Source: an uncultured Actinomycetota bacterium (lineage in GTDB: Bacteria > Actinomycetota > Actinomycetes > Mycobacteriales > Mycobacteriaceae). From it: DNA of 32,000 nt. The translations under genes and the position numbers were made by a program. Below the pieces are notes generated by a model. That model did not search any database, was not told the DNA's origin, and worked only from the letters and a program-made list of their open reading frames with translations. Within the stretch, counting starts at the first letter, position 1, and the number at the start of each line of letters is the position of its first letter. Location of the stretch: the NCBI GenBank assembly GCA_963728815.1, contig CAVSLH010000013.1, positions 70,080 to 102,079 of the forward strand, given 5' to 3'. Shown here in pieces: positions 1 to 32,000 of this stretch.

Positions 1-1
1 A

Positions 2-997
2 CGTTACCCACTGACGCTCGATTGGCTCATCCCGCTGACCCGTTTCACCGACATCGCCTGCCCACACTGTGGTGCCGATGAGCGACTCGTCGCGACGAAG
101 ACGCGGCTCGGGTGCGCCAGCTGCGTTGCCCGACGGATCGCCCGGCTCGTGCCCGAGCCCGCGAGACCGCCGGCTGACCCGAAGTTCCGGCCAGCCGCGA
201 AGGCGAAACAGGTTGTCACGCAACCGCCGGCACCGAGGCAGCATCCGTCGCCGGTGCGCACCGATCCCAGCCCGACGCCGGCCAAGCTTCCGAAACTCGG
301 CGACAAGCTGATCGGAAAGGTGTGGGACGCGGTGGTCCGCAACGACCGGCGGCTGGCGCGTATCTGTGCGCCGGATTCGCCCGCGGCGGCGGCGATCCGG
401 CTGTACGGTCCGTCGGGCGCCGCCTGGGCGGTCGGGATCCCGCCGACCGAGGACCTGGTCGCCGTCACCGCCCGCACGACAACGGCGTCGTCGGGCGTAC
501 GCCATGCGTCCAACGGCTACGTGGATACCGCGGCGAGACATCGCTTCCCGTTCCTGCTCCGGTGGCAGACGGCGGGGGGCACAGGACAGATCGACGAGAT
601 CCTGCCCCACGACTGGCCGTTCGAGCCGGCGCACCTGAGCCGATGGGTGCTGGGACCCGGCCGGACGGGTGTGCACGCGCCGCCGCAACCCCGGATCCCG
701 CTCGGCCCTGTCGGCGAACTGCTGTGGCGGCGCGTGATTCCCACGTTTGGCCTGCCCGGCGTGCTGCGCTGCCTCGCCGCGCTGTGGCGGCTGCCCGACG
801 AGGACGTCTTCCTCGATTCGCACGGCCCCGCGGCGGTCGCGGCCGGAATCGAACGAATGGTGTGCCAACGAGCGAACCTGACAACCGGCCGCTTCGCTGA
901 CATGGCTGCCGCCTACCGCGTCACCGAAGCCGCGGTGCGCGCCGCCGACGCCGACCTGCAGAAGTGCCTCCGGCTCGGCCCGGAGAGGTGGTGGTAG
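2..997 (+). CDS. Hypothetical protein, 5' end outside the window; zinc-ribbon-like CxxC...CxxC near the window edge
   Basis: The frame of ORF 149..997 stays open back to nt 2 (RYPLTLDWLIPLTRFTDIACPHCGADERLVATKTRLGCASCVARR...). It contains a CPHC-x14-CASC pair, a Pro-rich linker and then a globular-looking C-terminal half. I recognise no family. Confidence 0.5.
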   Translation, partial: RYPLTLDWLIPLTRFTDIACPHCGADERLVATKTRLGCASCVARRIARLVPEPARPPADPKFRPAAKAKQVVTQPPAPRQHPSPVRTDPSPTPAKLPKLGDKLIGKVWDAVVRNDRRLARICAPDSPAAAAIRLYGPSGAAWAVGIPPTEDLVAVTARTTTASSGVRHASNGYVDTAARHRFPFLLRWQTAGGTGQIDEILPHDWPFEPAHLSRWVLGPGRTGVHAPPQPRIPLGPVGELLWRRVIPTFGLPGVLRCLAALWRLPDEDVFLDSHGPAAVAAGIERMVCQRANLTTGRFADMAAAYRVTEAAVRAADADLQKCLRLGPERWW

Positions 998-1321
998 CCC
1001 GGGACACCACCACCCTGTTCGCCGCGCTGGGCGTGCTCACCGGCGTGGTGATCGGACGATTCCCGGCACAGACACGTGAGCTTGCTGACGAGTCGCTGAT
1101 ATGCCCCCTGGGTGCGTCCAGCCTGTCGCAAGCATCGAAGGGTTCAATCCCAGTGTCGCGCACCACTGTTTTACAGGTCACAGGTGATTTTTGAGCCAAG
1201 GACTGCGAGGCGTGAACTCCTCGTGAACTCCAGCGCCGCGACGGTGCTCGGGCTATGCGCGCCAGCATTGCCGCGAAGATACGAGCCGCGGCGGTCGCAG
1301 TGATCGCTGAATAGAGCGACG

Positions 1322-1791
1322 TCAGCCGACGACGGGACCGGGGTCGGGAGTCAGGACGTAGAACTTCTCTGTCCACTCCTCACGGGTGTGGTGGTCGACT
1401 TTGACGCGCCAGGTGTACGTCCGGTTCGGCGACAATGGCAGGCCGCCGGCGAAGTACAAGACGAACTGGCTAGTCGGCCGGAGGGTATTCGGTGGAACGT
1501 GTGCACCGCGAACGATCGCTGGTTTCAATGGGTCAGCGGACCGAGCCGCAGAAATTGTTGTCCCCCCGGCGTGGAGAGCGTCACGAGGCTTCCATCGTCG
1601 TTCTCCAGGGCAAGCTCGATGGCCGGTGCCTCACCAACGAACCTTGGGGGGAAAGCGACAGTGGCGATCACGGCATGGGGAATGGTGGCCCCCACGTTCG
1701 GATCGAACGCCATCATCGTGATGCCGACGCCGATGATATTCAGTTTGCCGTCGGCCCCGCTGTTGGCGAAATCAGCGAGCATGACCCGCAC
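1322..1791 (-). pseudogene. DUF6941-like small protein split over two reading frames (88 aa + 68 aa)
   Basis: ORF 1525..1791 (MRVMLADFANSGADGKLNIIGVGITMMAF...) ends at TGA 1527-1525. Coding continues in another frame (1322..1528, ...QFVLYFAGGLPLSPNRTYTWRVKVD...). Joined, they give about 155 aa with the layout I associate with DUF6941. A C6/G6 homopolymer lies at 1562-1567, inside the stretch where both frames are open. Confidence 0.5.
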
Positions 1792-1808
1792 TAATAGTAG
1801 CTGCGAAC

Positions 1809-2084
1809 CTAGGTACGGGATGGCGTCAGATCCGCCAGCGTGGCGAGGTCTTCAACGACGGTGCGCCGCTCCTCGGCGTCGAACGCATCCTCATCCACCA
1901 TGGCCTGAACGGCGGCACGAAGCTCCTCCGGGATGGGCTTACGCGCTTGGGCGGCCATCTCGACCAGAGTGACAACGGCAGCGATTTCCTCGCCAGCGCG
2001 AATCATCCCAGTGATGCTGTCATCGCCTGGCGTGATAATGGCCACGAGCCGCTCGGCAATCTGCTTGTCGTCCACGTTTCTCAT
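1809..2084 (-). CDS. Putative immunity protein for the adjacent EndoU toxin
   Basis: 91-aa acidic protein. Its ATG (2084-2082) lies 1 nt after the TAG (2088-2086) of the upstream EndoU gene, which is the usual toxin-immunity arrangement. No recognisable motif, so the function is inferred from position only. Confidence 0.55.
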   Translation of the reverse strand: MRNVDDKQIAERLVAIITPGDDSITGMIRAGEEIAAVVTLVEMAAQARKPIPEELRAAVQAMVDEDAFDAEERRTVVEDLATLADLTPSRT

Positions 2085-2085
2085 G

Positions 2086-2670
2086 CTACGGCTCTTGGGG
2101 ATAGGCGGTCCAAAGCTTCGGCGGCCCTAGCCGTCCGCGCACAACCACAACGAGCGCGACGTCGTTTACCGTGCCGTGGAAATAGAGCGCGGCGCCTTTG
2201 CGGCGGATATGCCTGATCGAGGATGTATCTTTGAGGACCTGCTCAATTGCGGCCTTGACGACGTCGCGCGTCCATGACTGCGGAAATTCCGCTTTGCCCT
2301 TGCCGGCGCCATAGCCATGCCCACCAGACCATGTCTGGCCATGCCTGCGGGGTTCGCCAACCATGATGTGGTCTAGCCGCTCCTCGGTGACCTCAGGCGG
2401 ATGCTCCGGGGTGAACGGCACCTCGCCGCCACCCTCCACAGGTGGGTAGCGCGGAGGGTCGCCGCCAGCTGCGGCCGCCGTGCGGCCTGCAAGTGGTTTG
2501 TCGCCGAGATGGCCGCCGGTGGTCGCGGGTGCTTGTAGCCGCTCGGTCGATGAAGGGCTTCGTTTCGGCTTGTTCGGGCCTTCGCTGCGCTGCGGCACTA
2601 TATCGATGATCCCAACGACAGGGTCAACGTTCGTTGCCATCGATTGACGAACACTGCATGCCCTCACCAC
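2086..2670 (-). CDS. Stand-alone toxin with a C-terminal bacterial EndoU nuclease domain
   Basis: The C-terminal 100 aa read LDHIMVGEPRRHGQTWSGGHGYGAGKGKAEFPQSWTRDVVKAAIEQVLKD...VALVVVVRGRLGPPKLWTAYPQ. This matches the EndoU_bacteria pattern H-I..G...GGH..G.G.GK.eFP..W...i..aI..vl ... TAYP. The N-terminal 95 aa or so are Pro/Gly-rich and look disordered. The start is either GTG 2670 or ATG 2640. Confidence 0.8.
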   Translation of the reverse strand: MVRACSVRQSMATNVDPVVGIIDIVPQRSEGPNKPKRSPSSTERLQAPATTGGHLGDKPLAGRTAAAAGGDPPRYPPVEGGGEVPFTPEHPPEVTEERLDHIMVGEPRRHGQTWSGGHGYGAGKGKAEFPQSWTRDVVKAAIEQVLKDTSSIRHIRRKGAALYFHGTVNDVALVVVVRGRLGPPKLWTAYPQEP

Positions 2671-2709
2671 ACGAACTGCGCACGCAGCGTATCGATTACA
2701 GCCGACAGC

Positions 2710-3172
2710 TCAGCGCGTTGCCCGATAGCGGTGCGGCCGGCCGGGCAACCGGACGACACCGAGCATTTTCGCCGGGGGGGCGAGGGCGGCGAGCCGCTCG
2801 ATCCTGCCAGGTTCGCGCTGGTGCAGCGCCTCGAGGATCACGTCGGGATCGGAGAGTGCGGAGAAATCCGGCACGCCAACTCGACACGGGCCTCCGACGT
2901 CGCTGCTGCGCACGGTTCCCAGCGCAATCAGCGACCAACACATATAGGTCGTAATCAGCGGCCCAACGGTTGCCCGTCCAAGACTTACGCAGCATGGCAA
3001 TCACTGCCCAGGACTTCCCGTGCCGTCGGACGGCACGAACAGCCGACGCCTCTGGTCGCAAGGGTGCGGTGCGCCCAAACCTGCTATGCCGACGCGAGAA
3101 TTCGACGGTATCTCGGCAGGCGTGAACCGCGGCCCAGCCAATCCGCGTAGCATAATCGAATATGTACGACAT
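2710..3172 (-). pseudogene. Unknown-function gene, probably frameshifted
   Basis: One minus frame has strong third-position GC from about 2950 to 2710 (...LIALGTVRSSDVGGPCRVGVPDFSALSDPDVILEALHQREPGRIERLAAL...). Upstream, the coding-like signal (MSYIFDYATRIGWAAVHACRDTVEF...) is in a different frame starting at ATG 3172. No single ORF spans both parts and I recognise no family. Confidence 0.3.
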
Positions 3173-3246
3173 GCCCGAGATCGTGTCGGTCTCACGCCAC
3201 CTACTCGCGATCTGATATGGGCGGCATTTTGTCAAGTGGGCAGGGT

Positions 3247-3284
3247 GAAGCGGCGGCCGCAACCGTCGTTGGGGCCGCCGCTTC
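3247..3284. terminator. Perfect 12-bp GC-rich hairpin (terminator-like or insertion-target palindrome)
   Basis: GAAGCGGCGGCC (3247-3258) and GGCCGCCGCTTC (3273-3284) are exact reverse complements separated by a 14-nt loop. There is no U-tract, which is common for mycobacterial terminators. Confidence 0.45.
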
Positions 3285-3289
3285 GTTGA

Positions 3290-4700
3290 CCGGATGAGTC
3301 CTCGGAGACGTCGAGCGTGTCGTATCGACGCGTGTCAAGTCTGATATGCGCGGGTTGGTTACCGCAGGACGGGACTTTCGAGTCGGAGTGGGGCCGCTTG
3401 TCTAAAGGACGAGCGTCATCAGTTGTCTAGCAACGTGATTGCTCATAGGTCGCACGCGGGTCACTCCCAGACGCTTGCCGTCACCACCGAAGGTGATCTC
3501 ATCCGGACAGTTGTGAGATGTTAGTCGTCGAGAACGGCCAACGACCAGCACCAGCCGGCGAGTTCGCGGGCGATCGCCGCGTTGGCCACTACGGGGCGTT
3601 TCTTGCGTTCATCGAAACCGGACCAGCGGGCGTGCAGACGTCGGTTGGCTGCCTGGCCGCGGGCACGGGCTGCCGGGGACGCCGTCTCCCATCGTCGCCG
3701 CAGATCGCGCCCCGGCCGATACCGAGGTCGGTGATGCCAGGCCGCTTCGACCAGCAGGCGGCGGGCGTGGCTGTTGCCGGTCTTGGTGACCCCGCCTTGG
3801 GAGCGTGTTGAGCCCGAGGAGTACTCGCTAGGCACCAACCCGAGGTAAGCGCCGATCGAGCGCCCGCTCAGGCGTTGCCAGTCTCCGATTTCGACGGCCA
3901 ACCCGAACGCGGTCAACGTGGAGACCCCGCGCAGACACCCCAGCCGGGTCACCACCGGGGTGAACACCGAATCGGCGGCCATCTCAACGATCGCTTTATC
4001 GAGGCGATCACGGCGGTCCACGGCGGACACCATGGCATCGAACGCCGCGTCGTAGGCCAGCTGTCGGCCTGGCGTGGCGAAGGTGTGCGACCGCAGCCAC
4101 AGTTCGTGCTTGCCGGTCCACGCCTTCCCGCCGGAGTAAACGATCCCTTGTCGTAGAAGCAGTTTCGAGACACGATGCCGAGCTGACATCAGGTCACCAC
4201 GCACGTCGTCGCGAGCCCGCACTAAGTCTCGGGCCGCCTCCTGCTCGATGCCCGGAATCGTCACCTCCACGATCTCACCCAAGTGCAGCAACCGGGCCAG
4301 GTGCCGGGCATCGCGAGTATCGGTCTTGACCCGATCCCCCGACGGGCGCTGCAACTTCGAGGGCGCCGCCACCAAACACACGATCCCGGCGGCAAGCAGG
4401 AACCGCGCCAACCCGAACCCCGTCGGGCCGGCCTCATAGGTGACCGCCACCGGCGGCCCCGACAGACCACGAACCCATTCCAGGATCTCTTGGTGATTCG
4501 GGGTCAACCGGCGCTCGAACACCTCGCCGGTCTCACCATCCAGGCCACACCCAACCACCGATCGTGCATGCACATCCAACCCAACACTCGTACGATAATT
4601 CTTCACTGGGGCCTCCCACATCTTGTGGCTCTACCGGCCAGGACCACCCTGTCGGCAACCCACGTTCACATGTGAGCGAGGCCCCAGCCCCCCATACCGT
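3290..4700 (-). mobile_element. IS110-family insertion sequence (ends approximate)
   Basis: Single transposase ORF 3521..4621. It is flanked by about 230 nt of lower-GC non-coding DNA on its 3' side and at most 91 nt on its 5' side before the next gene start (4713). IS110 elements lack classical terminal inverted repeats, and there is no second copy in the window to define the ends. Confidence 0.5.
3521..4621 (-). CDS. IS110-family (DEDD) transposase
   Basis: 366 aa. The N-terminus has VGLDVHARSVVGCGLD and KTDTRDARHLARL (DEDD_Tnp_IS110-type). The C-terminus has GLVPSEYSSGSTRSQGGVTKTGNSHARRLLVEAAW (Transposase_20-type motif). Confidence 0.95.
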   Translation of the reverse strand: MWEAPVKNYRTSVGLDVHARSVVGCGLDGETGEVFERRLTPNHQEILEWVRGLSGPPVAVTYEAGPTGFGLARFLLAAGIVCLVAAPSKLQRPSGDRVKTDTRDARHLARLLHLGEIVEVTIPGIEQEAARDLVRARDDVRGDLMSARHRVSKLLLRQGIVYSGGKAWTGKHELWLRSHTFATPGRQLAYDAAFDAMVSAVDRRDRLDKAIVEMAADSVFTPVVTRLGCLRGVSTLTAFGLAVEIGDWQRLSGRSIGAYLGLVPSEYSSGSTRSQGGVTKTGNSHARRLLVEAAWHHRPRYRPGRDLRRRWETASPAARARGQAANRRLHARWSGFDERKKRPVVANAAIARELAGWCWSLAVLDD

Positions 4701-4712
4701 CTAAGGCACGGG

Positions 4713-4931
4713 ATGACGGCGGCGGTCCATCGGCGTATCTCGAAGCGAGACCTTCTTGTGGCCCTTCGCCACGCGGGGCTGCCGCTGGACATCCACCGCA
4801 ACCGCGCGTACTTCATCGGCATCGACAGCCGTGGTCGCGAGTTCGAGATCGTCCTGGCTGCAGATGACCGCGATGAGGATCTCTGGCACGCCATCCATGC
4901 GCTGCAAACCCGGTACCGGAAGAACTGGTGA
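4713..4931 (+). CDS. Small toxin candidate (BrnT-like), first gene of a toxin-first TA pair
   Basis: 72 aa from ATG 4713, preceded by AAGGCACGGG. The C-terminal half reads RAYFIGIDSRGREFEIVLAADDRDEDLWHAIHALQTRYR, which resembles the G.d..G..leVv......viHA...r pattern of small actinobacterial BrnT-type toxins. The stop lies 3 nt before the RHH gene. The family assignment is tentative. Confidence 0.45.
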   Translation: MTAAVHRRISKRDLLVALRHAGLPLDIHRNRAYFIGIDSRGREFEIVLAADDRDEDLWHAIHALQTRYRKNW

Positions 4932-4934
4932 CAT

Positions 4935-5282
4935 ATGAGCAATCGCAGGATCGACCCCACCAAGATCAACTTCGACGAGAACACGACCGTCGAGGTGGCA
5001 GACCTCGAGAACGAGGAGTACTACGTTGAGGGCGAGCGGCTCACGGAAGAGCGTGCCGAGCAGCTCGCCGCTGAAATGCTGGCCAGGGTCCGCGCCAAAA
5101 ACCTACGCCCCGGCGGCAAGTCACTCTCTGGCGATCAGAAGCACTCACCGGTCGCGCAAGTGCGGGTGTCAGAGCACACGCGCGACAAGCTCCGGGCGAT
5201 CGCCAAGGCGCACGGCATGAGCGTCTCGAAGTTGTCTCGAAAGGTGCTCGACGAGTTTGTCGCACGCGAGACGCCTGGGTGA
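4935..5282 (+). CDS. Antitoxin with C-terminal ribbon-helix-helix (BrnA/CopG-like)
   Basis: 115 aa. The C-terminus VAQVRVSEHTRDKLRAIAKAHGMSVSKLSRKVLDEFVARE is a typical beta-strand/helix/helix RHH. It sits downstream of a small toxin-like ORF, as in brnTA. Confidence 0.7.
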   Translation: MSNRRIDPTKINFDENTTVEVADLENEEYYVEGERLTEERAEQLAAEMLARVRAKNLRPGGKSLSGDQKHSPVAQVRVSEHTRDKLRAIAKAHGMSVSKLSRKVLDEFVARETPG

Positions 5283-6000
5283 TACGCCTGCGCGATTGAT
5301 AGCGCCTGAGATGACTGGTAGGCCAGCGCATCCGCTGCGGTGTGAAAACCCAAGTAGCGCAACAACTGTGACTCGTCGCCGACGATCGCCGCCGGATCGT
5401 CGAATTCAACCCGTCGGCACACAACCAGGTCGGCGGATCTGCGGGAAGTCCGAACCAAGCTTCATCCGACACCCGAACCGGCCGTTCGTCTGCGGAGAGC
5501 AAATCTGCCAATAGGAATCCGGTCCGTGCGGCCGGCTTCTTGTTCCCGGCAGCGACCTTCGACCCTGAACGCCTTATTGCCGCGGCCTTAACGGGTTGGC
5601 GCGCTGCAACGTTTCGTGAGGACCGATCCATAAAGTCCTCGCATTGGCGACGATTCGGCGCAGTGTGATGCGCGGCGGCACCGATACCACCATGGCCCGG
5701 TCGGGCCAGGAGAGTCTCATCACCGCCGATGGGACATCGATGCGTTGTCGCTGCAAGGCGGGCAAAAACACACCACCAACCCCGCCGTGACTCGTGGGGC
5801 GGGCGAGGCAACGGTGTCGTGAGTTAAATTAGCGCCTGGCGCTGGGCGCCCGTGCCGGGCTTCGAGGCCCGAGTTTCCGTGGGTGGCTACGGCCCACCAA
5901 CGATGTCGCCAGTTGCTCTGTTACCGAAGCACCATGCGGCTGACCGCAATCCAATCCTTGGCGCGCGTCACGCTGGTGCGTGTCGTAGCGGTGCGAGAGG

Positions 6001-7074
6001 ATGCGGGGCATGACCAGTTTGGTGGATCGGCTGGAGCGGGAGTTGTACGCGGCAGCCACCGCGCGCCCGAGGGATTCGGCCAGGTATGCGGCAGTGCTGG
6101 AGCGAGCGGTGCAGACGTGCAGCGCGGATCCGGAGGCCGCTGAGGTGCTTGACCTGGCCGACCTGTATTTCGAGTTGGCGATGGAGTACGAGACCCTGGG
6201 ACGGTGTGAGGACGCGCTGGCCGCGGCGGACGCGGCCGTCGACGCCGGGCTGCAATCGAACCCGGACCCGCGGTGTCTGCGAGCGGAGATCCTGATGCGC
6301 GCGGGCCGGGTCGCTGAGGCGGAACCGATCTGGGCGGTGGTGCTCGCAGACACGCCCGACGATGTGTGGCTGTACAACAACGCCGGGCTCGAATACGCCC
6401 ACGCCGGTGACCATGAGGCGGCGCTGCGCTGGTTGACCGATGGCCTGCGACTGGCGTTGCGCACCGCAGATCCCGAGCGGCTGGTGGATCAGCTCACCGA
6501 TCTGCGCCAGGAGAGCCTGGACAGCCTGGGCCGGCCCGCCGACGCGCTGCAGGAGCAGGCGGCCGGGTTCCTGCGCGAGAAGCAGCTAGCCCGGCCGGCG
6601 CGGTCCCCATGGGTGGAGGAGCCTGCGCCGGAACCCACCAATGGTGCGGCACCCGGTCCGGTCAACACGGTGGCGTTGGCGTGGCTGCCGGCCGGCGACT
6701 ACGAGCAGGCGGTGAAGTTGTGGCCGGAGCTGGCCGCCAGTGAGCTGGTAGCCGGCCCGGCCGGGCCGCTGCCGCACCGTCTGTACTGCCGCGCGATGCA
6801 GCAACGGCTCGTCGAGCTCTCCCAGGCGGGCCTACGCGGGTTGGCGATCGCGCCGGTGCGGGTAGCGCCGTTCACCGCGTGGTGCGCCGAACAAGGACAG
6901 CAACCTGATTCGGAGGCCCGGGCCACCTATGCCGCGCACCTGGCAGCGAACGCCGAGCCGGGTGTGGTCTCCTGGCCGCCGGGCCGCAACCAGCCGTGCT
7001 GGTGCGGGTCGGGGCGCAAGTACAAGAAGTGTTGCGCCGCACCGTCGCTCGTCGACGCGGAACCACAGCGGTGA
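6001..7074 (+). CDS. TPR-like protein with C-terminal SEC-C metal-binding motif
   Basis: 357 aa. The helical-repeat N-terminus includes LGRCEDALAAADAAVDAG and LEYAHAGDHEAALRWLTDGL. The C-terminus carries GRNQPCWCGSGRKYKKCC (nt 6997-7035), the SecA-type SEC-C motif. Confidence 0.85.
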   Translation: MRGMTSLVDRLERELYAAATARPRDSARYAAVLERAVQTCSADPEAAEVLDLADLYFELAMEYETLGRCEDALAAADAAVDAGLQSNPDPRCLRAEILMRAGRVAEAEPIWAVVLADTPDDVWLYNNAGLEYAHAGDHEAALRWLTDGLRLALRTADPERLVDQLTDLRQESLDSLGRPADALQEQAAGFLREKQLARPARSPWVEEPAPEPTNGAAPGPVNTVALAWLPAGDYEQAVKLWPELAASELVAGPAGPLPHRLYCRAMQQRLVELSQAGLRGLAIAPVRVAPFTAWCAEQGQQPDSEARATYAAHLAANAEPGVVSWPPGRNQPCWCGSGRKYKKCCAAPSLVDAEPQR

Positions 7075-8183
7075 AGACCACCCGCCTGCGGGTGGTGCTG
7101 TGCGATGTCGAGCCAGCGGTCGCCCGGGTGATCGACGTGCCCGCGTCGGCGACGCTACCGGAGCTGCACGAGTTGCTGCAGGCCGCGATCGGGTGGACCG
7201 ACTCGCATCTGCACCAGTTCGTCACGTCGGACGCGACCTACGGGATGGAGATTCCCGGCGAGGAGGTGTGGCCGGCGGATCAGCGTGACGAGACTGGCGC
7301 ACGGCTGGCCGACCTCGGCGCCAGGTTCGAGTACCTCTACGACTTCGGCGACGGCTGGACCCACGACGTCGAGGTATTCGGACCCGGCGGCCCAGCGCCG
7401 GGCTGCGTGGACGGGTACGGCGCCTGCCCGCCCGAGGACTGCGGCGGGCCCGGCGGTTACGCCGAACTGCTCGACGTACTCGCCGACCCGGCGCACCCCG
7501 AGCACGAGCACATGCACGGCTGGGTCGGCAACCGGTTGCGTCCGTTCGACCGGGCCGCCACTGACCAGCGGGTGCGCCGGGTAGTCGGTGAGGTGCCCGA
7601 AAGTGTGCGGCTACTGCTCGATCTCGCCGCCGACGGGGCCCGGCTCACTCCGGGCGGGCGGCTGCCAAGAACGGTGGTGTGCAGCATGCAACAGCACCGC
7701 CCACACTGGCACCTGCTTGGTCGGCCCGCCGCCACCGAGGATGACCTGCCGCCCCTGGGAGCGCTGCACCAGCTACTGCGCCGCGTGGGGCTGCTGCGGT
7801 TGCGCCACGGCGTGCTCACCCCCACCCGCGCAGCCGGCGACGATCTCGCCGTGGTGCGCCGGCTCAGGTCGGCGTTCGGCCCCAAGACCTTTGCCACCGA
7901 GATCACCGAACTGACAATCGGCGTACTCGCCGCGCACGGCCCCATCAACCGCGTACAGCTCGCGAGGCGGGTCCATCAGCTGCTCGGGCAGGCCTGGCGG
8001 CGCGACGGGCAACCCGTCACCGAACGTGACGTGCAGATCGCGATCGCCCAGCAGTCCCCGATCATGCGGGGACTCGACCTGATCGACGACACCGACTGGC
8101 ACGCATGGACGGTCGGCGCCTCGGCTCGATCCCTGCTCCCCCGCGCCGGCATGCCCGCTGAGATCTGGACCAACGACGAGTGA
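7071..8183 (+). CDS. pRiA4b ORF-3-like (PRiA4_ORF3 / IS1096 TnpR-like) protein
   Basis: GTG 7071 overlaps the upstream TGA (GTGA). The N-terminal domain reads RLRVVLCDVEPAVARVIDVPASATLPELHELLQAAIGWTDSHLHQF...FEYLYDFGDGWTHDVEV...CPPEDCGGPGGY, which is the hallmark of this family. Confidence 0.85.
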   Translation: MKTTRLRVVLCDVEPAVARVIDVPASATLPELHELLQAAIGWTDSHLHQFVTSDATYGMEIPGEEVWPADQRDETGARLADLGARFEYLYDFGDGWTHDVEVFGPGGPAPGCVDGYGACPPEDCGGPGGYAELLDVLADPAHPEHEHMHGWVGNRLRPFDRAATDQRVRRVVGEVPESVRLLLDLAADGARLTPGGRLPRTVVCSMQQHRPHWHLLGRPAATEDDLPPLGALHQLLRRVGLLRLRHGVLTPTRAAGDDLAVVRRLRSAFGPKTFATEITELTIGVLAAHGPINRVQLARRVHQLLGQAWRRDGQPVTERDVQIAIAQQSPIMRGLDLIDDTDWHAWTVGASARSLLPRAGMPAEIWTNDE

Positions 8184-8648
8184 GTGGGTACCACGCTCGT
8201 TATGCGCATTGGTCATCAGCGCCGTGTCCGACAGTGGCGCCGCCGGCCGAGGCAACCGGGCGACACCGAGCCGGTTCGCCGCCATGACCCCGTCGACGCG
8301 GTCCCTATCCACGACTTGAGCCTTCCTGCCTTCATTTGCCGCCGTGTGCCGATAGTCGCTCAGGATCGTTGAAACCCGAGAAACCGTCAGGTAGCCAGAC
8401 TGGCAGCCAGGCAAACATGGCACGGATGTCGGTGCGGCGGTGCATACTGCGTCGTGTCGAAGTAGACGCGGGTGACTACGGCCAATTCGCGGGTCGGGCG
8501 CATGTTGGGCAGGTACAGAGAACCGATAAGGACAGAACCCTCGCCCTGAAGATCCTTGCTGAGCGGTACTCGCAAGACGAACGGTTCCGGACGCGGTTTC
8601 GGCGAGGCACGTACCGTGACCGAACGATTGAAAGTGGGTCGATGACGC

Positions 8649-10646
8649 ATGTCCGTCCAAGTCGTCAACCAGGATTCCGTGCTCCAACACGCCCTCGACA
8701 TTGTCAGCGAGACGACGCACCGGTTGTGGATCACATCGCCATGGATCACCCAGCGGCCGGCCAGTCTGCTTCTCCGTGACGCTCTGCCCCGTGTGGCGCG
8801 CGGGCAGCTCGACACACGGATCGTGTATCGGGTGAAGGAACCGGCCGACCTGGACATTACGGACCTCGACGCGCTCAAGGCGCTAGAGGACGCGGGTTGC
8901 CTGGTGCGCTACTCCACCCGGCTGCACGCCAAGCTCATTCTGGCCGACAGCGCCGCGCTCGTATCCTCATCGAACCTCACCGCGACCGCCGGCTATGGCC
9001 TGGACGAGGCGGCCGCCTGGCGCAACGAGGAACTCGGTGTCGTCATTCGCAGCGACGATGCGGTTCTTTCCGAGCTTGAGTCACAGTTCGAAGCCATCTG
9101 GTCCTCGGCGACGCGGGTCGACGAAAGCACGATCGGTATCGCGATGGATTTCCCGACGGTTCGTCAGTTCAGCTTTGTCGCCATCCGCGACGTCCGCCTG
9201 GGCGAATATGCGACAGCCCACGACACCGCGGGCAACGTGGTTCTCGGGCGGATCTCTGAAGTAACCGCCTACAACCCGTCGTTTCCTCAAATGAACGAGT
9301 CGATGTGGATCACTCAGGGCTACTCGGGCACAGGGGGTAGCAGCCGCGTGGAAGTGCCGGATCTGCAGTCGTTGTTCTCGCACCCGTCCAAAGAGCACGG
9401 ATTCCTGGTTACGAAGACGTTTTTCGAGCCTGAGTCGGTATTCCGTATCGCACGAGTCGAAGTGCTCAAGCACTATGTAGCTGGCCGCCTGCTCTCCCCC
9501 ACCGTGCCGGTGGCCCCGGGATCCGACGTCTCGCACGCATCTCCTGAACTGCTGCGCCAGCTCCTGGGCGATGGGGACGTCGAGCTCGGCACCATGCTGC
9601 ACCACCCTGACGTACCCGTCGCCTTGCGGTCAGCCGAGTTCTCGAAGCACCTGGCGGTTTTGGGAATGACGGGTTCGGGCAAGTCCAACGCCATCAAGGT
9701 TCTTCTGCATCGCCTCAGCAATGGTCCGCTGTGCGAGGCACTCAGGGTGGTTGTCATCGACACGCACGGCGAATATGCGCCTGTGGCGCAGATGATCTCG
9801 CCGTCTGCTCGGATCGTCGACGTCCGACTACGCCGCAGCGTCCTCGACGACGACGTGGTCCGCGATCTGCTGAGGTTGTCCCGTCGCAACGAGGCACTCC
9901 TGGACAAGCTGGCAGCGGTCGCCGACGGACTGTCACCGGAGCAGGATCTTGAGGAGTTCCTCGCCGCCGTCGAGCTGGAAGCTCCCGATGCCGGCCCCCT
10001 GGCCGAAAAGCTCACCCGGCTGGTGGCCGCCGCGCGAGAGGCGGACGACCTGTGCCTCTGGCCCCACGACAGCGCTGTGATCACCCGCGCCGATAGCGTT
10101 GGCCCTCAACGGCTTGACGAAGCCGGCCTCTACATCCTGAACCTCCGCCACACAACCAGCCTGGAGGAACGATCGGCTAAGGCCGCAGCTGTCATGACCG
10201 ACGTCTTTGAGCACAGCAAGCACACCGGCGGCCAATTTCCGTCGCTCGTCGTGCTCGACGAAGCACAGTACTACGCGCCCGAGCAACAAACAGGGTGGCT
10301 CGCGCGCGCTCGGCCGTCCTTCGACGCCGTGTTTGCGATCGCGTCTGAAGGACGCAAATTCGGTGTGGGGCTTGTGGTGTCGAGCCAGCGCCCGGCGCGC
10401 GTGAACAAAGACGTCCTCAGTCAATGCAACACCCATTTAGTCTTTCGCGTGGCCAACGTTGAGGACCTCTCGGCCCTCGCCGGCAGCTTCGAGGCAGCGA
10501 GTCAGCCGCTGCTGGATGAGCTGCCTGGATTTGACACCGGAGTGTGCGTTGTCGGCGGCACCGCGATCGGCATGCTGACCCGCGTCGAGGTGCCGTTGTT
10601 CGAAAGCGTTGCCGTGGAGAATGATTCGTCGCCGCCGTCGCCGTGA
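8649..10646 (+). CDS. Fusion protein: N-terminal PLD/HKD-family nuclease + HerA/FtsK-type (DUF87) ATPase
   Basis: 665 aa. The HKD motif is LHAKLILADSAALVSSSNLT (His codon 8925, Lys codon 8931, Asp codon 8946). Walker A is LGMTGSGKSNAIK (Lys codon 9681). Walker B is LVVLDEAQYYAP (Asp codon 10257). The HerA-type tail reads GRKFGVGLVVSSQRPARVNKDVLSQCNTHLVFRVAN. The segment between the two domains sits where HerA proteins carry the HAS barrel. Confidence 0.9.
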   Translation: MSVQVVNQDSVLQHALDIVSETTHRLWITSPWITQRPASLLLRDALPRVARGQLDTRIVYRVKEPADLDITDLDALKALEDAGCLVRYSTRLHAKLILADSAALVSSSNLTATAGYGLDEAAAWRNEELGVVIRSDDAVLSELESQFEAIWSSATRVDESTIGIAMDFPTVRQFSFVAIRDVRLGEYATAHDTAGNVVLGRISEVTAYNPSFPQMNESMWITQGYSGTGGSSRVEVPDLQSLFSHPSKEHGFLVTKTFFEPESVFRIARVEVLKHYVAGRLLSPTVPVAPGSDVSHASPELLRQLLGDGDVELGTMLHHPDVPVALRSAEFSKHLAVLGMTGSGKSNAIKVLLHRLSNGPLCEALRVVVIDTHGEYAPVAQMISPSARIVDVRLRRSVLDDDVVRDLLRLSRRNEALLDKLAAVADGLSPEQDLEEFLAAVELEAPDAGPLAEKLTRLVAAAREADDLCLWPHDSAVITRADSVGPQRLDEAGLYILNLRHTTSLEERSAKAAAVMTDVFEHSKHTGGQFPSLVVLDEAQYYAPEQQTGWLARARPSFDAVFAIASEGRKFGVGLVVSSQRPARVNKDVLSQCNTHLVFRVANVEDLSALAGSFEAASQPLLDELPGFDTGVCVVGGTAIGMLTRVEVPLFESVAVENDSSPPSP

Positions 10647-10679
10647 GGACGTTCAGCCCCCTTGCCGTGCAGGACAGCC

Positions 10680-11622
10680 GGCTTATCTCGACGCTGAAGG
10701 CATTCGCCCCTGACGGTGAGCCGATGTAACCTGAGTCTGCTTCATGAGATGCCGTCGCCAAGCTCCGACTGGACGGCACGCCAACCCCACGCTCGTGGGT
10801 GGCTCGGATGACGAAGCGGCCTGGCACCAACCGGTGCGGGCAAGAGCGCCTCCCCATGCGGAGGCCCCACCTTTCGGGAGTATTGCAATGCCTCGGAATC
10901 GTTCCTGCGGGTCGTATGGCCCCGGCCACCTCATGCACTGGATCCAGGGCAAGAAATCGCACGAGGACGGGCAGCCGATCATCAAAGTGAAGGTCGTTGC
11001 CTTTCATGACGACGGACGCGTCGAAATCGAAGGTGACGACCTGAAACTGACGCGGTGGTATCACGACCCTGACCACCTTCGTTCGGCGCTCTGCTTCGGT
11101 GGCCGCGGCGCATGGAAGCCGAAGTATCACGTGTTGTATGTGATCTCGAGCGGCTCGTTCAACTTCGCCACGATGGACGAGGTGGAGCCCTGCGAACCGC
11201 CGATACGCCGGCGATCTACCGAGACCACCAGGCAGTTCATCGAACGGGCGATGCGAAAGAACCACGGCTACACGGTTCCGGCGCCCTGGTTGGCTGACCT
11301 GGATGCCATACCGGACGGCGACATCGGTGAACCGGAGTCCGGGTACCTGGTTGGGATCGAAACTCCCACGGATACAACACTGTTGGAGACATTGCCGCCC
11401 AAACCACGGACGCCAGGACACGGCTGACGTGCCCGAGACAACCAGTCATGGTGTGCAGTACCACGTGCTGCCCGATGACGCCTTAGCCGCGCTGAACATC
11501 CTGCGCGAGGCCGCCGGGCTGGAGCCGCTGTCCTCTCCCGACCACAGTGAACCAGAGGACGCCGACGGCGGCACCCGATCCAAGGGGAAGACCAGCAATG
11601 ACTGAGCGATGGCGTCCGAAGG
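10680..11622 (+). repeat. Direct repeat copy A (943 nt), carrying partner gene X1 and its leader
   Basis: Aligns by eye to 20855-21659. The stretch 10746-10890 is identical to 20922-21066. The CDS differs at about 14 of 534 nt. Copy A has 139 extra nt (11418-11556) relative to copy B. Confidence 0.9.
10888..11427 (+). CDS. Uncharacterised protein X1 downstream of PLD-HerA (paralog of 21064..21642)
   Basis: ATG 10888 is preceded by GGGAG 7 nt upstream. Third-position GC is high and the amino-acid composition looks natural (MPRNRSCGSYGPGHLMHWIQGKKSHEDGQPIIKVKVVAFHDDGRVEIEGDDLKLTRWYHDP...). The long antisense ORF 10417..11421 is Arg/Pro-rich shadow. I recognise no domain. Confidence 0.6.
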   Translation: MPRNRSCGSYGPGHLMHWIQGKKSHEDGQPIIKVKVVAFHDDGRVEIEGDDLKLTRWYHDPDHLRSALCFGGRGAWKPKYHVLYVISSGSFNFATMDEVEPCEPPIRRRSTETTRQFIERAMRKNHGYTVPAPWLADLDAIPDGDIGEPESGYLVGIETPTDTTLLETLPPKPRTPGHG

Positions 11623-11800
11623 AGTTGGGCCACGGCTCGATTGACTAGCAGCATCCGTTTTGGCACCTGGTTGCGACTCCCTGGCCGGGCTGGAGTCTCG
11701 AATCTGAAGAACCGCCGTCGATCAGATCCTGTCTCACCTGATCCGCACCTAAACGCGCATCCCTGGACCCAGAGGACGCAATTGGTCATACTTGTGACTA

Positions 11801-12085
11801 ATGACTGAAGTCAGCTCACTCGCCGAGGCGAAGGCGCACCTGTCGGAGTTGGTGGCCCGTGTCGCCGATCAGCACGAGCGGATCACGGTAACGGTGCGCG
11901 GACGCCCCGCGGCGGTCCTTCTTGCCATCGACGATCTGGAGTCACTCGAGGAAACCATTGCAGTGCTGTCCGACGCGACGGCGCTCCGTGCCCTTGGCGA
12001 GGCCGATGCTGAGCTAGCACGCGGCGAAGGGGAGAACCAGGACGGTCTTGCCGCAGCCATGGAAGCACGCCGAGCTAGGACGTGA
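11801..12085 (+). CDS. relB: Phd/YefM-family antitoxin (RelB-like)
   Basis: 94 aa. The sequence SLAEAKAHLSELVARVADQHERITVTVRGRPAAVLLAIDDLESLEETIAVL is a classic Phd/YefM N-terminal fold and resembles mycobacterial RelB/RelF. It overlaps the downstream toxin start by 4 nt. Confidence 0.9.
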   Translation: MTEVSSLAEAKAHLSELVARVADQHERITVTVRGRPAAVLLAIDDLESLEETIAVLSDATALRALGEADAELARGEGENQDGLAAAMEARRART

Positions 12086-12360
12086 CGGACCGGCGATATG
12101 AGCTGATAATCGCTCCGACTGCGAGAAAACAACTGGCTGAAGAACTTCCCGAATCGGTGGCGTTCGCTGCCTATGAGTTCATCATCGGTCCACTACTCGA
12201 CAATCCTCACCGCGTGGGCAAGCAGCTCCGCCCCCCGTTGCACGACCGCTATAGCGCACGCCGCGGCACCTACCGCGTGCTCTACAGGATCGACGACGAG
12301 CGTCAGCGAGTCACCGTCGTCGGCGTGTTCAGCCGCGCGGACGCATACCGTGCCAAATGA
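12082..12360 (+). CDS. relE: RelE/ParE-family toxin
   Basis: 92 aa. The sequence ...AAYEFIIGPLLDNPHRVGKQLRPPLHDRYSARRGTYRVLYRIDDERQRVTVVGVFSRADAYR is the RelE pattern (PLLxNPHRxGKxL...ARRGxYRVxYxID...V). GTG 12082 overlaps the relB TGA. Confidence 0.9.
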   Translation: MTDRRYELIIAPTARKQLAEELPESVAFAAYEFIIGPLLDNPHRVGKQLRPPLHDRYSARRGTYRVLYRIDDERQRVTVVGVFSRADAYRAK

Positions 12361-12566
12361 CGACAGCAGCCCGCGCGGGAGCATCGGCGTACGCACGCGT
12401 GAGACGTCCAGGAAACCCGCCATCCCGACAGGCCACCGGCAGCCACACGGCATCAAGACCGGACGACCTCGACAGGGACCGGCAGGCAACCAGGCGACCC
12501 AAGACCGTTCGGGGCCGCCGCATAGCCAGGACTTGCTCCTGCCATGTCAATAGCAACGGTTGCTGG

Positions 12567-12974
12567 TCAGACCCGAATGATCGTCAGGTTGGCCGCGCCA
12601 TCGAGAGCGGCGAAGTCGTCGTCCTGGGTGATGACGGGCAGTGCTCGCGATGCCGCGATGGCCGCGATCCACAGATCGTTGATCCGGACCCGCCGACCGG
12701 TCTCGGCGAGATAAATCCGCAGGCGCGCCCACATGCGGGCCGCTTCCTCGTCGACTGGCAGCGTTTCTACGTCCGCAACAGATTCCAGTGTTGCGAGGCG
12801 TTGCGCCCTGATGTCGGAAGTCGTCGCGGCCAGCACGCCGACGTGGAGTTCGGCGAGGGTGACGACGGTGGTGGCGACCTCGTCGGGGATCAGCGCCTCG
12901 TCGAGTTGCCGACCGCTTTCGGTCGCGATGAACACCGAGGTGTCGAGTACTCCGGCCGCCCGCGTCGTGCTCAT
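12567..12974 (-). CDS. vapC: VapC PIN-domain toxin (close to M. tuberculosis VapC5 as I recall it)
   Basis: 135 aa. It has GVLDTSVFIATE (first acidic PIN residue) and RINDLWIAAIAASRALPVITQDDDFAAL (C-terminal PIN acidic residues). There is an ATGA overlap with the upstream antitoxin. Confidence 0.9.
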   Translation of the reverse strand: MSTTRAAGVLDTSVFIATESGRQLDEALIPDEVATTVVTLAELHVGVLAATTSDIRAQRLATLESVADVETLPVDEEAARMWARLRIYLAETGRRVRINDLWIAAIAASRALPVITQDDDFAALDGAANLTIIRV

Positions 12975-13231
12975 CAGATCGGCCCGAGATCCTCGGTTGT
13001 GTCGCCCGCGAGCGCCGCGAGGTCCTCGCGTAACCCGGGATCGGCTTGAGCGCGGCGCAATCGCGAGAGGAACTCTGTTTTGCTCAGCCAGCGCCGGCGC
13101 TGCGGGCGAACCGCCGTGAGAACCGCGACAGGTCGGCCGTTGACAGTGATGGTGACGTCCTCCCCTTCCCGCACGCGCCGAAGCACTCCCGCGGTATCGT
13201 TGCGCAGCTCACGAGACGCCACTTCAGACAT
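12974..13231 (-). CDS. vapB: VapB antitoxin (Phd/YefM-type fold)
   Basis: 85 aa from ATG 13231: MSEVASRELRNDTAGVLRRVREGEDVTITVNGRPVAVLTAV... The longer ORF up to 13474 has an implausible Arg/Cys-rich N-terminus. Confidence 0.9.
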   Translation of the reverse strand: MSEVASRELRNDTAGVLRRVREGEDVTITVNGRPVAVLTAVRPQRRRWLSKTEFLSRLRRAQADPGLREDLAALAGDTTEDLGPI

Positions 13232-13258
13232 GCTACGAGCGTAGCGCAAATGTAGCGC
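13232..13258. promoter_or_regulatory. Operator-like repeats immediately upstream of vapB
   Basis: GCTAC (13232-13236) and GTAGC (13241-13245) form an inverted repeat. GTAGCGC is directly repeated at 13241-13247 and 13252-13258, an 11-bp period, and the array abuts the vapB start codon. Confidence 0.4.
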
Positions 13259-13342
13259 CCGTACGACGCCACCGGTGACCTCGCTGCAGCACCGGCACGC
13301 AGGGCGGCATCCTGCCACGGACTGTTGGCGTGCCGTTGTTGA

Positions 13343-13603
13343 ATCGTCATCCTCGGTGACGGCGGCTACCGCGGCATCGACACCATCACCACACCGGCCC
13401 GCGACAACACCGGGCGCATCATCCACGACGACCTCTACCGAACCCACCGCCGCATCCGCGCCCGCGTCGAACACGTCATCGCCCGGCTAAAAGACTGGCA
13501 GATCCTGCGGCGATGTCGCCACCGCGGCCAGGCCAAAAACCACAGCCTCCACATCATCACCGGGCTGTGGAACCTCAAAACCACAGCCGCACAAGCTGTT
13601 TAG
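13343..13603 (+). pseudogene. C-terminal fragment of a DDE transposase (DDE_Tnp_4 / IS5-Harbinger-like)
   Basis: The frame opens straight after TGA 13340-13342 with no start codon: ...ILGDGGYRGIDTITTPARDNTGRIIHDDLYRTHRRIRARVEHVIARLKDWQILRRCRHRG...ITGLWNL, then TAG 13601-13603. The D-GY-G ... R..vEh.ia.LK.w.iL pattern is the C-terminal catalytic part of this transposase family. The N-terminal two thirds are missing. Confidence 0.7.
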
Positions 13604-13794
13604 CAGATATATAACCATTACGGATCAACTTAGCTACGCCCGTCAACATCCCGCCGGGTGACCTCATCCGGTTCTTTTCACCGGGCCGAACACGCCCTTC
13701 AGCGCACCGCTGGTGGCCTCGTCACCTCGCGGCGCCGAGGGATCGACGGGCGTTCAGTGCGGGGACTGTCTGCGAATACTGGGCAAACAGCGTG

Positions 13795-13863
13795 GTTGAC
13801 AAAGTTGACGATGGCAGGTTGACGTGCTTGACAATAGGTAGTTGACTGTCTTGACGAGGCCTT
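13795..13863 (+). promoter_or_regulatory. Three tandem 23-bp units, each with two (G)TTGAC half-sites: candidate operator/promoter of the Xre-RES operon
   Basis: The units are GTTGACAAAGTTGACGATGGCAG (13795-13817), GTTGACGTGCTTGACAATAGGTA (13818-13840) and GTTGACTGTCTTGACGAGGCCTT (13841-13863). TTGAC starts at 13796, 13805, 13819, 13828, 13842 and 13851. The array ends 9 nt before the GGGAGAGGAAAG RBS and 26 nt before ATG 13890. Confidence 0.6.
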
Positions 13864-13889
13864 GCAACCGATGGGAGAGGAAAGCGACG

Positions 13890-14417
13890 ATGACGGACCT
13901 TGCCTCATTCGAGCGCCAGATCATGCGATTGGTCGGCCTGAGGGTCCATGACCGACTCCGGAGGGCCAGCGAAGCGCAGCTCGGTCCGGAAGCATTCGGC
14001 GACCCGGAGCAGATTGCCGACGCCATGGTGGCGGCACTTCCCTTGGGGCACGTCTTCGACGAGATATCGGGGCCGTTCTACGACACATCGGGCCTTAGCC
14101 GATGGCTGGGGATCTCACGTCAGGCCCTGCACCAGAAGGTGGCACGGCATGCGATTCTGGCGTGTCCCCTCGATGATGGCAGCGTCGTCTACCCGACGTG
14201 GCAATTCCTCGACAGCGGCGCGACCATCCCGTCGTTGGCCGAGGTGCTCGCCACGCTGGCGGAGGGTACCGACGACGCGTGGATGATCGCGCTGTGGATG
14301 CGGGCGCCAAGCGAAAACCTCGACGGCGAACGTCCCAGTGAATGGCTGCGCAAGGGCCGTGACCCGCAACGCGTGATTGCGATGGCACGACAGGTGGCGT
14401 CGAGCTGGGCCGCATGA
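13890..14417 (+). CDS. Xre/MbcA/ParS-type antitoxin (HTH + DUF2384 toxin-binding domain)
   Basis: ATG 13890 follows a strong RBS. The HTH-like segment is LSRWLGISRQALHQKVARH. The C-terminus WMRAPSENLDGERPSEWLRKGRDPQRVIAMARQV fits the DUF2384 pattern (W...pn..L.G..P.e.l......v). There is an ATGA overlap with the RES gene. Confidence 0.8.
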   Translation: MTDLASFERQIMRLVGLRVHDRLRRASEAQLGPEAFGDPEQIADAMVAALPLGHVFDEISGPFYDTSGLSRWLGISRQALHQKVARHAILACPLDDGSVVYPTWQFLDSGATIPSLAEVLATLAEGTDDAWMIALWMRAPSENLDGERPSEWLRKGRDPQRVIAMARQVASSWAA

Positions 14418-15046
14418 GCGATTCCCGACAGCGCCCAGCACTCGGTCTGCCGCCGCCCGACGTATCACGTTTCCCTCGATCGCGACTTCTGCCCAGCGTG
14501 CCGTTGCACCGGGCGCACACTGCCGGCAAGCCGCCGTGGTGGTTCTCCTCCGATTTGTCGGGTCGTTTCGACCTGATCCAGCCCAACGGGACTTGTTATC
14601 TCGCAACGGATGTCGCCATCGCACTGCGGGAGCGGTTCGGTCATGACCTGGTTCGCCAGGGCGTGGTCACATTCCAGGCGGCGGCTCGAACACACGTGTC
14701 GAGACTGCAGGTTCCGTCGGAGCGCTGGCTCGCGAACACCTGCTCGCCGGCAGCGGCAAACTTCGGCATGACCCGTGAAATCGGGACGTGCCCGTCGTAC
14801 GACATTCCGCAGGCGTGGGCGGCGGCCTTCTTCGGCGGCGGCAAGCATTCGGGCATCCGCTACCAAACCCGGTTCAGCACCGGAGCGACGCCCAACGCGG
14901 CGGCTCTGTTTGACGCCTCGGGGAAACACGAGTGGCCTACTGACCCGCACCCGGTTCATGGTGTCCAAGCGTGCACCGGGGTCGGCATCACGGTTGCGCA
15001 CCGGCCGACCAGCCGACAGGTACGCACGGTGCAGCCGCCGGGATGA
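14414..15046 (+). CDS. RES-domain toxin (MbcT/ParT-like NAD-targeting family)
   Basis: 210 aa. The sequences SGRFDLIQPNGTCYLATDVAIALRERFGH (Arg and Glu regions) and GIRYQTRFSTGATPNAAALFD (Ser region) carry the R-E-S signature. Confidence 0.85.
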   Translation: MSDSRQRPALGLPPPDVSRFPRSRLLPSVPLHRAHTAGKPPWWFSSDLSGRFDLIQPNGTCYLATDVAIALRERFGHDLVRQGVVTFQAAARTHVSRLQVPSERWLANTCSPAAANFGMTREIGTCPSYDIPQAWAAAFFGGGKHSGIRYQTRFSTGATPNAAALFDASGKHEWPTDPHPVHGVQACTGVGITVAHRPTSRQVRTVQPPG

Positions 15047-15059
15047 GCCAGCGGGTACG

Positions 15060-15545
15060 TTGACGTTTTCGAAATCGCCTCTGTCATTAGACCCGGACGA
15101 CGTCATCTTGAATTTATGGACGGCGGTGCTCGACGTCGATGCCGTAACACGCGTCGACTTCGACGACTGCGCCAGGTACGGGCTGACGCCCGACGAGCTC
15201 GTCGGCGACGATTACACCCCTACGCAGGGATTGGCTGATGTGGTTCGAGACAGCGGAGCAAGCGCAATTATTGTGCCATCGGCCGCGCTGCCCGGAACCC
15301 ACAACCTGATCTTGTTTGGCGCACGAGTCCTGAATCCATTTCTCAGCTCACCGCTCACGCCTGAAGAGGTGCCGACCGGGCACCTTACCGACGGAGCGCG
15401 AGCCCCGGCCGAGGTGGCGCCGCACGTCCGCTGGTTCGGCACTCCGCACAAGGCGGCGGAACAGTGGAAAACCACCGGCAACTACGACCTATTCGACGAT
15501 CCAACCGCGACGCGTTGGTTGACTTCGACGCCGGGCCGGAGTTGA
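15060..15545 (+). pseudogene. Second RES-domain gene lacking the N-terminal Arg/Glu region (5'-truncated remnant)
   Basis: ...LNLWTAVLDVDAVTRVDFDDCARYGLTPDELVGDDYTPTQGLADVVRDSGASAIIVPSAALPGTHNLILFGARV aligns, from memory, to the C-terminal two thirds of MbcT-like RES proteins. Upstream, the frame is Arg-rich nonsense overlapping gene 14414..15046. The only candidate start is TTG 15060. Confidence 0.5.
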
Positions 15546-15936
15546 TGACCACTCTGTGTGGGTCTGCGAGCGCCTCGTCGGCTTCTGTTGCCGCGCGCTG
15601 AAATTGGTGACGACACCGTCACTTTCGATGCACACGAGGGACGACGTGGTTTGTCGTCATGACGACAGCGTGATCGTCGTGATGATGGCCGCGCCGCGGG
15701 TCGCCGCTGACCACGCTGCTTTCTCCCAGTGGGACGTCAGGCTGCGTTGTGAATCGACACAAACGCCGTGTCAACATCTGCACCCGAGCCGAGACGGTCG
15801 CGCTCGACACTGGGTTCGTCGTTGTATTCGGCAACCACCCAGGGCGACGATGCGGGTAACCCAATCGAACGGGGGCCGCTGAATAGAGCACCAGGCACGG
15901 CCATGAGGTCACCGGACATCGTATCGGGCCTGTCTC

Positions 15937-16356
15937 TTAAGTTTTCAAAGTCGGGGTAAGCGCCGCGCGCAGAATGTCCGCATCGCTTGTTGCTAGGGTG
16001 AGGTTTCGCCGAGCGGCCTGGGCGATGAGCACCCGGTCGAAAGGGTCTTTGTGTTCCCAAGGCAGGCGGCCGGCCAGGATGGCATCGCCCGCGTCGATCG
16101 CCAAGTCGGTAGCGGTCATGTCGGCAATGATGTCCGACCACGCTGACAACAGCGGCTCTCCATCCAGGCGACCCAGCCGGGTCTTGATTGCGATCTCCCA
16201 TGCCGACGCTGCCGAAACCATGATCTCGGTACTCGGATCGCGGAGCTGCTGACGCGCCGAGTCGGAAACCTTCTCCGGCGCACTGACCAGCCACAGCAGG
16301 GCATTTGTGTCCAGGAGAACAGCCAGCGGCGTCGACGTGGGCCGCTGGGCAGTCAT
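15937..16356 (-). CDS. vapC: VapC-type PIN-domain toxin
   Basis: 139 aa from ATG 16356. It has VLLDTNALLWL, SAASAWEIAIKTRLGRL and HKDPFDRVLIAQAARRNLTLATSD, the PIN family with a DPFDR(L/V)LIAQA motif. There is an ATGA overlap with the antitoxin. Confidence 0.85.
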   Translation of the reverse strand: MTAQRPTSTPLAVLLDTNALLWLVSAPEKVSDSARQQLRDPSTEIMVSAASAWEIAIKTRLGRLDGEPLLSAWSDIIADMTATDLAIDAGDAILAGRLPWEHKDPFDRVLIAQAARRNLTLATSDADILRAALTPTLKT

Positions 16357-16586
16357 GAGTTGCCTTCCCACGCAGCGATTTCGGCTTCGGGAAGCGGTTC
16401 GTCGAAGTTGTCGGGCACGATGAGCGCCGGCAGCTGACCGAATTTCCGCGGCCGGGGATGCGCTGGCGCGAGCACAGCCACGGCACGTCCATGGTTGGTG
16501 ATGGTCACCGACACCCCGGTCCGCTCGACCTCTGCCAGGAGCGCATTGAGCTTTGCCTTGGCCTCGGTGCTCGTGACCGTCTTCAT
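16353..16586 (-). CDS. vapB: Phd/YefM-type antitoxin
   Basis: 77 aa: MKTVTSTEAKAKLNALLAEVERTGVSVTITNHGRAVAVLAP... Confidence 0.85.
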   Translation of the reverse strand: MKTVTSTEAKAKLNALLAEVERTGVSVTITNHGRAVAVLAPAHPRPRKFGQLPALIVPDNFDEPLPEAEIAAWEGNS

Positions 16587-16615
16587 GCGTCCAGGATAAC
16601 GCGGTCAGCCCATCC

Positions 16616-16643
16616 GATCTAGTGGGACTAGTCGGACTAGATC
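16616..16643. promoter_or_regulatory. Nested 28-bp palindrome in the divergent vapBC / SNF2 promoter region
   Basis: The sequence is GATCTAGT-GGG-ACTAGT-CGG-ACTAGATC. The outer 8-bp arms (16616-16623 and 16636-16643) are exact reverse complements, and the centre ACTAGT (16627-16632) is self-complementary. It lies 30 nt upstream of the antitoxin ATG (16586) and is followed by TATAGG. Confidence 0.45.
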
Positions 16644-16812
16644 GTATAGGCAGGTGCATACAGAGAGTACAGCGCCGACATTAGGCACACGCAGGCGGAA
16701 CTTTCGTCACGGCAGACTCCCAAACCTCATCTCCACCACTTTCGCGTGTCGCGCGGCATGGTTGGGCAGTCTTGTCGGACCGGGTCGTTACGGTGCGGGC
16801 GTGCAATCGCTG

Positions 16813-19800
16813 ATGTATCCATCGATCGACCTTGCGAGCGCGCTCGGGCTGCTTGGCGCCGACACCTATCGTCGTGGCCTGGCCTATGCGCGGGAAGGAC
16901 GGGTGCTGCGTTGCCTGTGGGACCCGGACGCTCACAACCTTGTCGGCAATGTTCGCGGTAGCCAAGGCCGCACCTACGCCACAACGGTGCAGCTTTTGCC
17001 GGTAGACATCGATAGCTGGAGTGTCGAAAGCGGGTTCTGCAGCTGCCCGGTGCACGTGAACTGCAAGCATGTCGTGGCAATCGTCATCGCCGCCGCGGGG
17101 GCCACAAAGATGCGTGCCCAACATACGCCGCCTCCGCCAGCTCCAACGCCATGGCGGCAGTCGCTGGAGGCGCTGCTTCCCCCGGCCTCGACGAACGATC
17201 GCATCGGGACACCACTGGCGATCGAGCTGAACCTGTCGGTGAGCGGGCCGTCGCCGACTCTCGACGCGCGCCTCGTGCGGCCCGGAAAGCGCGGCGGCTG
17301 GGTGGCCGGCGATCTGAGCTGGGGCAAGCTGCACATGCTGCGCCACTGCGGTTATCCCGACGCTCAGCTTCGGCTGCTGCAGGAGCTCTATGCGACCCAC
17401 CGGGCGTCGAGCTCGAATTCGACTGGCTACTACAGCTATTCGTACCGGGGTTATACCTACGGCGACGTGAAGACGATCTCGCTGCTGGGATTTGAATCCC
17501 CGCAGCTGTGGCCGCTGCTGGACGAAGCGCGCCGAGTCGGGGTGCAGCTGGTGCAGGCGCGGCCACAACAGGATGTGCCGACGTACGCCACGGCGCAGTT
17601 GTGCCTGGACATCACGATCGACGAGACGGGCGATCTCACCGTCGAGCCCGTGCTTCGGGTCGACGGCGCCGCAGCACGGCCCGTGGCGTTCATTGGATCG
17701 TCAGGTCATGGCGTGGTGTATGTCGACGGCGGGTTGCGGCTCGCCCGACTGGACAAGCCGGCGCCTGAGGCGTTGCAGCGCATGACACTCAGTGATGAGC
17801 CGCTGGTCATACCCGCGGACGAGGCGCCGCGGTTCGCCGCGGAGTACTACCCCAGGTTGCGCCACATCGCGGCCGTCACGTCGTCGGACGAGTCGTTCAC
17901 GCCGCCAGCGATCGTCGGGCCGACGCTGGTCCTGCGGGCCGACTACCAGGCCGAGCACCAGCTCGAGTTGACATGGGAATGGGCATACCGCTTAGGCGAC
18001 AACGACTTTCGCGCACCGGTCGGCACATCGGAGTATGTCGCTTGCCGCGACCTGGAAGCGGAGAAGACACTCGCCTCGAGCATCGAAGCGCCGCTGGAGC
18101 AATTCGGGCTCCGCGCCGCCGACGGCACGCTCATCACCGAGGCGCGACTTTCCGGCCTGGAGACAATGCGATTCGCCACCGAAATTCAACCGCTGCTCGC
18201 CGAACTTCCCGATGTCGCGCTGGAGGTGATCGGCGACCCAGTGGACTACCGGGAGGCGGGTGGCTCCCTCGTCATCGCGGTGACGACGGACGCGGTGGCC
18301 GGCGAGACAGACTGGTTCGACCTGGGTGTCACGATCAGCATTGAAGGCAACCAGGTTCCGTTTGTCAGCGTGTTCACCGCGCTCGCGTCCGGGCAGTCGC
18401 ACCTGCTGCTTGCCGACGGCGCCTACTTCGCGCTGGACAAGCCGGAGCTGGTGAAGCTGCGCCAGCTCATCGAAGAGGCCCGCGCACTCACCGATGCTGA
18501 AGAGGGGCCACCCCGGATCAGCCGATTCCAGGTCGGGTTGTTCGACGAACTGGCCGAGGTCGGAGTCGTGACGCGGCAGGCCGACGAGTGGCGGCGCCAA
18601 GTCGACGGGCTGCGCGCGCTGCAGGGTCTGGAACCGGCGGCGGTGCCAACCAGCCTGCGTGCTCAGCTAAGGCCGTATCAGGCCGACGGGTTCTCGTGGC
18701 TGGCGACCCTGCACACCCACGGGCTCGGTGGGATCCTCGCCGACGACATGGGCCTGGGCAAGACCGTCCAGTCGCTGACGTTGATCTGCCATGTCCGTCA
18801 ACAGGATCCGGGCATGGCACCATTCCTGGTGGTTGCGCCGGCCAGTGTGGTGGCGAACTGGGCCAGCGAGGCCGCACGGTTCGCGCCTGAGCTGTCGGTC
18901 GTGCCGATCTCGGACACGCTGCGCCGCGCCGGCGCCGACCTCGACGAGCTGGCAGCGGGTGCCCACATCGTGGTCACCTCGTACACGCTGTTTCGGCTGG
19001 ACTTCGACGCCCACGCCGCCCGAACGTGGTCCGGGCTGATCCTGGACGAAGCCCAATACGTGAAGAATCATCACGCCAAGACCTACCAGTGCGCACGCAG
19101 GTTGGCCGCACCGTTCAAGCTGGCGATCACTGGCACACCGATGGAGAACAATCTCATGGAGCTGTGGTCGCTGCTGTCGATCGCCGCCCCCGGGTTGTTC
19201 CCCAACCCGACGAAGTTCGCCGACTTCTTCGCCAAGCCCATCGAGAAGACCGGCGACCCCGAGCTTTTGGCCCTGTTCCGCCGCCGCATCAAGCCGTTGG
19301 TCAAGCGCCGCACCAAGGAGCACGTGGCCGCCGAGCTGCCAGCCAAGCAAGAGCAGGTCCTCGATATCGAGCTGCCGCCGCGGCACCGCGCCCTCTACAA
19401 CAAGCGACTGCAACGAGAGCGGCAGAAGGTGCTCGGCCTGCTCGATGACATGCAGCGTAACCGGTTCACGATCCTCAAGTCTTTGACCGTGCTGCGACAG
19501 ATGGCGCTGCATCCCGGGCTCGTCGACCCCGCACACGACACGCTGGCGAGCGCGAAGATCGACGTGCTCGCCGAGTATCTCCTCGACGTCGTCGACGGTG
19601 CCCACCGCGCGCTCGTGTTCAGTCAGTTCACCCGTTTCCTCGGCCGGGTCCGCGATCGCCTCGACACCGAAGGAATCGACTACTGCTATCTCGATGGGCG
19701 AACCCGTAACCGTGCAACAGTGGTACAGCGGTTCAAGGAAGGAGATGCACCGGTTTTCCTGATCAGCCTCAAGGCCGGTGGGTTCGGGCTGAACCTCACC

Positions 19801-20052
19801 GAGGCCGACTACTGCTTTCTGCTCGACCCGTGGTGGAATCCGGCCACCGAGGCCCAGGCCATCGACCGCACACACCGCATCGGCCAGACCCGCAACGTAA
19901 TGGCGTACCGGCTCATTGCCCACGACACCATCGAGGACAAGGTAATGGCCCTCAACGCCCGCAAAGCCAAGCTGTTTGCCAGTGTTATCGACGACGGTAA
20001 CGCGTTCGGCTCCGCCCTCACCGCCGACGACATCCGCGGACTGCTCGCCTAA
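16813..20052 (+). CDS. SNF2-family helicase with N-terminal SWIM zinc finger (HelZ-like architecture)
   Basis: The SWIM motif is CSCPVHVNCKHVVAIV (about 17038-17085). SNF2 motifs are LADDMGLGKTVQS, LILDEAQYVKN, AITGTPMENNLMELWSL, LVFSQFTRFL, FLISLKAGGFGLNLTEADYCFLLDPWWNPATEAQAIDRTHRIGQ. ATG 16813 is the preferred start; the ORF is open from 16654. Confidence 0.9.
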   Translation: MYPSIDLASALGLLGADTYRRGLAYAREGRVLRCLWDPDAHNLVGNVRGSQGRTYATTVQLLPVDIDSWSVESGFCSCPVHVNCKHVVAIVIAAAGATKMRAQHTPPPPAPTPWRQSLEALLPPASTNDRIGTPLAIELNLSVSGPSPTLDARLVRPGKRGGWVAGDLSWGKLHMLRHCGYPDAQLRLLQELYATHRASSSNSTGYYSYSYRGYTYGDVKTISLLGFESPQLWPLLDEARRVGVQLVQARPQQDVPTYATAQLCLDITIDETGDLTVEPVLRVDGAAARPVAFIGSSGHGVVYVDGGLRLARLDKPAPEALQRMTLSDEPLVIPADEAPRFAAEYYPRLRHIAAVTSSDESFTPPAIVGPTLVLRADYQAEHQLELTWEWAYRLGDNDFRAPVGTSEYVACRDLEAEKTLASSIEAPLEQFGLRAADGTLITEARLSGLETMRFATEIQPLLAELPDVALEVIGDPVDYREAGGSLVIAVTTDAVAGETDWFDLGVTISIEGNQVPFVSVFTALASGQSHLLLADGAYFALDKPELVKLRQLIEEARALTDAEEGPPRISRFQVGLFDELAEVGVVTRQADEWRRQVDGLRALQGLEPAAVPTSLRAQLRPYQADGFSWLATLHTHGLGGILADDMGLGKTVQSLTLICHVRQQDPGMAPFLVVAPASVVANWASEAARFAPELSVVPISDTLRRAGADLDELAAGAHIVVTSYTLFRLDFDAHAARTWSGLILDEAQYVKNHHAKTYQCARRLAAPFKLAITGTPMENNLMELWSLLSIAAPGLFPNPTKFADFFAKPIEKTGDPELLALFRRRIKPLVKRRTKEHVAAELPAKQEQVLDIELPPRHRALYNKRLQRERQKVLGLLDDMQRNRFTILKSLTVLRQMALHPGLVDPAHDTLASAKIDVLAEYLLDVVDGAHRALVFSQFTRFLGRVRDRLDTEGIDYCYLDGRTRNRATVVQRFKEGDAPVFLISLKAGGFGLNLTEADYCFLLDPWWNPATEAQAIDRTHRIGQTRNVMAYRLIAHDTIEDKVMALNARKAKLFASVIDDGNAFGSALTADDIRGLLA

Positions 20053-20073
20053 GCGGACAACCGGGCGGCATCG

Positions 20074-20625
20074 CTATTGCTTGCCCAGCGCATCCAAGTC
20101 GAGGCGCAATGGAACGGGAGTGCTGGTCGTAAACGTGCCGGTGACCGCGGGTGATTCCTGGTAACCGAACTCGCCCGTTAGGCGCAGTGCGGTAAGCGTC
20201 ACGGGCGGGCCAAGCTCCACGATCCAGTAGTGCTCGATCGTGGCCTCGGCGTATTCGGACCGCTTGGTGACGGTATCGGTCCGTCTGGAGCCTGGCGAAA
20301 CCACTTCGATCGCCACCAGCACATCCGGTCCGCCCAACCTTCGTGCCGAGCCCTCTTTACGGGTGATCACGACATCCGGAATGCGGACCGTTGGCGGGTA
20401 AGCGGCATCGACACAGACCTCGAACTCGATAATCGCTTCGAGATCGTCGGGCAGTTGATCATCGAGTTGCTTCGCGATGCGGAACGCGGCCCGCGCGTGC
20501 GGCCGCAACAGCCTCGGCGTCACGATGAGCACGCCCTCCTGCAACTCGATGTGGGCGCCGTTGTCCTCCGGGAGCGCGTCCCAGTCCTCAATGGACAGCA
20601 GCTTCGGCAGGTGAACGCTCGTCAT
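20074..20625 (-). CDS. Uma2-family (DUF820) PD-(D/E)xK endonuclease
   Basis: 183 aa with RIPDVVITRKEG, VAIEVVSPGSRRTD and KRSEYAEATIEHYWIVEL, the canonical Uma2 D...E.xSP...K..Y...G..eYW motifs. A strong RBS (GGAGGAGGCGGAAAGGCG) precedes the ATG. Confidence 0.85.
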   Translation of the reverse strand: MTSVHLPKLLSIEDWDALPEDNGAHIELQEGVLIVTPRLLRPHARAAFRIAKQLDDQLPDDLEAIIEFEVCVDAAYPPTVRIPDVVITRKEGSARRLGGPDVLVAIEVVSPGSRRTDTVTKRSEYAEATIEHYWIVELGPPVTLTALRLTGEFGYQESPAVTGTFTTSTPVPLRLDLDALGKQ

Positions 20626-20854
20626 CGCCTTTCCGCCTCCTCCGAACGTCGCGCTTTCGAGTCAAGCGTAGACGCCGCAATCGTCGACACAGTTGATCAA
20701 TGAGCCCGCGTGGATGGCCACACGACGGCTGTACCGATACCTCCCACACCGCTCGCAGCTGATCGGATGGTGTGCTCTGGATGGAGCCGAAGCGGAAGGC
20801 GAAGCCGGTGCGGCCCGCGATCAGGCGCACGCACCCACTCCGCCCAGGAGATCT

Positions 20855-21659
20855 GGCTCATCTCGACGCTGAAGGCGTTCGTCCCTGTCGGTCAGCCGAT
20901 GTAGGTTTGGACCTGCTTCACGAGATGCCGTCGCCAAGCTCCGACTGGACGGCACGCCAACCCCACGCTCGTGGGTGGCTCGGATGACGAAGCGGCCTGG
21001 CACCAACCGGTGCGGGCAAGAGCGCCTCCCCATGCGGAGGCCCCACCTTTCGGGAGTATTGCAATGCCTCGGAATCGTTCCTGCGGGTCGTATGGCCCCG
21101 GCCACCTCATGCACTGGATCCAGGGCAAAAAATCGCACGAGGACGGGCAGCCGATCATCAAAGTGAAGGTCGTTGCCGTTCATGACGACGGACGCGTCGA
21201 AATCGAAGGTGACGACCTGAAACTGACGCGGTGGTATCACGACCCTGACCACCTTCGTTCGGCGCTCTGCTTCGGTGGGCGCGGCGCATGGAAGCCGAAG
21301 TATCACGTGTTGTACGTGATCTCGAGCGGCTCGTTCAACTTCGCCACGCTGGACGAGGTGGAGCCCTGCACACCGCCGATACGCCGGCGACCGACCGAGA
21401 CCACCAGGCAGTTCATCGAACGGGCGATGCGAGAGAACCACGGCTACACGGTTCCGGCGCACTGGTTGGCTGACCTGGATGCCATACCGGACGGCGACAC
21501 CGGTGAACCGGAATCCGGGTACCTGGTTGGGATCGAAACTCCCACGGATACAACGCTGTTGGAGACATTGCCGCCCAAACCACGGACGCCAGGAGACGCC
21601 GACGGCGGCACGCGATCCGACGGGAAGGCCAGCAACGACTGAGCGATCGCGTCCGAAGG
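20855..21659 (+). repeat. Direct repeat copy B (805 nt), carrying X2 and its leader
   Basis: Same orientation as copy A (10680-11622). The two are separated by 9232 bp. See copy A for identity details. Confidence 0.9.
21064..21642 (+). CDS. Uncharacterised protein X2 (paralog of X1, uninterrupted 192-aa form)
   Basis: Seven amino-acid replacements versus X1 over the shared 178 aa. It continues in frame into the tail ...PKPRTPGDADGGTRSDGKASND. Confidence 0.6.
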   Translation: MPRNRSCGSYGPGHLMHWIQGKKSHEDGQPIIKVKVVAVHDDGRVEIEGDDLKLTRWYHDPDHLRSALCFGGRGAWKPKYHVLYVISSGSFNFATLDEVEPCTPPIRRRPTETTRQFIERAMRENHGYTVPAHWLADLDAIPDGDTGEPESGYLVGIETPTDTTLLETLPPKPRTPGDADGGTRSDGKASND

Positions 21660-21754
21660 CATTTGGCCTTTCACGTCGCCAACGTTGGGGATCTGTCGGC
21701 GCTCGCAGGGAGCTTCGAGGCGGCGAGTCAACCGCTGCTCGATGAGTTGCCTGA
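21660..21754 (+). pseudogene. 95-nt remnant of a second herA-like gene (equivalent to 10434-10528 of the PLD-HerA gene)
   Basis: It translates as HLAFHVANVGDLSALAGSFEAASQPLLDELPE, versus HLVFRVANVEDLSALAGSFEAASQPLLDELPG in the intact gene. About 14 mismatches in 93 nt by eye. It starts directly at the end of repeat copy B and loses similarity after 21754. Confidence 0.65.
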
Positions 21755-21917
21755 GTGCTTGTGTATCGCCAGTCTATGACCGGACGCTCCGTGATGGCCA
21801 GCAGCTCCGATAGCAGCGGCGAGCGCCAAATCCGATGGCAGCGAGGGCGATTAGACCGCCGCTGAGTATCGGGAGTGGCGCCGGCGGTTGGTCGTCGTTT
21901 CTCTGGATTTGAGCCGA

Positions 21918-22352
21918 TCAGATCGGGACGAACCCAAGCTCTTCGGCGACCTGGCGTTGTGCTTCGTCGCGCGAGGCGAACGCCCGCGGCTCGCCGGGCT
22001 CCAGCAGCGGCGGAACGACGATCGCCGCGACTGCCAGATGCCAGGCGTCCATCGCACGCAGCGCATGCTGGCGGACGAGTTGCAGGGCGTGCTGCTCAAC
22101 CTGGTCTTGTGGCGCACCGAGCACGATCACCGGGCCCGCGAGGTCGCCGTCCAGCAGCGCGAGCAAGCCCTTCTCATCACCGCGGCCCGCGCGCGCGGCC
22201 CGCACCAGCGCGCCCGAGACCTCGATCCTCGTCCACGTCCCGGTGACGGTTGCAATGTCTGGGTCAGTTAGCAGCGCGCTTGCCTCCTGGTGCCCGTCCT
22301 CATCGACAAGGTATGCACGGGCCAGAACCGAGGAGTCCAGGTAGGCGATCAC
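21918..22352 (-). CDS. vapC: VapC PIN-domain toxin
   Basis: 144 aa from GTG 22352. It begins MIAYLDSSVLARAYL and later has ALRAMDAWHLAVAA. There is a GTGA overlap with the upstream RHH gene. Confidence 0.85.
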   Translation of the reverse strand: MIAYLDSSVLARAYLVDEDGHQEASALLTDPDIATVTGTWTRIEVSGALVRAARAGRGDEKGLLALLDGDLAGPVIVLGAPQDQVEQHALQLVRQHALRAMDAWHLAVAAIVVPPLLEPGEPRAFASRDEAQRQVAEELGFVPI

Positions 22353-22645
22353 GGCCGCTCGCGCTCTTGCGCGAGCAACTGGTCGATCTGCGGACCGAGG
22401 CCGCGGGTCGACTCGATGATTCGCCGCCGTCGGTCCGCACTCACTGAGCGCGCGTTCACGCGGCGTAACGTGCCCGCGGCGGCCGCCGCGGCGCGCAACT
22501 GCGCGCGCCGATCGCCACTGTCGGCGTCGGCGGCCGCGTCGAGGATCTCGGTTGCGACCGCGTTCAGGCTGCGCCCCTCGCGCGCAGCACGCGCGACCAA
22601 CCGGCGGTGAATATCCTCGGGCACCCGGAGCAGAAGCTGCTTCAC
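22349..22645 (-). CDS. vapB: Ribbon-helix-helix antitoxin (VapB)
   Basis: GTG 22645 gives VKQLLLRVPEDIHRRLVARAAREGRSLNAVATEILDAA, a canonical RHH. The longer ORF up to 22768 adds an implausible N-terminus. Confidence 0.75.
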   Translation of the reverse strand: MKQLLLRVPEDIHRRLVARAAREGRSLNAVATEILDAAADADSGDRRAQLRAAAAAAGTLRRVNARSVSADRRRRIIESTRGLGPQIDQLLAQERERP

Positions 22646-22865
22646 GCCACCAATGCTATCACTGCCATGCTGGTGATAGCATGCATCCGCGACGATGGCG
22701 CGCAGGGATAGCGTACGGACGCGCCATATGAGACAGGAACGCGGCGCGGGTATCCCTCGCTTGCTCATTGCGGCCAGCCAGCAAGTAGCCGCGCCATCCG
22801 CGTGTCAGCGTCGCGAATGCGGTTACGCCGGCTACCCATATCGTCGTTTCGTCCGCCATGGCAGC

Positions 22866-23369
22866 TCAATCACCGCCGAGAACCACGCGCGTGTCCTTGA
22901 TCAGCAGCATCAGATGCAGCGGGTCGGTCGGCGAGTGCTCGAAATCAAAGTGTGCGTAGAACTCACGAGCATTGTCGTTGAGCGCATGAATCAGCAGAAC
23001 GCGAGCTCCGATAAGGTCAGCTGCCTCGACGGAGCGCATGATCGCATCCCGCAGCAGGTCCTTCCCGAGGCCAAGTCCCTTGTCCTTGCGGTCGACGGCC
23101 AACCTGGACAACAGAATCGCCGGCACTGGCTCAGGCATGTTGCGACGCACCTTGCCCGGCGCGTCGCGATGCTGGATCGAGGCGACGGCTAGCGCGTAAT
23201 ACCCAACAACCCGGGCGCCGCGGCAGGTGACATAACAGCGCGACGCACCCTGCAGATGATTCGAGAGCGCCCTTGTCTGCAGATACCTATCCAGACTCGG
23301 CTCACCGCTGTCGAAACTGGCGGTCTCGTCGTCCTCACGGATCGGTCGCGGTCTGCTGTACCCGCTCAC
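22866..23369 (-). CDS. tacT: GNAT acetyltransferase toxin (TacT-type)
   Basis: 167 aa. LSRLAVDRKDKGLGLGKDLLRDAI is the acetyl-CoA motif A, followed by RVLLIHALNDNAREFYAHFDFE. It overlaps by 4 nt the upstream DUF1778 gene, its usual partner. Confidence 0.9.
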   Translation of the reverse strand: MSGYSRPRPIREDDETASFDSGEPSLDRYLQTRALSNHLQGASRCYVTCRGARVVGYYALAVASIQHRDAPGKVRRNMPEPVPAILLSRLAVDRKDKGLGLGKDLLRDAIMRSVEAADLIGARVLLIHALNDNAREFYAHFDFEHSPTDPLHLMLLIKDTRVVLGGD

Positions 23370-23635
23370 TCGGCGTCAAAAATTGGCGCTTGTGCCAACA
23401 GCTTTTCCAGTCGCGGCTTATGCGATACCGGACGGTCCAGCACTGCCAGGAACTCCGTCCACGCGGCATCGTCGAGCAAAAATAGCCGCCGGTCAGCGAG
23501 AACATCTCGCGCATGCGCCAGTGCCGCCGTCACGGTGAAGTTGGTGAGGTCGGTCCCCTCCGCCTCGGCGGCGCGGCGGATAAGTTCGTCCTGCTCCGAA
23601 GTCAGGCGAACCGCAATACGTGAGTCTTTCGCCAT
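23366..23635 (-). CDS. tacA: DUF1778 antitoxin (TacA-type, RHH)
   Basis: 89 aa: IAVRLTSEQDELIRRAAEAEGTDLTNFTVTAALAHARDVLADRRLFLLDDAAWTEFLAVLD matches the DUF1778 pattern. Confidence 0.9.
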   Translation of the reverse strand: MAKDSRIAVRLTSEQDELIRRAAEAEGTDLTNFTVTAALAHARDVLADRRLFLLDDAAWTEFLAVLDRPVSHKPRLEKLLAQAPIFDAE

Positions 23636-23847
23636 AGCACCAGTGTGTGCCTAATAGGCGTACAGGTCAAGATCTATGGCATGACTGAAGGGTTAAAGCT
23701 GGCCAGCCTCAGTGACGGAGAACGGTTGCTCGAACGGGGTGTCTCCCGCAATGTATGCGAAAGCTGCCCGGCCACAAAGACTTCCGCGACTTCGCAGCCG
23801 AGATCGGCGCGGCAGCTCCGGCCTGAACACGGCCCGCTGTAAGGAGG

Positions 23848-26430
23848 CTACCGCAGGCCGAGCGCGGCGCGCAGCCGGTCGGCGTCCATGCCGCCGCGGC
23901 CGGCTTCACCGGCGGGGAAGGTGTCCAGGAGTTTGATCAGGTCGCCGCGTCGGGTGGGGTCATCGGCGGCCTGCCGCGGCGTGTGGCCGTCAAGCGCGGG
24001 GATGGGTTCATCGAGCCACTTGGTCTCGTAGTCGCGGACGAACTCGTCGAGGACCGCGGCCAGCTCGGGATCGTCGGGGTCGAGCGCGTCCTCGCCGGCA
24101 ATTGGCAACCGCTTGGCCAGCTCGACGGCCTCGCGGGCGTCGCGCAGCGGGCGACGGGAGTCGTCGAGCACCTTCATAGCGGGGTCGAGGCGTGCCAGCG
24201 TGGCCAGCACGCGGTCCATCCGCTTTTCGCTGTTGGCTTCCACCCGCAGCGTGTGGCCGTCGAGAACAAGGGCGGCGCGGATGCGCATCATGCCCTGGGC
24301 CGTAACGTGCTCGAACCACCGCGGCGGCTCGTCGCCGTCGACCCGGTCGTAGGTGTCGTCGAGCGCGGCCTCGATCCCGGCCGGGTCGCCGACATGCACG
24401 GTGGCCTCGCAGATCGCGAGCGGATCGCCCTCGGTGTTGGCCAGCGCTGGGGGCGCGAACCGGCGGCTCAGCTGCGCCACCAGCGTCACCGCGTCGGGTC
24501 CCGTGTCGAGCAGGTCGATCAGTGGGTCGCGCTCGTGCAGCGCGACCGGTTCCAGCCCGCCGAAGAACTGCATGGTGTCCCCGCCAGGCACCACGCGTGC
24601 ACACACCAGCTGCCCGGGCTTCAGCTGGCGGCTGGCCGCCCGCTCACGCACCTCGTGTGTGTCGCCGGTGCGCACGTCGCGCACGGTGACGCCCTGGCCG
24701 CGGTGCACCTCCTCGACCTCGAACACCGACCGGTCCACCAGCAGCCATTGCTCCGCCAGCAGCCGCTCGTCGTCAGGCAGCAGCGACCCGCGTATCTGGA
24801 GGAACTCCGCGAACACGCCGCCCTCGAACAGCACCGCGTCCAGCACCAGCGGATCGTCCAGCGCCGCGGCCAGCGCGTCGGGATCATCGACGCCGTAGCG
24901 GCAGCGTTCGTATCCCGCCTCGGCCAGCAGGTCGTTCCATCCGGTCAGCAGCGCGTGCTGGCCGGCCTTCATGTACAACCAGTCGACCCGCTCGGCCAGC
25001 GGCAGCTGCTCGCGCCCCAGATGGCATTTCTTGTACTTGCGGCCGGACCCGCACCAGCACGGCTGGTTTCGGCCGAGGTCGCGGCGCGGCTCGGCCCGGT
25101 ACCGCTCTAGTAGCTCCACAAGCGGGTGGTCCGGCCCGGCGCCGGCGCGGCGCAGCAACGCCAATCCGCGCTCCACGTCGCCGCGATCGGAGGCGATGCG
25201 GGCCAGGTCGAACAACGGCAACGGCCAATCCGGATCCATCGACTCGGCCGCCAACAGCTCGCGTTCGGCCGCGTCGATGTCGCCGATCCGCTCCAGCGCC
25301 ACCGCGCGCAGCCAGCGACACGCCACCCGCGCCGCGCGCGCCACTATCGGCTCCAGCATCTCGGCGAACATGCCCAGCGCGGACGCCCCGTCGCGGCCGG
25401 TGCCGATCGTCTCGGCCAACAGCAGCTCAGCCAGCAGCGGATCGGCAAGCTCGGCCCCCAGCGCACCGACCAGATCGGCGAACCGGTCGGCCTCGGGCTC
25501 TGCTCCGTCGGGCCCCGTCGCGCCCTCGCCAACTGCGGTCAACGCATCCTCCGGCGGCTCGTCGGCGTCGGCGGCGTCGACCAGCAGCAGCGACATCTGG
25601 TCGTACAGCTGGACCAATGTGTACAGCGCGAACGCGTCGTCGGGGTCGAGGTCATGTCGCTCGGCCAGCGCTGCGCACCCGCGCTCGAAACGCCAACGGT
25701 CGAAATCGAACCCGTCGGGTGCGAGCCACTCGCCGCGATGTGCCAGACCGTAGTCGTCGACGATCTCGCACAGGGGCGGCAGCGGCTCGGTGAACACCGC
25801 CGGGTCTTCGACGCACGCCGTCCATACCGCCGCGTCGAAGTACACCGGCTCGTCGGCGTCGAGCATCGCGGCCAGCCGGGCGCCCACCGCGGAATGCGCG
25901 AGCGCGGTGACCCGCTCGACCACGAGTCCCTGTTCGGTCAGCCGCACCCCGACGAGGTCGCCCTCGGCCACGCCCAACGTCCCCAGCGTGCCTGGCACCA
26001 GGAGCAGCGCCCCGAGCGGGTCGACCACCCCGGCCGGGATGCCCCGCTGCTCGAGCAGCTCATCGTCGAACCCGGCCAGCACCACCCGCGCCGCCGACCC
26101 GTCGGCGAATCGCCCATACTGCTCGTGCTCGCAGAGCGCGGTGATCGGGTCCAGGTCCGGGGTCACAGTGAGTACGTCGTGGGCCGCCTCGTCTGCGCCG
26201 AGCCGGTGCGTGAACACACGCCCGGCTAGCACAGTCGGCAGCCACACCCACCGATCGTCAACCAACTGCCTTGCCGGACACTCGGTTTCGTCGAGAACCT
26301 CGTCCAGTAAGGTGTCCGGATCGGCCACGCCGCTGTCCCGCAGTCGCCGTGCGATGTCATCCTCGTGCAGTGGGCCGTGTTCGGCCAGAATTCTCGCAAG
26401 GGTCCGCATCGCGTCGAACGCTTCCGCCAC
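23848..26430 (-). CDS. Large (860 aa) SEC-C-motif protein with helical-repeat region; function unknown
   Basis: It has an internal GRNQPCWCGSGRKYKKCH motif (complement of about 25021-25071), preceded by a TPR-like segment (LERIGDIDAAERELLAAESMDPDWPLPLFDLARIASDRGDVERGLALL). The C-terminus reads IPALDGHTPRQAADDPTRRGDLIKLLD. The two long antisense ORFs (23983..25110 and 25126..26229) are shadows. Confidence 0.85.
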   Translation of the reverse strand: MAEAFDAMRTLARILAEHGPLHEDDIARRLRDSGVADPDTLLDEVLDETECPARQLVDDRWVWLPTVLAGRVFTHRLGADEAAHDVLTVTPDLDPITALCEHEQYGRFADGSAARVVLAGFDDELLEQRGIPAGVVDPLGALLLVPGTLGTLGVAEGDLVGVRLTEQGLVVERVTALAHSAVGARLAAMLDADEPVYFDAAVWTACVEDPAVFTEPLPPLCEIVDDYGLAHRGEWLAPDGFDFDRWRFERGCAALAERHDLDPDDAFALYTLVQLYDQMSLLLVDAADADEPPEDALTAVGEGATGPDGAEPEADRFADLVGALGAELADPLLAELLLAETIGTGRDGASALGMFAEMLEPIVARAARVACRWLRAVALERIGDIDAAERELLAAESMDPDWPLPLFDLARIASDRGDVERGLALLRRAGAGPDHPLVELLERYRAEPRRDLGRNQPCWCGSGRKYKKCHLGREQLPLAERVDWLYMKAGQHALLTGWNDLLAEAGYERCRYGVDDPDALAAALDDPLVLDAVLFEGGVFAEFLQIRGSLLPDDERLLAEQWLLVDRSVFEVEEVHRGQGVTVRDVRTGDTHEVRERAASRQLKPGQLVCARVVPGGDTMQFFGGLEPVALHERDPLIDLLDTGPDAVTLVAQLSRRFAPPALANTEGDPLAICEATVHVGDPAGIEAALDDTYDRVDGDEPPRWFEHVTAQGMMRIRAALVLDGHTLRVEANSEKRMDRVLATLARLDPAMKVLDDSRRPLRDAREAVELAKRLPIAGEDALDPDDPELAAVLDEFVRDYETKWLDEPIPALDGHTPRQAADDPTRRGDLIKLLDTFPAGEAGRGGMDADRLRAALGLR

Positions 26431-26674
26431 GGCGACTACCCTATGCCGCGGCTAGCCGAGTCGCGAAGTCCGCCACCAGCCGACGAGTTGGATCGGGACT
26501 GGGAACGAATCCAGCGGTGCCGTCGAAACGACAGAGCCTTGAGCCGCGCTGCGTGGCATGTCGCGATTTGACCGCCGCCGACATCGCAATGTCGGACCCC
26601 GAAGCGACACTTGGCGTCGACGACGCTAGAACAGTCCGGGGGAGGCGCGCGATGCTCTGCAGGCAGAGTGCCTA

Positions 26675-27085
26675 GTGAGCGAGCAGGGTGCCAAAGAACC
26701 ACATCGCGGCGGCGTTGACCGCAGTGCTGTCCCGACTGGGCTAAAGCGGCATGAGCTCGACGGCGCGGAGAGGCTCGCCGCTCGTGGACACCGCGTGGTG
26801 TTCAATCCCGTCACCGGCAACGGAAAGGTTGCCGACCTCATGATCGATGACGAGGTGTGGGAGTTGAAGTCAATATCCGGCTCCAGCGATGACGCTGTCG
26901 CCCGCAATGTACGACGGGCCGCAAAGCAGGCATCGCGCGTCGTGCTGGATATGACCGACTCACCGATCACCGACGAGGCGGTGAAACGCCTGGTCGAACA
27001 CCATGCGCGGCGATATAGACTTCAATCAGTGCGCGTGATCAGGGGATTCAAGGGAATGGATTGGAGATTCGACAATGACGAATAG
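26675..27085 (+). CDS. Stand-alone toxin-like protein with PD-(D/E)xK-type core (resembles CdiA-CT tRNase / Tox-REase domains)
   Basis: 136 aa from GTG 26675: ...ELDGAERLAARGHRVVFNPVTGNGKVADLMIDDEVWELKSISGSSDDAVARNVRRAAKQASRVVLDMT... The D-x(n)-E-x-K core followed by a..Q...vvld fits what I remember of polymorphic-toxin nuclease C-terminal domains. The family assignment is tentative. Confidence 0.55.
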   Translation: MSEQGAKEPHRGGVDRSAVPTGLKRHELDGAERLAARGHRVVFNPVTGNGKVADLMIDDEVWELKSISGSSDDAVARNVRRAAKQASRVVLDMTDSPITDEAVKRLVEHHARRYRLQSVRVIRGFKGMDWRFDNDE

Positions 27086-27398
27086 CGACTACATCGAGGT
27101 TAGGGGGCCGAAATCCCTAGCCGAGCTGGTCGCCGTCATCGACCCCTCCGCGCCCCAACCAGAAGACGATCTGGTAACCCTCGAGTTGGGTGGCGATGAG
27201 TACGCCGCCGTGCAATATGACGAGGTTGATAAGGCATCTTGGCCGTACATGATCACCATCGAGTCCCGGTCGGAGGACGAAGCACCGGTCCGAGCCCAGG
27301 CCATGCAAATACTCGAGAAAGTCGATGCAGCGGGCTGGGGCTACAGGATGACGTCCGACGCGGACGATTCGCTGTTGATCGAAACGCAGCGGGTCTAA
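27075..27398 (+). CDS. Putative cognate immunity protein (acidic, 107 aa)
   Basis: The ATG overlaps the toxin 3' end by 11 nt (GACAATGACGAATAG). The protein is very acidic (DDLVTLELGGDEYAAVQYDEVD...SRSEDEAP). Function is inferred from position only. Confidence 0.5.
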   Translation: MTNSDYIEVRGPKSLAELVAVIDPSAPQPEDDLVTLELGGDEYAAVQYDEVDKASWPYMITIESRSEDEAPVRAQAMQILEKVDAAGWGYRMTSDADDSLLIETQRV

Positions 27399-27493
27399 GA
27401 GCGGCAGCAATTAACCCGCGACAATCGAAATCCCGTGGTAGCGAGAGGAATTGCCATCGCGCGGATCTGCCTGAGCAAGTGCACCGGCAGGGA

Positions 27494-27524
27494 ATGCACC
27501 GTTGCATCATGATGCAGTGATGCT
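27494..27524. promoter_or_regulatory. ATGCA/TGCAT half-site array including a perfect 12-bp palindrome at the vapB start
   Basis: Half-sites are ATGCA (27494-27498), TGCAT (27503-27507), ATGCA (27512-27516) and ATGCT (27520-27524), spaced 9, 9 and 8 nt. GCATCATGATGC (27504-27515) is a perfect palindrome. Confidence 0.4.
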
Positions 27525-27762
27525 AGGATTGGGCGTGCGCACCACCATTGATCTCCCCGACGACCTGCACAAACAGGCGCTGGCGATTGCGCGGGACACC
27601 CACCGCACGTTGAGCGAAATTGTCGCCGACCTCATTCGACGCGGCCTGGGAGCCAGCAGCACCGCCGCGATCTCCATAGACCCCAGGACGGGGCTGCCTC
27701 TGGTGAGCGTTGGGACAGTCGTGACCTCCGAGGACGTGCGCTCATTGGAGGATGAGGAGTGA
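27520..27762 (+). CDS. vapB: VapB antitoxin (RTTIDL-type)
   Basis: MLGLGVRTTIDLPDDLHKQALAIARDTHRTLSEIVADLIRRGL. The RTTIDLPDDL...A pattern is typical of this VapB class. The start is ATG 27520 or GTG 27535. There is a GTGA overlap with vapC. Confidence 0.8.
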   Translation: MLGLGVRTTIDLPDDLHKQALAIARDTHRTLSEIVADLIRRGLGASSTAAISIDPRTGLPLVSVGTVVTSEDVRSLEDEE

Positions 27763-28160
27763 CGGCGCTGCTCGACGCGAACGTGCTCATCGCACTGGTC
27801 GTCACCGAGCATGTGCATCATGACGCCGCTGCGGAATGGCTATCGGCATCCGACACAGGATTTGCGACGTGCCCAATCACACAAGGAAGTCTTGTTCGAT
27901 TCCTGGTGCGGACGGGGCAAACCGCGGCAGCTGCGCGGGATGTCATCAGTGCAGTCGAGGGTGCGAACCGCCACGAGTTCTGGCCCGACAGTGTCTCTTT
28001 CGCCGATGTAGAGGTCGGTGGTGTGGTCGGTCACCGACAGGTAACAGATGCTTACCTTGCTCAGCTCGCACGAAGCCGCAAAGGGCAGTTGGCGACACTC
28101 GATAGCGGTCTGGCGCACCTGCACAGCGACATCGCGGTACTCATACCCACGGCAACCTGA
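27759..28160 (+). CDS. vapC: VapC PIN-domain toxin
   Basis: 133 aa with MTALLDANVLIAL, CPITQGSLVRFL, GHRQVTDAYLAQLARSRKGQLATLD. Confidence 0.85.
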   Translation: MTALLDANVLIALVVTEHVHHDAAAEWLSASDTGFATCPITQGSLVRFLVRTGQTAAAARDVISAVEGANRHEFWPDSVSFADVEVGGVVGHRQVTDAYLAQLARSRKGQLATLDSGLAHLHSDIAVLIPTAT

Positions 28161-28192
28161 TGTCCGAAAGGTCAGATTGGCCAGCGCACGGT

Positions 28193-28543
28193 TCACCCCA
28201 CTCGGGTGGCGCCTCGCTCGTCGTCGTCGCGCTTCTTTCGGGTCCGCGCGATGTGTTTTGACAACCTGGCGACGTGATGGGCGACTCGTGCGGCGATGTT
28301 TCTCGCGTCCTCGTCGGGGTGTCCGGCGATCCGGAGTTTCCGGTAGGCAAGCTCTTTGGCGATTCTGGTTGTTCCGGTGGCGCAGGTTTCGATTGTCAGC
28401 AGCCAGGCCAATTGGTCGCTGTCGGCTTCGGGCGGATAGCGGAATTCCAGGATGACCGAATTGTCGTGACCAGTGATGCGAGTGCGACGAATGACCCGTG
28501 AGATACTGCGGGACGCGACCTGCCGAATCCGCTCCCGGGACAA
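28193..28543 (-). CDS. Hypothetical protein beginning with a sigma-70 region-4-like HTH fragment
   Basis: 116 aa from TTG 28543. The N-terminus (APYG)LSRERIRQVASRSISRVIRR resembles the lgvSreRvRQie..al.kLr helix of sigma region 4.2. The rest is unrecognised, and a stop codon lies only 12 codons upstream, so this may be a remnant. Confidence 0.4.
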   Translation of the reverse strand: MSRERIRQVASRSISRVIRRTRITGHDNSVILEFRYPPEADSDQLAWLLTIETCATGTTRIAKELAYRKLRIAGHPDEDARNIAARVAHHVARLSKHIARTRKKRDDDERGATRVG

Positions 28544-28675
28544 GCCATATGGTGCACCGATCTGTACTACAACGTATTACATACAGGAATTCCGCCTGAC
28601 CGACACCGCCGCACTCGTATCCCGATCGAAACCTCAGCGAGCCCAGATCCCTGGTTTGCCTCATAGGGCAATGGA

Positions 28676-30172
28676 CTAACTTGCCGGTAAGGCGGGTGCC
28701 GGATGCCGGTGGGCCCAGGGATGGGCTTCTTCAAGTTGCGCCGCCAACTGTAAGAGATCGCCGTCCGCGCCCAGCCGTCCGACGAACTGCACGCCCAGGG
28801 GAAGCCCGGCGTCTGTCCAATGTAGCGGCACACTGATCGCGGGCCGCCCGGTGAGATTGGCGAGCTGCGTGTAGGGCACCCAGCCCAGGCTCTCCTGGAT
28901 CAGTTCATCGAGAATCCCGGTGAGCGCCAGCACTTTTCCGGCGTGCAACTTGCTGATCACCCGGGACACCGTCTGCAAGCGGGGCGATGTCGCCGTGGCA
29001 CCGACCGCAAGGGGCGGGGTGGCCAGCGTGGGGGTCAGGAAGTAGTCGTAGCTCTCGTGGAACGTCGCCAGGGATTGGATGTAGTTGTTTGTGTTCTCCA
29101 GCGCAAGCATCGGTGCCAGGACGCCGGCGGATCGGCCGAGCTCACTCACGGCCAGGGTGTCGGCCTCAAAGTCGCTGTCGCGGGCCCCGATTCGCTGTTT
29201 GATCTCGGCGACTTGCCGGTAGAGCTGCGCGAACCAAATGGTGAGAAAGTCACGCGCCAATGCGGCATCGTCGTAGGGCGGCTGGACTTCCTCGACCTGG
29301 TGACCCAGGTCGCAGAGGAGCTTCGCCGCTTCTTCGACTGCGGCGATGGCTTCCCGGTCGGGATGGGGGTTGATCGCCGAGGAGGTCGAATACCCGATCT
29401 TTACGGTGCCGGGACGACTCTTGATGTGTTTCGCGAACGGGACGTCGGGAAGCGCAACCTGATAGGCGGCACGCGGATTGGGGCCGATGATCGCGTCATA
29501 GAGGGCGGCGCTGTCGCGCACGGTGCGCGAAACGACGCCCTGGGTCTCCATGCCGAACATCGGCTCGCCGGTCTGCGGGCCGTAGGGAGAGAGCCCCCGG
29601 CTGGTCTTGAGGCCGACGAGCCCGTTGCAGGCGGCGGGGATGCGGATCGATCCGCCACCGTCGTTGGCCCCCGCGGCCGGAACGGTCCCCGCCGCGACCG
29701 CGGCCCCCGATCCGCCCGACGAGCCGCCGGCAGTGTGCTCGGTGTTCCAGGGGTTACGAGCCGGACCCCAGTATTCGGATTCCGTCACGCCCTTGGCCCC
29801 GAACTCGGGGGTATTGGTCATGCCGAAGATCACCAGCCCCGCGTCAAGGAACCGCTGCGTCACCAGGGCGTGCCGGTCGGCCACGTCATTGGCCAGCGAC
29901 CGCGAACCGTGTGACGTTGGAAAGCCCCGATACTCCTGATCAAGGTCTTTGATCACAAAGGGCACCCCGGCAAACGCTCCGCGCAGATCCGGATCGGCGG
30001 CTTGCCTATCGGCGACGTCGTCGAGGCGGCGGATGATCGCGTTCAACCTTGGATTGACCGCGTCGGCCCGTCGCCGCGCCAAAGCAACAAGTTCGGCCGC
30101 GGTGACCTGTTTGCGCTCGACCAGCTCGGCCAGAGCGGTCGCATCCAATGACATGTACTCGTCAAGGTGCAT
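28676..30172 (-). CDS. Amidase (amidase-signature family)
   Basis: 498 aa with GVPFVIKDL, GGSSGGSGAAVAAG and GGSIRIPAACNGLVGLKTSRG, the Ser-cisSer-Lys amidase signature. Confidence 0.95.
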   Translation of the reverse strand: MHLDEYMSLDATALAELVERKQVTAAELVALARRRADAVNPRLNAIIRRLDDVADRQAADPDLRGAFAGVPFVIKDLDQEYRGFPTSHGSRSLANDVADRHALVTQRFLDAGLVIFGMTNTPEFGAKGVTESEYWGPARNPWNTEHTAGGSSGGSGAAVAAGTVPAAGANDGGGSIRIPAACNGLVGLKTSRGLSPYGPQTGEPMFGMETQGVVSRTVRDSAALYDAIIGPNPRAAYQVALPDVPFAKHIKSRPGTVKIGYSTSSAINPHPDREAIAAVEEAAKLLCDLGHQVEEVQPPYDDAALARDFLTIWFAQLYRQVAEIKQRIGARDSDFEADTLAVSELGRSAGVLAPMLALENTNNYIQSLATFHESYDYFLTPTLATPPLAVGATATSPRLQTVSRVISKLHAGKVLALTGILDELIQESLGWVPYTQLANLTGRPAISVPLHWTDAGLPLGVQFVGRLGADGDLLQLAAQLEEAHPWAHRHPAPALPAS

Positions 30173-30535
30173 TGGCCGATCCTATGACCCGGGCCGCTGA
30201 CCAGCGTACAGACGCGACCATTTTTCGATGCGGGTCTGACAGCGAGGACCGGTAGCACCACGCCGTTGTCAACCCCGCCCGATCCCCTGATGTCACGATC
30301 CTTTGCGGAACCGTCGGATTCGGGAAAACCCATGTGGCACACGTCCTCGGGCACCGAGCCGCCCGCCGCGGCCGGGCGGTTCGCGAAAAGCTCCCGCGTG
30401 CTTTCAGATCTCGTCGGCGGTCACGCCGACCGATCCTGTGGGCCAAGAATCCGCGGATACAAGCGTTAGTTTGGTTAGGTGCCGATAAGCCCCAGCTCCC
30501 ATGATCGCAAAAACGGAGATAAGGACGGACAGCTC

Positions 30536-31459
30536 ATGAAAGCAGTGCGATTCGATCGCTACGGCGGCATCGACGTCCTCGATGTACGCGAGGTTCCCCG
30601 CCCGCAACCTGGCACCGGTGAAGTGCTGGTCGAGGTGAAGGCAGCTGGCGTCAACCCGGGCGAAGCGATGATTCGCCAGGGTGTGTTCGACGAGATCTTC
30701 CCAGCGACATTTCCGTCCGGGCAGGGCAGTGATCTCGCCGGTGTCGTCGCCGAGGTCGGCACCGGCGTCGATGCCTTCTCAGTGGGCGACCAGGTGCTGG
30801 GTTTCACGAACGACCGAGCCAGCCACGCCGAATTCGTGGTGGTGCCCGCCGATCAGCTCACGCCCAAGCCGCCGGCAGTGTCATGGGAAGCCGCGGGGGG
30901 CCTGTTCGTCACCGGCACCACGGCATACGCCGCGGTCCGCTCGGTCGAACTGACGCCGGGTGACACCGTCGCCATCGCCGGCGCCGCCGGCGGGGTGGGC
31001 ACGATAGCCGTGCAGCTGGCCAAACGTACCGGCGCGACCGTGCTCGGCATCGCCGGCCCGTCCAACGACGAGTGGCTGGCTGCGCACGGCGTGATCCCCG
31101 TCAATTACGGCGATGGTCTCGCGGGCAGGCTGCGAGCGGCGGCACCTGACGGCCGGGTCGACGCGTTGTTGGACTTCTTTGGCGGCGGCTACGTCGAATT
31201 AGCCGTGACCGAGCTGCGCATCGCACCGCAGCGCATCGACACGGTCATCGACTTTCCGGCGCTGGAGCGATTTGGGGTGATGTTCGTCGGCAATCAGGAC
31301 GCCGCCGACGCCGCGGTGCTGGCCCAGCTCGCCGCACTGATCGCCGCCGGCCAATTGGAAGTGCCGATCGCCGACGTTATTCCGCTCGGCGAGGTTCAGC
31401 GCGCCTACCGCACCCTGGAACGGCGCCACACCAGGGGCAAAATCGTCCTGCGCCCGTAG
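30536..31459 (+). CDS. NADPH:quinone oxidoreductase-like MDR-family dehydrogenase
   Basis: ATG 30536 follows AAGGACGGA. The N-terminus MKAVRFDRYGGIDVLDVREVPRPQPGTGEVLVEVKAAGVNPGE and the Rossmann segment VAIAGAAGGVGTIAVQLAK support the call. The protein ends RGKIVLRP. Confidence 0.9.
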   Translation: MKAVRFDRYGGIDVLDVREVPRPQPGTGEVLVEVKAAGVNPGEAMIRQGVFDEIFPATFPSGQGSDLAGVVAEVGTGVDAFSVGDQVLGFTNDRASHAEFVVVPADQLTPKPPAVSWEAAGGLFVTGTTAYAAVRSVELTPGDTVAIAGAAGGVGTIAVQLAKRTGATVLGIAGPSNDEWLAAHGVIPVNYGDGLAGRLRAAAPDGRVDALLDFFGGGYVELAVTELRIAPQRIDTVIDFPALERFGVMFVGNQDAADAAVLAQLAALIAAGQLEVPIADVIPLGEVQRAYRTLERRHTRGKIVLRP

Positions 31460-31687
31460 TGCTGCCGATCGCGAGCCGGTTCGTGCTCGGTAGTTCTATG
31501 CGACACACCGGGTTCGTACCGGGAAAGCCAGACCCGCTGCGCCAATTAGATTATCGATTAGCCGGCAGACGCGGTCCGGTAGCTGGTCGCGGTGTGTGGT
31601 GTCGGCGGCGATGTCGTGGGCGGTGCGGGCCCGCACGCCATGCCGCACTTAGGCAGCGCACGAGTCCGGACGGTAGCCTTACGCGGC

Positions 31688-31918
31688 ATGACCGACGCCG
31701 TCGTCGTCAGGGTCAAGCCCGGCAGTCGCAAGGGACCCCTTGTCGAGGTCGGTCCCAACGGTGAGCTGACAATCTACGTCCGCGAGCCAGCGGTTGACGG
31801 CAAGGCCAACGACGCGGTCATCCGGCTACTGGCAGCCCACCTTCAATTGCCAAGAAGCCGAGTCGAATTGGTATCCGGAGCGGCGTCGCGGCTCAAGCGT
31901 TTCCGGGTGAGCCGTTGA
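31688..31918 (+). CDS. DUF167 (YggU-like) family protein
   Basis: 76 aa from ATG 31688: VVRVKPGSRKGPLVE...IYVREPAVDGKANDAVIRLLAAHLQLPRSRVELVSGAASRLKRFRV fits the DUF167 pattern (kpg.....G.AN.al..fla..l.v..s.v.iv.G..sr.K). Confidence 0.8.
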   Translation: MTDAVVVRVKPGSRKGPLVEVGPNGELTIYVREPAVDGKANDAVIRLLAAHLQLPRSRVELVSGAASRLKRFRVSR

Positions 31919-32000
31919 GCAGACATCCGCTGTCGAGGACGAGCGGCTAATTACTGCTGCGGCAGGGCATCTTTGGGAGCATTCAACAGGAGGAGCTGCC

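Follow-up and report, generated by a model that had tools for sequence, protein, structure and literature searches.

The locus examined here raises the question of whether a single gene can bring together, in one polypeptide, the two components that known HerA defence systems keep apart. These systems (SIR2-HerA and DUF4297-HerA) assemble a separate effector protein on the HerA ring, and in the window, by which we mean the whole 32,000-nucleotide stretch of DNA that was analysed, one open reading frame appears to encode both a nuclease of the phospholipase D (PLD) family and a HerA-type ATPase. Related questions are whether this gene, hereafter PLD-HerA, serves in defence, and whether the genes that surround it, in particular the gene directly downstream (X), form part of the same system.

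Architecture and conservation of the PLD-HerA fusion

The fusion gene and its domains and motifs are arranged as follows.

8649..10646, + strand: PLD-HAS-HerA fusion gene, an intact ORF of 665 aa with an ATG start, matching Pfam PLDc_2 and DUF87
8649..9113, + strand: nuclease domain of the PLD family at the N-terminus (residues ~1-155), one HKD motif per chain (PLDc_2, family profile)
8925..8981, + strand: HKD catalytic motif HAKLILADSAALVSSSNLT (H93, K95, D100, S107-S108-N109), from conservation in 63 sequences
9126..9548, + strand: HAS barrel at residues ~160-300, after the PLD domain and before the ATPase (AlphaFold2 model, Foldseek)
9576..10598, + strand: RecA-like HerA ATPase with helix-bundle insert, residues ~310-650 (DUF87, PADLOC HerA, PDB)
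9663..9686, + strand: Walker A GMTGSGKS, residues 339-346 (K345); G339, T341, G342, G344 and K345 invariant
10248..10268, + strand: Walker B VVLDEAQ, residues 534-540 (D537, E538); E538 invariant, D537 at least 90% conserved

The original prediction, that one 665-aa ORF joins an HKD nuclease to a complete HerA ATPase, is borne out: the ORF is intact, Pfam recognises both PLDc_2 and DUF87, and the motifs fall at the residues given for them. The motif RLHAKLILADSAALVSSSNLT supplies H93, K95, D100 and S107-N109, and the quoted SSQRP and THLVFRV motifs are both present. The fusion thereby carries the HxK(x)4D(x)6(G/S)SxN signature of the PLD superfamily together with a profile match above the gathering score, although for the window sequence alone the margin of that match is modest (PLDc_2, residues 20-151, 32.9 bits versus 27). 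The chain contains a single HKD motif. PLD nucleases of the Nuc/BfiI/Zucchini type carry one such motif per chain and build their active site by dimerisation, and PLD-HerA may resemble them in this. The ATPase is a P-loop ASCE enzyme of the HerA/FtsK superfamily, with Walker A and Walker B motifs and a DUF87 (PF01935) match of 75.3 bits versus a gathering score of 23.2 (E 9.8e-21), and it is matched by the PADLOC HerA models with a best E-value of 4.6e-42; the PLD part gives only weak PADLOC matches, to MkoB, DrmC and DpdK.

The features that distinguish HerA proper, namely an N-terminal HAS barrel and a helix-bundle insert in the RecA domain, are both present in the high-confidence AlphaFold2 model of the fusion (pLDDT 93.3, pTM 0.87) and in its Foldseek matches. 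Beta-strands occupy residues 161-208 and 265-296 in the HAS-barrel region, helices at 401-464 form the insert, and in a distant family member (P0309) the HAS barrel is matched directly by Pfam. The top structural match is the HerA-NurA complex of T. kodakarensis (9x1m, E 1.5e-34), followed by S. solfataricus HerA (4d2i) and then by SIR2-HerA and DUF4297-HerA complexes, with alignments to whole HerA chains spanning 520-615 columns. When a profile of the family was compared with the PDB, the ATPase reached HerA chains 9x1l (E 7e-56) and 4d2i (E 6e-49). As a single sequence the PLD domain matched nothing in the PDB; PLD structures were reached by the family profile only, which found 7e0m (E 5e-9), Zucchini (4ggj, E 4e-5) and Nuc (1byr, E 4e-3).

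About 65 cluster representatives among 1.84 billion match the fusion at E<=1e-10, and more than 100 clusters (at 90% identity) share the PLDc_2 + DUF87 architecture, with 38-81% identity over ~98% coverage; nine of ten distant proteins scanned retain both domains. Such conservation means that the fusion is not a chance juxtaposition of two domains. The residues that show no variation across 63 sequences are H93, D100, S107, N109, G342/G344/K345, E538 and Q580-R581-P582; conservation is at least 90% for K95 and S108. The hosts are mostly uncultured Actinomycetota and Acidobacteriota, together with Gaiella occulta. PLD-HerA is a rare, patchy and deeply diverged family with a constant architecture. 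None of the models in PADLOC, NCBIfam or Pfam spans the fusion, and our literature searches returned no description of a PLD-HerA or HKD-HerA fusion, in line with the earlier view that it is uncharacterised. A search of plasmids matched ordinary HerA-like ATPase parts only, and no PLD-HerA fusion. We also considered a split version, with a stand-alone PLD protein beside a separate HerA, but the short matches proved to be pieces of the fusion gene from contigs with low coverage or frameshifts; these pieces again adjoin BREX genes.

Gene X and its SAM-IV riboswitch

Downstream of the fusion lie gene X and its leader, which recur about 10 kb further on.

10740..10852, + strand: SAM-IV riboswitch aptamer, copy 1, the leader of X (RF00634, 79 bits versus gathering 38, model positions 1-116 of 116)
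10888..11427, + strand: X copy 1, 179 aa, with SD GGGAG 7 nt before the ATG; also called in the source contig
11429..11605, + strand: small ORF after X, 58 aa (gene call)
20916..21028, + strand: SAM-IV riboswitch, copy 2 (RF00634, 78.4 bits)
21064..21642, + strand: X copy 2, 192 aa (tblastn, 96% identity to X copy 1 over 177 aa)
21660..21752, + strand: second herA gene, surviving as a 31-aa remnant that corresponds to residues 596-626 (tblastn, 28/31 identical, 90%, E 2e-11)

Two descriptive statements of the original prediction hold. Firstly, X was said to have no placeable motif, and it has no match in Pfam, NCBIfam, PADLOC or PHROG. Its AlphaFold2 model (pLDDT 73) combines a small, confidently predicted beta-barrel core with a disordered tail, and the best PDB match found by Foldseek (E 0.12) is a weak likeness to the OB-like N-domains of proteasomal ATPases. 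X found no match in a phage collection and one weak match among plasmids, on a Rhodococcus plasmid. The evidence for X as a gene includes a dN/dS of 0.16-0.55 and a GC3 of 0.74. Secondly, X and its leader were said to recur 10 kb away beside a herA-like remnant. The repeat is 99% identical between 10737-11036 and 20913-21212, with flanking blocks at 81-86%, and the remnant lies downstream of X copy 2. In copy 2 most of the 58-aa ORF has been lost through an indel of 139 nt, by which the 3' end of this ORF is joined to X, so that the repeat spacing shifts from 10176 to 10037. Copy 2 has the form that occurs at full length in other mycobacterial assemblies (at L010, a locus of a Mycobacterium sp. 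MAG, the identity is 92.7% across 192 aa), and a similar small ORF follows X at other X loci.

This arrangement had suggested that herA and X move together as a pair of genes; in such a unit X would be the sensor, regulator or immunity partner of PLD-HerA. X does directly follow herA in the window, a herA remnant does accompany X copy 2, and at a third locus (L011) a C-terminal herA fragment (residues 555-665) is followed after ~90 nt by a SAM-IV riboswitch and an X-like gene of 43% identity. However, several lines of evidence contradict such a unit. First, the leader of X is a SAM-IV riboswitch, scoring above the gathering threshold with a full aptamer in both copies, and X thus has its own regulator. 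The same riboswitch occurs at six other X or X-like loci, directly (~35 nt) before the gene at L010, L011, L089 and L091 and 2.1 kb upstream of X at L092/L093. Second, the X family, with more than 220 clusters, is larger than the PLD-HerA family, and its named members are all mycobacterial. Third, no herA was found within 6 kb of X homologues on long contigs (L089-L093), and among the loci scanned no X homologue was found near PLD-HerA outside Mycobacterium-like MAGs. Fourth, when the neighbours of PLD-HerA were compared all against all, no common downstream gene emerged. The idea of a joint unit is therefore already largely refuted, and we regard it as highly improbable. X is instead a separate cassette under SAM-IV riboswitch control that by happenstance follows herA in this lineage, and it is no part of the system. 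As a multi-copy mycobacterial family in variable islands, and an unexplained member of the SAM-IV regulon, it merits a study of its own.

The pair of genes upstream of the fusion, encoding a SEC-C/TPR protein and a PRiA4_ORF3-like protein, had also been mentioned as a possible component of the system. This proposal was rejected, since the pair is not conserved with the family: apart from a 17-aa SEC-C motif, it has no homologues at the other family loci. A scan of positions 8000-11900 for promoters and terminators gave nothing above shuffled background.

Genomic context and the proposed role of PLD-HerA

Around the fusion, the window is rich in toxin-antitoxin genes (PhdYeFM/ParE, three PIN/Phd-type pairs and two RES genes) and carries an IS110 element 4 kb upstream, in agreement with the dense toxin-antitoxin/defence island described originally. 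To place this island in perspective, about 20 homologous PLD-HerA loci were surveyed. At eight of them the gene adjoins type-1 BREX genes (L084, L085/86, L002, L003, L094, L095, L174, L175); at L084 and L085/86 it starts 4 nt past the last called brxL-derived ORF, and at L175 about 150 nt past it, in each case on the same strand. Six loci adjoin type I-U cas genes (L004, L007, L008, L012, L087, L088), with a 4-nt overlap with cas3 at L088, and at two others (L005, L006) an SNF2 helicase gene overlaps PLD-HerA by 4 nt. Integrase, AICE or resolvase islands house three more copies (L082, L098 and the P0082 contig), an SSB gene adjoins PLD-HerA at L006 and L013, and the neighbours of a distant member (L127) are housekeeping genes for ribulose-phosphate epimerase and LptD.

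The neighbourhoods are clade-specific. An all-against-all BLAST of the ORFs flanking 17 family loci revealed no family-wide neighbour, and a panel tblastn of the neighbours recovered only clade-specific ones (BREX, cas genes, SNF2); the family has no conserved partner gene. The contexts in which the family resides are those of defence: BREX, type I-U CRISPR-Cas, integrative elements and toxin-antitoxin islands. The linkage of the family to BREX and type I-U cas genes had been overlooked in the original prediction.

Since relatives adjoin BREX and CRISPR loci, PLD-HerA is probably an anti-phage or anti-plasmid weapon, a candidate role suggested by genomic association. The intact fusion, its uncharacterised status and the defence contexts of its family together make a single-polypeptide nuclease-HerA defence gene the best reading of the sequence, as had been suggested at the outset, and we think it reasonably likely that the ORF at 8649-10646 encodes a self-contained ATP-driven nuclease, present here as a stand-alone defence copy in a toxin-antitoxin island.

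Other readings have to be weighed against this one. PLD-HerA might serve housekeeping DNA repair, with its PLD domain in the place of NurA in end resection of double-strand breaks of the HerA-NurA type. Archaeal repair HerAs are indeed the nearest relatives of the ATPase (NCBIfam helicase_HerA E 2.4e-43; 9x1m, 4d2i), and a genome scan beyond the PLD-HerA family yielded mostly archaeal HerA genes. Yet the equivalog score lies far below its cut-off (148.5 bits versus 970), the distribution is rare and patchy, no mre11, rad50 or nurA is found nearby (Pfam detects no NurA, Mre11 or Rad50 among the called flanking genes), and the islands in which the gene is found also hold IS elements, integrases, and toxin-antitoxin, BREX and cas genes. 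Furthermore, in sister MAGs several copies (L010, L011, L013, L014 and L015) have been shortened or broken into fragments; such frequent pseudogenisation fits a dispensable gene and also shows that PLD-HerA is often lost. A repair function therefore seems unlikely.

A somewhat better, though still low, chance attaches to a role on behalf of mobile elements, either in DNA processing or transfer on integrative/conjugative elements or in the exclusion of competitors. RepSA, an integrase and an Xis-type HTH protein accompany the P0082 copy in an AICE-like element, the L082 copy is flanked by tyrosine recombinases, L098 has a resolvase and an AEP primase, and the SSB genes and the nearby IS110 element point the same way. 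Defence genes, however, often ride on mobile elements, and these observations overlap with what the defence reading itself would lead one to expect. Moreover, the fusion has no features of the TraB-type transfer ATPases of actinomycetes (NCBIfam plasmid_TraB, 22 bits versus 800), and the 14 BREX- or cas-linked loci are not obviously within transfer modules.

Although a neighbour-joining tree nests the window copy among BREX-linked members, no BREX genes were found in the 32 kb of the window, and the neighbours that mark a type-1 BREX accessory are thus absent; no cas genes were found there either. The local role could therefore differ from that of the relatives. Together with the degraded copies in neighbouring MAGs, this might also indicate that the gene was left behind, without function, when a BREX locus was lost, which we hold to be improbable, because the ORF is full length, it keeps every residue that is invariant in the family, its GC3 of 0.77 is typical of coding sequence in the window, and full-length copies with the same or nearly the same sequence occur on several contigs of its cluster.

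If PLD-HerA is a defence nuclease, its mode of action may be envisaged as follows. Like other HerA proteins, it would form a hexameric ring that draws double-stranded DNA through its pore at the expense of ATP. The PLD domain immediately precedes the HAS barrel in the chain, and the barrel is the face of HerA on which NurA docks (PMC9960219); six PLD domains might accordingly sit on that face and pair to give up to three composite HKD active sites, which could cut the translocated DNA without a metal ion. The outcome would be the degradation of invading phage or plasmid DNA. In relatives the protein may be an add-on to BREX or type I-U CRISPR-Cas, and in the window it would act as a stand-alone copy within the toxin-antitoxin island.

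A more speculative possibility, to which we give little weight, is that PLD-HerA is a portable ATP-driven DNA shredder for other immune systems. From its position behind brxL in type-1 BREX loci and ahead of cas3 in type I-U loci, it would destroy DNA already recognised or nicked by the primary system, and it would be a dedicated executioner for some BREX loci. The same proposal takes the adjacency of the orphaned herA copy and X in the window as a possible backup triggered by SAM depletion. With a SAM-binding OFF switch, expression of the downstream gene would rise when SAM falls, and phage SAM lyases, which attack BREX or restriction-modification systems, lower SAM. Because such a switch would raise X as SAM drops, the adjacency could be such a backup and no coincidence.

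Comparison with known HerA and PLD systems

The reading that we prefer, a candidate single-chain nuclease-translocase defence gene, would make PLD-HerA a fresh version of the nuclease-HerA theme. A natural fusion of this kind would be the simplest form of the HerA-effector design, setting the effector stoichiometry at 6:6, and a handy single-gene model for the gating of a nuclease by a ring translocase. Its recurrent position where BREX clusters end and next to the cas3 gene of type I-U loci suggests a DNA-degrading accessory common to two kinds of system whose killing step is, respectively, under debate and little studied. It also adds a mycobacterial candidate to the defence genes available for tests with mycobacteriophages.

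DUF4297-HerA (Hailibu) likewise couples a nuclease effector to a hexameric HerA ATPase, and its structures (8ziq, 8zir, 9c1m) match the HerA fold of the PLD-HerA model (Foldseek E ~1e-25). In Hailibu, however, the effector is a separate DUF4297 protein (Cap4-like, PD-(D/E)XK), whereas here it is an N-terminally fused PLD/HKD domain, and the fusion remains far below the NCBIfam equivalogs HerA_antiphage and HerA_antiphage_2 (99.7 versus 800 and 86.2 versus 850 bits). SIR2-HerA (Nezha) also uses HerA as an effector-bearing scaffold or motor, with structures (8wld, 8sub, 8j4u) that match the model. Its effector is a separate SIR2 NADase that causes abortive infection by NAD+ depletion, rather than a nuclease domain in the same chain. 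Neither the DUF4297 nor the SIR2 gene that would adjoin herA in these systems was found among the flanking genes of the fusion.

The closest relative in both sequence and structure is HerA-NurA of archaea and Deinococcus, in which a ring translocates dsDNA and carries the nuclease on its HAS-barrel face (PMC9960219). NurA, an RNase-H-like dimer, has its own gene beside herA, often together with mre11 and rad50, whereas PLD-HerA has a fused PLD domain and resides in defence islands; with its sub-threshold equivalog score and no neighbouring nurA, the fusion falls outside that system.

Several defence systems combine an HKD nuclease with an NTP-driven DNA motor for restriction, as PLD-HerA would: SauUSI-type enzymes, PbeA HKD-SF2, DISARM DrmC, Dpd DpdK and Mokosh MkoB. 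These rely on SF2 helicases that act as monomers or dimers, or on a PLD protein that stands alone within a multi-gene system, whereas the motor of PLD-HerA is a HerA ring, and the PLD part scores well under the NCBIfam cut-offs for DrmC (30 bits, cut-off 133) and DpdK (26 bits, cut-off 100). A precedent for fusing a ring ATPase to an HKD endonuclease is provided by the BrxL-HKD variants of type-1 BREX, which also share the BREX context (PMC12839542). BrxL is an MCM-family AAA+ ATPase with a C-terminal HKD domain bearing an HRD variant motif, whereas PLD-HerA pairs an ASCE ATPase of the HerA/FtsK type with an N-terminal HKD domain and the canonical H-x-K.

Domain architecture and fold of PLD-HerA

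The gene encodes a nuclease and an ATPase in one chain:

8649-10646 (+): PLD-HerA ORF, 665 aa, GC3 0.77
Residues ~1-155: PLD domain
Residues ~160-300: HAS barrel
Residues ~310-650: ATPase and helical insert
H93, K95, D100, S107-N109 (+): HKD stretch RLHAKLILADSAALVSSSNLT, read from the sequence
K345 (+): Walker A GMTGSGKS, read from the sequence
D537, E538 (+): Walker B VVLDEAQ, read from the sequence
Same ORF (+): SSQRP and THLVFRV motifs, read from the sequence

All the motifs quoted in the original prediction are present in this ORF, with the catalytic residues intact, and together with the profile matches they confirm the fusion that it described. Firstly, Pfam PLDc_2 matches residues 20-151 (32.9 bits versus a gathering score of 27), and the N-terminus shows a weak resemblance to the PLD proteins MkoB, DrmC and DpdK of PADLOC. 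Secondly, DUF87, the HerA central domain, is matched at E 9.8e-21 (Pfam), and PADLOC HerA models match down to E 4.6e-42. The top NCBIfam match is the archaeal repair HerA (148 bits) and the next ones are anti-phage HerA (100 and 86 bits), all scores lying far below the HerA equivalog cut-offs of 800-970 bits. As judged by profile, PLD-HerA is thus a HerA that stands outside every curated HerA family.

The AlphaFold2 model, built from the family alignment (pLDDT 93.3, pTM 0.87), has a HerA fold. Its first-ranked PDB matches in Foldseek are T. kodakarensis HerA-NurA (9x1m, E 1.5e-34) and S. solfataricus HerA (4d2i), and the bacterial SIR2-HerA and DUF4297-HerA complexes rank next. The alignments to HerA chains span 520-615 columns and show that none of the three HerA parts (HAS barrel, RecA core, helix bundle) is missing. 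Among PLD structures, the family profile matches 7e0m (E 5e-9), Zucchini (4ggj, E 4e-5) and Nuc (1byr, E 4e-3).

HerA proteins act as hexamers that translocate dsDNA, and in the solved HerA-NurA complexes the nuclease docks on the HAS-barrel face (PMC9960219). By virtue of the fusion the PLD domain is put at this face. The active site of the single-HKD PLD nucleases Nuc, BfiI and Zucchini is built from two chains, and cleavage is metal-ion-free and proceeds through a phosphohistidine intermediate. Since HerA is hexameric and the PLD domain is fused at the HAS barrel, a PLD-HerA hexamer would carry six PLD domains on its HAS face, which could form up to three composite active sites. Such sites could cut DNA while the HerA ring pumps it, which would make PLD-HerA an ATP-driven nuclease in one chain.

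Conservation and genomic company of the family

A search of 5.8 billion proteins returned more than 100 clusters (630-750 aa, 38-81% identity and ~98% coverage to PLD-HerA), nearly all with precomputed PLDc_2 and DUF87. Their sources are mostly metagenomes and MAGs of Mycobacterium-like Actinomycetota, Acidimicrobiia, Thermoleophilia/Gaiellales, Acidobacteriota and Chloroflexota; Gaiella occulta is the one cultured species. A 63-sequence alignment shows no variation at H93, D100, S107, N109, the Walker A glycines, K345, E538, the EGRKF block and Q580-R581-P582; at K95 and D537 conservation is at least 90%. Judged by these sequences, the fusion of PLD and HerA is a conserved family and no accident. 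An exhaustive phmmer search of 1.84 billion cluster representatives with the first 300 residues gave 181 matches at E<=1e-3, 65 of them at E<=1e-10. PLDc_2 and DUF87 are found in nine of the ten distant matches scanned (mostly 23-35% identical), and in one of the ten Pfam places a HAS-barrel between them. On these results the architecture is old, conserved and rare; the plasmid collection searched contained no copy of the fusion.

In one member (P0024, L082 8001-10055, 61% identical) K95 is replaced by E (RLHSEVVLAD instead of RLHAKLILAD); its PLD site may be inactive, the ATPase motifs being retained. The type I-U-linked clade (L087, L088, L008, L012, L004) has proteins of 720-750 aa with an extra C-terminal extension of ~80 aa, absent from the window protein, which might be an adaptor to Cas proteins.

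No gene conserved beside PLD-HerA across the whole family was found; the associations are strong and clade-specific. Type-1 BREX adjoins PLD-HerA at eight loci, counted as independent. At L084 and L085/86 PLD-HerA shares its strand with the last brxL-derived ORF and starts 4 nt downstream of it; at L175 it starts ~150 nt downstream of brxL, again on the same strand. It is convergent with brxL at L095, whereas at L002, L003, L094 and L174 it adjoins the brxA-brxC-pglX end, lying either upstream of this end or divergent from it. Six further loci (L004, L007, L008, L012, L087 from Gaiella, and L088) have type I-U CRISPR-Cas genes (Cas_GSU0053, Cas_GSU0054, cas3) beside PLD-HerA, with a 4-nt overlap with cas3 at L088. 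A SNF2-family helicase of ~980 aa follows PLD-HerA with a 4-nt overlap in two Acidimicrobiia MAGs (L005 2436-5387; L006 6833-9766), and joins brxL and cas3 as a third type of gene in apparent operonic linkage.

The likeliest role of PLD-HerA, fairly probable in our estimation, is the restriction of invading DNA, either autonomously or after recognition by BREX or type I-U Cas proteins. A DNA-repair machine, an unlikely rival, would fit the top NCBIfam match; scores far under the equivalog cut-off and the BREX, cas and toxin-antitoxin neighbours speak against it. One distant member (L127) has housekeeping neighbours. Service to a mobile element, also rather unlikely, would suit other contigs, where PLD-HerA lies between tyrosine recombinases with a DUF3293 gene next downstream (L082), within an AICE-like element (the contig of member P0082) or with a resolvase and an AEP primase as neighbours (L098).

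No BREX or cas genes were found in the window, where PLD-HerA stands alone. In a neighbour-joining tree it is nested in a clade that otherwise consists mostly of BREX-linked members. Both observations would be consistent with a stranded remnant, an unlikely rival against which the intact catalytic residues speak. Around it lie an IS110 element, a SEC-C/TPR and PRiA4_ORF3 pair and PhdYeFM/ParE, and further genes include three PIN/antitoxin pairs, two RES genes, a Uma2 nuclease and SNF2 helicases; the dense toxin-antitoxin island that had been predicted is thus present (window 11801-16586 and 21918-22768):

Left edge (L001 1-2349): second SNF2 gene and a 634-aa protein without assigned family
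11801-12360: PhdYeFM/ParE
12567-13231: PIN/Phd
13842-15046: gene without assigned family and RES; a second RES is also in the island
About 15937-16586: second PIN/Phd
16654-20052 (+): SWIM and SNF2 helicase, 1132 aa; PADLOC DpdE model matched end to end, E 1e-227
20074-20625: Uma2 nuclease, matching PADLOC candidate PDC-S03
21918-22768: PIN/RHH

No other dpd genes were found in the window beside the DpdE-like gene, which may simply be a mycobacterial HelZ-type helicase. A 50-nt inverted repeat, 92% complementary (6982-7031 (+) and 25025-25074 (-)), is SEC-C zinc-motif coding sequence common to the SEC-C/TPR gene (6001-7074) and an 860-aa ORF (23848-26430 (-)); because the motif lies mid-protein in the latter, this ORF may be two genes. 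The SEC-C/TPR and PRiA4_ORF3 genes overlap by 4 nt as called in the source contig.

Gene X and the SAM-IV riboswitch

The original prediction suggested that herA and the downstream gene X, with its leader, travel as a two-gene unit. The elements concerned are:

10740-10852 (+): SAM-IV riboswitch 1, full-length, 79 bits versus gathering 38
10888-11427 (+): X copy 1, 179 aa
11429-11605 (+): small ORF after X, 58 aa
20916-21028 (+): SAM-IV riboswitch 2, full-length, 78.4 bits versus gathering 38
21064-21642 (+): X copy 2, 192 aa
21660-21752 (+): herA remnant after X copy 2, 31 aa

X is a genuine gene (dN/dS 0.16-0.55, GC3 0.74); copy 1 has a Shine-Dalgarno sequence, GGGAG, 7 nt 5' of its ATG. As predicted, X has no placeable motif: neither a known domain nor a significant fold match was found. 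The family comprises more than 220 clusters at 90% identity, and the few members with a species name come from mycobacteria (M. fragae, M. kyorinense, Mycolicibacterium thermoresistibile). The two copies differ by a 139-nt indel (window 11419-11560 versus 21595-21600), which in copy 2 fuses the small-ORF tail to X, whereas copy 1 keeps two ORFs. The fused type is the full-length form in the Mycobacterium sp. MAG L010 and at the X loci L092 and L093.

On long contigs X occupies varied sites (near type I R-M and DUF4238, transposases or metabolic genes, for instance), with no herA within 6 kb on those examined, and no X was found at PLD-HerA loci outside Mycobacterium-like MAGs; an X homologue is therefore not always downstream of PLD-HerA. 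Because X occurs without herA elsewhere, and PLD-HerA without X outside those MAGs, the recurring unit is SAM-IV and X (with or without the small ORF), not herA and X. A herA-X pair acting as a functional unit, a very unlikely rival, would draw on their juxtaposition at both copies in the window and at L011, where a riboswitch (17023-17136) directly precedes a 43%-identical X-like gene and has a C-terminal herA fragment shortly upstream. A candidate reading of these lineage-specific juxtapositions is that duplicated segments of the island were rearranged in closely related genomes and left them as scars. Orphan C-terminal fragments of PLD-HerA, scattered through this MAG and its sister MAGs (window 21660-21752 (+), L010 3947-4177, L011 16587-16931, L014 10001-10288), all begin at about residues 555-596 and sometimes adjoin the SAM-IV and X cassette, so that the 3' end is the part preferentially retained; the fuller copies in L010 and L011 have an internal deletion or an N-terminal truncation.

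The predicted recurrence of the leader with X holds, a riboswitch preceding both copies, but not its part in a herA-X unit. SAM-IV also lies directly 5' of X in L010 (8334-8446), L089 (5812-5921) and L091 (5853-5965), and so accompanies the majority of the X copies looked at. At L092 (SAM-IV 3676-3788, X 5891-6534), and likewise at L093, 2.1 kb separate SAM-IV from the downstream X. An acyl-CoA dehydrogenase gene on the other strand occupies this interval, and of the riboswitch region no more than the final ~30 nt still adjoin X, which looks like an insertion or rearrangement within the leader. X is a multi-copy family in variable islands and not a sulfur-metabolism gene; SAM-IV elements have been counted in 16 Mycolicibacterium prophages, without explanation (PMC8190616). 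X may be induced when SAM is depleted.

Comparison with known HerA and PLD systems

What stands of the original interpretation is the fusion and the candidate defence role; the partner-gene idea does not, and the leader of X is accounted for as a riboswitch. The literature searched, including two surveys by Aravind/Krishnan on HerA/FtsK 'capture' systems and BREX accessories, contained no description of a PLD-HerA or HKD-HerA fusion, and we regard PLD-HerA as a candidate nuclease-HerA defence gene of previously undescribed architecture. Nuclease-NTPase defence candidates are already a well-populated class, to which it belongs; what it offers is a clean, testable architecture that is unexpectedly linked to BREX and to type I-U CRISPR-Cas.

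SIR2-HerA (Nezha), DUF4297-HerA (Hailibu) and HerA-NurA each carry their effector on the HAS face as a separate protein. Tested against these closest systems, and likewise against the two kinds named next, PLD-HerA falls outside them: it has no SIR2, DUF4297 or NurA neighbour gene, and its scores lie under the equivalog cut-offs. BrxL-HKD (PMC12839542), in which a ring ATPase is fused to an HKD nuclease, comes closest as a precedent, and the PLD-SF2 helicase restriction proteins are a functional analogue with a different motor.

Follow-up and report, generated by a model that had tools for sequence, protein, structure and literature searches.

Duplicated riboswitch-gene X cassettes and a herA relic in a mosaic toxin-antitoxin/defence island of an uncultured member of the Mycobacteriaceae

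What history has left two same-orientation copies of an uncharacterised gene, here called X, on either side of about 9.2 kb of other genes, with the second copy joined to a piece of the herA gene that precedes the first? The locus lies in a metagenome-derived stretch of 32,000 nucleotides (contig CAVSLH010000013.1, positions 70,080 to 102,079), the whole of which is referred to as the window. In the sections below, we discuss the layout of the repeats, the island to which they belong, and the exchange between the two copies, and we argue that the repeats and the herA relic are probably recombination scars in a plastic island, the core of X having been kept alike by conversion.

Layout of the repeats, the cargo, and the herA relic

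A sequence-only reading of the window had proposed same-orientation repeats carrying gene X, and the self-alignment that it suggested as a check, performed with self-BLASTN and a repeat finder, confirms direct repeats at 10656-11631 and 20831-21668, with a core of 754 nt at 96% identity and all copies on the + strand. In the self-BLASTN, 10670-11422 of copy A matches 20845-21598 of copy B over 754 nt at 95.9% with one gap (E 0), the repeat start moving out to 10656/20831 if the weaker left edge (73 nt, 81%) is counted, and 11552-11631 matches 21589-21668 at 86%. Identity is 81% in the intergenic arm, 99% across the riboswitch and 5' coding sequence, 96-97% in the 3' coding sequence, and 86% in the tail, with 97.7% over 685 nt for riboswitch and coding sequence together; in the first 534 nt of the latter, 15 differences were counted where about 14 had been reported. 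The 200 nt of upstream sequence described in both copies are indeed conserved, but had not been recognised as holding a full-length SAM-IV riboswitch (Rfam match). The features are as follows.

8649..10646, + strand: PLD-nuclease/HerA-ATPase fusion gene, 665 aa (Pfam PLDc_2 and DUF87)
10434..10527, + strand: internal herA segment, aa 596-627, with a second, diverged copy at 21660-21753
10656..10739, + strand: left arm of repeat A, herA-riboswitch intergenic sequence, 81% identical to 20831-20903
10740..10852, + strand: SAM-IV riboswitch aptamer, copy A (Rfam RF00634, 79.0 bits, model positions 1-116 of 116)
10888..11427, + strand: gene X copy A (X_A), 179 aa, GGGAG Shine-Dalgarno 7 nt before the ATG
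11423..11558, + strand: segment found in copy A and without counterpart in B (136-139 nt)
11559..11631, + strand: tail of unit A, former X C-terminal coding sequence and 3' flank, 86% identical to 21589-21668
11632..20830, no strand assigned: cargo, about 9.2 kb (Pfam; called genes on the source contigs)
11801-12360: Phd/ParE (Pfam)
12567-13231, - strand: PIN/Phd (Pfam)
13890-15046: Xre-like/RES (Pfam)
15126-15545: truncated RES (Pfam)
15937-16586, - strand: PIN/Phd (Pfam)
16654-20052: SWIM-SNF2 helicase (Pfam)
20074-20625, - strand: Uma2 (Pfam)
20831..20915, + strand: left arm of repeat B, homologous to herA-proximal intergenic sequence, with no herA before it
20916..21028, + strand: SAM-IV riboswitch aptamer, copy B (Rfam RF00634, 78.4 bits, model positions 1-116 of 116)
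21064..21642, + strand: gene X copy B (X_B), 192 aa, the usual length among close homologues
21643..21668, + strand: truncated tail of unit B and presumed illegitimate junction (sequence read and compared with canonical tails)
21660..21753, + strand: herA relic, aa 596-627, ending abruptly at 21753
21754..23746, - strand: PIN/RHH and GNAT/TacA toxin-antitoxin pairs separating the herA relic from the SEC-C block

All but one of the cargo genes listed by the sequence-only reading are confirmed by Pfam, the exception being a "transposase remnant", for which no support was found. X_A stops early, at 11427, because copy A carries the 136-139 nt absent from B; this segment, edged by the imperfect short repeats CCAGGAC / CCAGAGGAC, supplies the X_A stop codon and a called 58-aa ORF (11429-11605), and it is also present in relatives L012, L013, L016, L035, and L040. 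The tail of copy A runs on to about w11707 (w marks window coordinates), as it does in all relatives. Comparison of the tail of unit B with canonical tails (...GAAGGCGTTGAGCC... versus ...GAAGGCATTTGGCC...) places the X-tail/herA breakpoint between 21659 and 21668 with an unambiguous microhomology of 1-3 nt. The herA similarity claimed from 21660 onward is significant (10434-10527 versus 21660-21753, 94 nt, 85.1%, E 4e-24); compared with each of the clade's herA copies examined, the relic shows 83-90% identity and is about equally distant from all, so that it may stem from a resident, a donor, or an in situ duplicate herA; the clade copies are 88-95% identical among themselves.

The PLD-HerA protein itself is matched by PADLOC HerA models (best 4.6e-42, range 1e-42 to 1e-19), and the NCBIfam HerA models score far under their cut-offs on it (HerA_antiphage, 99.7 bits against a cut-off of 800). 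The anti-phage HerA systems SIR2-HerA and DUF4297-HerA have a SIR2 or DUF4297 effector as partner; the effector here is an N-terminal PLD domain fused to HerA.

A mosaic island 3' of herA and its possible histories

The PLD-herA gene anchors the left side of a variable island. In the related genomes compared, all of them metagenome-assembled contigs, the island 3' of herA is strongly mosaic: the blocks that they share come in differing orders, boundaries between blocks recur at w23747, w27470, and w30464, and block boundaries are repeatedly occupied by riboswitch-X cassettes and herA 3' fragments. Among these relatives and the window there are at least four independent herA 3' breakpoints:

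RES'/w10453: L001, L005, L006, L030, L061
Xre-RES/w10088: L011
w9920: L001, L002
X-tail/w10434: the window

Serial [herA fragment - X] units occur in L001 and L006, the order in L001 being full herA, then a fragment from w10453 with X, then a fragment from w9920 with X. The Xre-RES' block of L001 and L005 lies between two direct copies of a herA stretch of about 160 nt (w10453-10614), and in both genomes the extreme 3' end of the full-length herA is an alternative one. Over the shared region the herA 3' fragments have 83-95% identity with the expressed gene, and they contain no hypervariable C-terminal domain. herA is often degraded (L005, L011, L013), through internal deletion in L005 and L013. 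In L005, L030, and L061 a herA fragment is joined directly to the SEC-C block at w23747; the relic of the window occupies the position at which relatives hold this fragment, with a different left breakpoint. The X-tail/herA junction was not found outside the window's own strain group, and no ancestor-like or intermediate genome with the junction was seen. Neither a recombinase, nor a boundary motif, nor a direct sign of one-sided recombination was found; the called genes of the source contigs include no integrase, and no motif recurs at the block boundaries. An integron-like cassette array needs both an integrase and recurring recombination sites, neither of which was found here.

Several histories can be set against this picture. 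In the form considered here, the one originally proposed starts from a tandem array, built in situ through unequal crossing-over or replication slippage, whose unit is [herA 3' part - riboswitch - X]; insertion of the cargo and deletions would later have broken it, and the X-tail/herA join would be the original duplication junction. Its topology is borne out, in that the X tail at 21659 is joined head-to-tail to the equivalent of 10434 in the same orientation, as are serial units in L001 and L006, and a large duplication of w10434-21659 followed by loss of most of the second copy would yield the observed order. The simple version, however, an array plus one cargo insertion, predicts herA-X1-tail/fragment...X2-tail-RelBE, whereas the window reads herA-X_A-tail-RelBE-cargo-X_B-tail/fragment: the junction follows the distal copy B, and X_A runs into tail-RelBE exactly as in relatives. 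To arrive at the observed order, a duplication and one insertion are not enough; further events, or events of another kind, are needed. The relic, moreover, is 15% diverged, more than the herA copies of the clade are among themselves, and yet its junction is present in no relative; its position, too, is the one at which relatives carry a herA fragment to the left of the SEC-C block, with another breakpoint. We regard the tandem array as unlikely, and a head-to-tail junction by itself is no proof of one. That the whole layout is an artefact of a collapsed or chimeric repeat would be conceivable for a window derived from metagenome assemblies, but it is scarcely credible given that the same layout is found in three ENA contigs from different samples, assembled independently, 99.6-99.98% identical and with strain-level SNPs, two of which span the entire A-cargo-B-fragment structure; furthermore, the copies differ by 4% and have unlike flanks, and can therefore be assembled unambiguously.

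The X repeats could also bound a discrete mobile or excisable element, whether composite-transposon-like or subject to RecA loop-out, whose cargo would travel as one piece: RecA would find sufficient homology in same-orientation repeats about 0.8 kb long and 96% identical, and cargo blocks are found at other positions in relatives. Composite transposons and other IS-bounded elements, however, have transposase-coding repeats, inverted repeats, and target duplications, and the window repeats have none of these: searches of X in Pfam, NCBIfam, PHROGs, and PADLOC gave no signature of a transposase or recombinase, and the ends show neither terminal inverted repeats nor target duplications nor a boundary motif in common. 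The whole cargo was not found as a unit elsewhere, relatives sharing sub-blocks only, and every strain-group contig that reaches the region keeps the cargo, so that the cargo-deleted variant sought as an earlier suggested check did not appear among them. A mobile element is thus, to our judgement, quite improbable. Slightly less probable again is a cassette system of the Rhs/CdiA type, in which silent herA 3' fragments with X would be kept in reserve 3' of the expressed herA and moved into it by recombination, giving it another C-terminus or partner. Orphan 3' fragments do occur 3' of rhs/cdiA genes, and gene 3' ends are displaced at island integration sites; the resemblance is that in some relatives a full-length herA is followed by its own 3' fragments, each before an X and beside inserted blocks, that the full-length herA of L001 and L005 carries the alternative 3' end, and that the 160-nt duplication in these two flanks an inserted block. 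Against it, the fragments, at 88-95% identity to the expressed gene, lack a hypervariable C-terminal domain, and herA has neither a variable toxin domain nor cognate immunity logic; the relic of the window has no 3' end and no X following it; fragments start at scattered points, and in many cases herA has simply decayed; and the locus, unlike island integration sites, has no integrase or att site. In most genomes, too, X occurs apart from any herA, and the more distant herA homologues have no X.

We therefore return to recombination scars as the probable reading. Two paralogous cassettes, each a SAM-IV riboswitch, gene X, and a short 3' tail, lie in a very plastic toxin-antitoxin/defence island 3' of the PLD-HerA gene of an uncultured soil Mycobacterium, and inter-lineage recombination would rebuild this island by adding, swapping, and deleting blocks. 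In such events herA or an X cassette would serve as homology while the other end is joined illegitimately, and one-sided events of this kind would leave surplus copies or truncated pieces of that homology next to the incoming block. Two such scars would be copy B and the 94-nt herA relic, with the X-tail/herA junction as a putative non-homologous join at its 1-3 nt of microhomology, and the relic can equally be a displaced or deleted 3' end of the resident herA. As to the order of events and the mechanism, we infer either an insertion anchored by homology and closed by an illegitimate join at the distal end, or a deletion between serial units. Homology-facilitated illegitimate recombination, or one-sided homologous insertion of foreign DNA, is a known process, as is Ku-LigD end joining in mycobacteria; the likeness lies in homology on one side of the inserted block and near-zero microhomology on the other, the difference in that here the process is deduced from architecture. 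The repeat architecture would then represent ordinary genome plasticity and a worked example for mycobacterial toxin-antitoxin/defence islands, in which gene ends and short conserved cassettes provide the homology for recombination, become duplicated, and are afterwards made alike by conversion.

Allele exchange and probable gene conversion between the X copies

Three observations support the gene conversion suggested earlier for the X copies: identity is patchy, same-genome copies cluster, and copy A of L050 carries derived alleles specific to B. The flanks are 81-86% identical versus 99% for the riboswitch and 5' coding sequence; the two window copies have five derived states in common that are absent from 11 close relatives; and the two X copies of L006 cluster together and not by position. 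Alleles have passed between the copies: copy A of L050 has the B allele at 11 of the 13 sites between 11103 and 11379 at which A and B differ, four of these alleles being B-specific and derived, and the tract in which L050 diverges from the window begins within X_A. The 99% identity of the riboswitch is due in part to purifying selection on it, and for the core as well such selection alone could account for some of the high identity. After duplication, intragenomic conversion, aided by this selection, would have kept the riboswitch and coding core near-identical, and the unit edges and the non-functional herA relic would have drifted to 81-86%.

Low-copy direct repeats are homogenised by gene conversion in the concerted evolution of bacterial paralogues, such as the duplicated tuf genes. 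As in that case, the window holds same-orientation paralogues whose core is far more alike than their flanks, same-genome copies cluster, and alleles move between copies among near-identical strains; the differences are that the converted unit is a riboswitch with an uncharacterised gene, bracketing a defence/toxin-antitoxin block, and that the B to A direction is seen in one strain only.

A SAM riboswitch upstream of the X family

Both aptamers score well above the RF00634 gathering score of 38 bits and lie about 35 nt 5' of the start codon, with the GGGAG Shine-Dalgarno just past the aptamer, the arrangement expected for translational control. In the loci fetched, a SAM-IV riboswitch is found within 300 nt upstream on the same strand at 49 of 59 X starts, and the pairing is kept down to 43% protein identity (Gordonia); Acidimicrobiaceae homologues at 27-28% identity have a SAM-I riboswitch in its place. 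The X family is thus almost always preceded by a predicted SAM riboswitch, SAM-IV in Mycobacteriales and SAM-I in the distant Acidimicrobiaceae, two classes of the riboswitch spread over Actinomycetota.

SAM-IV (RF00634) is known 5' of sulfur/methionine genes of Actinomycetales, for instance the M. avium O-acetylhomoserine sulfhydrylase MAV_4315 (PMC3774663), and a survey of Mycolicibacterium prophages recorded it in 16 prophages, the downstream genes not being named (PMC8190616). The window copies resemble these systems in being full-length, high-scoring aptamer matches, and differ in that the gene that follows is not one of methionine/SAM metabolism and in that the riboswitch-gene unit is duplicated within 10 kb. 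The link suggests that the mycobacterial SAM-IV regulon is wider than sulfur metabolism and makes SAM level a testable handle on the X family; we consider this pairing a moderately interesting lead, more so than the repeat architecture.

No relatives of X were found in Pfam, NCBIfam, PHROGs, PADLOC, or PDB. Its settings are toxin-antitoxin/defence islands or operons with an ADP-ribosylglycohydrolase. It is conceivable, though doubtful, that X is an accessory stress/defence effector whose translation is released when SAM falls, for example through a phage SAM-degrading enzyme or methionine starvation, in which case the riboswitch would be the sensor of a defence-island gene and not of a metabolic one, and that circuitry would take in the duplicated cassettes found next to PLD-HerA, RES toxins, and ADP-ribosylglycohydrolase operons. 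The exact X_B protein is encoded on four public contigs.

Direct repeats and the herA junction

The layout considered here is one in which two direct copies of a riboswitch, an orphan gene that we call X (X_A and X_B in the two copies) and its tail enclose a toxin-antitoxin/defence block, with a relic of herA following the second copy:

8649-10646 (+), herA, a gene for a PLD-nuclease/HerA-ATPase fusion
10656-11631, copy A (riboswitch, X_A, tail)
11632-20830, cargo, the ~9.2-kb toxin-antitoxin/defence block
20831-21668, copy B (riboswitch, X_B, tail)
21660-21753, herA-like relic

The direct repeats claimed in the sequence-only reading are borne out by self-comparison of the window: a core of 754 nt (A 10670-11422 against B 20845-21598) is 95.9% identical with one gap, and is continued by a weaker left extension (10656-10728 against 20831-20903, 81%) and by a right extension (11552-11631 against 21589-21668, 86%), copy A having between core and right extension an extra 136-139 nt (11423-11558) that copy B is without. 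Over the initial 534 nt of coding sequence the X copies show 15 differences, against about 14 in that reading. Exact-protein look-ups led to an ENA contig (ERZ25039458:contig_58913, 354 kb) that is 99.98% identical to the window, and near-identical contigs (99.6-99.9%) occur in two other samples; two contigs span the whole structure, and a third begins inside Uma2 and has copy B, the junction and the relic. Since the same layout stands in contigs of separate samples, the repeat is not an assembly artefact. No record was found for the exact X_A protein.

The herA similarity proposed after copy B likewise holds, with 21660-21753 matching herA 10434-10527 over 94 nt at 85.1% (E 4e-24). The canonical tail of all other copies (...GAAGGCGTTGAGCCAAGGCTCGATTGAC...) runs to ~w11707 (w denoting a window position); that of copy B (...GAAGG/CATTTGGCCTTTCAC...) switches into herA-like sequence, the unambiguous microhomology being 1-3 nt, and the X-tail/herA join, as read from the sequence, is a non-homologous one that truncates unit B. 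The relic stops abruptly at 21753, where VapBC and TacAT come next, and then the SEC-C block at w23747. It lies where the related loci L005, L030 and L061 have a herA fragment; the left junctions are independent because the window relic starts 19 nt further 5' (10434 versus 10453). Against each herA copy of the clade the relic shows 83-90% identity, those copies being 84-95% alike mutually. JGI metagenomes scanned for the exact pattern of the X-tail/herA junction gave 0 matches, and BLAST of all fetched loci found this junction in the window's own strain group only.

Gene X and its SAM riboswitches

The part worth following is a putatively SAM-riboswitch-controlled orphan family, X, duplicated here and lying among defence genes. 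An upstream repeat of 200 nt had been reported with X and is present, but it had gone unrecognised that both copies hold a complete SAM-IV aptamer, full-length at 10740-10852 in copy A (79 bits) and at 20916-21028 in copy B (78.4 bits; gathering score 38 for both). The X start codons (10888 and 21064) lie ~35 nt 3' of the aptamer and are preceded at 7 nt by a GGGAG Shine-Dalgarno sequence; we infer the usual translational OFF-switch for X. Scans for promoters and terminators around the two copies were uninformative, and the minimum-free-energy fold of the leader (z = -0.4) says nothing on the expression platform.

Of 59 X starts in the fetched loci, 49 lie within 300 nt downstream of a same-strand SAM-IV aptamer, the exceptions being mostly five loci in which aptamer and X are split, plus partial matches. 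The split loci (L003/L004, 7676-9960; L009, L010 and L028) have riboswitch and X separated by a 2.1-kb segment with an opposite-strand acyl-CoA dehydrogenase gene, and ~21-25 nt of the aptamer 3' hairpin (GGCACCAACCGGTG...CAAG) are duplicated at both sides of it. Rfam models place SAM-IV before X homologues at 43-52% protein identity, Gordonia included, and X homologues of Acidimicrobiaceae MAGs (27-28% identity) have SAM-I (RF00162) in place of SAM-IV (L048 9866-9954, L049 9552-9640; 46-47 bits, just over the gathering score of 44.4). That one protein family stands behind two riboswitch classes argues for a genuine tie between X expression and SAM, and by these matches the riboswitch-X association appears both old and robust. 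In the literature available, SAM-IV is tied to sulfur metabolism, for example at MAV_4315 (PMC3774663), and a count in Mycolicibacterium found it in 16 prophages without naming the genes (PMC8190616); our search of that literature returned no paper linking SAM-IV to the X family, anti-phage defence or ADP-ribosylglycohydrolase.

X itself has no match in Pfam, PADLOC, NCBIfam or PHROGs, nor by profile search of PDB sequences. Its AlphaFold2 model, of good quality (pLDDT 82, residues 10-140 >90), is a small beta-barrel with helices, for which Foldseek returned nothing significant in PDB (best E 0.09) or BFVD (best E 0.015). A metal site in X is possible, given that C7, H14, H17, W57, H59, W76 and C102 are among the conserved residues. 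X_B has 192 aa, the usual length among close homologues, and X_A has 179 aa, its stop lying just inside the extra 136-nt segment; the short form is also found in other genomes (P0042 and P0026), and the segment in L012, L013, L016, L035 and L040. The segment is flanked by imperfect short repeats (CCAGGAC / CCAGAGGAC), which suggests that the short form of this stretch arose by a small deletion. It also creates a called 58-aa ORF (11429-11605), the final 16 residues of which are the old X C-terminus.

Homologues annotated only as "hypothetical protein" occur in M. fragae, M. kyorinense, M. celatum, Mycolicibacterium thermoresistibile and many soil MAGs, and the neighbourhoods of X are not those of methionine metabolism. 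Its neighbours are type I restriction-modification genes and DUF4238 in M. fragae, VapBC pairs and large helicase-nucleases in L064, an SMC-like ATPase in Gordonia, and an ADP-ribosylglycohydrolase-DSPc (ARH-DSPc) gene, a 210-aa protein and a metallophosphoesterase in M. celatum and M. thermoresistibile. In M. celatum X overlaps the ARH-DSPc gene at its start, and in M. thermoresistibile it stands beside ARH-DSPc, NUDIX-NrtR and the metallophosphoesterase. An extra SAM-IV lies upstream of an Ank-76aa-ADP-ribosylglycohydrolase operon in L001 (13924-14035, -), L002, L011, L013 and L015; L031 (9998-11991) and L066 belong to the same set of ADP-ribosylglycohydrolase-associated loci. No X lies within 6 kb of the more distant herA homologues (57-66% identity) and most X loci are without herA, so X is not an obligate HerA partner.

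A mosaic island and its possible histories

Blocks of the window recur in relatives at 88-99% identity in differing order, and the boundaries w23747, w27470 and w30464 are reused with varying neighbours; neither a motif common to the block boundaries nor an integrase was found.

Order of window blocks in related loci
L006: GNAT, SNF2, ..., RES' (truncated RES), herA fragment (from w10453), riboswitch-X, tail, RelBE, SEC-C block (w23762-27470), riboswitch-X, tail, amidase, w30464
L005, L030: herA, Xre/RES', herA fragment (w10453-10682) directly on SEC-C block (w23747-27470), ~230 nt, riboswitch-X from w10710, tail, w30464
L001: full herA, Xre/RES', fragment (from w10453) with X, amidase ..., fragment (from w9920) with X, RelBE

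The herA 3' pieces have at least four independent left breakpoints: RES'/w10453, with identical junction sequence in L001, L005, L006, L030 and the JGI contig L061; Xre-RES/w10088 in L011; w9920 in L001 and L002; and X-tail/w10434 in the window strains. herA is internally deleted in L005 (988-2393, ~aa 381-509 missing) and is down to aa 1-52, fused directly to riboswitch-X, in L013 (7070-7999). In L001 and L005 the Xre/RES' block lies between the copies of a direct duplication of ~160 nt (w10453-10614), and the extreme 3' end of their full-length herA differs, the displaced fragment retaining the end of the window's herA. The many independent breakpoints and the 160-nt duplication around Xre/RES' show that joins of the duplicative and the illegitimate kind have formed at herA repeatedly in the clade.

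A tandem array of herA 3'-X units, later disrupted, had been proposed as the origin of the repeats. Serial units of this kind do exist (L001), but that history is not the best fit, because duplication of such a unit followed by cargo insertion would place the junction after the herA-proximal copy; copy A of the window continues into tail-RelBE, like the corresponding copies in L001, L006, L011 and L013, and the junction follows the distal copy B. This order is fitted by a large tandem duplication of w10434-21659 with later deletion of most of the second copy, and equally by a deletion between two units already in series. It is also fitted by insertion of a donor segment via herA homology with an illegitimate right join at recipient herA 10434, which would leave the resident herA 3' end as the relic, an earlier analogous join at intergenic 10656 having left copy B. 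For a mycobacterial toxin-antitoxin/defence island, a repeat architecture of this kind is ordinary plasticity.

By Pfam, the cargo holds most of the genes initially listed for it (Phd/ParE, PIN/Phd, Xre-like/RES with truncated RES, PIN/Phd, SWIM-SNF2 and Uma2); no support was found for the transposase remnant, no ORF of 13232-13880 having a Pfam match or similarity to the two transposases compared. The repeats, read earlier as deletion substrates, are potential ones, but no cargo-less variant was seen, the cargo being kept on every contig with a gene for the exact HerA or X_B protein. The truncated RES (15126-15545) is 97-99% identical to the RES' abutting the herA fragment (RES'/w10453) in L001 (1739-2167), L005, L006, L030 and L061, well above the 90-95% of the surrounding blocks, which suggests recent exchange of the RES' block.

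Sequence exchange between the X copies

Gene conversion between the X copies, as had been suspected, is supported by uneven identity, within-genome clustering and B alleles in copy A of the strain locus L050. Copies A and B differ at 14 of 73 nt in the intergenic arm (81%), at 1 of 116 in the riboswitch (99%) and at 2 of 149 in the first part of the coding sequence (99%), the remaining coding sequence being 96-97% and the tail 86% identical. X_A and X_B cluster together (97.7%), as do both L006 copies (98.3%), with no clustering by position, and five derived states common to X_A and X_B occur in none of 11 close relatives. Of the 13 sites between 11103 and 11379 at which A and B differ, copy A of L050 has the B allele at 11, four of these states (11103G, 11195C, 11285A and 11337A) being derived and B-specific, and copy B does not vary among the strains. 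We take this as direct evidence that sequence has passed from B to A. L050 diverges from the window by ~1% over 11103-15864 and by ~0.1% elsewhere, and the start of this recombinant tract inside X_A fits a role for X as recombination homology in the population. SNPs 11002 and 11173 (window versus L053, in X_A) were rejected as conversion evidence, having been polarised as window-specific and derived. About 7 of the 15 A/B coding differences are non-synonymous, a rough count that suggests moderate purifying selection on X.

Elsewhere in the window, a 26675-27398 region has a small ORF of 136 aa in which precomputed Pfam matches on the source contigs give a CdiA_C toxin domain. The 107-aa ORF that comes next overlaps it and may encode an immunity protein; the window holds no CdiA/Rhs body upstream. 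A 50-nt inverted repeat (6982-7031 against 25025-25074, 92%) encodes a SEC-C metal-binding motif in two different genes, for a TPR/SEC-C protein (6010-7074, +) and an 860-aa SEC-C protein (23848-26430, -). An IS110-family transposase (3521-4621, -; DEDD_Tnp_IS110 and Transposase_20) lies 4 kb upstream of herA, and an EndoU-like ORF is found at ~2086-2640 (-).
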